DNA from: Squalus acanthias
Lineage: Eukaryota
Assembly (NCBI GenBank): GCA_030390025.1
Contig: JASTWF010000034.1
Span: 1,240,001-1,304,000, forward strand
Length of the DNA stretch: 64,000 nt
Reading direction: 5' to 3'
Shown here one piece after another: positions 1-64,000 of this stretch (the first letter of the stretch is position 1; each line of letters begins with the position of its first letter). The notes under the pieces were generated by a model. It saw only the letters and a list, made by a program, of their open reading frames with translations, did not search any database and was not told the DNA's origin. The position numbers were made by a program, and so were the translations under genes.

Positions 1-352
1 CATCTGTCTCTCCAGGTTGGAGGATCGGTTGAAGCCTCATCCACACACAGAACACGTGTACGGTTTCTCCCCGCTGTGAATGGTGCCAAGTTTTTTCAGG
101 ATGTGTAACTGGTTACAGCTCTCTCCGCAGTCAGTGCACTGGAACACTCTCGTTCAAGTGTGAATGGGTCTCAGTGCTTTCCCAGTCGCATGATGTGTAA
201 AATCCTTTCGCAAACACAAGAACAGAGAAAGATTTCTTCTTCCGTATTCAAAGGCCGATGATATTCAGGTCCTGATGAATCGAGTGACTCTCAGATCTTG
301 GCGTGATGTTTGTTTTGAGTTTCTTGTCTGCAAATCCTCCCCTTCTAATACC
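1..352 (-). pseudogene. 5' part of a C2H2 zinc-finger exon with degenerate fingers; gene continues off the left edge, so functional status is unknown
   Basis: Minus strand reads ...FQCTDCGESCNQLHILKKLGTIHSGEKPYTCSVCG*GFNRSSNLERQ (HSGEKPY linker, CxxC, in-frame TGA). Splice acceptor ctcctttttcAG at 353-364 on minus. Confidence 0.8.
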
Positions 353-362
353 CTGAAAAAGG

Positions 363-3300
363 AGGGGTGTGGGTTATATCAGTGTTACAGTGAGGGGTGT
401 GGGGTATATCAGTGTTACAGTGAGCGGTCTGGGGTATATCAGTGTTACAGTGAGGGGTGTGGGGTATATCAGTGTGCGTGAGGGGTATATCAAAGTTACT
501 GTGAGGGGTGTGGGGTATATCAGTGTTACACTGAGGCATGTGGGGTATATCAGTGTTACAGTGAGGGGTGTGGGGTATTTCAGTGTTACAGTGAGGGGTG
601 TGGGGTATATCAGTGTTACAGTGACGGGTGTGGGGAATATCAGTGTTACAGTGAGGGATGTGGGGTATAGCAGTGTTACAGTGAGAGGTGTGGGATATAT
701 CAGTGTTACAGTGAGGGGTGCGTGGTATATCAGTGTTACAGTGAGGGGTGTGGGGTATATCAGTGTTACAGTGAGGGGTGTGGGGTATATCAGTGTTAGT
801 GAGGGGTGTGGGGTATATCAGTGTTACATTGAGGTGTGTGGGCTATATCAGTGTTACAGTGAGGGGTGTGGGGTATATCAGTGTTACAGTGAGGGGTGTG
901 GGGTATATCAGTGTTAGTGAGGGGTGTGGGTTATATCAGTGTTACAGTGAGGGGTGTGGGGTATATCAGTGTTACAGTGAGGGGTGTGGGGTATATCAGT
1001 GTTACAGTGAGGGGTGTGGGGTATATCAGTGTGCGTGAGGGGTATATCAAAGATACTGTGAGGGGTGTGGGGTATATCAGTGTTACACTGAGGCATGTGG
1101 GGTATATCAGAGTTACAGTGAGGGGTGTGTGGTATTTCAGTGTTACAGTGAGGGATGTGGGGTATATCAGTGTTACAGTGACGGGTGTGGGGAATATCAG
1201 TGTTACAGTGTGGGGTGTGGGGTATATCAGTGTTACAGTGAGAGGTGTGGTGTATATCAGTGTTACAGTGAGGGGTGTGTGGTATATCAGTGTTACAGTG
1301 AGGGGTGTGGGGTATATCAGTGTTACAGTGAGGGGTGTGGGGTATATCAGTGTTAGTGAGGGGTGTGGGGTATATCAGTGTTACATTGAGGGGTGTGGGC
1401 TATATCAGTGTTACAGTGAGGTGTGTGGGGTATATCAGTGTTACAGTGAGGGGTGTGGGGTATATCAGTGTTACAGTGAGGGGTGTGGGGTACATCAGTA
1501 TGCGTGAGGGGTGTGGGATATATCAGTGTTGCATTGAGTGGTGTGGGGTATATCAGTGTTACAGTGAGGGGTGTGGGGTATATCAGTGTTACAGTGAGGG
1601 GTGTGGGGTATATCAGTGTTAGTGAGGGGTGTGGTGTATATCAGTGTTACAGTGAGGGGTGTGGGCTATATCAGTGTTACAGTGAGGGGTGTGGGGTATA
1701 TCAGTGTTACAGTGAGGGGTGTGGGGTATATCAGTGTTACAGTGAGGGGTGTGGGGTACATCAGTGTGCGTGAGGGGTGTGGGATATATCAGTCTTACAG
1801 TGAGGGGTGTGGGGTATATCAGTGTTACAGTGAGGGGTGTGGGGTATATCAATGTTACGGTGAGGGGTGTGGGTTATATCAGTGTTACAGTGAGGGGTGT
1901 GGGGTATATCAGTGTTACAGTGAGGGGTGTGGGGTATATCAGTGTTACAGTGAGGGTTGTGGGGTATATCAGTGTGCGTGAGGGGTATATAAAAGTTACT
2001 GTGAGGGGTGTGGGATATATCAGTGTTACACTGAGGCATGTGGGGTATATCAGTGTTACAGTGAGGGGTGTGGGGTATGTCAGTGTTAAAGTGAGGGTGT
2101 GGGTTATATCTGTTACGGTGAGGGTTGTGGGGTATATCAGTGTTGCAGTGAGGGGTGTGGGGTATATTAGTGTTACAGTGAAGGGTGTGGGGTCTATCAG
2201 TGTTACAGTGAGGGGTGTGGGGTCTATCAGTGTTATCGTGAGGGGTGTGGGGTATATCAGTGTTAGTGAAAGGTGTGGGGTATCTCAGTGTTACAGTGAG
2301 AGGTGTGGTGTATATCAGTGTTACAGTGAGGGGTGTGTGGTATATCAGTGTTACAGTGAGGGGTGTGGGGTATATCAGTGATACAGTGAGGGGTGTGGGG
2401 TATATCAGTGTTAGTGAGGGGTGTGGGGTATATCAGTGTTACATTGAGGGGTGTGGGCTATATCAGTGTTACAGTGAGGTGTGTGGGGTATATCAGTGTT
2501 ACAGTGAGGGGTGTGGGGTATATCAGTGTTACAGTGAGGGGTGTGGGGTACATCAGTATGCGTGAGGGGTGTGGGATATATCAGTGTTGCAGGGAGGGGT
2601 GTGGGGTATATCAGTGTTACAGTGAGGGGTGTGGGGTATATCAGTGTTACAGTGAGGGGTGTGGGGTATATCAGTGTTAGTGAGGGGTGTGGGGTATATC
2701 AGTGTTACAGTGAGGGGTGTGGGCTATATCAGTGTTACAGTGAGGGGTGTGGGGTATATCAGTGTTACAGTGAGGGGTGTGGGGTATATCAGTGTTACAG
2801 TGAGGGGTGTGGGGTACATCAGTGTGCGTGAGGGGTGTGGGATATATCAGTCTTACAGTGAGGGGTGTGGGGTATATCAGTGTTACAGTGAGGGGTGTGG
2901 GGTATATCAGTGTTACGGTGAGGGGTGTGGGTTATATCAGTGTTACATTGAGGGGTGTGGGGTATATCAGTGTTACAGTGAGGGGTGTGGGGTATATCAG
3001 TGTTACAGTGAGGGTTGTGGGGTATATCAGTGTGCGTGAGGGGTATATAAAAGTTACTGTGAGGGGTGTGGTGTATATCAGTGTTACACTGAGGCATGTG
3101 GGGTATATCAGTGTTACAGTGAGGGGTGTGGGGCATGTCAGTGTTACATTGAGGGTGTGGGTTATATCTGTTACGGTGAGGGTTGTGGGGTATATCAGTG
3201 TTGCAGTGAGGGGTGTGGGGTATATTAGTGTTACAGTGAAGGGTGTGGGGTCTATCAGTGTTACAGTGAGGGGTGTGGGGTCTATCAGTGTTATCGTGAG

Positions 3301-4765
3301 GTGTGTGGGGTATATCAGTGTTAGTGAGGGGTTGGGGTATATCAGTGTTACAGTGAGGGTTGTGGGGTATATCAGTGTTACATTCAGGGGTGTGGGGTAT
3401 ATCAGTGTTACAGAGACGGGTGTGGGTTATATCAGTGTTACAGTGAGGGATGTGGGGTATATCAGTGCTTTACAGTTAGGGCTGTGGAGTATATCAGTGT
3501 TACAGTGAGGGGTGTGGGGTATATCAGTGATACAGTGAGGGGTGTGGGGTATATCAGTGTTAGTGAGGGGTGTGGGGTATATCAATGTTACATTGAGGGG
3601 TGTGGGCTATATCAGTGTTACAGTGAGGTGTGTGGGGTATATCAGTGTTACAGTGAGGGGTGTGGGGTATATCAGTGTTACAGTGAGGGGTGTGGGGTAC
3701 ATCAGTATGCGTGAGGGGTGTGGGATATATCAGTGTTGCAGTGAGGGGTGTGGGTTATATCAGTGTTACAGTGAGGGGTGTGGGGTATATCAGTGTTACA
3801 GTGAGGGGTGTGGGGTATATCAGTGTTAGTGAGGGGTGTGGGGTATATCAGTGTTACAGTGAGGGGTGTGGGCTATATCCGTGTTACAGTGAGGGGTGTG
3901 GGGTATATCAGTGTTACAGTGAGGGGTGTGGGGTATATCAGTGTTACAGTGAGGGGTGTGGGGTACATCAGTGTGCAGTGAGGGGTGTGGGATATATCAG
4001 TCTTACAGTGAGGGGTGTGGGGTATATCAGTGTTACAGTGAGGGGTGTGGGGTATATCAGTGTTACGGTGAGGGGTGTGGGTTATATCAGTGTTACATTG
4101 AGGGGTGTGGGGTATATCAGTGTTACAGTGAGGGGTGTGGGGTATATCAGTGTTACGGTGAGGGGTGTGGGTTATATCAGTGTTACATTGAGGGGTGTGG
4201 GGTATATCAGTGTTACAGTGAGGGGTGTGGGGTATATCAGTGTTACAGTGAGGGTTGTGGGGTATATCAGTGTGCGTGAGGGGTATATAAAAGTTACTGT
4301 GAGGGGTGTGGTGTATATCAGTGTTACACTGAGGCATGTGGGGTATATCAGTGTTACAGTGAGGGGTGTGGGGTATGTCAGTGTTACAGTGAGGGTTTGG
4401 GTTATATCTGTTACGGTGAGGGTTGTGGGGTATATCAGTGTTGCAGTGAGGGGTGTGGGGTATATTAGTGTTACAGTGAAGGGTGTGGGGTCTATCAGTG
4501 TTACAGTGAGGGGTGTGGGGTCTATCAGTGTTATCGTGAGGGGTGTGGGGTATATCAGTGTTAGTGAGGGGTGTGGGGTATATCAGTGTTACAGTGAGGG
4601 TTGTGGGGTATATCAGTGTTACATTCAGGGGTGTGGGGTATATCAGTGTTACAGAGACGGGTGTGGGTTATATCAGTGTTACAGTGAGGGGTGTGGAGTA
4701 TATCAGTGTTACAGTGAGGGGTGTGGAGTATATCAGTGTTACAGTGAGGGCTGTGGAGTATATCA
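363..4765 (+). repeat. 30-bp G-rich satellite (TCAGTGTTACAGTGAGGGGTGTGGGGTATA)
   Basis: Directly visible tandem array; 10-aa periodic pseudo-ORFs (ISVTVRGVGY / YQCYSEGCGV); higher-order blocks of ~1.06-1.15 kb. Confidence 0.97.
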
Positions 4766-4874
4766 AAAGGGGATTGGATAAGTGGGACTTGCTGAAGTGC
4801 TCTTGCAGAGAGCCGGCACGGGCTCGATGGGCCGTAAGGCCTCCTTCTGTATTATATCCATTCTATGATTCTAT
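4766..4874 (+). mobile_element. CR1-type LINE 3' end fragment
   Basis: gggctcgatgggccg...ggcctccttctgt followed by an (ATTCTATG)-type tail, like other CR1 ends in the window. Confidence 0.7.
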
Positions 4875-4888
4875 AGAGCCAGAGATGT

Positions 4889-5972
4889 ACAACAACAATA
4901 ACTTGTATTTAATTAGCGCCTTTAACGTAGTAAAACGTCCCAAGTCGCTTCACAGGAGTATTTTAAGACAAACAATTTTGACACCGAGCCACAGAAGGAT
5001 AAATTAGGACAGGTGACTAAAAGCTTGGTCAAAGTGGGAGGTTTTAATGAGCGTCTTGAAGGAGGAAAGAGAGGTAGCGAGGCGAAGAGGTTTAGGCTGG
5101 GAATTCCAGAGCTTAGGGCCTCGGCAGCAGAAGGCACGGCCACCAATTGTTGAGCGATTAAAATCAGGGATGCTCAAGAGGGCAGAATTAGAGGAGCGCA
5201 GATATCTCGTGGGATTTGTGGGGCTGAAGGAGATTAGAGATAGGAAGGGGCGAGGCCATGGAGGGATTTGAAAACAAGGATGAGAATTTTGAAATCGAGG
5301 CGCTGCTTACCCGGGAGCCAGTGCAGGTCAGCGAGCACAGGGGAGATGGGTGAACGGGACTTGGTACGATTTGGGACAGGGGCAGCCGAGCTTTGGATGA
5401 CCTCAAGTTTACGTAGGGTGGAATGTGGGAGGCAAGCCAGGAGTGCGTTTGAATAGTCAAGTCTAGAAGTAACAAAGGCATGGATGAGGGTTTCAGCAGC
5501 GGATGAGATGAGGCAAGGGCGGAGACGGGCGATGTTACGGAGGTGGAAGTAGGCGGCCTTTGTTATGCTGCGGATATGTGGTCGGAGGCTCACTTCAGGG
5601 TTAAGTATGACACCAATGTTGCGAACAGTGTGGTTCAGCCTCAGACAGATGTCAGAGAGAGGGATTGAGTCTGTGGCAAGGGAACGGTGTTGGTGGCAGG
5701 GACCGAAAACAATGGCTTCGGTCTTCCCAATATTTACTTTGAGAAACTTTTGCTCATGTCGGTCAAGCAGTCTGACAATTTAGACACCGTGGAGGGTTTG
5801 AGAGAAGACGTAGTGAGGTAGAGCTGGGTGTCATCAGCGTACATGTGGAAATTGATGCTGTGTTTTTGGATGATGTCACCAAGGGGCAACATGTAGATGA
5901 GAAATAGGAGGGGAGCCAAGGAGAGATCCTTAGGGGACACCAGAGGTAACGATGTGGGAGCGGGAAGGGAGG
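4889..5972 (-). mobile_element. 5'-truncated L2-clade LINE (RT C-terminal half and 3' tail), decayed
   Basis: ORF pieces PLLFLIYM...HMYADDTQLY and HIRSITKAAYFHLRNIARLRP...LIHAFVTSRLDYSNALL...LHWLP are typical of L2; tail ...ggcgctaattaaatacaagttattgttgtt. Confidence 0.85.
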
Positions 5973-6329
5973 CTAACTGATATTCTGAAACTTTCCGCAC
6001 TGTATGATCCCAGCCACAGACGTATCCCTCACTGCAGAGAGAGAGAGAGAGAGGCAGAGACAGTGAGGGAGCAGATACGTAGAGAAGGAAAGAAATACTG
6101 GGGTAGAGTTTGATGTTTAGTAGGTGCAATAGTACAAACTGGGTAATTGTGAATCAGCCACCCATTTTACACCGATGGAAATAAAACTCGGGAGAGATGT
6201 CGGGCAGGATCCCGGTTCATTCCCGGAGACGGGGCTGATTGAACACCCTGTGTTCATGCCCAGTGAGACTGCACACCAGGAGCAGAGCCTGGTCAATGTG
6301 ACCCTGTGACACCTCGAGTGGGAGGGGCT

Positions 6330-6960
6330 CCGGCCGCTTTGTGACATCGCTCCTGGCTGCTGTGTGATGTCACCTGGAGACAGGGCCCCGCCCCTGGTTA
6401 TGGCCTATCACTGGGATGTCAGTGTGGGAGGAGCTGGAGGGACAGCTGACACTGGGGGTGAGTTTAGTACCAATAAACAGGGCAATGGACAGAAAAGAAC
6501 TATTCAATATTAAAGTAAGTAATTCAAACACCTTGATTAATTGCAAAAATAATTAAATTGAATATATTTATGGTCCAAAAATGCTCCCCCTGTATTCTGG
6601 GATTAATATGAATCATTTTTCTATTGACAGTCTCTGGGAGTGAGCAATATCTCAGGAAGGTGGAGAGAGAGAAGTCGAATCATCGCCTCATTGACTGGGA
6701 CTGGAGAAAAGTGTCGCTGGGTTCACAGAGCAGACCTGGTGGGATCGAGAACCCCAGTGTCGGAGACGGGATAAAACGGGAAGCTTCAACAATGATTGGA
6801 AAGGTGAGGAACTTTACTGAGAATCCCATCAGTCCAGGATTTTGCTGAGGGGAGAGTCTAACCAGATACTGGGAGCTGTTCAACATCTGCCATCAGGCTC
6901 GGCCTTTGATGTGCCAAGTTAAGCGGAGCTTAACTCGGAGATAAACCTTGCCCGTACCTC
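6330..6960 (+). promoter_or_regulatory. Promoter/exon cassette, copy 1 (GC box, donor GTGAGT at 6458, internal exon 6631-6803)
   Basis: GGCCCCGCCCC GC box and TGATGTCA CRE-like site; donor gg|GTGAGT; acceptor tttttctattgacAG; donor AAG|GTGAGG; homologous to 18550-19240 and 58390-59040. Confidence 0.55.
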
Positions 6961-7850
6961 ACCCGGGAGTGTTTGAAACTTGCATGTAGTGAGGTCTTTA
7001 TTCTGTATTGACCCCATGCTGTACCCGAGCTGGTACTGCTTCATTGGGTAGTAACAAGGGAGCTGTACGCTGCACATGCTGTATTAGAGGGAGCTTTGCA
7101 TGTCACCCGCGCTGTACCTGCCCTGCGAGTGTTTGAGTGGACAGTGCGGAGGAAGGTTTAGTCTGTGTCTCTCTATCTAACCCGTGCTGTTCGTGCCCTT
7201 GGACTGTTTGATTGGGCATTGTAAAGGGAGCTTTATTCTGTATCTCTCTATCTAACCCGTGCTGTACCTGCCCTTGGACTATTTGATTGGGCAGTGTAAA
7301 GGGAGCTTTACTCTGTATCTCTCTATCTAACCCGTGCTGTACCTGCCCTTGGACTATTTGATTGGGCAGTGTAAAGGGAGCTTTACTCTGTATCTCTCGA
7401 TCTCACTCGTGCTGTACCTGCCCTTGGACTGTTTGATTGTGCAGTGTAAAGGGAGCTTTACTCTGTATCTCTCTCTCTAACCCGTGCTGTACCTGCCCTT
7501 GGACTGTTTGATTGGGCAGTGTAAAGGGAGCTTTACTCTGTATCTCTCTAACCGGTGCTGTACCTGCCCGTGGACTGTTTGATTGGGCAGTGTAAAGGGA
7601 GCTTTACTCTGTATCTCTCTATCTAACCCGTGCTGTTCGTGGCCTTGGACTATTTGATTGGGCAGTGTAAAGGGTGCTTTACTCTGTATCTCTCGATCTA
7701 ACCCGTGCTGTACCTGCCCTTGGACTGTTTGATTGGGCAGTGTAAAGGGAGCTTTACTCTGTATCTCTCTATCTAACCGGTGCTATACCTGCCCTTGGAC
7801 TATTTGATTGGGCAGTGTAAAGGGAGCTTTACTCCGTGTATAACTCATGC
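6950..7850 (-). repeat. 67-bp satellite family, minus orientation, mostly a 75-bp variant (extra 8 bp)
   Basis: Units tctaacccgtgctgtacctgcccttggac...ctctgtatctctcta spaced 75 bp (e.g. 7251, 7326). Confidence 0.9.
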
Positions 7851-7944
7851 TACATGCAAGAAGATTGTGACAAGTGGAATTTAATCCGGAGAAGTGTGAG
7901 GTAATGCATTTGGAAGGACTAACAAGTCAACGGATCCTACAGTG

Positions 7945-8995
7945 AGGAACATAGGAAGAGGATTCGGCCATTCAGCCCCTCGAGCCTGTTGCCCCATTCA
8001 CTGCGATCATTGACTGATCTGCGATCTAACTCCATAAACCCACCTTTGGCCCATATCCCTTCATACCTTTGGTTAACAAAAAGCAATAAATCTCCGTTTT
8101 AAAATTAACAATTTATCTAGCATCCACTTCCGTTTGTGGAAGTGAGTTCCAAATTTCTCCCACTTTGTGTGTCGAAGTATTTCCTAATTTCACTCCTGAA
8201 AGGACTGCCTCTAATTCTTAGACTGTGCCTCCAGTCCTAGTATCCCCACCAATGGAAATAGTTTCTCGCTATCTATTCTATCTGTTCCCCTTAATATCCT
8301 GAAAACTTCGCTCAGATCACCCCTTAACCTTCTAAATTCTAGGGAATAGAACGCTAATTTGTGTAATCTCTCCTCGTTACTGAATCCTTGAAGTCTGGGT
8401 ATCATTCTGGTAAACCTGCGCTGCACTCCCTCCAAGGCCAATATATCCTTCCTAAGGTGTGGTGCCCAGAACTGCTCACAGTGCTCCAGGTGTGGTCTAA
8501 CCAGGGTTTTGTATAGCTGCAAAATAACTTCTACCCCCTTGTAATCTAGTCCTTTAGATATAAAGGCCAGCTTTCCATGAGCCTTTTTGATAATTTTCTG
8601 TACCTGTCCATGACATTTTAATGATCTATGTACCTGGACCCCCCAAGTCTCTTTGGACATCCACTCTTTTTAGCTTTTCACCATTTAGAATGTAACCTGT
8701 TCTATCCTTTTAGGGTCCAAAGTGAATGACCTCACATTTGCTTACACTGAAATCCATTTGCCATAGTTTTGCACATTCCCTTAATCTGTCAATAACCCTT
8801 TGTAATGTTATGGTTTCACCTACACTGCTTACAATGCTGCCTATCTTTGTGTCATCGGCAAATTTGGTTATATGACTTTCTATGACATCACCTAAGTCAT
8901 TAATAAATATTGTGAATAGCTGAGGCCCCAAAACACAGCCCTGCCGGACACCAGGAGTCACATCCTGCCAATTTGAGTACCTACCCATTATCCCT
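7945..8995 (-). mobile_element. CR1 LINE 3' fragment (RT, C-terminus, 3' UTR)
   Basis: ORFs ...GVRQGCVLGPQLFTIFINDL...KFADDTK... and LYKTLVRPHLEHCEQFWAP...; CR1 tail near 7947. A small plus-strand CR1 scrap precedes it (~7860-7935). Confidence 0.9.
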
Positions 8996-9009
8996 ACGCT
9001 GTATCCTGA

Positions 9010-9340
9010 CGCTTTATAAAGGGTTATAAAGGATTATGCTGGGTTATAAATTATTATAAATGAATATAAAGTATTATAATGATATATAAATGTTGATATT
9101 GGAATATAAAGTGTTATGATGAATTGTTAAGGAATATAAAGGGTTATAATGATCGACAAAGGCTTATAAAGTGTTATAATGATTGACAAAGGATTATAAA
9201 GGGAGTTGAATGTGGTACAAAGTGATGCAAAATATGATAAAGGGACATGACCCTTTATAAATCATTATAATCCTTAATAACCCGTTATACACCTTTTGTA
9301 AATGTTTATTAAGGATTCTAACGTTATAAAGAGTTATAAG
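9010..9340. repeat. AT-rich low-complexity repeat (GGGTTATAAA/ATTATAA-like)
   Basis: Degenerate ttataa(a/t) motifs; a similar tract in the opposite orientation at ~41205-41335. Confidence 0.7.
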
Positions 9341-12300
9341 GCTCCCACTACACTGTCCCATCAAACAGTCCCAGTGCAGGTACAGCATTTGTTAGATACT
9401 TAGTAAAGATCCCTCTACACAATCCCATCAAACACTCCCAGGGCAGGTGCAGCAAGGTTTAGATACAGAGTAATGCTCCCTCGATACAATCCCATCAAAC
9501 ACTCCCAGGGCAGGTACAGCAAGGTTTAGATACAGAGTAAAGCTCCCTCTACACTGTCCCAACACACACTCCCAGGGCAGGTACAGCAAGGTTTAGATAC
9601 AGAGTAAAGCTCTCTCTACACAATCCCATCAAACACTCCCAGGGCAGGTACAGCAAGGTTTAGATACAGAGTAAAGCTCTCTCTACACAATCCCATCAAA
9701 CACTCCCAGGGAAGGTACAGCAAGGTTTAGATACAGAGTAAAGCACTCTCTACACTGTGCCAACAACGATTCCCAGACAGCTACAGCACTAGTTAGATGC
9801 AGAATAAAGCTCCCTCTACACTGTCCCATCAAACACTCCCAGGGCAGGAACAGTACGGTTTATATACAGATTAAAGATCCCTCTACACTGTCCCATCAAA
9901 CATTTCCAGGGCAGGTACAGCACGGGTTAGATACAGAGTAAAGCTTTCGCTACACTGTCCCATCAAACACTCCCAGGGCAGGTAGAGCAATGGTTAGATA
10001 TAGAGTAAAGCTCCCACTGCACTGTCCCATCAAACACTCGCAGGGCAGTTAGTGCATCGGTTAGGTACAGAGTAAAGCTCCCGCTACACTGTCCCATCAA
10101 ACACTCGGAGGGCAGGTACAGCACTGGGTTGGATGCAGAGTAATCAGTGTCCCATCACATATTCCCAGGCGTGTACAGCCCGTATTAGATACTTACTATA
10201 GCTCCCTGTATACTGTGACATCGAACACTCCCAGGCCAGGTACTGCACGGGTAAGATGCAGAGTAAAGCTGCTTCTACACTGCCTCATCAAACACTCCCA
10301 GGGCAGGTACAGCACGGGTTTGATACTGCGTAAAGCTCCCTGTATACTATCACATCAAACACTCCCAGGTCTGGAACAGCACGGGTTAGATGCAGAGTAA
10401 AGACCCCTCCATCCTGTTCCAACAAACACTCCCAGACCAGATACTGCATGGGTTAGATACAGAGTATATCTCACTATACATTGTGCCATCAAACACACCA
10501 AGGGCAGATACAACAATGGTTAGATATAGAGTAGGGCTCCCTCTAAACTGTCCCATTCAGCAGTCCCAGGGAAGGTACAGCAATGGTTAGATACAGAGTA
10601 AAGTTCCCCCGAAACTGCCCCATCAAACACTCCCAGGGCAGGTACAGCACGGGTTAGATGCAGAGTAAAGCTCCCTCTACACTGTCCCATCAAACACTCC
10701 CAGGACAGGTACAGCACAGGTAAGATGCAGAATCCCATCATACAATCCTAGGGCAGGTACTGCAATGGTTAGATATAGAATAAAGCTCCATCTACACTGC
10801 CCCATCAAACACTCGCAGGGCAGGTAATGCACGGGGTTAGATACAGAGTAAAGCTCCCTCTACACTATCCCATCAAACACACCCAGGGCAGGTACAGCAC
10901 GGGTTATATATAGAGTAAAGCTCCCTCTACACTGTCCCATCAAACACTCGCAGGGCAGGTAGTGCACGGGTTAGATACAGAGTAAAGCTCCCTCTACACT
11001 GTGCCATCAAACACTCCCAGGGCTGGTACAGCACAGGTTAGATACAGAGTAAAACTTCCTTTACACTGTCCCATCAAACACTCCCAGGTCAGCTACAGCT
11101 TAGGTAAGATACAGAGTAAAGCTTCCTCTACACTGACCCATCAAACTTTCTCAGGCAGGTACAGCCCGCGTTAGATACCGAATAAAGCTCCCTCTACACT
11201 GTCCCCTCAAACACTCTCAGGGCAAGTAGTGCATGGGTTAGGTACAGAGTAAAGCTCCCTTTACACTGTCCTATCAAAAACTGCCAGAGCAGGTACAGCA
11301 CGGGTTAGATACAGAGTAAAGCTCCCTCTACACTGTCCCATCAAACACTACCAGGGCAGGTACAGCACGGGTTAGATACAGAGTAAAGCTCCCTCTACAC
11401 TGCACCATCAAACACTGCCGGGGCAGGTACAGCACGGGGTTAGATACAGAGTAAAGCTCCCTCTACACTGTCCCATCAAACACTCCCAGGGCAGGTACAG
11501 CACGGGTTAGATACAGAGTAAAGCTCCCTCTACACTGCACCATCAAACACTCCCGGGGCAGGTACAGCACGGGGTTAGATACAGAGTAAAGCTCCCTCTG
11601 CACTATCCCATCAAACAGCACCATGGCAGATACAGCACGGGGTTACATACAGAGTAAATCTCCCTCTACACCGTCCCATCAAACAATCCGAGGGCAGGTG
11701 CAGCACAGGTAAGATGCAGAGTAAAGATCCCTCTACAGAATCCCATCATACACTCCCAGGGCAGGTACTGCAATGGTTAGATATCGAATAAAGCTCTCTG
11801 TACACTGCCCCATCAAACACTCGCAGGGCAGGTACTGGAATGGTTAGATACAGAGTAAAGCTCCCTCTACACTGCCCCATCAAACACTCGCAGGGCAGGT
11901 AATGCACGGGGTTAGATACAGAGTAAAGCTCCCTCTACACTGTCCCATCAAACACTCCCAGGGCAGATACAGCACAGGTTAGATGCAGAATAAGGCTCCC
12001 TCTACACTGCCCAATCGAACACTCTCAGGGCAGGTAAAGCACGGGTTAGGTACAGAGTAAAGCTTCCTCTACACTTTCCCATCAAACAATCCCAGGTCAG
12101 CTACAGCTCAGGTAAGATACAGAGTAAAGCTCCCTCTACACTGCCCAATCGAACACTCGCAGGGCAGGTACAGCACGGGTTAGGTACAGAGTAAAGCTTC
12201 CTCTACACTTTCCCATCAAACACTCCCAGGTCAGCTAGAGCTCAGGTAAGATAAAGAGTAAAGCTTCCTCTACACTGACCCATCAAACTTTCTCAGGCAG

Positions 12301-15293
12301 GTGCAGCCCGCGTTAGATACCGAATAAAGCTCCCTCTACACTGTCCCATCAAACACTCACAGGGCAGGTACAGCACAGGTAAGATACAGAGTAAGGTTGC
12401 CTATACATGTTGCATCAAACACTCTCAGGCCAGTTACAGCACCGGTTTGATGCAGAGTAAAGATCCCTCTACAGAATCCCATCAAACACTCCCAGGGCAG
12501 GTACAGCAATGGTTAGATGAAGAGTAAAGATCCCTCTACAGAATCCCATCAAACACTCCCAGGGCAGGGACAGCAATGGTTAGATACAGAGTAAAGATCC
12601 CTCTAAACTGTCCCATCAAACAGCCCCATGGCAGGTACAGCACGGGGTTAGATACAGAGTAAAGCTCCCTCTACACTGTCCCATCAAACACTCGCAGGAC
12701 AGGTACAGCACGGGTTAGATACAGAGTGAAGCTCCCTCTACACTGTTCCATCAAACAATCGCAGGGCAGTTAGTGCATGGGTTAGGTACAGAGTAAAGCT
12801 CCCGCTACACTGTGCCATTAAACACTCCCAGGGCAGGTACAGCACGGGGTTAGATATAGAGTAAATCTTCCTCTACACTGTCCCATCAAATATTCCCAGG
12901 CATGTACAGCCCGTGTTAGATACTGACTTTTGCTCCCTGTTTACTATCAAATCAAAAATTCCCAGGCCAGGTACTGCACGGGTGAGATACAGAGTATAGC
13001 TCACTATACATTGTGCTATCAAACACACCAAGGGCAGATAGAACAATGGTTAGATACAGAGTAGAGCTCCATCTGCACTGTCCCAACAAACAGTCCCGGG
13101 GCAGGTGCAGCATGGATTAGATATGGAATGAAGCTCCCTCTACACTGTTGCATCAAACACTCCCAGGGCAGGTACAGCACAGGTTAGTTACAGAGCAAAG
13201 TTCCCTCTACACTTTCCCATCAAACACTCCCAGTTTAGATACAGCACAGGTAAGATGCAGAGTAAAGCTACCTATACACTGTCCCATCAAACACTCCCAG
13301 GACAGGTACAGCACAGGTAAGATGCAGAGTAAAGCTACCTATACACTGTCCCATCAAACACTCCCAGGACAGGTACAGCACAGGTAAGATGCAGAGTAAA
13401 GATCCCTCTACAGAATCCCATCATACACTCCCAGGGCAGGTACTGCAATGGTTAGATATAGAATAAAGCTCCCTCTACACTGTCCCATCATACACTCCCA
13501 GGGCAGGTGCAGCACAGGTTAAATGCAGAGTAAAGCTCCCTCTATACTGTCCCATCAAACACTCCCAGGGCAGGTACAGCACGGGTTAGGTACAGAGTAA
13601 AGCTCCCTCTACACTGCCCACCAAACACTCCCAGGGCAGGTACAGCACAGGGTTAGATACAGAGTAAAGCTCCCTCTACACTGTCCCATCAAACACTCCC
13701 AGGGCAGGTACAGCACGGGTTAGATACAGAGTAAAGCTCCCTCTGCACTGCCCCACCAAACACTCCCAGGGCAGGTACAGCACGGGTTAGATACAGAGTA
13801 AAGCTCCCTCTGCAGTGCCCCACCAAACACTCCCAGGGCAGGTACTGCACGGGTTAGGTACAGAGTAAAGCTCCCTCTACACTGGCCCATCAAACACTCC
13901 CAGGGCAGGTGCAGCACGGGTTAGATACAGAGTAAAGCTTCCTCTACACTGTCCCATCAAACACTCCCAGGGCAGGTACAGCACGGGTTAGATACAGAGT
14001 AAAGCTCCCTCTGCACTGCCCCTCAAACACTCTCAGGGCAAGTAGTGCACGGGTTAGGTACAGAGTAAAGCTCCCTCTACACTGGCCCATCAAACACTCC
14101 CAGGGCAGGTGCAGCACGGGTTAGATACAGAGTAAAGCTTCCTCTGCACTGCCCCACCAAACACTCCCAGGGCAGGTACAGCACGGGTTAGATACAGAGT
14201 AAAGCTCCCTCTGCAGTGCCCCACCAAACACTCCCAGGGCAGGTACTGCACGGGTTAGGTACAGAGTAAAGCTCCCTCTACACTGGCCCATCAAACACTC
14301 CCAGGGCAGGTGCAGCACGGGTTAGATACAGAGTAAAGCTTCCTCCACACTGTCGCATCAAACTTTCTCAGGCAGGTACAGCCCGCGTTAGATACCGAAT
14401 AAAGCTCCCTCTACACTGTCCCCTCAAACACTCTCAGGGCAAGTCGTGCATGGATTACATACAGAGTAAAGCTCCCTTTACACTGTCCTATCAAAAACTG
14501 CCAGGGCAGGTAAAGCACCGGTAAGACACAGATTAAAACTCCCTCTACAAAGACCTTCAAACATTCCCAGGAAGATACAGCAGGGTTAGATACAGAGTAA
14601 AGCTCCCTCTACAAAGACCCTTCAAACATTCCCAGGGCAAGTACAGCACGGGGTTAGATGCAGAGTAAAGCTCCCTCTACACCGTCCCATCAAACACTCC
14701 CAGAGCAGGTACAGCACTGTTTTGAAAGAGTAAAGCTCCCTCATCACAGTCCCATTAAATACTCGCAGGGCAGGTAGTGCACGGGTTAGGTACAGAATAA
14801 AGCTCCCTCTACAAAGACCTAGCGAACACTCCCAGGGCAGGTACAGCACGGGTTAGATACAGAGTAAAGCTTCCTCTACAAAGACCCTTCAAATATTCCC
14901 AGGACAAGTACAGCACGGGTTCGATACAGAGTAAAGATCCCTCTAAACTGTCCCATCAAACAGCCCCATGGCAGGTACAGCACGGGGTTAGATACAGAGT
15001 AAAGCTCCCTCTACACCGTCCCATCAAACACTCCCAGAGCAGGTACAGCACTGTTTTGAAAGAGTAAAGCTCCCTCATCACAGTCGCATTAAATACTCGC
15101 AGGGCAGGTAGTGCACGGGTTAGGTACAGAATAAAGCTCCCTCTACAAAGACCTAGCGAACACACCCAGGGCAGGTACAGCACGGGTTAGATACAGAATA
15201 AAGCTTCCTCTACAAATACCCATCAAACACTCCCAGGGCAGATACAGCACGGGTTGGATACACAGTAAAGCTCCCTCTACCCTGTTCCATCAA
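9340..15293 (+). repeat. 67-bp satellite (ACAGCACGGGTTAGATACAGAGTAAAGCTCCCTCTACACTGTCCCATCAAACACTCCCAGGGCAGGT)
   Basis: Directly visible tandem array, ~6 kb, with variable divergence. Confidence 0.97.
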
Positions 15294-18200
15294 ATTAGAG
15301 AGATGTATGCGTAGCTCAAAGACTGGTATCGGAGAAATTGGTTTCGCTTCCTGGGGCACTAGCACCAGTACTGGGGAAAGTGGGATCTGTACCGTTGGGT
15401 TGGTCTTCACCTGAACCGTGCTGGGACCAGTGTTCTGGCGAGTCATATAACTAGGGCGGTAGAGAGGGCTTTCAACTAAATATTGGGGGCCAGGGATCAA
15501 ATCTGGGAAGATGTGGTAAATCAAAGTGTAGAAACAAGACAAGAGAGAAAGGTATTAATATGGGAAATGATAAACAGATCATGACGGGGAGGGATAGAGA
15601 GTACAAATCTAAGAGTAAATCAACAGATAAGGCTAAAGGTTACAAAGATAATAAAAGGACAACACTAAAGGCTCTGTATCTGAATGCACGTAGCATTCGA
15701 AACAAAACAGATGAACTGATGGCGCAAATAGAATTAAATAAGTACAATCTGATAGCCATTACAGAGACATGGCTGCAGGATGACAAACATTGGGACCTGA
15801 ATATTGAAGGGTACATGATATTTAGGAAAAAGTGGAGAGGTGGCTCTGTAAATTAATAATGGTATTAGTGAAATCGAGGGATGACTTAAGTTCAGGAAAC
15901 CAGGATGTAGAAGCGGTTTGGGTAGAGATGAGAAATGATGAAGGCAAGAAGTCACTTGTGGAAGTGCTGTACAGGCCCCCTAACAGTAACCACACGTTAG
16001 GATGGAGTATCAAGGAAGAAATAATGGGAGCTTGTTAGAAAGGTACGGCAATAATCATGGGGGATTTTAATCTACATATAGATGGAAAAATCAGATGGGC
16101 AAAGGTAGCCTACATGAGGAGTTCATAGAATGTTTTTGGGACAGTTTCTTAGAACAGCACGTTCTGGAGCCAACCAGAGAGCAGGCTATAGTAGACACAA
16201 GATCAGATTAATGAATGACCACATAGTGAAGGTGCCCCTAGGTCGCAGCGATCAGAATATGATTGAATTTTACACTCAGTTTGAGGGAGAGAAGATTTGG
16301 TCCAAGACTAGTTTTTTTTCAACTTAAATAAGGGCAATTATGAGGGCATGATAGCAGAGCTAGCTAAAGTGAACTGGCAAACTAGAGTAAGCGATAGGTC
16401 AATAGAGCTGCAGTGGCAAACTTTTAATGGGATATTTCAGAATACACAGAATAGATCCATTCCAACGAGAAAGAAAAATTCCAAGGGGAGGACCCACCAT
16501 CCGTGGTTAACTAAAAAAGTTAAAGATAGTATCAAACTTAAAGAAAAAGCATATAATTGTGCAAAGATGGGTGGCAGGTCAGAAGATTGGACAGAATATA
16601 AACAAACAGCAAAGAATTACTGAAAGATTAATAAGGAGAGAAAAATGAGAGTACGAGAGAAAGCTCGCTAGAAATATAAAAACAGATAGTAAGAGTTTAT
16701 ATAGATATTCTAAAAAGAAAAGAGTTAAGAAAGGGAGCATTGGTCCTATAAAAAGTGAGACTGGGGAATTAATAATGGGAAATAAGGAGATGGCAGTTGA
16801 ATTTAACAGGTATTTTGCATCGGTCTTCACTATAGAGGATACAAGTAACATCCCAGAAACAGCTGTAAATCAGGAAATGGAAGGGAGGGAGGAAGTCAAG
16901 AAAATTACAATCACCAGCGAAGTAGTACTGAGGAAATTGTTGGAGATGCGGGCTGACAAGTCCCCGAGTCCTGATGGACTTCATTCTAGGGTCTTAAAAG
17001 AAGTAGCTAGTGAGATAGTTGATGCGTTGGTTTTAATTTTCCAAAATTCCCTCGATTCGGGGAAGGATCCATTAGATTAGAAATTAGCGATTGTAACTCC
17101 TTTATTCAAAAAGGGAGGGAGACAGAAAGCAGGAAACTACAGGCCAGTTAGCTTAACATCTGTCTTAGGGAAGATGCTAGAAACTATTATTAAAGACGTT
17201 ATAGCAGGGCACTTGTAAAAGTTCAAGGTAATCAGGCAGAGTCAGCATGGTTTTGTGAAAGGGAAATCATGTTTAACCAATTTATTGAAGTTCTTTGAGG
17301 AAGTAACATGTGCTGTGGATAAAGGGGAACCGGTGGATGTACTGTACTTAGATTTCCAGAAGGCATTTGGTAAGGTGCCACATCAAAGGTTATTTCGAAA
17401 AATAAAAGCTCATGGTGTAGGGGGTAACATATTGGCATGGATAGAAAATTGGCTAGCTAACCGGAACAGAGTGTAGGCATAAATGGGTCATTTTCTGCTT
17501 CGCAAATGTAATGTGTAGTGTGCCACAGGGATAATGCTGGGGCCTCAACTTTTTACAATTTATATAAATGACTTGGATGAAGGGACCGAAGGTATGGTTG
17601 CTAAAGTTGCTGATGACAAAAAGATAGGTAGGAAAGTAAATTGTGAAGAGGACATACGGAGGCTACAAAGGTATATAAATCGGTTAAGTGAGTGGGTAAA
17701 GATCTGGCAAATAGAGTATAATGTGTGAAAATGTGCAATTGTGCATTTTGGCAGGAAAAATAAAAGATAAGCATATTATCTAAATGGTGAGAGATTGCAG
17801 AGCTTTGAGATGCAGAGGGTTCTGGGTGTCCTAGTGCATGAATTGCAAAAGGTTAGTATGCAGGTACAGCAAGTAATTAGGACAGCTAATAGAATGTTAA
17901 CGTTTATTGCGAGGGGAATTGAATACAAAAGTAGGGAGTTTATGCTTCAGTTATAGAGGGCATTGGTGAGACCACATCTGGAGTAATGAGTACAGTATTA
18001 GTCTCCTTATTTAAGGAAGGATGTAAATGCGTTGGAAGCAGTTCAGAGAAGGTTTACTAGACTAATAACTGGAATGGGCGGGTTGTCTGATGAGGAAAGG
18101 TTGGGCAGGCTAGGCTTGTATCCACTGGAGCTTAGAAGAGTAAGAGGTGACTTGATTGAAACCTATAAGATCCTGAGGGGTCTTGACAGGGTGGATGCGG

Positions 18201-18535
18201 AGAGGATGTTTCCTCTTGTTGGAGAATCTAGAACTAGGGGTCACTGTTTAAAAATAATGGAGCGCCCATTTTAGACAGAGATGAGGAGAATTTTTTTTCT
18301 CACAGAGGGTCGTGAGTCTTTGGAACTCTGTTCCTCAGAGGGCGGAGGAAGCAGAGTCTTTGAATATTTTTAAGGCGGACGTAGATAGATTCTTGATCAG
18401 CAAGGGGGTGAAAGGTTATCGGGGGTTGGATGGGAATGTGGAGTAATCAGATCAGCCATGATCTTATTGAATGGCGGAACAGGCTTGAGGGACCGAATGG
18501 CCGACTCCTGCTCCTAATTCGTATGTTCGTTATGT
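15294..18535 (+). mobile_element. CR1 LINE: 3' end of ORF1 (esterase-like) plus near full-length disrupted ORF2 (endonuclease + RT) and tail
   Basis: ORF1 remnant ...GLHLNRAGTSVLA...; endonuclease LYLNARSIRNK...[22 protein letters not shown]...YLDFQKAF...LGPQLFTIYINDL...ADD; several stops and frameshifts; tail attcgtatgttcgttatg. Confidence 0.93.
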
Positions 18536-18549
18536 ACCTGCCCCGGGGG

Positions 18550-19240
18550 GATTGGGAGGGGCTTGACCGCTTTAACATTTTTCCAGGCTGCTCTTTGATT
18601 GATTGGCTCCCTGCTCCTGTGTGATGTCACTTGGAAACAGGGCCCCGCCCCTGGTTACGGCCCATCAGTGGGATGTCAGTGTGGGAGGAGCTGGAGTGTC
18701 CGCTGACACTGGCAGTGAGTTTAGTACCAATAAACAGGGCAAAGGGCTGAAAGGAACAATTTAATATTAATGTAAGTAATTCAAATACACATTCATTGCA
18801 AATATAATGAAATTAGATACAATCCCAGTCACAAAAACAGCCCAACTGTATTCCAGGTACTGGATTTGGGATTAATATGAATCATTTTTGTATTGACAGT
18901 CTCTGGGAGTGAGCAATATCTCAGGAAGGTGGAGAGAGAGAAGTCGAATCATCGCCTCACTGACTGGGACTGGAGAAATGTCTCTGGGTTCACAGAGCAG
19001 ATATGGTGGGATCGAGACCCCTCGTTTCGGAGACGGGATAAAACGGAAAGCTTCAACAATGATTGGAAAGGTGAGGAACTTTACTGAGAATTCCAGCAGT
19101 CCAGGATATTGCTGAGGTGAGAGTCTAACCAGATACTGGGAGCTGGTTAACATCTGCCATCAGGCTCGGCCTTTGATGTGGCAAGTTGAGCGGAGCTTAA
19201 CTTGGAGATAAACCTTGCCCGTGCCTCACCCGGGTATGTT
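18550..19240 (+). promoter_or_regulatory. Promoter/exon cassette, copy 2 (ATTGG/CCAAT, GC box, donor at 18715, 171-bp exon 18900-19070)
   Basis: All splice signals intact; exon is open in two frames and has an ATG (MSLGSQSRYGGIETPRFGDGIKRKASTMIGK|). Confidence 0.55.
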
Positions 19241-19389
19241 TGATGCTTACATGTAGAGGGATCTTTATTCTGTTTTCACCCCATGCTGTACCCGAGCTGG
19301 TTGTGCTTCATTGGGTAGTGTCAAGCGAGCTGTACGTTGCATTGAACACATGATGTATCAGAGTTGCTTGTGTTGATGAATCAAATTGG

Positions 19390-19925
19390 AGGGGCCTTTA
19401 CTCTGTACCACACCCGTGCTGTCCCGGCCCTGGGAATGTTTGGTGGGGCAGTGTAGAGGGAGCTTTACTTTGTATCTAACCCGTGCTGTACCTGCCCTGG
19501 GAGTGTTTGATGGGACAGTGTAGAGGGAGCTTTACTCTGTATCTAACCCGTGCTGTACCTGCCCTGGGAGTGTTTGATGGGGCAGTGTAGAGGGAGCTTT
19601 ACTTTGTATCTAACCAGTGCTGTACCTGCCCTGCGAGTGTTTGGTGGGACAGTGTAGAGAGAGCTTTACTCTGTATCTAACCCGTGCTGTACCTGCCCTG
19701 GGAGTGTTTGATGGGGCAGTGCAGAGGGAGCTTTACTCTGTATCTAACCAGTGCTGTACCTGCCCTGGGAGTGTTTGGTGGGACAGTGTAGAGGGAGCTT
19801 TACACTGTATCTAACCCACTGTACCTGCCCTGGGACTGTTTGGTGGGGAAGTGTAGAGGGAGCTTTACTTTGTATCTAACCCACTGTACCTGCCCTGGAG
19901 GTATTTGATGAGAGCTTTACTCTCT
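19390..19925 (-). repeat. 67-bp satellite array, minus orientation
   Basis: Reverse complement of the 67-bp unit in tandem. Confidence 0.93.
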
Positions 19926-20209
19926 AACAGAGGATTACAGGGGGTAGACAGCACAGAACCAGGCCATTCGACCCAACCAGTCCATGCCAGCGTTTATGCT
20001 CCACTCGAGCCTCCTCCCGTCTTACCTCACCTAATTCTATCAACGTAACCCTCTATTCCCTTCTCCCACATATGCCTATCTAACTGCACCTTAAATACAT
20101 CAATACTATTTGCTTCAACCACTCCCTCTGGTAGCGAGTTCCACATTCTCATCACTCTCTGGGTAAAGAAGTTTCTTCTGAATTCCCTTATTGATTTCTT
20201 GGTGACTAT

Positions 20210-23200
20210 TGTGGTAACACAATACAGCTTCCTGTGACTCGAACTTTATTGCATCACTTCCTGTGATTAGTCCAGGATAAATACTGGACTGAGCAGTTGG
20301 ATCCTGGAGAGGCATAGAGTAAGACCTCTTTTGTATGTAGCACCTTTTTAGTTGATTAAAGCTTACTTTAAGTTCACCACGCGTAAGGCTCATTCTTACG
20401 ACAATTTAATCAACTTTGAAAAACTTCGCACTCAAACTTTTTGGACGAACTCGGAACTAAGGATCCAGGGAATCACCCATCATGGAAAACATCCTTAAAC
20501 CATCGCGTCTTGACTTGGACCCAAACACCCCAGCAGCCGGTAAGGTGTGGAAACACTGGTATCGCACGTTTGACAATTTTCTCGAATATTGCAAGGCTGA
20601 TGATGACACAAAGTTGCGGATACTCATCAACTGTGTCACTCCGAATGTATTTCAGTATGTTGAGGAATGGGGCAGTTACGAGGAGGCAATTCGGACGCTT
20701 AAAAGACTATATACTAAGACACCGAATGAGGTCTATGCCAGACATCTACTAGCTACAGCCCAACAAGGGCCGGAGGAATCCATTGATAAATTCCTCCAAG
20801 AGCTTCGCAGACTTAGTATGGACTGTAACTTTCAGGCGGCCTCAGCTGAGCTGTACCGTGAAGAAATGATCCGTGATGCTTTCATCTGCGGGCTTGCCTC
20901 CCCATTTATACGCCAGCGTCTACTGGAAAGTAAGACACTTGAGCTTCAGAGAGCTTATGACATGGCTTGCTCTCTAGATCTGGCAAAAAGAAATGCAGAC
21001 CTTTATACAGTGCCCAGACCTCGGTCTGCTGCCTTAACTACAGTCAGGCAATTTAAGAGGCCACAGGTGAACTCTATTAGGGAGGACTTTATCCCTGACG
21101 ATCAATCTGATGACTTCACTGATGAAGAGGATGATGACCCCACTGTGGCAGCCTCTTGGCAATCTAAGAAATGCTTCTTTTGTGGTGATGAGTTTCACCC
21201 TCGGAAATTCTGCCCTGCTCGCAATGCGTTTTGCAGTCATTGCAACAAAAAGGGTCATTTTGCAAAGGTTTGCCTATCAAGAGCCTCTACGAGGGCTTAT
21301 CAAGCTAAGTCCTACCGAACTGCCCCGGTAAGGGCCTATCAAGATGTTCCGGCTAAAATCTATCGTGCTTCCTCTCGGGTTTTCTCTCGAAGAAACACAC
21401 CTAGAGTTTCAGCCACTCTTTGTGCAACGACACCAATTACAGCTGCTTGTCCTCAGAACCTATTCCATGCAGCTACAAAAGCATCAATTAATGGACATAC
21501 TTTAGATGCCTTAATTGACTCAGGTAGCACTGATAGTTTCATTAGGGAACAGATTGTTGCAGAGTTAAAGCTACATGTTTTCCCATCGGACCAGGCAATT
21601 GCGATGGCTCAGTCATCACTTAATACCAGAATTTCTGGCTTTTGTATGGTTGAAATAACACTTAATGGTCACAGGTATCCCTCCACCCGGCTTTCGGTGC
21701 TCAAGGACTTATGTAGTGATCTTATCTTAGGGCTGGATTTTCAAAAGCAGCATAAGAAGCTCACCATTGAGTTCGGCGGATCCAAACCTGAACTCACTAT
21801 TTCTAATATACGACCTCGATTACCGTTCTGTGCATTGTCAGCAGCTTCACTGGATGAACCCTCACTGTTTACCAGTATCCCTCCTCGATGCAAACCGATT
21901 ATAACAAAGTCACGACGTTTCAGTCAGGAAGACCAGTCTTTTATTGCGGCTGAGATTTCTCGGCTTTTAGCAGAGGATATCATCGAGCCTTGTTCGTCGC
22001 CATGGCGCGCCCAGGTCGTTATTGTTAAGAACCCTCTACAACCTCACAAGAAACGGCTGTGCATTGACTATTCACAGACCATCAATCAATATACGGACTT
22101 GGACGCATACCCATTGCCGCGCATCGATGATATGGTTAATAAACTGGCTGAGTACACGGTGTTCTCAACATATGATCTGAAAAGTGCCTATCATCAGGTA
22201 CCCTTGAAGGTCTCAGACAAGCAGTATACGGCCTTTGAAGCCAATGGACGGCTGTATCAATTTCGTCGCCTCCCCTTTGGGGTCACTAATGGAGTGGCTG
22301 TCTTCCAGCGAGCAATGGATGACCTGGTCAAACAGGAAGACTTGAAGGATACGTTTCCTTATCTGGACAATATTACTGTCGCAGGTCGCAATCAGCGGGA
22401 GCATGACGCCAATCTCCAACGATTTTGGGATGCACTCCAGCACCGTAATTTGACATTAAATGCGGCTAAATCCATTGAGTCACAACCAACCATCAACATC
22501 CTTGGCTATTGTGTGGGCAATGGCATCATTAAACCTGACCCTGAAAGGCTTCGCCCACTCCAAGAACTCCCGCCACCTAAGAATCCGGCCTCCTTGCGCC
22601 GGGCCCTCGGCCTGTTTGCATACTATGCTAAATGGATTCCTAACTTCTCGGACCGAATCCAACCTCTACTGAAGGCCAGCACATTCCCACTAGACACAGC
22701 GGCTGTTGCAGCCTTTAACCTCCTGAAAAAACAGTTGGAGAAAGCGGCTCTTCACTCCATCGATGAGAGTCTTCCTTTTGTTGTTGAGTGTGATGCCTCG
22801 GAGGTGGCGATCTCGGCCACTCTGAATCAGGAAGGTCGTCCGGTGGCATTTTTGTCCAGGACTTTTCAAGGGGCTGAGCTACATTATCCTCCAGTCGAGA
22901 AAGAAGCTACAGCCATCATAGAGGCAGTACGGAAGTGGACTCATCTCCTAGCTCGTCAGCACTTTACCTTAATCACGGACCAGCGATCGGTCGCCTTCAT
23001 GCTCGATAATCGAAAACGGACCAAAATTAAAAATAATAAAATCCAGCTTTGGCGGCTGGAATTGGCCTCTTTTGGTTACACCATCCACTATCGACCTGGC
23101 AAGGAGAATGTGGCTCCGGATACCCTCACACGAGCATTCTGCTCCGCCATGGCACCCTCTACGCTCGTAGACATCCATGATGGGTTGTGTCATCCGGGCG

Positions 23201-24650
23201 TTACTCGCATGCTACACTTCGTGCGGTCCCGAAATCTCCCATTCTCTACCGGGGATGTAAAGAAGATGTGCTCGGACTGCAGAGTCTGTGCGGAATTGAA
23301 ACCTCAGTTTTTCCGCCCCTCGGGTGGTATACTCATACATGCGACCCAGCCAATGCAACGGCTTAGCATCGATTTTAAGGGGCCGTTGCCCTCTTCAACT
23401 CGCAACACTTATCTATTGACCATGGTCGATGAGTATTCCCGTTTTCCGTTTGCCTTTCCCTGCCCCAATATGCTGACGACCACGGTTATCAGCTGCCTTG
23501 AGCAGGTATTTGCTTTCTGTGGCATGGCATCCTATGTTCATTCAGATCGGGGCCCTTCTTTTATGTCAGGAGAACTCAAGGCCTATCTCTCGGAACGGGG
23601 TATTGCTGCCAGCAGAACGACGCCTTATCATCCGGTCGGGAATGGGCAAGTCGAGCGTTTTAACGCTATCATCTGGAATGCGGTACGTCTGGCTTTGAGA
23701 TCTCGGGGCCTACCCAACCAGCAATGGGAAGCAGTACTTCCAGACGCATTACACTCCACACGGTCCCTCCTTTCGACCGCCACAAATACGACGCCTCATG
23801 AACGGTTCTTCCGATTTCAGCGTCGCTCATCCTATGGGATATCTCTCCCGTCGTGGCTGACTGCACCGGGACCAGTGCTACTCCGAAGATATGTCCGGGC
23901 GTCTAAGAATGACCCCCTGGTAGATGAGGTTGAGCTCACTGACGTCAACCCTACCTACGCCTATATTCGGTATCCTGACGGTCGGGAATCTACCGTGTCA
24001 TTGCGGGATCTGGCTCCCTGCCCGCCGAAACATAGAGGGACACCAGGGGATGATATTGTACCAGGCACATCTCTGGGCTCGCCAGGTGCCTCTCATCACG
24101 ATCTGGATCTGACGCCGGCTGGTACCTCACTCCAGCGTGCCGACCTGGGGCAGACTGACTATGAGCCCGTCGGGGCTCGCACGCGCAGCCACGATCCACC
24201 CCGTACCATACGCTCGGAAACGGATCTGCCACAGCCCTGCCCGACACCCGTTCGGGCACCAGTACACAGTCAGGATCGTCCTGACCCCTCACAGAGCGGG
24301 CTGGATCACTCGGACTCTGGTCCACGGCCCGCGGCGGGTAAACGGGCTAGGGGCCCTCTACCGCTACGAGAACCCAAACGGGTGCGGCTCTCCCTCGTCC
24401 GGCGGCTACGAAATGGAGGGAGCATCCCGGCCTCCTAATCTTTTGGGGGGGGAGAATGTGGTAACACAATACAGCTTCCTGTGACTCGAACTTTATTGCA
24501 TCACTTCCTGTGATTAGTCCAGGATAAATACTGGACTGAGCAGTTGGATCCTGGAGAGGCATAGAGTAAGACCTCTTTTGTATGTAGCACCTTTTTAGTT
24601 GATTAAAGCTTACTTTAAGTTCACCACGCGTAAGGCTCATTCTTACGACA
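20210..24650 (+). mobile_element. Full-length Ty3/Gypsy LTR retrotransposon (4441 bp), probably Mag-like lineage
   Basis: 194-bp LTRs 20210-20403 and 24457-24650 (TG...CA), identical by eye; 5-bp TSD ACTAT (20205-20209, 24651-24655); PPT GGGGGGGGAGAA 24445-24456; PR-RT-RH-IN order. Confidence 0.97.
20482..24438 (+). CDS. Gag-Pol polyprotein, 1318 aa, single uninterrupted ORF
   Basis: Two CCHC knuckles (CFFCGDEFHPRKFC, CSHCNKKGHFAKVC); protease LIDSGS; RT (RLCIDY, DLKSAYHQ, LPFG, YLDN); RNase H VECDAS; integrase HHCC (H..LCHPG..CSDCRVC) and D-D-E core (IDFKG, SDRG, ERFN). Confidence 0.95.
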   Translation: MENILKPSRLDLDPNTPAAGKVWKHWYRTFDNFLEYCKADDDTKLRILINCVTPNVFQYVEEWGSYEEAIRTLKRLYTKTPNEVYARHLLATAQQGPEESIDKFLQELRRLSMDCNFQAASAELYREEMIRDAFICGLASPFIRQRLLESKTLELQRAYDMACSLDLAKRNADLYTVPRPRSAALTTVRQFKRPQVNSIREDFIPDDQSDDFTDEEDDDPTVAASWQSKKCFFCGDEFHPRKFCPARNAFCSHCNKKGHFAKVCLSRASTRAYQAKSYRTAPVRAYQDVPAKIYRASSRVFSRRNTPRVSATLCATTPITAACPQNLFHAATKASINGHTLDALIDSGSTDSFIREQIVAELKLHVFPSDQAIAMAQSSLNTRISGFCMVEITLNGHRYPSTRLSVLKDLCSDLILGLDFQKQHKKLTIEFGGSKPELTISNIRPRLPFCALSAASLDEPSLFTSIPPRCKPIITKSRRFSQEDQSFIAAEISRLLAEDIIEPCSSPWRAQVVIVKNPLQPHKKRLCIDYSQTINQYTDLDAYPLPRIDDMVNKLAEYTVFSTYDLKSAYHQVPLKVSDKQYTAFEANGRLYQFRRLPFGVTNGVAVFQRAMDDLVKQEDLKDTFPYLDNITVAGRNQREHDANLQRFWDALQHRNLTLNAAKSIESQPTINILGYCVGNGIIKPDPERLRPLQELPPPKNPASLRRALGLFAYYAKWIPNFSDRIQPLLKASTFPLDTAAVAAFNLLKKQLEKAALHSIDESLPFVVECDASEVAISATLNQEGRPVAFLSRTFQGAELHYPPVEKEATAIIEAVRKWTHLLARQHFTLITDQRSVAFMLDNRKRTKIKNNKIQLWRLELASFGYTIHYRPGKENVAPDTLTRAFCSAMAPSTLVDIHDGLCHPGVTRMLHFVRSRNLPFSTGDVKKMCSDCRVCAELKPQFFRPSGGILIHATQPMQRLSIDFKGPLPSSTRNTYLLTMVDEYSRFPFAFPCPNMLTTTVISCLEQVFAFCGMASYVHSDRGPSFMSGELKAYLSERGIAASRTTPYHPVGNGQVERFNAIIWNAVRLALRSRGLPNQQWEAVLPDALHSTRSLLSTATNTTPHERFFRFQRRSSYGISLPSWLTAPGPVLLRRYVRASKNDPLVDEVELTDVNPTYAYIRYPDGRESTVSLRDLAPCPPKHRGTPGDDIVPGTSLGSPGASHHDLDLTPAGTSLQRADLGQTDYEPVGARTRSHDPPRTIRSETDLPQPCPTPVRAPVHSQDRPDPSQSGLDHSDSGPRPAAGKRARGPLPLREPKRVRLSLVRRLRNGGSIPAS

Positions 24651-25292
24651 ACTATCTTATATTGATGGCCTCTAATTTTGCTCTTCCCCACAAGTGGAAA
24701 CACTCTGTCTGTATCTACTCCATCAAATCCTTTCCTCATTTTAAAGACCTCTATCTGGTCAACCCTCAGCCTTCAAGAGAAAGGAGACCCAGCCTGTTCA
24801 TCCGTTCCTAATATGTATACCTTGCTTTGCTGGTATTATCCATGTAAATCTTCTCCGCACCCTCTCCAGTGCCTCTACATTCTTTTTAGAATATAGCGAC
24901 CAGAACTGTACGCAGCACTCCAAGTGTGGTCTAAACAAGCTTCGATACAAGTTTAGCATAAATTCACTAATTTTCAATTCTACCAATCCAGAAATAAACC
25001 CGAGTGATTGGTTTGCTTTTTATGGCCGTATTAACCTGTGTCGCTACTTTCAGTGATGTGTGTATTTGTACTCCGAGATTCCTTTGCTCCTGTGCCCATT
25101 TTAGATTCTTATTTTCCAAGTAATATGTGACCTCTCTACTTTTCTTACCAAAATGTAACACCTCAGATTTATCTGTTAAATTGCATTTGCCAATTATATG
25201 CCCATTAAAGAGCTATTAGAAATACATAATAAATAATAGCAATCAGTAATGGAAAAGTATGACTATAAATATAACATTTATATCTCTCCCCT

Positions 25293-28200
25293 CTCCCCAG
25301 GACAGAACCCTGGGGAACTCAACTGTAAACCTCCCTCCAGACCCCCAGTACTGAAACCTTGGGAAACTCCACTGTATACCTCCCTCCAGACCCCCAGTAC
25401 TGAACCCTGGAGAGCTCCACTGTATACCTCCCTCCAGACCCCAGTACTGAACACTGGGGAACTCCACTGTATAGCTCCTTCCAGACACCAGTACTGAACC
25501 CTGAGGAACTCCACTGTATACCTCCCTCCAGACACCAGTAAAGAACCCTGGGGAACTCCACTGTATACCTCCCTCCAGCCCCCAGTATTGAAACCTGGGG
25601 AACTAAACTGTTTACCTCCACACAGACAACAGTACTGAACTGTGGGGAACTCCACTGTGTACCTCCCTCCAGACCCCAGTAATGAACCCTGGGGAACTCC
25701 ACTGTATACCTCCCTCCCCCCAGTACTGAACCCTCGGGAACTCCACTGCATACACCCCTCCAGCCCCCAGTACTGAAACCTGGGGAACTAAACTGTTTAC
25801 CTCCACACAGACAACAGTACTGAACTGTGGGGAACTCCACTGTGTACCTCCCTCCAGACCCCAGTAATGAACCCTGGGGAACTCCACTGTATACCTCCCT
25901 CCCCCCAGTACTGAACCCTCGGGAACTCCACTGCATACACCCCTCCAGCCCCCAGTACTGAACCCTGGGGAACTCGACTGGAAACCTCGCTCCAGACCCC
26001 AGTACTGAACCTGGGAGCTCCACTGTATACCTCCCTCCAGCTCCCAGTACTGAACCCTGGGGAACTCCACTGTATACCTCGCTCCAGACCCCAGTACTGA
26101 ACCCTGGGGAACTCCACTATATCCCTCCCTCCAGAAACCATTACTGATCCCTGGGAATCTACAGTGTAAACCTCACTCCAGACACCAGTACAGAACCCTG
26201 GGGAACAGGACTGCATACCTCCACCCAGACACCAGTACTGAATCCTGGGGAACTCCACTGTATACCTCCCTCCAGCCCCCAGTACAGAACCCTGGGGAAC
26301 AGGACTGTGCACCTCCCTTCAGCCCCCAGCACTGATCCCTGGGGAACTCAACTGTATACCGGCCCTCCAGACAGCAGTCCTGAACATTGGGGAATCGCCC
26401 TGTACACCGCCCTCCAGACCCCAATAATGCAACCTTGGGAACTCCACCGGATACAACCCCAGACTCCAGTGCTTAACCCTGGGGAACTCCACTGTATACT
26501 TCCCGCCAGCCACCAGATCTGAACGCTTTGTCACTCCACTGTATAGATCCCCCAGCAGCCAGTACTGAACACTGGGGAATCGTCCTGTAAACCTCTCTCC
26601 AGCCACCCCGTACGGACCCTTGGGGAACTCCACTGTCTATCTCCCTCCAGCCCCTGCAACTCAACCCTGGGGAACTCCACTGTATACCTCCCCCAGCCTC
26701 CAGTACTTAGCTCTCGGGAACTCCACTGTAAACCTCCCTCCAGACCCCAGTACTGAACCCTGGGGAACTCCACTGTATATCTCCCACCAGCCCCTACTAC
26801 TTAACCCTGGGAAACTCCACTTTATACCTCCCTCCAGACCCCAGTACTGAACCCTGGGGAACTCCACTGTATATCTCCCACCAGCCCCTGCTACTGAACC
26901 CTGGGGAACAGCACTGTATACCTCCCTCCAGACCCCAGTACTGAAACCTGGAGAACTCCGCTGTTTACATCCCTCCAGACCCCAGTACGGAACCCTGGAA
27001 ATCTCCACTGTATACCTCCCTCCAGACCCCAGTACTGAACCCTGGGGAACTCCACTGTATACCTACCCCCAGACACCAGTACTGAACCCTGGGGAACTCC
27101 ACTGTATACTTCCCACCAGCACCCAGTACTGAACCCTTGGGAGCTCCAGTGCAGACCTCCCTCCAGACCCCAGTACTGGACCTTGGGGAATTCCACTGTA
27201 TACCTCCCTCCAGCCCCCAGTACTGAACCCAGGGGAACTCCACTGTATACCTCCCTCTAGACACCAGTACTGAACCCTGGGAAACTCCACTGTATACCGC
27301 CCGCCAGCCCACAGTCCAGAACCCTGTGGAACTGCACTGCATACATCCCTGCAGCCCCCAGTACAGCGTACTGGTATGTCCAGTGTTTGCCTACCTCCAG
27401 CCCCCTGTTCTACTCCCAGGGGAACTCGAATATATAACTCCCTTCAGCCCACAGTATTGATCGCTAGTGAACTCCACTGCATACCTACCCCCAGACCCCA
27501 GTACTGAAACCTAGGGAAATCCATTGCAAACCTCACGCCAGCCCCTGCTACTGAACCCTGGGGAACTCCACTGTATACAGCCCTCCAGACCCCAGTATTG
27601 AACCATGGGGAATTGCCCTGCAAACATCGCTCCAGACAACAGTGCTGAACCCTGGGGAAATCCACTATATACCTCCCTCCATACACCAGTCCTGGACCAT
27701 GGGGAACTCGACTGTATACCTCCCTGCAGCACCTGCTACTGAACCCTAGGGAAATCCAATGTATAACTCCCTCCAGACCCCAATACTGAACCCTGGGGAA
27801 CTCCACTGTATACCTCCCTCCAGCCCCGAGAACTGAAACCTGGGGAACTCCACTGTATACCTCCCTCCAGCCCACAGTACTGAACCCTGGGGAACTCCAC
27901 TGTATACCGCCCTAAAGAGCCTGCTACTAAACCCTGGGGAAATCCACTGTTTACCTCCCTGCACCGCACAGCACTGAAGCCTGGGGAACTCCACTGTGTA
28001 CCTCTCTCCAGACCCCAGTGCTGAACCCTGGGGAACTCCACTGTATACCTCCCTCCAGACCCCAGTACTGAACCCTGGGGAACTCCACTGCATACGTCGC
28101 TCCAGACCCGAGTACTGAACCCTGGGGAACTCCACTGTATACCTCCCTCCAGTCCCCAGTACTGAACCCTAGGGAACTCCACTGCATACCTCCCTCCAGA

Positions 28201-31200
28201 CCCCAGTACTGAACCCTGGGGAACTCCACAGTATACCTCCCTCCAGACCCGAGTACTGAACCCTGGGGAACACCACTGAACACCTCCCTCCAGCCCCCAG
28301 CACTGAACCCTGGGGAACTCTACTGGATACCTCCCTCCAGCCCCCAGCACTGAACCATGGGCAACTCCACTGTATACGTCCGACCCGCAGACCCCCAGTA
28401 CTGAAGCCTGGTGAAAACCACTGTTTTCCTCCATCCAGACCACAGTACAGAACCTGGGGAACTCCACTATATACCTCCCTCCAGACCCCAGTACTGAACC
28501 CTGGGCAACTCCACTGCATACGTCCGACCCGCAGACCCACAGTACTGAAGCCTGGTGAAAACCACTGTATACCTCCCTCCAGACCCCAGTACTGAATCCT
28601 GGGGTATTCCACTGTATACCTCCCGCGAGACCCCAGTACTGAACCCTGGGGAACTCCACTGCATACCTCCCCGCCAGACACCAGTAATGAACCCTGGGGA
28701 ACTCGATGGTATCCCTCCCCCCAGACACCAGTAATGAACCCTGGGGAACCCCACTGTATACCTCCCTCCAGACCCCAGTAGTGAACCCTGGGGAACTCCA
28801 CTGTATACCTCCCTCCAGCACCCAGTACTGAACCTTGGGGAACTCCACTGTGTTCCTCCCTCCAGACCCCAGTACTGAACCCTGGGGAACGCCACTGTAT
28901 ACCTCGCTCCAGACCCCAGTACTGAACCTTGGGGAACTCCACTGTTTACCTCCCTCCAGCCCCCAGTACTGAACCTTGGGGAACTCCACTGTGTTCCTCC
29001 CTCCAGACCCCAGTACTGAACCCTGGGGAACTCCACTGTATACCTCGCTCCAGACCCCAGTACTGAACCCTGCGGAACTCCACTGTATACCTCCCTCCAG
29101 ACCCCAGTACTAAACCTTGGGGAACTCCACTTTATACCTCCCTCCAGACCCCAGTACTGAACCCTGGGGAACTCCACTGTATACCTCCCTCCAGACCCCA
29201 GTACTGAACCCTGGGGACCTCCACTGTATACCTCCCTCCATACCCCAGTACTGAACCCTGTGGAACTCCACTGTACACTTCCCTCCAGACCCCAGTACTG
29301 AACCCTGGGGAACTCCACTGTATACCTCCCTCCAGACCCCAGTACTGAACCCTGGGGACCTCCACTGTATACCTCCCTCCAGACCCCAATACTGAACCCT
29401 GTGGAACTCTACTGTACACATCCCTCCAGACCCCAGTACTGAACCCTGGGGAACTCCACTGTATACCTCCCTCCAGACCCCAGTACTGAACCCTGGGGAC
29501 CTCCACTGTATACCTCCCTCCAGACCCCAGTACTGAACCCTGTGGAACTCCACTGTACACCTCCCTCCAGACCCCAGTACTGAACCCTGGGGAACTCCAC
29601 TGTATACCTCCCTCCAGACCCCAGTACTGAACCCTGGGGAACTCCACTGTACACCTCCCTCCAGACCCCAGTACTGAACCCTGGGAACTCCACTGTACAC
29701 CTCCCTCCAGACCCCAGTACTGAACCCTGGGGAACTCCACTGTATACCTCCCTCCAGACCCCAGTACTGAACCCTGGGGAACTCCACTGTACACCTCCCT
29801 CCAGACCCCAGTACTGAACCCTGGGGAACTCCACTGTATACCTCCCTCCAGACCCCAGTACTGAACCCTGTGGAACTCCACTGTATACCTCCCTCCAGAC
29901 CCCAGTACTGAACCCTGGGGAACTCCACTGTATACCTCCCTCCAGACACCAGTACTGAACCCTGGGGAACTCCACTGTATACCTCCCACCAGCCCCCAGT
30001 ACTGAACCCTGGGGAACTCCACTGTATACCTCCATCCAGCCCCCACTACTGAACCCTGGGGAACACCACTGAATACCTCCCTCCAGCCCCCAGTACTGAA
30101 CCCTGGGGAACTCCACTGTATACCTCCCTCCAGACCCCAGTACTGAACCCTGGGGAACTCCACTATATACCTCCCTCCAGACCCCAGTACTGAACCCTGG
30201 GCAACTCCACTGTATACCTCCCTCGAGCCCCCAGTACTGAACCCTGGGGAACTCCACTGTACACCTCCCTCCAGACCCCAGTACTGAACCCTGTGGAACT
30301 CCACTGTACACTTCCCTCCAGACCCCAGTACTGAACCCTGGGGAACTCCACTGTATACCTCCCTCCAGACCCCAGTAATGAACCCAGGGGAACTCCACTG
30401 TATACCTCCCTCCAGCCCACAGTACTGAAACCTGGGGAACTAAACTGTTTACCTCCACACAGACAACAGTACTGAACAGTGGGGAACTCCACTGTGTACC
30501 TCCCTCCAGACCCCAGTAATGAACCCAGGGGAACTCCACTGTATACCTCCCTCCGCCCAGTACTGAACCCTGGGGAACTCCACTGCATACACCCCTCCAG
30601 CCCCCAGTACTGAACCCTGGGGAACTCGACTGGAAACCTCGCTCCAGACCCCAGTACTGAACCTGGGAGCTCCACTGTATACCTCCCTGCAGCTCCCAGT
30701 ACTGAACCCTGGGGAACTCCACTGTATACCTCGCTCCAGACCCCAGTACTGAACCCTGGGGAACTCCACTATATCCCTCCCTCCAGAAACCATTACTGAT
30801 CCCTGGGAATCTACAGTGTAAACCTCACTCCAGACACCAGTACAGAACCCTGGGGAACAGGACTGCATACCTCCACCCAGACACCAGTACTGAATCCTGG
30901 GGAACTCCACTGTATACCTCCCTCCAGCCCCCAGTACAGAACCCTGGGGAACAGGACTGTGCAACTCCCTTCAGCCCCAGCACTGATCCCTGGGGAACTC
31001 AACTGTATACCGGCCCTCCAGACAGCAGTCCTGAACATTGGGGAATCGCCCTGTACACCGCCCTCCAGACCCCAATAATGCAACCTTGGGAACTCCACCG
31101 GATACAACCCCAGACTCCAGTGCTTAACCCTGGGGAACTCCACTGTATACTTCCCGCCAGCCACCAGATCTGAACGCTTTGTCACTCCACTGTATAGATC

Positions 31201-34200
31201 CCCCAGCAGCCAGTACTGAACACTGGGGAATCGTCCTGTAAACCTCTCTCCAGCCACCCCGTACGGACCCTTGGGGAACTCCACTGTCTATCTCCCTCCA
31301 GCCCCTGCAACTCAACCCTGGGGAACTCCACTGTATACCTCCCCCAGCCTCCAGTACTTAGCTCTCGGGAACTCCACTGTAAACCTCCCTCCAGACCCCA
31401 GTACTGAACCCTGGGGAACTCCACTGTATATCTCCCACCAGCCCCTACTACTTAACCCTGGGAAACTCCACTTTATACCTCCCTCCAGACCCCAGTACTG
31501 AACCCTGGGGAACTCCACTGTATATCTCCCACCAGCCCCTGCTACTGAACCCTGGGGAACAGCACTGTATACCTCCCTCCAGACCCCAGTACTGAAACCT
31601 GGAGAACTCCGCTGTTTACATCCCTCCAGACCCCAGTACGGAACCCTGGAAATCTCCACTGTATACCTCCCTCCAGACCCCAGTACTGAACCCTGGGGAA
31701 CTCCACTGTATACCTACCCCCAGACACCAGTACTGAACCCTGGGGAACTCCACTGTATACTTCCCACCAGCACCCAGTACTGAACCCTTGGGAGCTCCAG
31801 TGCAGACCTCCCTCCAGACCCCAGTACTGGACCTTGGGGAATTCCACTGTATACCTCCCTCCAGCCCCCAGTACTGAACCCAGGGGAACTCCACTGTATA
31901 CCTGCCTCTAGACACCAGTACTGAACCCTGGGAAACTCCACTGTATACCGCCCGCCAGCCCACAGTCCAGAACCCTGTGGAACTGCACTGCATACATCCC
32001 TGCAGCCCCCAGTACAGCGTACTGGTATGTCCAGTGTTTGCCTACCTCCAGCCCCCTGTTCTACTCCCAGGGGAACTCGAATATATAACTCCCTTCAGCC
32101 CACAGTATTGATCGCTAGTGAACTCCACTGCATACCTACCCCCAGACCCCAGTACTGAAACCTAGGGAAATCCATTGCAAACCTCACGCCAGCCACTGCT
32201 ACTGAACCCTGGGGAACTCCACTGTATACAGCCCTCCAGACCCCAGTATTGAACCATGGGGAATTGCCCTGCAAACATCGCTCCAGACAACAGTGCTGAA
32301 CCCTGGGGAAATCCACTATATACCTCCCTCCATACACCAGTCCTGGACCATGGGGAACTCGACTGTATACCTCCCTGCAGCACCTGCTACTGAACCCTAG
32401 GGAAATCCAATGTATAACTCCCTCCAGACCCCAATACTGAACCCTGGGGAACTCCACTGTATACCTCCCTCCAGCCCCGAGAACTGAAACCTGGGGAACT
32501 CCACTGTATACCTCCCTCCAGCCCACAGTACTGAACCCTGGGGAACTCCACTGTATACCGCCCTAAAGAGCCTGCTACTAAACCCTGGGGAAATCCACTG
32601 TTTACCTCCCTGCACCGCACAGCACTGAAGCCTGGGGAACTCCACTGTGTACCTCTCTCCAGACCCCAGTACTGAACCCTGGGGAACTCCACTGTATACC
32701 TCCCTCCAGACCCCAGTACTGAACCCTGGGGAACTCCACTGTATACGTCGCTCCAGACCCGAGTACTGAACCCTGGGGAACTCCACTGTATACCTCCCTC
32801 CAGTCCCCAGTACTGAACCCTGGGGAACTCCACTGTATACCTCCCTCCAGACCCCAGTACTGAACCCTGGGGAACTCCACAGTATACCTCCCTCCAGACC
32901 CGAGTACTGAACCCTGGGGAACACCACTGAACACCTCCCTCCAGCCCCCAGCACTGAACCCTGGGGAACTCTACTGGATACCTCCCTCCAGCCCCCAGCA
33001 CTGAACCATGGGCAACTCCACTGTATACGTCCGACCCGCAGACCCCCAGTACTGAAGCCTGGTGAAAACCACTGTTTTCCTCCATCCAGACCACAGTACT
33101 GAACCTGGGGAACTCCACTATATACCTCCCTCCAGCCCCCAGTACTGAACCCTGGGCAACTCCACTGTATACGTCCGACCCGCAGACCCCCAGTACTGAA
33201 GCCTGGTGAAAACCACTGTATACCTCCCTCCAGACCCCAGTACTGAATCCTGGGGTATTCCACTGTATACCTCCCGCGAGACCCCAGTACTGAACCCTGG
33301 GGAACTCCACTGCATACCTCCCCGCCAGACACCAGTAATGAACCCTGGGGAACTCGATGGTATCCCTCCCCCCAGACACCAGTAATGAACCCTGGGGAAC
33401 TCCACTGTATACCTCCCTCCAGACCCCAGTAGTGAACCCTGGGGAACTCCACTGTATACCTCCCTCCAGCCCCCAGTACTGAACCTTGGGGAACTCCACT
33501 GTGTTCCTCCCTCCAGACCCCAGTACTGAACCCTGGGGAACTCCACTGTATACCTCGCTCCAGACCCCAGTACTGAACCTTGGGGAACTCCACTGTTTAC
33601 CTCCCTCCAGCCCCCAGTACTGAACCTTGGGGAACTCCACTGTGTTCCTCCCTCCAGACCCCAGTACTGAACCCTGGGGAACTCCACTGTATACCTCGCT
33701 CCAGACCCCAGTACTGAACCCTGCGGAACTCCACTGTATACCTCCCTCCAGACCCCAGTACTAAACCTTGGGGAACTCCACTTTATACCTCCCTCCAGAC
33801 CCCAGTACTGAACCCTGGGGAACTCCACTGTATACCTCCCTCCAGACCCCAGTACTGAACCCTGGGGACCTCCACTGTATACCTCCCTCCATACCCCAGT
33901 ACTGAACCCTGTGGAACTCCACTGTACACTTCCCTCCAGACCCCAGTACTGAACCCTGGGGAACTCCACTGTATACCTCCCTCCAGACCCCAGTACTGAA
34001 CCCTGGGGACCTCCACTGTATACCTCCCTCCAGACCCCAGTACTGAACCCTGTGGAACTCCACTGTACACATCCCTCCAGACCCCAGTACTGAACCCTGG
34101 GGAACTCCACTGTATACCTCCCTCCAGACCCCAGTACTGAACCCTGGGGACCTCCACTGTATACCTCCCTCCAGACCCCAGTACTGAACCCTGTGGAACT

Positions 34201-36156
34201 CCACTGTACACTTCCCTCCAGACCCCAGTACTGAACCCTGGGGAACTCCACTGTATACCTCCCTCCAGACCCCAGTACTGAACCCTGGGGAACTCCACTG
34301 TACACTTCCCTCCAGACCCCAGTACTGAACCCTGGGTAACTCCACTGTACACCTCCCTCCCGACCCCAGTACTGAACCCTGGGGAACTCCACTGTATACC
34401 TCCCTCCAGACCCCAGTACTGAACCCTGGGGAACTCCACTGTACACCCCACTCCAGACCCCAGTACTGAACCCTGGGGAACTCCACTGTATACCTCCCTC
34501 CATACCCAGTACTGAACCCTGTGGAACTCCACTTTATACCTCCCTCCAGACCCCAGTACTGAACCCTGGGGAACTCCACTGTGTACCTCCCTACAGACAC
34601 CAGTACTGTACCCTGGGGAACTCCACTGTATACCTCCCACCAGCCCCCAGTACTGAACCCTGGGGAACTCCACTGTATACCTCCATCCAGCCCCCACTAC
34701 TGAACCCTGGGGAACACCACTGAATACCTCCCTCCAGCCCCCAGTACTGAACCCTGGGGAACTCCACTGTATACCTCCCTCCAGACCCCAGTACTGAACC
34801 CTGGGGAACTCCACTATATACCTCCCTCCAGACCCCAGTACTGAACCCTGGGCAACTCCACTGTATACCTCCCTCGAGCCCCCAGTACTGAACCCTGGGG
34901 AACTCCACTGTACACCTCCCTCCAGACCCCAGTACTGAACCCTGTGGAACTCCACTGTACACTTCCCTCCAGACCCCAGTACTGTACCCTGGGGAACTCC
35001 ACTGTATACCTCCCTCCAGACCCCGGTACTGAACCCTGGGGAAATCCACTGTATACCTCCCTCCAGACCCCAGTACTGAACCCTGGGGAACTCCACTGTA
35101 CACTTCCCTCCAGACCCCAGTACTGAACACTGGGTAACTCCACTGTACACCTCCCTCCCGACCCCAGTACTGAACCCTGGGGAACTCCACTGTATACCTC
35201 CCTCCAGACCCCAGTACTGAACCCTGGGGAACTCCACTGTACACCCCACTCCAGACCCCAGTACTGAACCCTGGGGAACTCCACTGTATACCTCCCTCCA
35301 TACCCAGTACTGAACCCTGTGGAACTCCACTTTATACCTCCCTCCAGACCCCAGTACTGAACCCTGGGGAACTCCACTGTATACCTCCCTACAGACACCA
35401 GTACTGTACCCTGGGGAACTCCACTGTATACCTCCCACCAGCCCCCAGTACTGAACCCTGGGGAACTCCACTGTATACCTCCATCCAGCCCCCAGTACTG
35501 AACCCTGGGGAACTCCACTGTATACCTCCATCCAGCCCCCAGTACTGAACCCTGGGGAACACCACTGAATACCTCCCTCCAGCCCCCAGTACTGAACCCT
35601 GGGGAACTCCACTGTATACCTCCCTCCAGACCCCAGTACTGAACCCTGGGGAACTCCACTATATACCTCCCTCCAGCCCCCAGTACTGAACCCTGGGCAA
35701 CTCCGCTGTATACGTCCGACCCGCAGACCCCCAGTACTGAAGCCTGGTGAAAACCACTGTATACCTCCCTCCAGACCCCAGTACTGAACCTGGGGAACTC
35801 CACTGCATACCTCCCCGCCAGACACCAGTAATGAACCCTGGTGAACTCGATGGTATCCCTCCCCCGAGACACCAGTAATGAACCCTGGGGATCTCCACTG
35901 TATACCTCCCTCCAGCCCCCAGTAGTGAATCCTTGGGAACTCCACTGTACACCTCCCTCCAGCCCCCAGTACTGAACCCTGGGGAAATCCACTGTATACC
36001 TCCCTCCAGCCCCAGTACTGAACCCTGGGGAACTCCACTGTACACCTCCCAACAGCCCCCAATACTAAACCCTGGAGAACTCCATTGTACACTTCCCTGC
36101 AGCCCGCAGTACTGAACCTTGGGGAACTCCACTGTATATCTCCCTCCAGTCCCAGT
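25293..36156 (-). repeat. 47-bp satellite (plus strand CCCCAGTACTGAACCCTGGGGAACTCCACTGTATACCTCCCTCCAGA) derived from CR1 RT coding sequence; runs into the gap
   Basis: Visible tandem array; minus-strand translation cycles every 47 aa (3 units) and contains WREVYSGVPQGSVLG; includes a ~4.65-kb tandem duplication. Confidence 0.95.
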
Positions 36157-36656
36157 NNNNNNNNNNNNNNNNNNNNNNNNNNNNNNNNNNNNNNNNNNNN
36201 NNNNNNNNNNNNNNNNNNNNNNNNNNNNNNNNNNNNNNNNNNNNNNNNNNNNNNNNNNNNNNNNNNNNNNNNNNNNNNNNNNNNNNNNNNNNNNNNNNNN
36301 NNNNNNNNNNNNNNNNNNNNNNNNNNNNNNNNNNNNNNNNNNNNNNNNNNNNNNNNNNNNNNNNNNNNNNNNNNNNNNNNNNNNNNNNNNNNNNNNNNNN
36401 NNNNNNNNNNNNNNNNNNNNNNNNNNNNNNNNNNNNNNNNNNNNNNNNNNNNNNNNNNNNNNNNNNNNNNNNNNNNNNNNNNNNNNNNNNNNNNNNNNNN
36501 NNNNNNNNNNNNNNNNNNNNNNNNNNNNNNNNNNNNNNNNNNNNNNNNNNNNNNNNNNNNNNNNNNNNNNNNNNNNNNNNNNNNNNNNNNNNNNNNNNNN
36601 NNNNNNNNNNNNNNNNNNNNNNNNNNNNNNNNNNNNNNNNNNNNNNNNNNNNNNNN
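36157..36656. other. Assembly gap (500 N)
   Basis: Run of N; the round length suggests a scaffolding placeholder. Confidence 1.
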
Positions 36657-37020
36657 TGCGCTAGCGCAAAACGACGTCAATTTCGCGAGCGGCGCTAAAA
36701 TAGCCGCGCTCGGTTGCTCAGTATCGAGCGCCCCGTTAGTGCCTCCAAAGGCGCTGAAGGGCAGCGTTAACCAACCGACTTTCCACCCTCATGTTTATCT
36801 GTGTTTTCCACTTTGTCGTTCCCCATAGCATCCGCGCTGCTGTCAGATATTGATTCTGAATGTGGTATTGTGTTACCAAGATTCAAATGTTCGAATTCAA
36901 CTCCAGTAAATTTATTGGAGGTGACTCTTTATTGAACGAATTTCAGTCTGCTACCGACACTGAACATTTGTATCAGGCCAGAAGAATGCTGTGTTGGTTT
37001 AGGAGACTCTTCACCTAATG

Positions 37021-37154
37021 GCGAAAGGCCATCGGCCCGAAACGTTAACTCTGTTTCTCTCTCTCTCCACAGATGCTGCCTGACCCGCTGAGTATTTCCA
37101 ACATTTTCTGTTTTTATTTCAGATTTCCAGTATCCGCAGTATTTTGAGTTTGAT
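37021..37154 (+). mobile_element. Short Penelope-like terminal-repeat insertion with 11-bp TSD
   Basis: Flanked by TTCACCTAATG (37010-37020, 37155-37165); begins with a degenerate hammerhead-like gcgaa-aggcc-atc-ggccc-gaaacgtt. Confidence 0.6.
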
Positions 37155-38467
37155 TTCACCTAATGCTCGGTATGGTTACTTACAGAGTCACAGGAACAAA
37201 TCCTGACAGATCACATCCACATATTTAAATGTCTGAAATATCCGCTAATCATTCAGTTCCAGTCAGTGTCTCCTTTCCCACCCTCTCCAGTTCGGCATTA
37301 TTGGCACTGCTTCTGATGGTTAAAGTAGGATTACAAGGATAATTTACATTCTCACAAAACGTTCATTCAGCCAGATTTCAATACATTTATTTCTGATCAT
37401 TGTTTTGAATTCACAATTGGATCCCATGGCCGTCTGTCACAGTTCAGTGGATCTGTCAGTGAGACCCAGAGTGATTCTCTATTGCCTCCTGCTGCACTTC
37501 AGGATAAACAATCCCAGCTGATTGTAACTGAAGTACTGAGGATAAGAACATCCTTTGATATCTTCTCGTCTAATATTTTCTGCACAAGTTGGAAACAACA
37601 GGTGAAAAAGTACAAGGATAAATCTCTTCCATTTGTGTTCAGATACTTTACAACAGCATTTGGTGGCACTTTGACTGTGGGTTAAGTCGTCTGATTTCGA
37701 TGCTGAAAAATGCATTTAGTGGGACATTACCTGGTCAATCATCACTATTTACTTTAATTCAGAGTCCATTATTTGCAATGTTACTTGACAAATCTTCCTT
37801 TCAATGAGCTAGAATTTGTGTATTTCAACAAAAATGCAGTAAACTCAATCTTCAAAACATATCTGACAGCCCAGTTATCTTTATAACTGCAGTGCACTTG
37901 TATTTATTATCTTAGCATTGTCGTATTACATCCGTACCTTTTACATACAATTGCCTGTAATTATTGCATGCCAAGGTTGCAGTTTCTGTATTTCGCTGTT
38001 GCATTCATTTTCAGTTCTAAATATAATGGATATTCTAACCAGGAGCAGGAATCCAAGCGGGATTTCCCCCTCCCTAACACAGGGGCACAGAAGCGAACTG
38101 CACCGCTCCAAATGCTGACTGATCCCGGGACACGAAGGCTTCCTGAGAGGGTCTGGTCCTTTGTGTCCCTGGTACCTCGGGCGGTGCTTTTGTCTGCTGG
38201 GCTAAATTTAGATCGATCATTTAATCTCTCCTTGATCAAACATCTGTTACTTTCATATTGTATTTATTTCATTTAATTTATTGATTCCACAATGTATTCC
38301 CGATTATTCTTACAATAAGCCCTGTATTCAGCTCCACAGGTAATAGGATTAGATTATATCATTCAATGTCGCTCGTGAGTTGCAGATTTCACCCCGAATT
38401 CTCTCAAACTGCTGCTTTTGCTCCCAGCCTGATGAATAATTTCCCTGTTTATTTCCCTTCCACACAG

Positions 38468-39369
38468 TTAACTTAGTGACGATTGTGATCCTGTCTCGGG
38501 GAAAGTGTGGTCTCTCCAAATGTGTCACTCGCTACCTGGTGGCCATGGCAGCGGCGGATCTACTGGTCGTTATCCTCGACCTGATATTGAGGCACATTCC
38601 CATTGTTTATCTTGATCAGTTTGATTTCGTGCAGTTCATCCCTGTGTGTAATATCCACGCCGTCCTGCTGTTCGCAGCCACAGACTGTTCTGTCTGGTTC
38701 ACCGTCACTTTCACCTTTGATCGATTTGTGGCCATTTGTTGCCAGAAGCTGAAAACTAAACATTGCACCGAGAAAACGGCGGCTGTGGTTCTGGGAACAG
38801 TGACTGTGCTGAGCGGTTTAAAGGACATCACCTGGTATTTTATGTTCACAGATCAGTATAGGCTTGGGAACGAGCCCTGGTTTTGTTTGGTCACAATGGA
38901 TGTTGTGATGTCACAGGTCTGGGGAACAATCGAGCTCCTTCATTATATTCTCACCCCGTGTGTCCCATTTATGGTGATTCTGCTGCTCAATGCTGTCACC
39001 GTCAGACACATTTTAGTGGCCAGCAGAGCCCGCAGGAGACTCCGGGGTCCCAGCAGTGGGGAGAGTCCCAGAGACCCAGAGATGGACAGCCGCAGGAAAT
39101 CCATCGTTGTACTGCTTGTTATCTCCGGCAATTTCATCCTGTTATGGGCAGTGTTTATGGTGTTTTCTATATGGAACCGGATGTGGTATTTGGGGGATTA
39201 TTCTGTAAATCTACCGTATTATGTACAGGAACTGGGATTCATGCTGCAGCTGCTGAGTTGCTGCACAAACACTGGGATTTATGCCGTGACCCAGACTAGG
39301 TTCAGAGAGCAGTTGAAGAATGTGGGGAAATATCCCTTTACTCTGATTGTAAAATTCATTAAAGGATGA
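38468..39369 (+). CDS. Main coding exon of a class A (rhodopsin-like) GPCR, GPR139/GPR142-like; N-terminal exon not found
   Basis: Acceptor tttcccttccacacAG at 38466-38467, then (V)NLVTIVILSRGKCGLSK; TM2 YLVAMAAADLL, TM3 DRF motif, TM7 NTGIY; open to TGA at 39367-39369. Confidence 0.88.
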
Positions 39370-39424
39370 GAAGAAGCGGAGACTTTGCAGCCTGAGAGTT
39401 GACAGTTCCCTGGGCCGGATATTG

Positions 39425-41035
39425 TGGCGCCGCACAAAGACGGCGGCTCTGGGGCCCAGCACAAGACAGCGGGTCTGGGGCCCAGCACAAAGATGGGGGC
39501 TCTGGGGCTCAGCACAAAGACGGCAGCTCTGGGGCTCAGCACAAAGACGGCGGCTCTGGGGCTCCGCACAAAGATGGCGGCTCTGGGGCTCCGCACAAAG
39601 ATGGCGGCTCTGGGGCTCCACACAATGATGGCGGGTCTGGGGCCCAGCACAAAGATGGCGGCTCTGGGGCTCCGCACAAAGACGGCAGCTCTGGGTCCAA
39701 CACATCGATTGCGGCTCTGGGGATCTGCACAATGATGGTGACTCTGGGGCCCCGCACAAAGATGGTGGCTCTGGGTCCCACACATAGATGGCGGCTCTGG
39801 GGCTCCGCACAAAGATGGCGGGTCTGGGGCCCAGCACAAAGATGGCGGCTCTGGGGCTCCGCACAAAGACGGCGGCTCTGGGTCCCACACAAAGATGGCG
39901 GCTCTGGGGCACAGCAAAAAGATGGCGGCTCTGGGGCTCCGCACAAAGATGGCGGCTCTGGGTCTCCGCACAAAGATGGCGGCTCTGGGTCCCACACATA
40001 GATTGCGGCTCTGGGGATCTGCACAATGATGGTGACTCTGGGTCCCACACAAAGATGGCGGCTCTGGGGCACAGCACAAAGATGGCGGCTCTGGGGCACA
40101 GCACAAAGATGGCGGCTCTGGTGCCCCGCACAAAGATGGCGGCTTTGGTGCCCCGCACAAAGATGGCGGCTCTGGTGCCCCGCACAAAGATGGCGGCTCT
40201 GGGGCCCCACACAAAGAAGGCAGCTCAGGGGCCCAGCACAAAGATGGCGGCTCCGGGGCCCAGCACAAAGATGGCGGCTCTGGGGAGCAAGCGCAATGAT
40301 GGCGGCTCCGGGGATCCGCACAAAGATGGCGGCTCTGGGGCTCAGCACAAAGATGGCGGCTCTGTGGCTCCACACAAAGATGGCGGCTCTGGGGCCCAGC
40401 ACAAAGATGGCGGGTCTGGGGCCCAGCACAAAGATGGCAGCTCTGTGGCCCAGCACAAAGACAGCGGGTCTGGGGATCAGCACAATGATGGCGGCTCTGG
40501 GGCTCAGCACAAAGACGGCGGCTCTGGGGCTCAGCACAAAGACAGCGGGTCTGGGGCTCAGCACAAAGACGGCGGCTCCGGGGCTCAGCACAAAGATGGC
40601 GGCTCCGGGGCCCAGCACAAAGATGGCGGCTCTGGGGCCCAGCACAAAGATGGCGGCTCTGGGGCCCCGCACAAAGATGGCGGCTCTGGGGCCCCGCACA
40701 AAGATGGTGGCTCTGGGTCCCACACAAAGATGGTGGCTCTGGGTCCAACACATAGATGGCGGCTCTGGGGATCTGCACAATGATGGTGACTCTGGGGCCC
40801 CGCACAAAGATAGTGGCTCTGGGTCCCACACAAAGATGGCGGCTCTGGGGCTCAGCACAAAGACGGCGGCTCTGGGGCTCAGCACAAAGACGGCGGGTCT
40901 GGGGCTCAGCACAAAGATGGCGGGTCTGGGGCCCTGCACAAGGATTGCGGCTCTGGGGCCCCGCAAAATGATGGCGGCTCTGGGGCCCCGCACAAAGATG
41001 GCGGCTCTGGGGCCCCGCACAAGGATTGCGGCCGT
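39425..41035 (+). repeat. 27-bp GC-rich minisatellite (GCACAAAGATGGCGGCTCTGGGGC(C/T)C(C/A)) carrying the YY1 motif
   Basis: About 60 tandem units, 9-aa periodic ORFs; many units contain AAGATGGCGGC. Confidence 0.95.
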
Positions 41036-41334
41036 CACTCGGTGTCTTTCCCTGGCAGCGAGAGACGAGTGTCCGGATGGCCAGAGCAGTTGGAGTCCCA
41101 GTTACTGTGAGAGCGGGCGGCGAGGCGGAGCAGCCTGGCCCGGCACTGCCCACAGGACCCCGAGCAGCCCAGCCCGGGGAGGAGATGGTCCGGCACCAGG
41201 ACTTTATTAGTCATTATAACACTTTAAAATCATTACACCACTTTACAGATCTTTTATAACCCTTTATAAATCATTATGACCATTATGACGCTTTTTCAAT
41301 CATTATGACACTTAATAAATCATTTTTATAACTA

Positions 41335-41720
41335 ATTCTTGGGATGTGGGCACCGCTGACAAGGCCAGCATTTACTGCCCATCCCTAATTGCCCTTGAGA
41401 AGGTGGTGATGAGCCGCCTGAGACAAGCGAGTGTCTTGATGGCCCATTACAGAGGGCAGTTAAGAGGCAACCACATTGCAGTGGGTCTGAAGTCACATTT
41501 CAGCCAGAACAGGTAAGGAAGGCAGATTACCTTCCCAAAAGGCCATTAGTGAACCAATTGGGTTTTATTCCAGATTTACACAAGCTTTTCATTCCAGATT
41601 TGTTTAATTAATGGCATTTAAATTCCCCCAGCTGGTGGGATTTGAACACATGTCTCTGGATCATTTGTCCAGTCATCTGGTTTACTATTCCAGCAACATA
41701 ACCACTATGCTACCGTACCC
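41335..41720 (-). mobile_element. tRNA-derived SINE with LINE-derived tail
   Basis: Minus strand starts gggtacggTAGCATAGTGG (A box) ... GTTCAAATCC (B box); 3' part ...caattagggatgggcagtaaatgctggcc...cacatcccaagaa. Confidence 0.65.
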
Positions 41721-41721
41721 T

Positions 41722-41920
41722 TCAAATATATCGCCGTTCTTTCATCGTCACTGGGACAAAAGCTTGAAAATCCTTCAGTAACAGTATTGTGGGAGCACCT
41801 TCACCACACGGACTGCAGCGGCTCAAGATGAAGGCCCACCATTTTCTCATGGGTAACTGGGGATGGGCAAGTGATACCAACCTTGACAGCGTCACCCCTA
41901 GCCTGAGAACAAATACATCG
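41722..41920 (+). mobile_element. LINE 3' end sharing its tail with the adjacent SINE
   Basis: ...ggactgcagcggctcaagatgaaggcccacc...ggggatgggcaa... resembles the reverse complement of 41335-41420. Confidence 0.55.
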
Positions 41921-42167
41921 AAATAATAAAATAGGATTAAAATCAATGATTTTATAATTCATTGATTGAAACCAGATGAGGCCTGTGATCAGAGCGGGAC
42001 GTCACGTACGCTAAACAAATTGTCTCACCACTTGGATCTCCAATTCTATCGTTGTATGATTGATACTACTCACACTTTCCCAATTTCACATCATTACAAA
42101 AGGTGCTTGATAAAGGATCACATATTACCAAAATTGAAGCCCATGGGATTAAAGTGGCAGTGACAAC

Positions 42168-45100
42168 AGTGAGGGGTGTGGGGTATATCAGTATATAAGA
42201 GAGAATTACATTGAGGGATGTATCAGAGTATAACAATGAGGGGTGTGGGGTGTATCAGAGTGTTACAGTGAGGGGTGTGGGATATATCAGAGTGTTGCAG
42301 TGAGGGGTGTGGGGTATATCAGTGTGTTACAGTGAGTGGTGTGGGGTTTATCAGAGTGTTACAATGAGGGATGTGGGGTTTATCAGAGTGTTACAGTGAG
42401 TGGGTTGGTCTATATCAGAGAGTTACAGTGAGTGGTGTGGGGTTTATCAGTATGTAAGAGAGAATCACATTGAGGAGTATATCAGAGTCTTACAGTGAGG
42501 TGTGTGAGGTTTATCAGAGTGTTACAGTGAGTGGTGTGGGGTGTATCAGAGAGTTACAGTGAGCGGTGTGGGGTATATCAGTATGTAAGAGAGAATTACA
42601 TTGAGGGGTGTATCAGAGTGTTACAGTGAGGGGTGTGGGGTTTATCAGTGTTACAGTGAGGGGTGTGGGGTATATCAGAGTGTTACAGTGAGGTGTGTGG
42701 GGTGTATCAGAGTGTTACAGTGAGGGGTGTAGAGTATATCAGAGTGTTACAATGAGGGGTGTGGGGTATATCAGAGTGTTACAGTGAGGGGTGTGGGGTA
42801 TATCAGAGTGTTACAATGAGGGGTGTGGGGTATATCAGAGTGTTACAGTGAGGGGTGTGGAGTATATCAGCGTGTTACAGTGAGGTGTGTGGGGTTTATC
42901 AGAGTGTTACAATGAGGGTTGTGGGGTTTATCAGAGAGTTACAGTGAGTGGTGGGGGGTGTATCAGTATGTAAGAGAGAATTACATTGAGGGGTGTATCA
43001 GAGTGTTACAGTGAGGGGTTGAGGGTTTATCAGAGTGTTACAGTGAGGGGTGTGGGGTGTATCAGAGAGTTACAGTGATTGGTGGGGGGTGTATCAGTAT
43101 GTAAGAGAGAATTACATTGAGGGGTGTATCAGAGTGTTACAGTGAGGGGTGCGGGGTTTATCAGCGTGTTACAATGAGGGGTGTGGGGTATATCAGAGAC
43201 TTACAGTGAGGTGTGTGGGGTGTATCAGAGTGTTACAGTGAGGGGTGTGGGGTATATCAGAGTGTTACAGTGAGGGGTGTGGGATATATCAGTGTTACAG
43301 TGAGGGGTGTGGGGTATATCAGAGTGTTACAATGAGGGGTGTGGGGTATATCAGAGACTTACAGTGAGGGGTGTGGGGTATATCAGAGTGTTACAGTGAG
43401 GGGTGTGGGGTATATCAGAGACTTACAGTGAGGTGTGTGGGGTATATCAGTGTTACAGTGAGGGGTGTGGGGTATATCAGAGTGTTACAATGAGGGGTGT
43501 GGGGTATATCAGTATGTAAGAGAGAATTACATTGAGGGGTATATCAGAGTGTTACAGTGAAGAGTGCGGGGTTTATCAGCGTGTTACAGTGAGGGGTGTG
43601 GGGTTTATCAGCGTATTGCAGTGAGGTGTGAGTGGTATATCCGAGTGTTACATTGAGGGGTGTGGGGTACATCAGAGTGTTACAGTGAGTCGTGTTGGGT
43701 ATATCAGAGAGTTACAGTGAGTCGTGGGTGGTATATCCGAGTGTCACAGTGAGGGGTGTGGGGTTTATCAGCCTGTTGTAGTGAGGTGTTTGGGGTACAT
43801 CAGAGTGTTACATTGAGGGGTGTGGGGTATATCAGTTTAACAGTGAGGGGTGTTAGGTATATCGATATTTACAGTGAGGGTGTGTGGGGTATATCAGAGT
43901 GTTGTAGTCAGGGGAGTGGGTTTACATCAAAGAGCTACAGTGAGAGGTGTGGGGTACATCAGAGTAATTCAATGAGCGGTTTTGGGCATATCAGAGTGTT
44001 ACAGTGAGGGGTGTGGTGTATAACAGAGTGTTACAATCAGGGGTGCGGGGTACATCACAGTAATACAATGAGCAGTGTTGGGTATAACACAGTGTTACAG
44101 TGAGAGGTGTGGTGTATAACAGAGTGTTACGGTCAGGGGGGGTGGGTTTATATCAGTGTGTTACATTGAGGGGTGTGGAGTATACCAGAGTGTGTTACAG
44201 TGAGGGGTATGGAGTATATCAGAGAGTGTTACAGCGAGGGGTATGGGGTATATCAGAATGTTACAGCGAGGGGTATGGAGTATATCAGAGAGTGTTACAG
44301 CGAGGGGTGTTGGGTATATCAGAGTGTTACAGCGAGGGGCATGGAGTATATCAGAGAGTGTTACAGTGCGGGGTATGGAGTATATCAGAGAGTGTTACAG
44401 TGAGGGGTATGGAGTATATCAGAGAGTGTTACAGCGAGGGGTGTTGGGTATATCAGAGTGTTACAGCGAGGGGCATGGAGTATATCAGAGAGTGTTATAG
44501 TGCGGGGTATGGAGTATATCAGAGAGTGTTACAGTGAGGGGTATGAAGTATATCAGAGAGTGTTACAGTGAGGGGCGTGGGGTATATCAGAGAGTGTCAC
44601 AGTGAGGGGTGTGGAGTATATCAGAGAGTGTTACAGTGAGGGGTATGGAGTATATCAGAGACTGTTACGGTGAGGGGTGTCGGGTATATCAAGTGTCACA
44701 GTGAGGGGTGTGGAGTATATCAGAGAGTGTTACAGTGAGGGGTATGGAGTATATCAGAGTGTTACAGCGAGGGGTGTGGAGTATATCAGAGAGTGTTACA
44801 GTGAGAGGTATGGAGTATATCAGAGTGTTCCAGTGAGGGGTGTTGGGTATATCAGAGAGTGTTACAGTGAGGGGTGTGGAGTATATCAGCGTGTTACAGT
44901 GAGGGGTATGAGGTATATCAGAGTGTTACAGTGAGGGGTGTGGAGTATATCAGAGTGTTACAGTGAGAGGTATGGAGTATATCAGAGAGTGTTACAGTGA
45001 GGGGTGTGGTGTAAAACGGTGTGTTACAGCGAGGGGTATTGAGTATATCAGAGAGTGTTACAGCGAGGGGTGTGGAGTATATCAGAGAGTGTTACAGTGA

Positions 45101-45932
45101 GGGGTATGGAGCATATCAGAGTGTTACAGTGAGGGGCCTGGGGTAAAACGGTGTGTTACAGCGAGGGGTATTGAGTATATCAGAGAGTGTTACAGTGAGG
45201 GGTGTGGAGTATATCAGAGAGTGTTACAGTGAGGGGTATGGAGTATATCAGAGTGTTACAGTGAGGGGCCTGGGGTAAAACGGTGTGTTACAGTGAGGGG
45301 TGTCGGGTATATCAGAGTGTTACAGTGAGGGGTATTGAGTATATCAGAGAGTGTTACATTGAGGGGTATTGGGTATATCAGAGTGTTACAGCGAGGGGTA
45401 TGGAGTATATCAGAGTGTTACAGTGAGGGGTGTGGAGTATATCAGAGAGTGTTACAGTGAGGGGTATGGAGTATATCAGAGAGTGTTACAGTGAGGTGTG
45501 TAGGGTATATCAAAGTGTTACAGCGAGGGGTGTGGGGTATATCAGAGTGTTACAGTGAGTGGTGTGGGGTATAGCAGAGAGTATTACAGTGAGGGGTGTG
45601 GAGTATATCAGAGATGTTACAGTGAAGGGGTATGGAGTATATCAGAGTGTTACAGTGAGGGGTGTGGGGTATATCAGAGAGTGTTACAGCTAATGGTATG
45701 GAGTATATCAGAGAGTGTTACAGCGAAGGGTGTGGAGTATATCAGAGTTTCACAGAGACGGGTATGGAGTATATCAGAGAGTGTTACAGTGAGGGGTATG
45801 GAGTATATCAGAGAGTGTTACAGCGAGGGGTATGGAGTATATCAGAGAGTGTTACAGTGAGGGGTATGGAGTATATCAGAGAGTGTTACAGTGAGGGGCC
45901 TGGGGTAAAACGGTGTGTTACAGTGAGAGGTT
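42168..45932 (+). repeat. 32-bp then 34-bp variants of the G-rich satellite
   Basis: TCAGAGTGTTACAGTGAGGGGTGTGGGGTATA up to ~44180, then largely TCAGAGAGTGTTACAGTGAGGGGTATGGAGTATA. Confidence 0.95.
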
Positions 45933-45934
45933 TA

Positions 45935-46770
45935 AGAACATAAGAATGTAAGAAATAGGAGCAGGAGTAGATCATTCGGCCCCTTGAGCCTGCTCCGCCA
46001 TTCAATGAGATCATGGCTGATTTTCTGCCTCAATTCCTTTCACCAGCCTTATCTCGATATCCCTTGATGCCCTTACTAGTGAGAAATCTATCGACTTCTG
46101 TTTTGAATATGTTCAATGACTGAATCTCCACAGCCCTCTGGGGTAGAGAATTCCAAACATTCACCACCCTCTGTGTGAAGAAATGTCTTTATTAGAGTTA
46201 GATATATTTCTTAAGGCTAAGGAGATCAAGGGCTTTGAGGAGAAGGCAGGGACAGGGTACTGAATTAGGATGATCAGCCAAGATCGCATTAAATGGCGGA
46301 GCAGGCTCAAGGGGCCGAATGGCCTACTCCTGCTCCTATCTTCTATGTTTCTATGCTTCTCATCTCAGTCCTGAATGGCCTACCCTTTATCATGAGGCTG
46401 TGGCCCCTGGTTCAAGACTCCCCAGCCAAGGGAAACATTCTCCCAGCATCCAACCTATCAAACCCTGTAATAATGTTTAATGCTTCAATGAGTTCCCCAC
46501 TCATTCCTCTGAATTGAAGAGAATACAGGCCTAGTTTACTCAATCTCATCTCATACGACAGTCCCGCCTTCCCAGGAATCAATCTCGTGAACCTTCATTG
46601 AACTCCCTCTATGGCAAGTATATCCTGCCTTAGGTAAGGAGACCAAAATTGTACACAGTACTCCAGGTGTGGTCTCTCCAAGGCCCTAAATAAATGGAGT
46701 AAGACTTCTTTACTCCTGTACTCAAATCCTCTTGTAATGAAGGCCAGCATACCATTTGCCTTCCTTGGGG
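45935..46770 (-). mobile_element. CR1 3' fragment with a nested plus-strand CR1 3' end (~46190-46355)
   Basis: KANGMLAFITRGFEYRSKEVLL...RPHLEYCVQFWSP; tail aagaacataagaa at 45935; nested piece ends ttctatgtttctatg. Confidence 0.85.
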
Positions 46771-46774
46771 TATG

Positions 46775-47510
46775 CAAGAGAGTGTTATAATCAGGAGTGT
46801 GGGGTATATCAGAGTGTTACAGTGAGGGGTGTTGTGTATATCAGATTATAGTGATGGGTGTGGGGTACATCAGACTATTTCAGTGAAGGGTGTGGGGTAT
46901 ATCAAATTGTTACAGCGAGGGGTGTGGTGTATATCAGAGTGTTAAAGTGAGGTGAGTGGGGTATATCGGTCTGTTACAGTGAGAGGTTTGGGATATGTAA
47001 GAGAATTTAAGTGAATGGTGTGGGGTATATCAGAGTGTTAAAGGGATGTGAGTGGGGTATATCGGTCTGTTACAGTGAGAGGTTTGAAATATGTAAGAGA
47101 GGATTAAATTATGGGGTATATCAGAGTGTTACAGTGAGGTGTGTGAGGTATATCAGAGTGTTAAATTGAGGGGAGCGGCGTAAATCAGAGTCTTACCATA
47201 AGGGGTGTGGGGTATATCGGTGTGTTACACGAAGGCATGTGTGGGGTATATCAGAGTGTTGTAATCAGGAGAGTGGGTTTGCATCAGAGTGCTACAGTTA
47301 CGGGTGTGGGGTACATCAGAGTAATGCAATGACCGGTGTTGGGCATATCAGAGTGTTACAGTGAGGGGTGTGGTGTATAACAGAGTGTTACAGTCAGGGG
47401 TCTGGGGTTATATCAGTGTGTTACATTGAGGGGTGTCGGGTATATCAGAGCGTTACAGCGAGGGAAATGGAGTATATCGGAAGGTGTTACAGTGAGGGGC
47501 GTGGGGTATT
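46775..47510 (+). repeat. Degenerate 32-bp G-rich satellite
   Basis: Continuation of the same unit, more diverged. Confidence 0.85.
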
Positions 47511-48135
47511 TCCAGAGGGATAGAATTGCAAAGCAGGGAGGTTATGTTAAACTTGTACTGACCCTGGGTTAGATCATACTTGGAGTACTGTAAAAAGCTC
47601 TGGTCTCCATATTATTACGAGGGGCCCAATGGCTTAAACCTGCTCTTATTTCTTATGTTCTTAATATAGAGGCACTGGAGAAGGAGATTTGTAAGGATGA
47701 TCCTAGAACTGAGAGGATATACTAATCAGGAAAGGCTGAACAGGCTGGGTCTCTTTTCTCTTGAAGAAAGAGAATGCTGATGGATGACCGGATAGAGGTC
47801 TTTAAGATTATGAGAAGGTTATAAAGGGTGGTCGTGGAAAAAATGTTTCCACTTGTGGGAGTCCAAAACTGGAGATCATCAATATAAGATAGTCACTAAT
47901 AAATCCAATGGAGAATTCAGGAGAAATTCTTCACCCAAAGAGAGGTGAGAATGTGGAACTCGCTACCACAGGGAGTAGTGGAGGCGGATAGTACACATGC
48001 ATTTAAGGAGAAGCTCGATAAACACATGAGGGAGAAAGGAATATAAGGTTATGCTAATAGAATTAGATGAAGAGGGGTGAGAGGAGGCTTGTGTGGGGAA
48101 TAAACACCGGCACAAACCAATTGGGCAGAATAGTT
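47511..48135 (+). mobile_element. Decayed CR1 3' fragment
   Basis: ...agagggatagaattgcaaaagcagggaggttatg...ttggagtactgt...gtgagaatgtggaactcgctacc... matches the CR1 C-terminus. Confidence 0.75.
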
Positions 48136-50257
48136 CAGAGGCAGAGTAAATCTACCCCAACACTGCCCCATCAAACTCTCCCAGGGCAGGCACAACACGA
48201 CTTAGACACAGTGTAAATCTCCCTCAGCACTGTCCCATCAAACACTCCCAGGGCAGGTACATCACACGTTAGATACAGAGTAAAGCTCCCTCTACACTAT
48301 CTCATCAAACACACCCAGGGCAGTTTCAGCACAGGTTAGTTACAAAGTAATTCTCACTCTACACTGTCCCATCAAACACTCCCAGGGTATGTTCAGAACA
48401 TGTTTGACAGAGAGTAAAGTTCCCTCTCAACTGTCCCGCCGTACACTCCCAGGGCAGGTGCAGCACGGGTTAGATGCAGAGTACAGCTCCCTCTACACTG
48501 TCCCATCAAACACTCCCAGGGCAGATACAGCACGGGTTAGATACAGAGTAAAGCTCCCTGAACACTGTCCCATCAAACACTCCCAGGGCAGGTACAGCAC
48601 GGGTTAGATACAGAGTAAAGCTCCCTCTACACTGTCCCATAAAAGGACCTCAGGGCAGGTTCAGTCCATGTTTGAAACATAGAAAAATAGGAGCAGGAGT
48701 CGGCCATTCGGCCTTTCGAGCCTGCTCCGCCATTCAACATGATCATGGCTGCTCCTCTATCTCAGTACCAAATTCCCGGTCTCTCCCCATACCCCTTGAT
48801 GCCTTTTGTGTCTAGAAATCTATCTCCTTCTTAATTATATTCAGTGATTTGGACTCCAAAGCCTCTGTGCGAGAGAATTCCACAGGTTCACCACCCTCTG
48901 AGTGAAGATATTTCTCCTCATCTCAGTCCTAAATGTCCTACCCCGTATCCTGAAACTGTGACCCCTCGTTCTAGACACCCCAGCCAGGGGAAACATCCTC
49001 CCTGCATCCAGTCTGTCTAGCACTGTAGAATTGTATACGTTTCAATCAGATGCCCACTCCTTCTTCTAATCTCTCGTGAATACAGGCCTAGTCGTCCCAA
49101 CCTCTCCTAAAACGACAGTCTTGTCATCCCAGGAATCAGTCTGGTGAACCTATGTTGCACTCCATCTATGGCAAGTATATCCTTTCTTAGGTAGGGAGAC
49201 AAAACAGCACACAGTACACCAGGTGTGGTCTCACCAAGGCCCTGTATAACTGTTGTAAGACAGTCTTGCTCCTGTACTCAAATCCTCTTGCAATGAACGC
49301 CAACATACCGTTTGATACAGAGTAAAGCTTCCTCCACACTGTTCCATCAAACCTGTCCAGGAGAGGCACAACACGGGTTAGATACAGAGCAAAGATCCCT
49401 CTACACTGTCAAATCAAACACTGCCAGGGCAGGTACAACGTAGGTTAGATACAGAGTAAAGCTCCCTCTGCACTGTCCCATCAAACACACCCAGGGCAGT
49501 TACAGCACAGGATAGATACAGAGTAAAGCTCCCTCTACACTGTCCCATCAAATCGCTCCCAGGACACGTATAACACGGGTTAGATGCAGAGTAAAGTTCC
49601 CTCTTCACAGTCCCATGGAACACTCTCAGGACAGGTTGAGATCATGTTTGATACTGGTAAAGTTGACTCTAGACTTTCCCCTCAAACTCTCCCAGGACAT
49701 TTTCAGCACAGGTTAGATACAGAGTAAAGTTCATCTCTGCATTGTCCCATCAAACACTCCCCTGGCAGGTTCAGGCCACGTTTGATACAGTTTAGAGCTC
49801 CCTCTACACTGTCCCATCAAACCAGGCCAGGGCAGGAACAGCACTGGTTAGATACAGCACTGGTTAGATACAGAGTAAATCTCCCTGGACATTGTCCCAT
49901 CCAACACTCCCAGGGCAGGTTCAAACAATGATTGGTAAAGAGTAAAGCTCTCACTACACTGTCCCATCAAACCCAGCCAGAGCAGGTACAGCACTGGTTA
50001 GATACAGAGTAAATCTCCCTCTACACTGTCCCATCAAACACTCCCAGGGCAGGTACAGCACGGGTTAGATACAGACTAAAGCTCCCTCTACACTGTCCCA
50101 TCAAACACTCCCAGGGCAGGTACAGCACGGGTTAGATACAGAGTAAAGCTCCCTCTACACTGTCCCATCAAACACTCCCAGGGCAGGTACAGCACAGGTT
50201 AGATACAGAGTAAAGCTCCCTCTACACTGTCCCATCAAACAACCCCATGGCAGGTTC
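48136..50257 (+). repeat. 67-bp satellite array interrupted by a CR1
   Basis: Unit spacing 67 bp (e.g. 50041, 50108). Confidence 0.9.
48675..49310 (-). mobile_element. CR1 3' fragment
   Basis: NGMLAFIARGFEYRSK...LYRALVRPHL and RTRGHSFRIRGRTFRTEMRRNIFTQRVVNLWNSL. Confidence 0.88.
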
Positions 50258-50635
50258 AAAAGTGAGAAGTCGCACAACACCAGGTTATAGTCCAACAGTT
50301 CTATTTGAAATCACAAGCTTTCGGAGCTGCTGCTCCTTCGTCAGGTGAAGTAAAGGAATACAAAATCGACAAAGCATATATAGATAGAGAACAATGCATG
50401 TGTAGCGTACAATGTCAGACGACTACATTTAATCCTCCTGACTGCCTTTTGTCACACCTCGGCAGATAAACAATCAGGTCAGCCAGGAAGGCACCACATC
50501 AAAGACATAGCAAGATACAACTGAGACAATGAGGTGGGGTTACAGGGGGTCTAATGTGTCAAAAGCTGCAGTCTGTATGGAAAACGATAAACTTTAAAAT
50601 GTTTACGTTTTTTTTTTACTGGCTGACCTGATTGT
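50258..50635 (-). mobile_element. Penelope-like element terminal fragment
   Basis: Homologous to 63515-63880; contains a hammerhead motif. Confidence 0.7.
50311..50348 (-). ncRNA. Minimal type I hammerhead ribozyme
   Basis: Minus strand UCAC-CUGACGA-A-GGAGC-AGCA-GCUCC-GAAA-GC-UU-GUGA: conserved core, stem II, stem I UCAC/GUGA, palindromic AAGCUU as stem III. Confidence 0.7.
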
Positions 50636-50639
50636 ATTG

Positions 50640-52232
50640 AGAGAGAGGAAGTACTAGCGGTTTTAGCGGGCTTCAAAGTGGATAAATCCCCAGGCCCTGA
50701 CGGGATGTGTCCCAGGCTGCTGTGTGAGGCAAGGGAGGAGACTGCAGGGGCTCTGACACAAATTTTCAGAACCTCTCAGACCACAGGGGAGGTGCCAGAG
50801 GACTGGAGAACAGCTAACGTAGTACCATTGTTCAAGAAGGGTAGTAGGGATAAACCAGGGAATTACAGGCCAGTGAGCCTAACATCAGTGATAGGGAAAT
50901 TATTGGAAAAAATTCTGAGGGACAGAATTAGTCTCCACTTGGAGAGGCAAGGATTAATCAGGGATAGTCAGCATGGCTTTGTCAGGGGGAGATCATATCG
51001 AACCAATTTGATTGAATTTTTTGAGGGGTTGACTGGGTGTGTGGATGAGGATAGTGCAGTTGATGTCGTCTACATGGTCTTCAGTAAGGCTTTTGATAAA
51101 GTCCCACATGGGAGACTGGTCAAGAAGGTAAGAGGCCATGGGATCCAGGGCAATTTGGCTCATTGGATTCAAAATTGGCTTAGTGGCAGGAGGCAGATGG
51201 TGATGGTCGAAGGTTGTTTTTGTGACTGGAAGCCTGTCTCCAGTGGTGTACCGCAGGGATCGGTGCTGGGTCCTTTGCTGTTTGTAGTGTACATTGATGA
51301 TTTAGATATGAATGTAAGTTCGCAGATGACACGAAAATTGGTGGAGTGGTAACTAGCGAGGTGGGAAGCCTCAGACTACAGGACGATATAGGCGGGATGG
51401 TTAGATGGGCAGAACAGTGGCAAATGGAATTTAACACTGAAAAGTGTGAGGTGATGCATTTTGGGAGGACAAACAAGGCAAGGGAATACACAATGAATGG
51501 TAGGACCCTAGGAAGGACAGAGGATCAGAGGGCCCTTGGCGTGCATGTATATAGATCCCTGAAGGCAGCAGGACAGTTAGATAAGGTGGTTAAAAAGGCA
51601 TATTGGATACTTGCCTTCATTAGCCGAGGCATAGAATATAAGAGCAAGGAGGTTATGATGGAGCTGTACAAAACGCTGGTTAGGCCACAGCTGGAATACT
51701 GTGTGCAGTTCTGGTCACCAGACTATAGGAGGGACGTGATTGCATTGGAGAGGGTGCAGAGGAGATTCACCAGGATGTTACCTGGGCTGGAGCGTTTCAG
51801 CTGTGAAGAGAGACTGGAAAGGATGGGGTTGTGTTCCTTAGAGCAGAGAAGGCTGAGGGGGAACCTGATTGAGGTGTACAAAATTATGAGGGGCATAGCT
51901 AGGGTGGATAAAAAGGAAATTCTTCCCTACGTAGAGGGGTCAATAACCAGGGGGCATAGTGTCAAGGTAAGGGGCAGAAGGTTTAGAGGGGATTTGAGGC
52001 AAAACTTTTTCACCCAGAGGGTGGTTGAAATCTGGAGCTCACTCCCTTAAAGGGTGGTAGAGGCAGGAACGCTCACAACATTCAAGATGCATTTAGATGA
52101 GCACTTGAAACGCAATAGCTTACAAGGCTACGGACCAAGTGCTGGAAAATGGGATTAGAATAGATAGGGCTTGATGGCCGGTGCAGACACGATGGGCTGA
52201 AGGGACTCTTTCTGTGCTGTATAACTCTATAA
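50640..52232 (+). mobile_element. CR1 LINE RT and 3' end, relatively well preserved
   Basis: ORFs of 224 and 234 aa: KSPGPDG...NYRPVSLTS...SGVPQGSVLGP...; tail ttctgtgctgtataactctat. Confidence 0.93.
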
Positions 52233-54720
52233 ACAATCCAGGGCAGTTACAGCACGGTTTAGATACAGAGTAAAGACCCATCAATAACGTCCCATCAAAC
52301 ACTCCCAGGGCAGGTACAGCACGGGTTAGATACAGAGTAAAGCTCCCTCTACACTGTCGCATCAAGCATTCCCAGGGCAGGCACATCAGGGGTTAGAAAC
52401 AGAGTCATGCTCCCTCTACAATGTCCCATCAAACATTCCCAGGGCAGGCACAGCAGTGGTTAGATTCAGAGTAAAGCTGTCACTAAACTGTCTCATCAAA
52501 CACTCTCAGGGCAGGTTCAGACCAAGTTTGATACAGAGTAAAGCCCCCTCTACACTGTCACTACAAACACTCCCAGTGCAGGTACAGCTGTGTTAGATTC
52601 AGAGTAAAGCTGTCTCTAAACTGTCCCATCAAACACTCTCAGGGCACGTTCAGACCAAGTTTGATACAGAGTCAAGCTCCCTCTATAAGGTCCCATCAAA
52701 CACTCCCGGGGCAGGTACACCATGGGTTAGATAAAGAGTAAATCTCCCCCTGCAATGTCCCATGAAACACTCCCAAGGCAGGTACAGCACAGGTACAGCA
52801 CAGGTTAGATACAGAGTAAAGCTCCCTCTACACTGTCCCATCAAGCTCTCCCAGGGCATGTACAGCACGGGTCAGATACACAGTAAAATTCCCTCTACAC
52901 TATCCCATCAACTAACTCCCAGGACACGTGTAATACGGGTTAGATGCCGAGTAAAGCTCACTTTACACTTTCTCATCAAACACTCCCAGGGCAGGTACAG
53001 CACAGGTTCGATACAGGGTAAAACTCCCTCTACACTGTCCCATCAAACACCCACAGGGCAGGTTCAGACGATGTTTCATACAGAGTAAAGCTCCCTCTGC
53101 ACTATCCCATCAAATCACTCCCAGGACAGGTACAGCACGGGTTAGATACAGAGTAAAGCTCCCTCTACAATGTCCCATCAAACCCTCTCAGGGCAGGTAA
53201 AGCACGCGTTAGATAGAGTAAAGCTCTCTCCACACTTTCTCATCAAACACTCCCAGGGCAGGTACAGCACAGGTTAGACACAGAGTAAAGCTGCCTCTAC
53301 ACTGTCCCATCAAACACTCCCAGGGCAGGTTCAGACCACGTGTGATACAGTGTAAAGCTCCCTCTACACTGTCCCATCAAACACTCCCAGGGCAGGTAAA
53401 GCACGGGTTAGATAAAGAGTAAAGCTCCCTCTACAATGTTCCATCAGACATTCCTAGGGCAGGTAGACCAGTAGTAGGGAAAATGCTGGAATCTATTATA
53501 AAGGATGCAATAACTGGGCACTTAGAAACTAATAGTAAGATTGGGCAGAGTCAACATGGATTTATGAAAGGGAAATCCTGTTTGACAAACATATTGGAGA
53601 TCTTTGAGGATGTAACTAGTGGAGCAGACAAAGGGGAACCGGCAGATGTGGTGTATCTGGATTTTCATAAGACCTTCGATAAGGTCCCACACAAGAGGTT
53701 GGTGAACAAAATAAGGGCACATTGAATTGGGGGTAATATACTAGCATGGTTTGAGAATTGGTTAACAGACAGAAAACAAAGAGTAGGGAAAAATGGGTCT
53801 TTTTCAGGATGGCAGGCTGCGACTAGTGGAGTACAGCAAGGATCGGTGCTTGGGCCCCAGCTATTCACAATCTATACCAAGGATTTGGATGAGGGGACTA
53901 AATGTAACATTTCCAAATTTGTTGATGACACAAAGCTAGGTGGCAGTGGCAGTTTTGAAGAAGAGGTGAAGAGACTTCAAGGGGATCTCAAATGGCTCAG
54001 TGAGGGGCGTGAACATGGCAGATGGAATATAGTGTCGATAAATGTGAAGTTATCCAGTTTGGTAGACAAAACAGAAAGGCAGAGTATTTCCCAAATGGTG
54101 AAAGATTGGGGAACGCAGATGCACAAAGTGACCTAGATGTCCTTGTACATGAGTCATTCAAAGTGAATGTGCAGAGTAAAGCTTCCTCCACACTGCCCCA
54201 TCAAACACTCCCAGGGCAGGTACAGACCATGTTTGATACAGAGTAATGCTCCCTCTTCACTGTCCCATCAAACTTTCCCAGGGCAAGTACAGCGGGAGTT
54301 AGAAACAGAGTAAAGCTCCCTCTACACTATCCCATCAGACACGCCCAGGACACATTCAGACCAAGTGTGATACAGTGTAAAGCGCCCTTTACATTGTCCC
54401 ATCAAACCCGTCCAGGACAGAGAGAACACGAGTCAGACAGAGTAAAGCTCCCTCTACACTGTCCAATCAAACGCTCCCAGGGCAGGTGCAGCACGGATTA
54501 GATACAGAGTAAAGCATCCTCTACACTGTCCCATCAAATCACTCCCAGGACACGTATAATACAGGTTAAATGCAGAGTAAAACTGCATGCATATTGGCCC
54601 ATCAAACCCTTCCAGGACAGGCACAACAAGAGTTAGATCCAGAGTTAAGCTCCCTCTGCAGTGTCCCATCAACACTCGCAGGGCAGGTACAGTACACGTC
54701 AGATACAACATAAAGCTCCC
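52233..54720 (+). repeat. 67-bp satellite arrays flanking a CR1 fragment
   Basis: Same unit at 52233-53465 and 54170-54720. Confidence 0.9.
53466..54175 (+). mobile_element. Internal CR1 RT fragment
   Basis: [13 protein letters not shown]...YLDFHKTFDKVPH; LGPQLFTIY...KFVDDTKLG. Confidence 0.88.
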
Positions 54721-54950
54721 TCACTAGAAGGAGACACACCGCGGGACACACTCACTGGAAGGAGGCACCGCGGGACACACTCACTGGAAGGAGACACCGC
54801 GGGACACAGTCACTGGAAGGAGACACACCGCGGGACACACTCACTGGAAGTAGACACACCGTGGGACACACTCACTGGAAGGAGGCACCGCGGGACACAC
54901 TCACTGGAAGGAGACACACCGCGGGACACACTCACTGGAAGGAGGCACAC
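54718..54950 (+). repeat. 29-31-bp minisatellite (GGGACACACTCACTGGAAGGAGACACACCGC)
   Basis: About 8 tandem units. Confidence 0.9.
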
Positions 54951-55199
54951 GATGAGAAGGGCGGGGCCCAGGGGCGAGGGAGGGGCCCGGGGTGAGGTCG
55001 ATGCCCATGAGTGGCGCAGCGGGGTCGGGAGTACCACACTGCAGCCTATGAAACCCAGGCAGAGAGGACATGCGAGAAGAGGGAGGAGGACAGTAGGAGT
55101 GGGTTTGTGTGTGTGTGCTCGGCCGATGTAGCAGAGCCTCGTCTCCAATCGTCTTGGATCCCCTTGCCATTGGACCAAGACCTTGCTCTGTCATGCCTG

Positions 55200-57520
55200 T
55201 GTGGTAGCTGGTGTGCAACGGCCACCCCACGTTAAAAGAATTCACGCCATAATCAGCACCTGCGAAGAGACGCTCGGTCACTCGACCAGGAAAAATCAAG
55301 ACTGGTTCAACAAGAACGACCAGGAGATCCAGGAGCTAATAAGTCGCAAGGGCAAGGCATTGCTGATCTGGAAACAGTAACAGAACTCGAGAGCCAGAAA
55401 GCAGCTCGACAGACATTGAAGGCCGAGGTCCAACAAAAAGCTCGTGACCTAAGAACAGATGGTGGGTGGAGTAAGCGCAGGAGATCCAGCAGCTGGCCGA
55501 CAACCACGACGTGCGTGGATTCTTTAGCGCATTCAAGACCACCTACTGCTCAAGCACCCATGGTCCTACCCCACTGAGGACTAAGAATGGAGAGGTGCTC
55601 ATCAAGGACAGAGAGGCAGACAGAGCCCGCTGGAAGGAGCACTTCGAAGATCTCCTTAACGGAAACTCTGTCTTCGATGCGAGTGTCCTCAACTCCATCC
55701 CGCAGCATGCTACCCGCAACCACCTCAGCACAACCTCAGTCCGGCATGTGGTTGAAAAGGCCATCCGACAACTGAAGAATAACAAGGCCTCAGGAGCAGA
55801 TGGAATCCCCGCCGATGCGCTAAAACATGTTGAAGAAGTACTATTGGTGCGAATACGTGGACTCATTTCTCTTATTTGGAAGGAGGTGAGCATGCCAGGG
55901 GATCTCAGAGTGGTCGTAATCGTGACCATCTTCAAGAAAGGTTACAAGTCTGATTGTGGTAATTACAGAGCAGTCTCTCTGCTATCTGCAACAGGGAAAG
56001 TCATCGCAAGAATCCTCCTCAATCGCCTTCTCCCAGTGGCTGAAGAGCTCCTCCCAGAGTCGCAATGCGGATTACGCCCACTAATGGGCACAATGAACAT
56101 GATCTTCGCCGCACGTCAATTACAAGAGAAATGCAGGGAACAGCACCAACCGCTGTACATGGTCTTCTTTGACCTCATAAAGGCCTTCGACACCATCAAC
56201 CGTGAGGGATTATGGAGTATCCTCCTCAAATACAGCTGCCCTCAAAAGTTTGTCACCATACTCCGCCTGCTTCACGACGACATTCATGCTGTAATCCTGA
56301 CAAACAGATCCACCAGAGACCCAATTCATGTACGGACTGGGGTCAAGCAAGGCTGTGTCATCGCAACAAAGCTCTTCTCGTTCTTCCTGGCTGCAATGCT
56401 CCATCTCACCCTCAGTAAGCTCTGCGCCGGAGTGGAGCTAATCTACAGAACAAATGGAAAAACTGTTCAAACTCCATCGCCTCCAGTCCAGATCCAAGGT
56501 CGTTCCATCCTCTGTCATCGAATTACAGTATGCAGACGACGCCTGCATCTGTGCTCACTCAGCAGTCGAACTCTAAACCATCGTCAACATCTTCACCGAA
56601 GCATACGAGAGCATGGGCCTTACACTAAACATCCGTAAGAGAAAGGTCCTCCACCAACCCGCCACAAGTACTGCTCCCCCATTATCAAAATCCATGACGA
56701 GGCCTTGGGCAACGTGGACCACTTTCCATATCTCGGGAGCCTACCGTCAACAAGGGGAGACGTCGATGACAAAGTCCAACACCGCCTTCAGTTAGCCAGT
56801 GCAGCTTTCGGTCGCCTGAGGAAGAGAATGTTTAAAGACCAGGACCTCAAACCCAGCCCCAAGCTCATGGTCTGCAGAGCAGTAGTGATACCCAACCTCC
56901 TGTATGCTTCAGAGACATGGACCATGTACAGCAGGTACCTCAAAGCACTGGAGAGGTACCACCAATGCTGCCTCCACAAGATCCTGCAAATCCATCGGCA
57001 GGACAGGCGCACCAACGTCAGTGTTCTCGCTCAGGCCAACATCCCCAGCATCGAAGCTTTGACCACGCTCGATCAGCTCCGATGGCCGGGCCACATCGTC
57101 CGCATGCCCGATAAGAGACTTCCAAAATTAGCGCTCCACTCGGAGCTCCGGCACCTCAAGAGAGCCCCAGGTGGGCAGAGGAAACGCTTCAAGGACACTC
57201 TCAAAGCCTTCTTGAAAAAGTGCAACATCCCCAGCGACACCTGGGAATCCCCGGGCCAAGACCGCACAAAGTGGAGATAAGCATCCGGGAAGGCGCCGAA
57301 TACTTCGAGTCTCTTCGCCGGGAGCAAGCGGAAGACAAGCCCAAACAGCGTAAGGAGCGCACGTCAACCCAAGCACCCCACACACCCGCCCCTTCAACCA
57401 CCGTCTGCCCCACCTGTGACAGAGACTGTAGGTCCCGCATTGGACTCATCAGTCACCTGAGAACTCATTTTTAGAGTGGAAGCAAGTCATCCTCGTTTCC
57501 GAGGGACTGCCTAAGAAGAC
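55200..57520 (+). mobile_element. RTE-clade (BovB-like) LINE, 5'-truncated, with stops and frameshifts
   Basis: RKNQDWF..., ASGADGIPA, NYRAVSLLS, LPESQCG, GVKQGCVIA, QYADD, FPYLGS, QLRWPGHIVRM, GGQRKRFKDTLK, terminal CPTCDRDCRSRIGLISHLRTH; tail gcctaagaaga. Confidence 0.9.
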
Positions 57521-57660
57521 TCTGTGAATCCATCTGTGGAGTCCCTAAGTATAGACCCACTCTGTGACTCCATCTGTGGAGTCCCTAAGTATAGACCCAC
57601 TCTGTGACACCATCTCTGGAGTCCCTTTCAGTACAGGCGCACTCTGTGACACCATCTGTG
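57521..57660 (+). repeat. 40-bp tandem repeat, ~3.5 copies
   Basis: tctgtga(a/c)tccatctgtggagtccctaagtatagacccac at 57521, 57561, 57601. Confidence 0.85.
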
Positions 57661-57709
57661 TGAGTGTTCGATCCATTCTGTTTCTGTCAGTCTCTGGTGC
57701 GGTGGGATC

Positions 57710-58240
57710 CCAAAGCTCTCATCAAATACCTCCAGGGCAGGTACAGTGGGTTAGATACAAAGTTCAGCTCCCTCTACGCTGCCCCACCAAACAGTCCCAG
57801 AGCAGGTACAGCACGGGTTAGATACAGAGTAAAGCTCCCTCTACACTGCCCATCAAACATTCCCAGGGCAGTTACAGCACGGGTTAGATACAGAGTAAAG
57901 CTCACTCTACACTGTCCCACCAAACACTCCCAGGGCAGGTACAGCACGGGTTAGATACAGAGTAAAGCTCCCTCTACACTGCCCCATCAAACACTCTAAG
58001 GGCAGGTACAGCACGGGATAGGTACAGTGTAAAGCTCCCTCTACACTGTCCCATCAAACACTCCCGGGGCAGGGCCAGTGGGTGAGATGCAGAGTAAAGC
58101 TCCCTCTGCACTGTCCCATCAAACACTCCCAGGGAAGTTACAGCACGGGTTAGATACAGAGTAAAGCTCCCTCGACACTGCCCCACCAAACATTCCCAGG
58201 GCAGGTACAGCACGGATTAGATACAGAGTAAAGTTCCCTC
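57710..58240 (+). repeat. 67-bp satellite array
   Basis: Same unit; mirror of 19390-19925 within the inverted duplication. Confidence 0.9.
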
Positions 58241-58389
58241 CAATTTGGTTCATCAACACAACCAACTCTGAAACATCATATGTTCAATGCAGCGTACAGC
58301 TCCCTTGAGACTTCCCAATGAAGTACAACCAGCTCGGGTACAGCATGGGGTGAATACAGAATAAAGATCCCTCTACATGCAAGTGTCAA

Positions 58390-59040
58390 ACACTCCCGGG
58401 TGAGTTACGGGCAAGGTTTATCTCCGAGTTAAGCTCCGCTCAACTTGCCACATCAAAGGCCGAGCCTGATGGCAGATGTTGAACAGCTCCCAGTATCTGG
58501 TTAGACTCTCACCTCAGAAAAATCCTGGACTGATGGGATTCTCAGTAAAGTTCCTCAACTTTCCAATCATTGTTGAAGCGTCCCGTTTTATCCCGTCTCC
58601 GACACTGGGGTTCTCGATCCCACCAGATCTGCTCTGTGAAACCAGAGACATTTCTCCAGTCCCAGTGAGTGAGGCGATGATTCGACTTCTCTCTCTCCAC
58701 CTTCCTGAGATATTGCTCACTCCCAGAGACTGTCAATACAAAAATGATTCATATTAATCCCAAATCCAGTACCTGGAATACAGTTGGGCTGTTTTTGTGA
58801 CTGGGATTGTATCTAATTTCATTATATTTGCAATTAATGTGTATTTGAATTACTTACATTAATATTAAATTGTTCCTTTTAGCTGTCACTCCAGCTCCTC
58901 CCACACTGACATCCCACTGATGGGCCGTAACCAGGGGCGGGGCCCTGTCTCCAGGTGACATCACACAGGAGCAGGGAGCCAATCAATCAAAGAGCAGCCT
59001 GGAAAAATGTTAAAGCGGCCAAGCCCCTCCCAATCCCCCC
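58390..59040 (-). pseudogene. Promoter/exon cassette, copy 3 (both splice donors damaged)
   Basis: Exon 58559-58729 homologous to copies 1 and 2; donor reads AAG|TTGAGG; a ~44-bp deletion near 58882 removes the first GTGAGT donor. Confidence 0.55.
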
Positions 59041-59049
59041 GGGGCAGGT

Positions 59050-62000
59050 ACATAACGAACATACGGATTAGGAGCAGGATTCGGCCATTCGGTCCCTCAA
59101 GCCTGTTCCGCCATTCAATAAGATCATGGCTGATCTGATTACTCCACATTCGCGTCCAACCCCCGATAACCTTTCACCCCCTTGCTTATCAAGAATCTAT
59201 CTACGTCCGCCTTAAAAATATTCAAAGACTCTGCTTCCACCGCCCTCTGAGGAAGAGAGTTCCAAAGACTCACGAACCTCTGAGAAAAAACATTCTCCTC
59301 ATCTCTGTCTAAAATGGGCGCTCCATTATTTTTAAACAGTGACCCCTAGTTCTAGATTCTCCCACAAGAGGAAACATCCTCTCCGCATCCACCCTGTCAA
59401 GACCCCTCAGGATCTTATAGGTTTCAATCAAGTCACCTCTTACTCTTCTAAACTCCAGTGGATACAAGCCTAGCCTGTCCAACCTTTCCTCATAAGACAA
59501 CCCGCCCATTCCAGGTATTAGTCTGGTAAACCTTCTCTGAACTGCTTCCAACGCAATTACATCCTTCCTTAAATAAGGAGACTAATACTGTACTCAGGAC
59601 CCCAGATGTGGTGTCACCCATGCCCTCTATAACTGAAGCATAAACTCCCTACTTTTGTATTCAATTCCCCTCGCAATAAACGTTAACATTCTATTAGCTG
59701 CCCTAATTACTCGCAGTACCTGCATACTCTCATCATTTAGATAATATAATTATTTTTTATTTTTCCTGCCAAAATGCACAATTGCACTCTATTTGCCAGA
59801 TGTTACCTTTATATACCTTTGTAGCCTCCATATGTCCTCTTCACAATTTACTTTCCTACCTATCTTTTTGTCATCAGCAAATTTAGCAACCATTTTTTCG
59901 GTCCCTTCACAGAATCACAGAATCCCCACATTGCAGATAGAGGCCATTTCGGCCCATCGAGCCTGCACCGACACATATCCCACCCTATCCCCAATTATTT
60001 AATCCCCCCTAACACTTAGGGTCAATTTATCATAGCCAAATCAACCTAACCCGCACATCTTTGGACTGTGGGAGCACCCGGAGGAAACCCACGCAGACAC
60101 GGGGAGAATGTGCAAACTCCACACAGACAGTCACCCTCGGCCGGATTCGAACCCGGGTCCCTGGCGCTGTGAGGCAACAGTGCTAACCAGTATGCCACCG
60201 TGTTGCCCATGAATGTCTTCATCCAAGTCATTTACATGAATTGTAAAAAGTTGAGGCCCCAGTATTATCCCAGGGGCACACGACACGTTACATCTTGCCA
60301 ACCAGAAAATGACCCATTTATGCCTACTCTCTGTTTCCTTTTAGCTGGCCAATCTTCTATCCATGCCAATATGTTACCCCCTACACCATTAACTTTTATG
60401 TTCCGAAATAACCTTATCAAATGCCTTCTGGAAATCTAAGTGCAGTACATCCACCGGTTCCCCTTTATCCACAGCACATGTTACTTCCTCAACGAACTCC
60501 AATAAATTGGTTAAACATGATTTCCCTTTCTCAAAACCATGCTGACTCTGCCTGATTACCTTGAACTTTTACAAGTGCCCTGCTATAACGTCTTTAATAA
60601 TAGTTTCTAGCATCTTCCCTAAGACAGGTGTTAAGCTAACTGGCCTGTAGTTTCCTGCTTTCTGTCTCACTCCCTTTTTGAATAAAGGAGTTACAATCGC
60701 TATTTTCTAATCTAATGTAACCTTCCTCGAATCTAGGGAATTTTGGAAAATTAAAACCAACGCATCAACTATCTCACCAGCTACTTCTTTTAAGACCCTA
60801 GGATGAAGTCCAGCAGGACCCGGGGACTTGTCAGCCCGCATCTCCAACAATTTCCTCAGTACTACTTCCCTGCTGATCGTAATTTTCTTGACTTCCTCCC
60901 TCCCTTCCATTTACTGATTTACAGCTGTTTCTGGGATGTTACTTGTATCCTCTATAGTGAAGACCGATGCAAAATACCTGTTCAATTCAACTGCCATCTC
61001 CTTATTTTCCATTATTAATTCCCCAGACTCACTTTTTATAGGACCAACGCTCCCTTTGTTAACTCTTTTCTTTTTAGAATATCTATAGAAACTCTTACTA
61101 TCTGTTTTTATATTTCTAGCTAGCTTTCTCTCGTACTCTCATTTTTCTCTCCTTATTAATCTTTTAGTAATTCTTTGCTGTTTGTTTATATTATGTCCAA
61201 TCTTCTGACCTGCCACCCATCTTTGCACAATTATATGCTTTTTCTTTAAGTTTGATACTATCTTTAACTTTTTTAGTTAACCACGGATGGTGGGTCCTCC
61301 CCTTGGAATTTTTCTTTCTCGTTGGAAAGGATCTATTCAGTGTATTCTGAAATATCCCATTAAATGTCTGCCACTGCAGCTCTATTGACCTATTGCTTAC
61401 TCTAGTTTGCCATTTCACTTTAGCTAGCTCTGCTATCATGCCCTCATAATTGCCCTTATTTAAGTTAAAAAAACTAGTCTTGGACCAAATCTTCTCTCCC
61501 TCAAACTGAATGTAAAATTCAATCTTATTATGATCGCTGCGACCTAGGGGCACATTCACTATGTGGTCATTAATTAATCTGATCTTGTTTCACAATACCA
61601 GGTCTACTATAGCCTGCTCTCTGGTTGGCTCCAGAACGTGCTGTTCTAAGAAACTGTCCCCAAAACATTCTATGTACTCCTCATGTAGGCTACCTTTGCC
61701 CATCTGATTTTTCCATCTATATGTAGATTAAAATCCCCCATTATTATTGCCATACCTTTCTGATAAGCTCGCATTATTTCTTCCTTGATACTGCATACTA
61801 ACGTGTGGTTTCTGTTAGGGGGCCTGTACACCACTTCCACAAGTGACTTCTTGCCTTCATCATTTCTCATCTCTACCCAAACCGCTTCTACATCCTGGTT
61901 TCCTTTACTTAATCTTCCCTCTATTGCGCTAATACCATTATTAATTTACAGAGCCACCCCTCCACTTTTTCCTAAATATCATGTACCCTTCAATATTCAG

Positions 62001-62502
62001 GTCCCAATGTTGTCATCCTGCTGCCATGTCTCTGTAATGGCTATCAGATTGTACTTATTTAATTCTATTTGCGCCATCAGTTCATCTGTTTTGTTTCGAA
62101 TGCTACGTGCATTCAGATACAGAGCCTTTAATTTTGTCCTTTTATTATTTTTGTAACCTTTAGCCTTATCTGCTGATTTACTCTTAGATTTGTACTCTCT
62201 ATCCCTTCCCGTCACGGTCTGTTTATCATTTCCCATATTAATACCTTTCTCTTTTGTCTTGTTTCTACTCTTTGAATTACCACATCTTCCCAGATTTGAT
62301 CCCTGGCCCCCAATATTTAGTTGAAAGCCCTCTCCACCGCCCTAGTTATATGACCCTCCAGAACACTGGTCCCAGCACGGTTCAGGTGAAGACCAACCCA
62401 ACGGTACAGATCCCACTTTCCCCAGTACTGGAGCTAGTGCCCCAGGAAGCAAAACCAATTTCTCCCATACCAGTCTTTGAGCTACGCATACATCTCTCTA
62501 AT
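59050..62502 (-). mobile_element. Inverted duplicate of the CR1 at 15294-18535, with a SINE insertion
   Basis: Near-identical ORF fragments (MGNDKQ..., MEAVQRRFTRLI...), same 5' truncation point and same flanks. Confidence 0.93.
59910..60216 (-). mobile_element. tRNA-derived V-SINE (HE1-like) with CR1-derived tail
   Basis: Head GGTGGCATACTGG...GGTTCGAATCC (A/B boxes); core tgtgtggagtttgcacattctccccgtgtctgcgtgggtttcctccgg; tail gattctgtgattctg; 5-bp TSD CTTCA; absent from the paralogous CR1. Confidence 0.88.
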
Positions 62503-63512
62503 TTGATGGAACAGGGTAGAGGGAGCTTTACTCTGTATCTAACCCGTGCTGTATCTGCCCTGGGAGTGTTTGATGGGTATTTGTAGAGGGAGCTTTACTC
62601 TGTATCTAACCCGTGCTGTACCTGCCCTGGGAGTGTTTGATGGGTCTTTGTAGAGGAAGCTTTACTTTGTATCTAACCCGTGCTGTATCTGCCCTGGGAG
62701 TGTTTGATGGGTATTTGTAGAGGGAGCTTTACTCTGTACCTAACCCGTGCTGTACCTGTCCTGGGAGAGTTTGATGGGTCTTTGTAGAGGGAGCTTTACT
62801 CTGTATCTAACCCGGGCTGTATCTTCCTGGGAATATTTGAAGGGACAATGTAGAGGAAGCTTTACTTTGCATCAATCCCTGTGCTGTACCTGCCCTGGGA
62901 GTGTTCGATAGGTCTTTGTAGAGGGTGCTTTACTCTGTACCTAACCCTGGCTGTACCTGCCCTGGAAATGTTTGATGTCAGTGTCCAGCAAGCTTCACTC
63001 TACATCTAAACTGTTCTGTAACTGCCCTGGCACTTTTTGATAGGACATTGTAAAGGGAGCTTTACTCTGTACCTAACCCATGCACTACTTGCCTTGCGAG
63101 TGTTAGATGGGACAGTGAAGACGGAGCTTTACTCTATATCTAACCTGTGCTGTACTTGCCCTGAGAGTGTTTGTGGGACAGTGTAGAGGGAGCTTTATTC
63201 GGTATCTAACGCGGGCTGTGCCTACCCTGGGATTGTATGATGGGATTCTGTAGAGGTATCTTAAATCTGCATCTAACCCGTGCTGTACCTGGCCTGGGAG
63301 TATTTGATGGGTCTTTGTAAAGGCAGCTTTACTCTGTATCTAACCCGTGCTGTACCTGCCCTGGGAGTGTTTGTTGGGACAGTGTAGAGGGAGCCTTACT
63401 CTGTATCTAACCCGTGCTGTACCTGCCCTGGGAGTGTTTGATGGGACAGTGTAGAGGGAGCTTTACTTTGTATTTAACCCATGCTGTACCTGCCCCGTGT
63501 GTATTTGATGGA
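62503..63512 (-). repeat. 67-bp satellite array, minus orientation
   Basis: Reverse complement of the unit; shares gggtctttgt-type variants with 14550-15290. Confidence 0.92.
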
Positions 63513-63514
63513 CA

Positions 63515-64000
63515 AAATTGAGAGGTCGCACAACACCAGGTTATAGTCCAACAGTTTTATTTGAAATCACAAGCTTTCGGAACTATCGCTCCTTCCTCAG
63601 GTGAAGTAAATTGGATACAGAATCGTCAGAGCATATATAGATGGAAAAAAAAGCATGTGTACTTTACAATTGCAGACCAATAAATTAAATCATCCTGACT
63701 ATCTGCCGAGGTGTGATAAAGTTAATTAAGTCAGCCAGGAAGGTACCACATCAAAAGACATAGCAAGATACAACTGAGACAATGAGGTGAAGTCGCAGGG
63801 GTTCTAACGTGTCAAAAGCTGCCGTCTGTATGTAAAACGAAAAGCTTTAAAAAAAAAAAAAATTTACTTTTTTACTGGGAAAATTTTTACTTTTTTACTG
63901 GGAATCACATCTGTGAACAAGCTAACGACGACTCGAGTCCGGATCACGTCATGTATCGTGACATAAACCCAAGATCCCGATTGAGACCGTCTTCATGAGT
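63515..64000 (-). mobile_element. Penelope-like element 3' end (ORF C-terminus plus terminal repeat), extends beyond the window
   Basis: Minus strand 64000-63944 reads THEDGLNRDLGFMSRYMT*, resembling the GLN-containing end of the Penelope GIY-YIG domain; hammerhead downstream. Confidence 0.75.
63567..63604 (-). ncRNA. Minimal type I hammerhead ribozyme, second copy
   Basis: UCAC-CUGAGGA-A-GGAGC-GAUA-GUUCC-GAAA-GC-UU-GUGA; differences from copy 1 are at N7, in the loop, or give a G-U pair. Confidence 0.65.

Follow-up and report, generated by a model that had tools for sequence, protein, structure and literature searches.

The Ty3/Gypsy retrotransposon detected in the analysed window (a 64,000-nt stretch of Squalus acanthias DNA) and the clade to which it belongs probably prime reverse transcription with their own RNA and not with a tRNA. 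Self-priming, suggested in the original prediction for this element, was strongly supported by comparison, as compensatory conservation of the pairing was found in about 25 families and no tRNA site was present. The cleavage, the start site and the nuclease proposed below would follow the model of Tf1.

The element occupied positions 20210–24650 of the window and was a complete LTR retrotransposon of 4.4 kb with a single ORF, all of its parts being located on the forward strand. Its assignment to Ty3/Gypsy was based on the TG...CA LTRs, the target-site duplication, the polypurine tract and the order of protease, reverse transcriptase (RT), RNase H and integrase. The 5' LTR (20210–20403) and the 3' LTR (24457–24650), each of 194 bp, were identical, with the identical run of 195 nt including the first base of the ACTAT target-site duplication (20205–20209 and 24651–24655). 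The gag-pol ORF (20482–24438) encoded 1318 aa from the ATG at 20482, and its translation combined with Pfam analysis revealed gag with two CCHC knuckles, protease, RT with a YLDN motif, RNase H and integrase. No chromodomain was found in this ORF in the Pfam scan, so both the two knuckles and the missing chromodomain were as claimed. The polypurine tract (24445–24456) ended in AA immediately before the 3' LTR. With AA preceding the TG of the LTR and AT following the CA of the 5' LTR, the predicted overhangs were AA and AT, which are not mirror images; this junction pattern was based on the Squalus element and L035, L036, L051, L065, L069 and L206–L208.

The Squalus element is a member of a young and abundant family. 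Among 844 candidate genomic matches to 20210–20480, all 40 that were scored showed 100% identity, and 30 of 30 fetched genomic copies had distinct flanks and the same LTR–PBS junction. A pattern of 34 places spanning this junction gave 1,184 genomic matches (0 in the control). In the first 100 of the junctions listed, the primer binding site (PBS) was the same in 99 and differed by one base in one, which was too little for a test of re-copying within the family. Copies spaced by about 4.25–4.3 kb formed tandem arrays with a common LTR (G000:C1:566448-575212, and also pairs on C5 and C4).

As claimed originally, TGG was absent after the 5' LTR. The segment 20405–20415, separated from the LTR by a single base (A20404), is the predicted PBS and was confirmed to be the exact reverse complement of the LTR segment 20350–20360, referred to below as the arm and predicted to act as the self-primer. 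The pairing ended at 11 nt on both sides with T:T as the next pair, the arm started at an initiator-like T|A step and its 3' end was formed by ATTAAA (20355–20360), all in line with the original description. A complement of at least 11 nt to a word placed 0–4 nt past the LTR was obtained in 10 of 20,000 dinucleotide shuffles of the LTR. A chance origin of the pairing was rejected on the basis of these shuffles and of the cross-family permutations described below. The RNA from 20350 to 20420 was predicted to fold into a three-way junction closed by the arm/PBS stem (−15.4 kcal/mol, z −3.0), with a hairpin starting from the first base 3' of the arm (20361–20373) and stacking on this stem at the predicted cut between 20360 and 20361. 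A second predicted stem-loop was located in U5 just 5' of the LTR end (20382–20400), and it appeared in the folds of some but not all relatives. The arm was present in both LTRs (the second copy, with its poly(A) hexamer, at 24597–24607, had no PBS partner downstream). Because the partner lay outside the LTR, the stem would mask the poly(A) hexamer of the 5' LTR copy only.

The protein search yielded 255 full-length homologs. Among the 120 listed, identity was 47–66% where almost the full length aligned, the named sources included shrimp, woodlouse, sea anemone, corals, snail, fluke and nematode, and two CCHC knuckles were present in 114. In a metagenome scan with a gag-led alignment, 80 loci were found, and 85 loci were finally examined: the Squalus element, 74 of the 80 metagenome loci and 10 of 60 loci from its own genome. 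The omitted loci were the other 50 own-genome ones, which were near-identical, and six metagenome loci with the gag match at the contig edge (L034, L078, L086, L092, L101 and L110), of which L034 had a 14-bp stem at the contig end when inspected by eye. Scans of viral contigs revealed no relative. Searches of the own genome with two distant gag queries added only two further families of the clade (L206–L209 and L111–L170) with 13-bp and 12-bp stems, one of them large and with many 1315-codon frames.

The 85 loci formed 30 clusters at 80% gag DNA identity, each represented by its best-pairing member. A perfect stem of 9–18 bp between the LTR and the PBS was found in 25 of the 30 clusters, and TGG followed the LTR in none of these 25 families. 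The 3' end of the arm lay 23–71 nt before the LTR end, and when a gap of 0–3 nt was allowed, the best stem began 1 nt past CA in nearly all loci. The LTR ends were confirmed by a two-LTR comparison for the Squalus element, L035, L036/L061, L065, L074, L107, L206, L207 and L208, the CA of other families being assumed. Among the five clusters that did not pass, three were unjudgeable (the contig started too near gag or the gag start was not located) and two had 10 of the first 12 pairs. Broken stems were common in older copies within clusters, as expected from decay after insertion.

The stem had a mean length of 14.0 with the family's own LTR versus 5.2 with LTRs of other families, and the self value was reached by 10 of 600 cross-family pairs. 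The summed stem length was 351 versus a maximum of 210 in 100,000 permutations, although p-values from such comparisons overstate independence since the families share ancestry. As controls served five elements with two LTRs each, taken from 12 fetched regions of the same genome, which we take to be Mag-type from their motifs. In all five, TGG lay no more than a few bases from the LTR, and self-complementarity at their LTR end was at most 7 nt. One young Mag-type family of this genome (L201, L202) had one CCHC knuckle, 224-bp LTRs, a TGG PBS and many copies with a 1335-codon frame.

The covariation of the two 11-mers foreseen in the original prediction was indeed observed, with compensatory changes in about 25 families. 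In an alignment of 23 families, 75 two-sided and no one-sided changes were counted over 13 core pairs; the alignment was cut at the stem ends and used the stem as its anchor, which biases these counts in favour of the stem. Shifting the partner destroyed the covariation signal, and RNAalifold recovered the arm/PBS stem unaided. When mapped onto a gag tree with 26 rows, the 11 leading pairs required 49 changes, with equal numbers of changes in the arm and the PBS at 10 of 11 positions. Among 308 stem cells from 28 families, 304 were Watson–Crick pairs, one was G·U and three were mismatches, and when G·U was permitted in the search, the arm was found at the same position in 25 of 25 families. 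The adjacent hairpin had G·U in 17 of 94 pairs (versus 1 of 308 in the stem, Fisher p 9e-11). G·U is tolerated in a helix that is under selection for RNA shape alone, and its near-absence from the stem is more in line with a PBS rewritten from an RNA primer in each cycle.

The same data bear on the possibility that a host tRNA, a tRNA half or another fixed small RNA primes synthesis, with the match to the LTR being incidental. The 26 families had 20 distinct 11-mers, each matching its own LTR, so one tRNA cannot serve all of them, and the covariation largely refutes a fixed primer. A genome-wide search with the 11-mer and a T-loop pattern gave four matches (11 in the control), none of them inside a tRNA. 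The comparison of the PBS with host tRNAs by this pattern revealed no match, and the direct screen of host tRNAs was partial (63 tRNA loci scored, 15 checked, Lys and Cys types only). Half-tRNA priming without TGG has a precedent in Copia lineages (accessible text of PMC6317226), but for the Squalus clade a fixed small RNA as the primer is extremely improbable.

Under self-priming, transcription would start at 20350 or a few bases 5' of it, and the 5' end of the RNA would fold onto the PBS. A nuclease, presumably RNase H of the element by analogy with Tf1, would cut between 20360 and 20361, beside the stacked hairpin, and the freed piece would remain on the PBS and prime a minus-strand strong-stop product about 44 nt long. 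In the standard retroelement cycle, the plus-strand strong-stop step copies the primer into the PBS. The same step would here rewrite the PBS from the LTR arm and keep the strict Watson–Crick match. As the arm ends in the poly(A) hexamer in most families, the stem would also hide this signal, though solely in the 5' LTR.

Of 26 rows, 22 had a YR step 11 or 12 nt 5' of the predicted cut (background 54%), which supports an initiator at that place. In 21 of 22 families, the Squalus element being the exception, the paired region reached 1–7 nt beyond the YR purine on its 5' side. This is at odds with a capped primer of exactly 11 nt and would call for upstream or mixed starts. Part of the extra 5' pairing may be a chance match of the T-rich initiator with the A-rich sequence before the ATG. 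A fixed rule of 11 nt from the cap is thus doubtful, and the exact prediction of an 11-nt primer starting at A20350 would be valid at best for the Squalus family. In a sister LTR variant present in two public assemblies, an additional A was located just 5' of the arm and would form a twelfth pair, given the same PBS. Among the sequencing runs recorded as RNA, none contained the stretch, and mapping of the one raw RNA run gave 0 reads. Judged from these sequences, the primer is probably 11–13 nt long or longer, transcription starting at mixed positions or slightly further upstream. The gag ATG was located 15–22 nt from the PBS start in many relatives (L035, L047, L061 and others) and 77 nt from it in the Squalus element. 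At the shorter distance, the primer stem would adjoin the start codon and could affect translation.

The bases directly 3' of the arm were GCCT in 15 and ACCT in four of 25 families, and they paired with a downstream AGGY-type word, forming a hairpin of at least 4 bp in 20 of 28 families. Its summed stem length over 26 families was 106 versus 68.6 expected, with none of 2000 shuffles as high. In the Squalus element alone, the hairpin had p=0.15, and it was weak or absent in some families, including the two other ones from the Squalus genome. No duplex with sequence 3' of the PBS was seen in the fold of 20350–20470 of the Squalus element.

This hairpin is relevant to the source of the primer, which might also be element RNA acting in trans, i.e., an abortive or prematurely ended LTR transcript, a transcript of solo LTRs or the 3' copy of R. 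The same arm is present in both LTRs, more than 1,000 genomic copies exist, and covariation with strict Watson–Crick pairing would be equally expected. On the other hand, the conserved hairpin, which stacks precisely where the arm ends on its 3' side, suits the recognition of a folded structure in cis, for which the predicted fold is stable. In addition, the poly(A) cut lies 10–30 nt past the hexamer, and cleavage at the last base of the hexamer is not expected from polyadenylation. A primer supplied in trans is considered very unlikely.

The position of the arm raises another possibility, namely that the stem is an RNA regulatory structure masking the poly(A) signal of the 5' LTR, with priming achieved by other means. 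In its favour, ATTAAA or AATAAA formed the 3' end of the arm in 19 of 25 families, only the 5' copy is covered because the partner is located beyond the LTR, and 21 of 22 families showed pairing that continued past the initiator-like purine. The polyA hairpin of HIV-1 hides the poly(A) signal of its 5' LTR in a comparable way. Four families (L056, L072, L073 and L089) nevertheless retained the stem with neither AATAAA nor ATTAAA in the 330 nt examined, so masking alone is insufficient as an explanation. The partner was also fixed 1 nt past the LTR end, a constraint needless for a mask but matching the place where a primer must sit to set the DNA end, which indicates that masking is not the whole function. 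Considering further that G·U was nearly absent, unlike in the adjacent hairpin, and that no tRNA site remains for priming (TGG in 0 of 25 families), masking with another mode of priming appears very unlikely.

The claim that the element is not chromoviral was backed by its domain content, as a chromodomain was missing not only from the Squalus ORF but also from the 33 full-length homologs scanned and from the precomputed domains of the 120 listed homologs. The description of the element as Mag-like was not supported. Its RT/RNase H was only 27–32% identical to that of the tRNA-primed Mag-type elements in this genome, and long branches lay between the two groups. The Cigr-1 and Osvaldo clades likewise carry two CCHC knuckles (supplement of PMC2774666), so this number is not diagnostic of Mag. 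In a quick tree of 38 rows, a long branch (SH-aLRT 97) separated the 31 members of the clade, which grouped together, from the TGG elements. This tree was rooted at the midpoint, where long branches meet, and contained six Mag-type rows, no named references and no Mag C-clade; it also included a half-length row of an insect-associated Gypsy element (33%) from a plasmid collection. One record labelled as a Wolbachia plasmid, L259 (NZ_CP087956.1), turned out to be a circular Gypsy-type retrotransposon sequence of 5.3 kb, which probably derives from the insect host.

Against Ty3, the RT/RNase H of the Squalus element scored 182.7 bits and that of a Mag-type element 207.4 bits. A one-residue insertion relative to Ty3 in the DY..T.N motif of RT was common to the Squalus clade and the Mag-type elements of the genome, and neighbours in a protein language model were named K02A2.6-like. 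At the E-values set, Pfam SH3_Tf2-1 and Retrotrans_gag had no match in the own genome, and Pfam Chromo had 12 short-frame matches there.

The supplement row for the Cigr-1 clade (PMC2774666) gives two CCHC knuckles, an ILG protease motif, no GPY/F, no chromodomain and no env. All these features were found in the Squalus ORF (translation inspected by eye and Pfam). Cigr-1, described from Ciona intestinalis and also from molluscs and annelids, has been reported from Biomphalaria glabrata in a supplement row of PMC6238403, and the Squalus-element clade has members in the same snail (P0119 cluster). Compared by listed features and not by sequences, Cigr-1 is a candidate identity of the clade, to be taken as a lead only. 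A motif search in the available supplements of PMC6238403, PMC3670739, PMC2774666 and PMC13524379 gave no sequence of the clade. The partly accessible literature contained no statement on Cigr-1 priming, and the main text of the mollusc and annelid surveys does not mention PBSs.

Self-priming among Ty3/Gypsy elements has been described for the chromoviruses Tf1/Tf2 of Schizosaccharomyces pombe, Tj1 and the Tf1/sushi group including Tcn1 (accessible text of PMC7175516, PMC10085805, PMC4600332, PMC5341516 and PMC6317226). Tf1 primes with its own first 11 bases after an RNase H cut between bases 11 and 12 (PMC7175516, available sections), and in its 'pretzel' structure extra helices beside the primer duplex use sequence adjacent to the PBS (PMC10085805, available sections). 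The Squalus clade resembles Tf1/sushi in having no tRNA PBS, a PBS that follows the 5' LTR directly and is complementary to about 11 nt of LTR sequence, additional helices adjoining the primer duplex and the Ty3/Gypsy domain order. It differs in the missing chromodomain, the two CCHC knuckles, the mostly YxDN RT and the primer arm ending in the poly(A) hexamer (19 of 25 families). Where the Tf1 pretzel has a PBS-flanking duplex, the Squalus element forms its second helix as a local hairpin on the 3' side of the primer, and the mechanism proved experimentally for Tf1 is inferred here from sequence comparison. The Squalus clade is likely to work like Tf1, yet it fails the chromodomain test for Tf1/sushi membership.

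In the Ty1/Copia TAR lineage (Houba, Osr-1), self-priming has been predicted from an LTR complement of at least 10 nt starting 0–5 nt past the 5' LTR (PMC6317226, accessible part). The same sequence criterion applies to the Squalus clade, but the TAR lineage belongs to another superfamily and to plant hosts. The Mag lineage (A-, B- and C-clades) shares two CCHC knuckles, the lack of a chromodomain and aquatic-animal hosts with the Squalus clade, whereas Mag-type elements of the same genome carry TGG PBSs. The literature, as far as accessible, locates self-priming in Tf1/sushi, Tcn1 and the Copia TAR lineage. Its occurrence in a chromodomain-less animal Gypsy clade was not found in the accessible portions of the sources searched, including PMC3601003, PMC6934838, PMC6317226, PMC5006619, PMC6238403, PMC5341516, PMC10085805, PMC2774666, PMC8556966, PMC3670739, PMC4600332, PMC13524379, PMC7175516 and PMC2148107; Repbase, GyDB and most subscription papers were outside this scope, so a prior description is possible.

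The independence of self-priming in the Squalus clade from Tf1/sushi is likely. The fuller proposal has about an even chance of being correct: a widespread animal Ty3/Gypsy clade would have evolved self-priming apart from Tf1/sushi, using as the primer the part of R with the initiator and the poly(A) signal. Cleavage of this part at a helix junction would let one fold remove the 5' poly(A) signal and make the primer, to be extended by an RT that naturally has YxDN at its active site. If self-priming is true for this second, abundant, chromodomain-less animal clade, tRNA-free priming either arose repeatedly or is ancestral; hairpin priming has been raised as a possible early state (PMC3601003, accessible part). 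It would also account for a class of elements annotated with no PBS found and provide a simple signature for their detection. With more than 1,000 near-identical copies in one genome, the start site, the cut site and the primer should be measurable from natural tissue.

The active site of RT represents a second puzzle. The motif in the Squalus element was YLDN and not YxDD (22360–22371 of the window), and in the 120 listed homologs the last residue was N in 84 and D in 25, with the pattern unmatched in 11. In Ty1, the same substitution leaves polymerase activity but abolishes transposition (PMC2148107, available sections), and the YLDN-carrying Squalus family has nonetheless expanded recently. 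The literature search gave no paper containing both 'YLDN' and 'reverse transcriptase'.

Apart from the element, the window contained two RT-bearing fragments (RVT_1), probably of the LINE type, at 50627–51352 and 55475–56638. Long minisatellite arrays were located at 362–4765 (units of 30 nt), 9337–15294 (67 nt), 25295–36153 (47 nt), 39432–41032 (27 nt) and 42221–45931 (32 nt), and long inverted duplications linked the regions of about 15061–19549 and 58080–62735. An open frame of 309 aa at 38440–39369 matched the rhodopsin-type 7-transmembrane receptor family.
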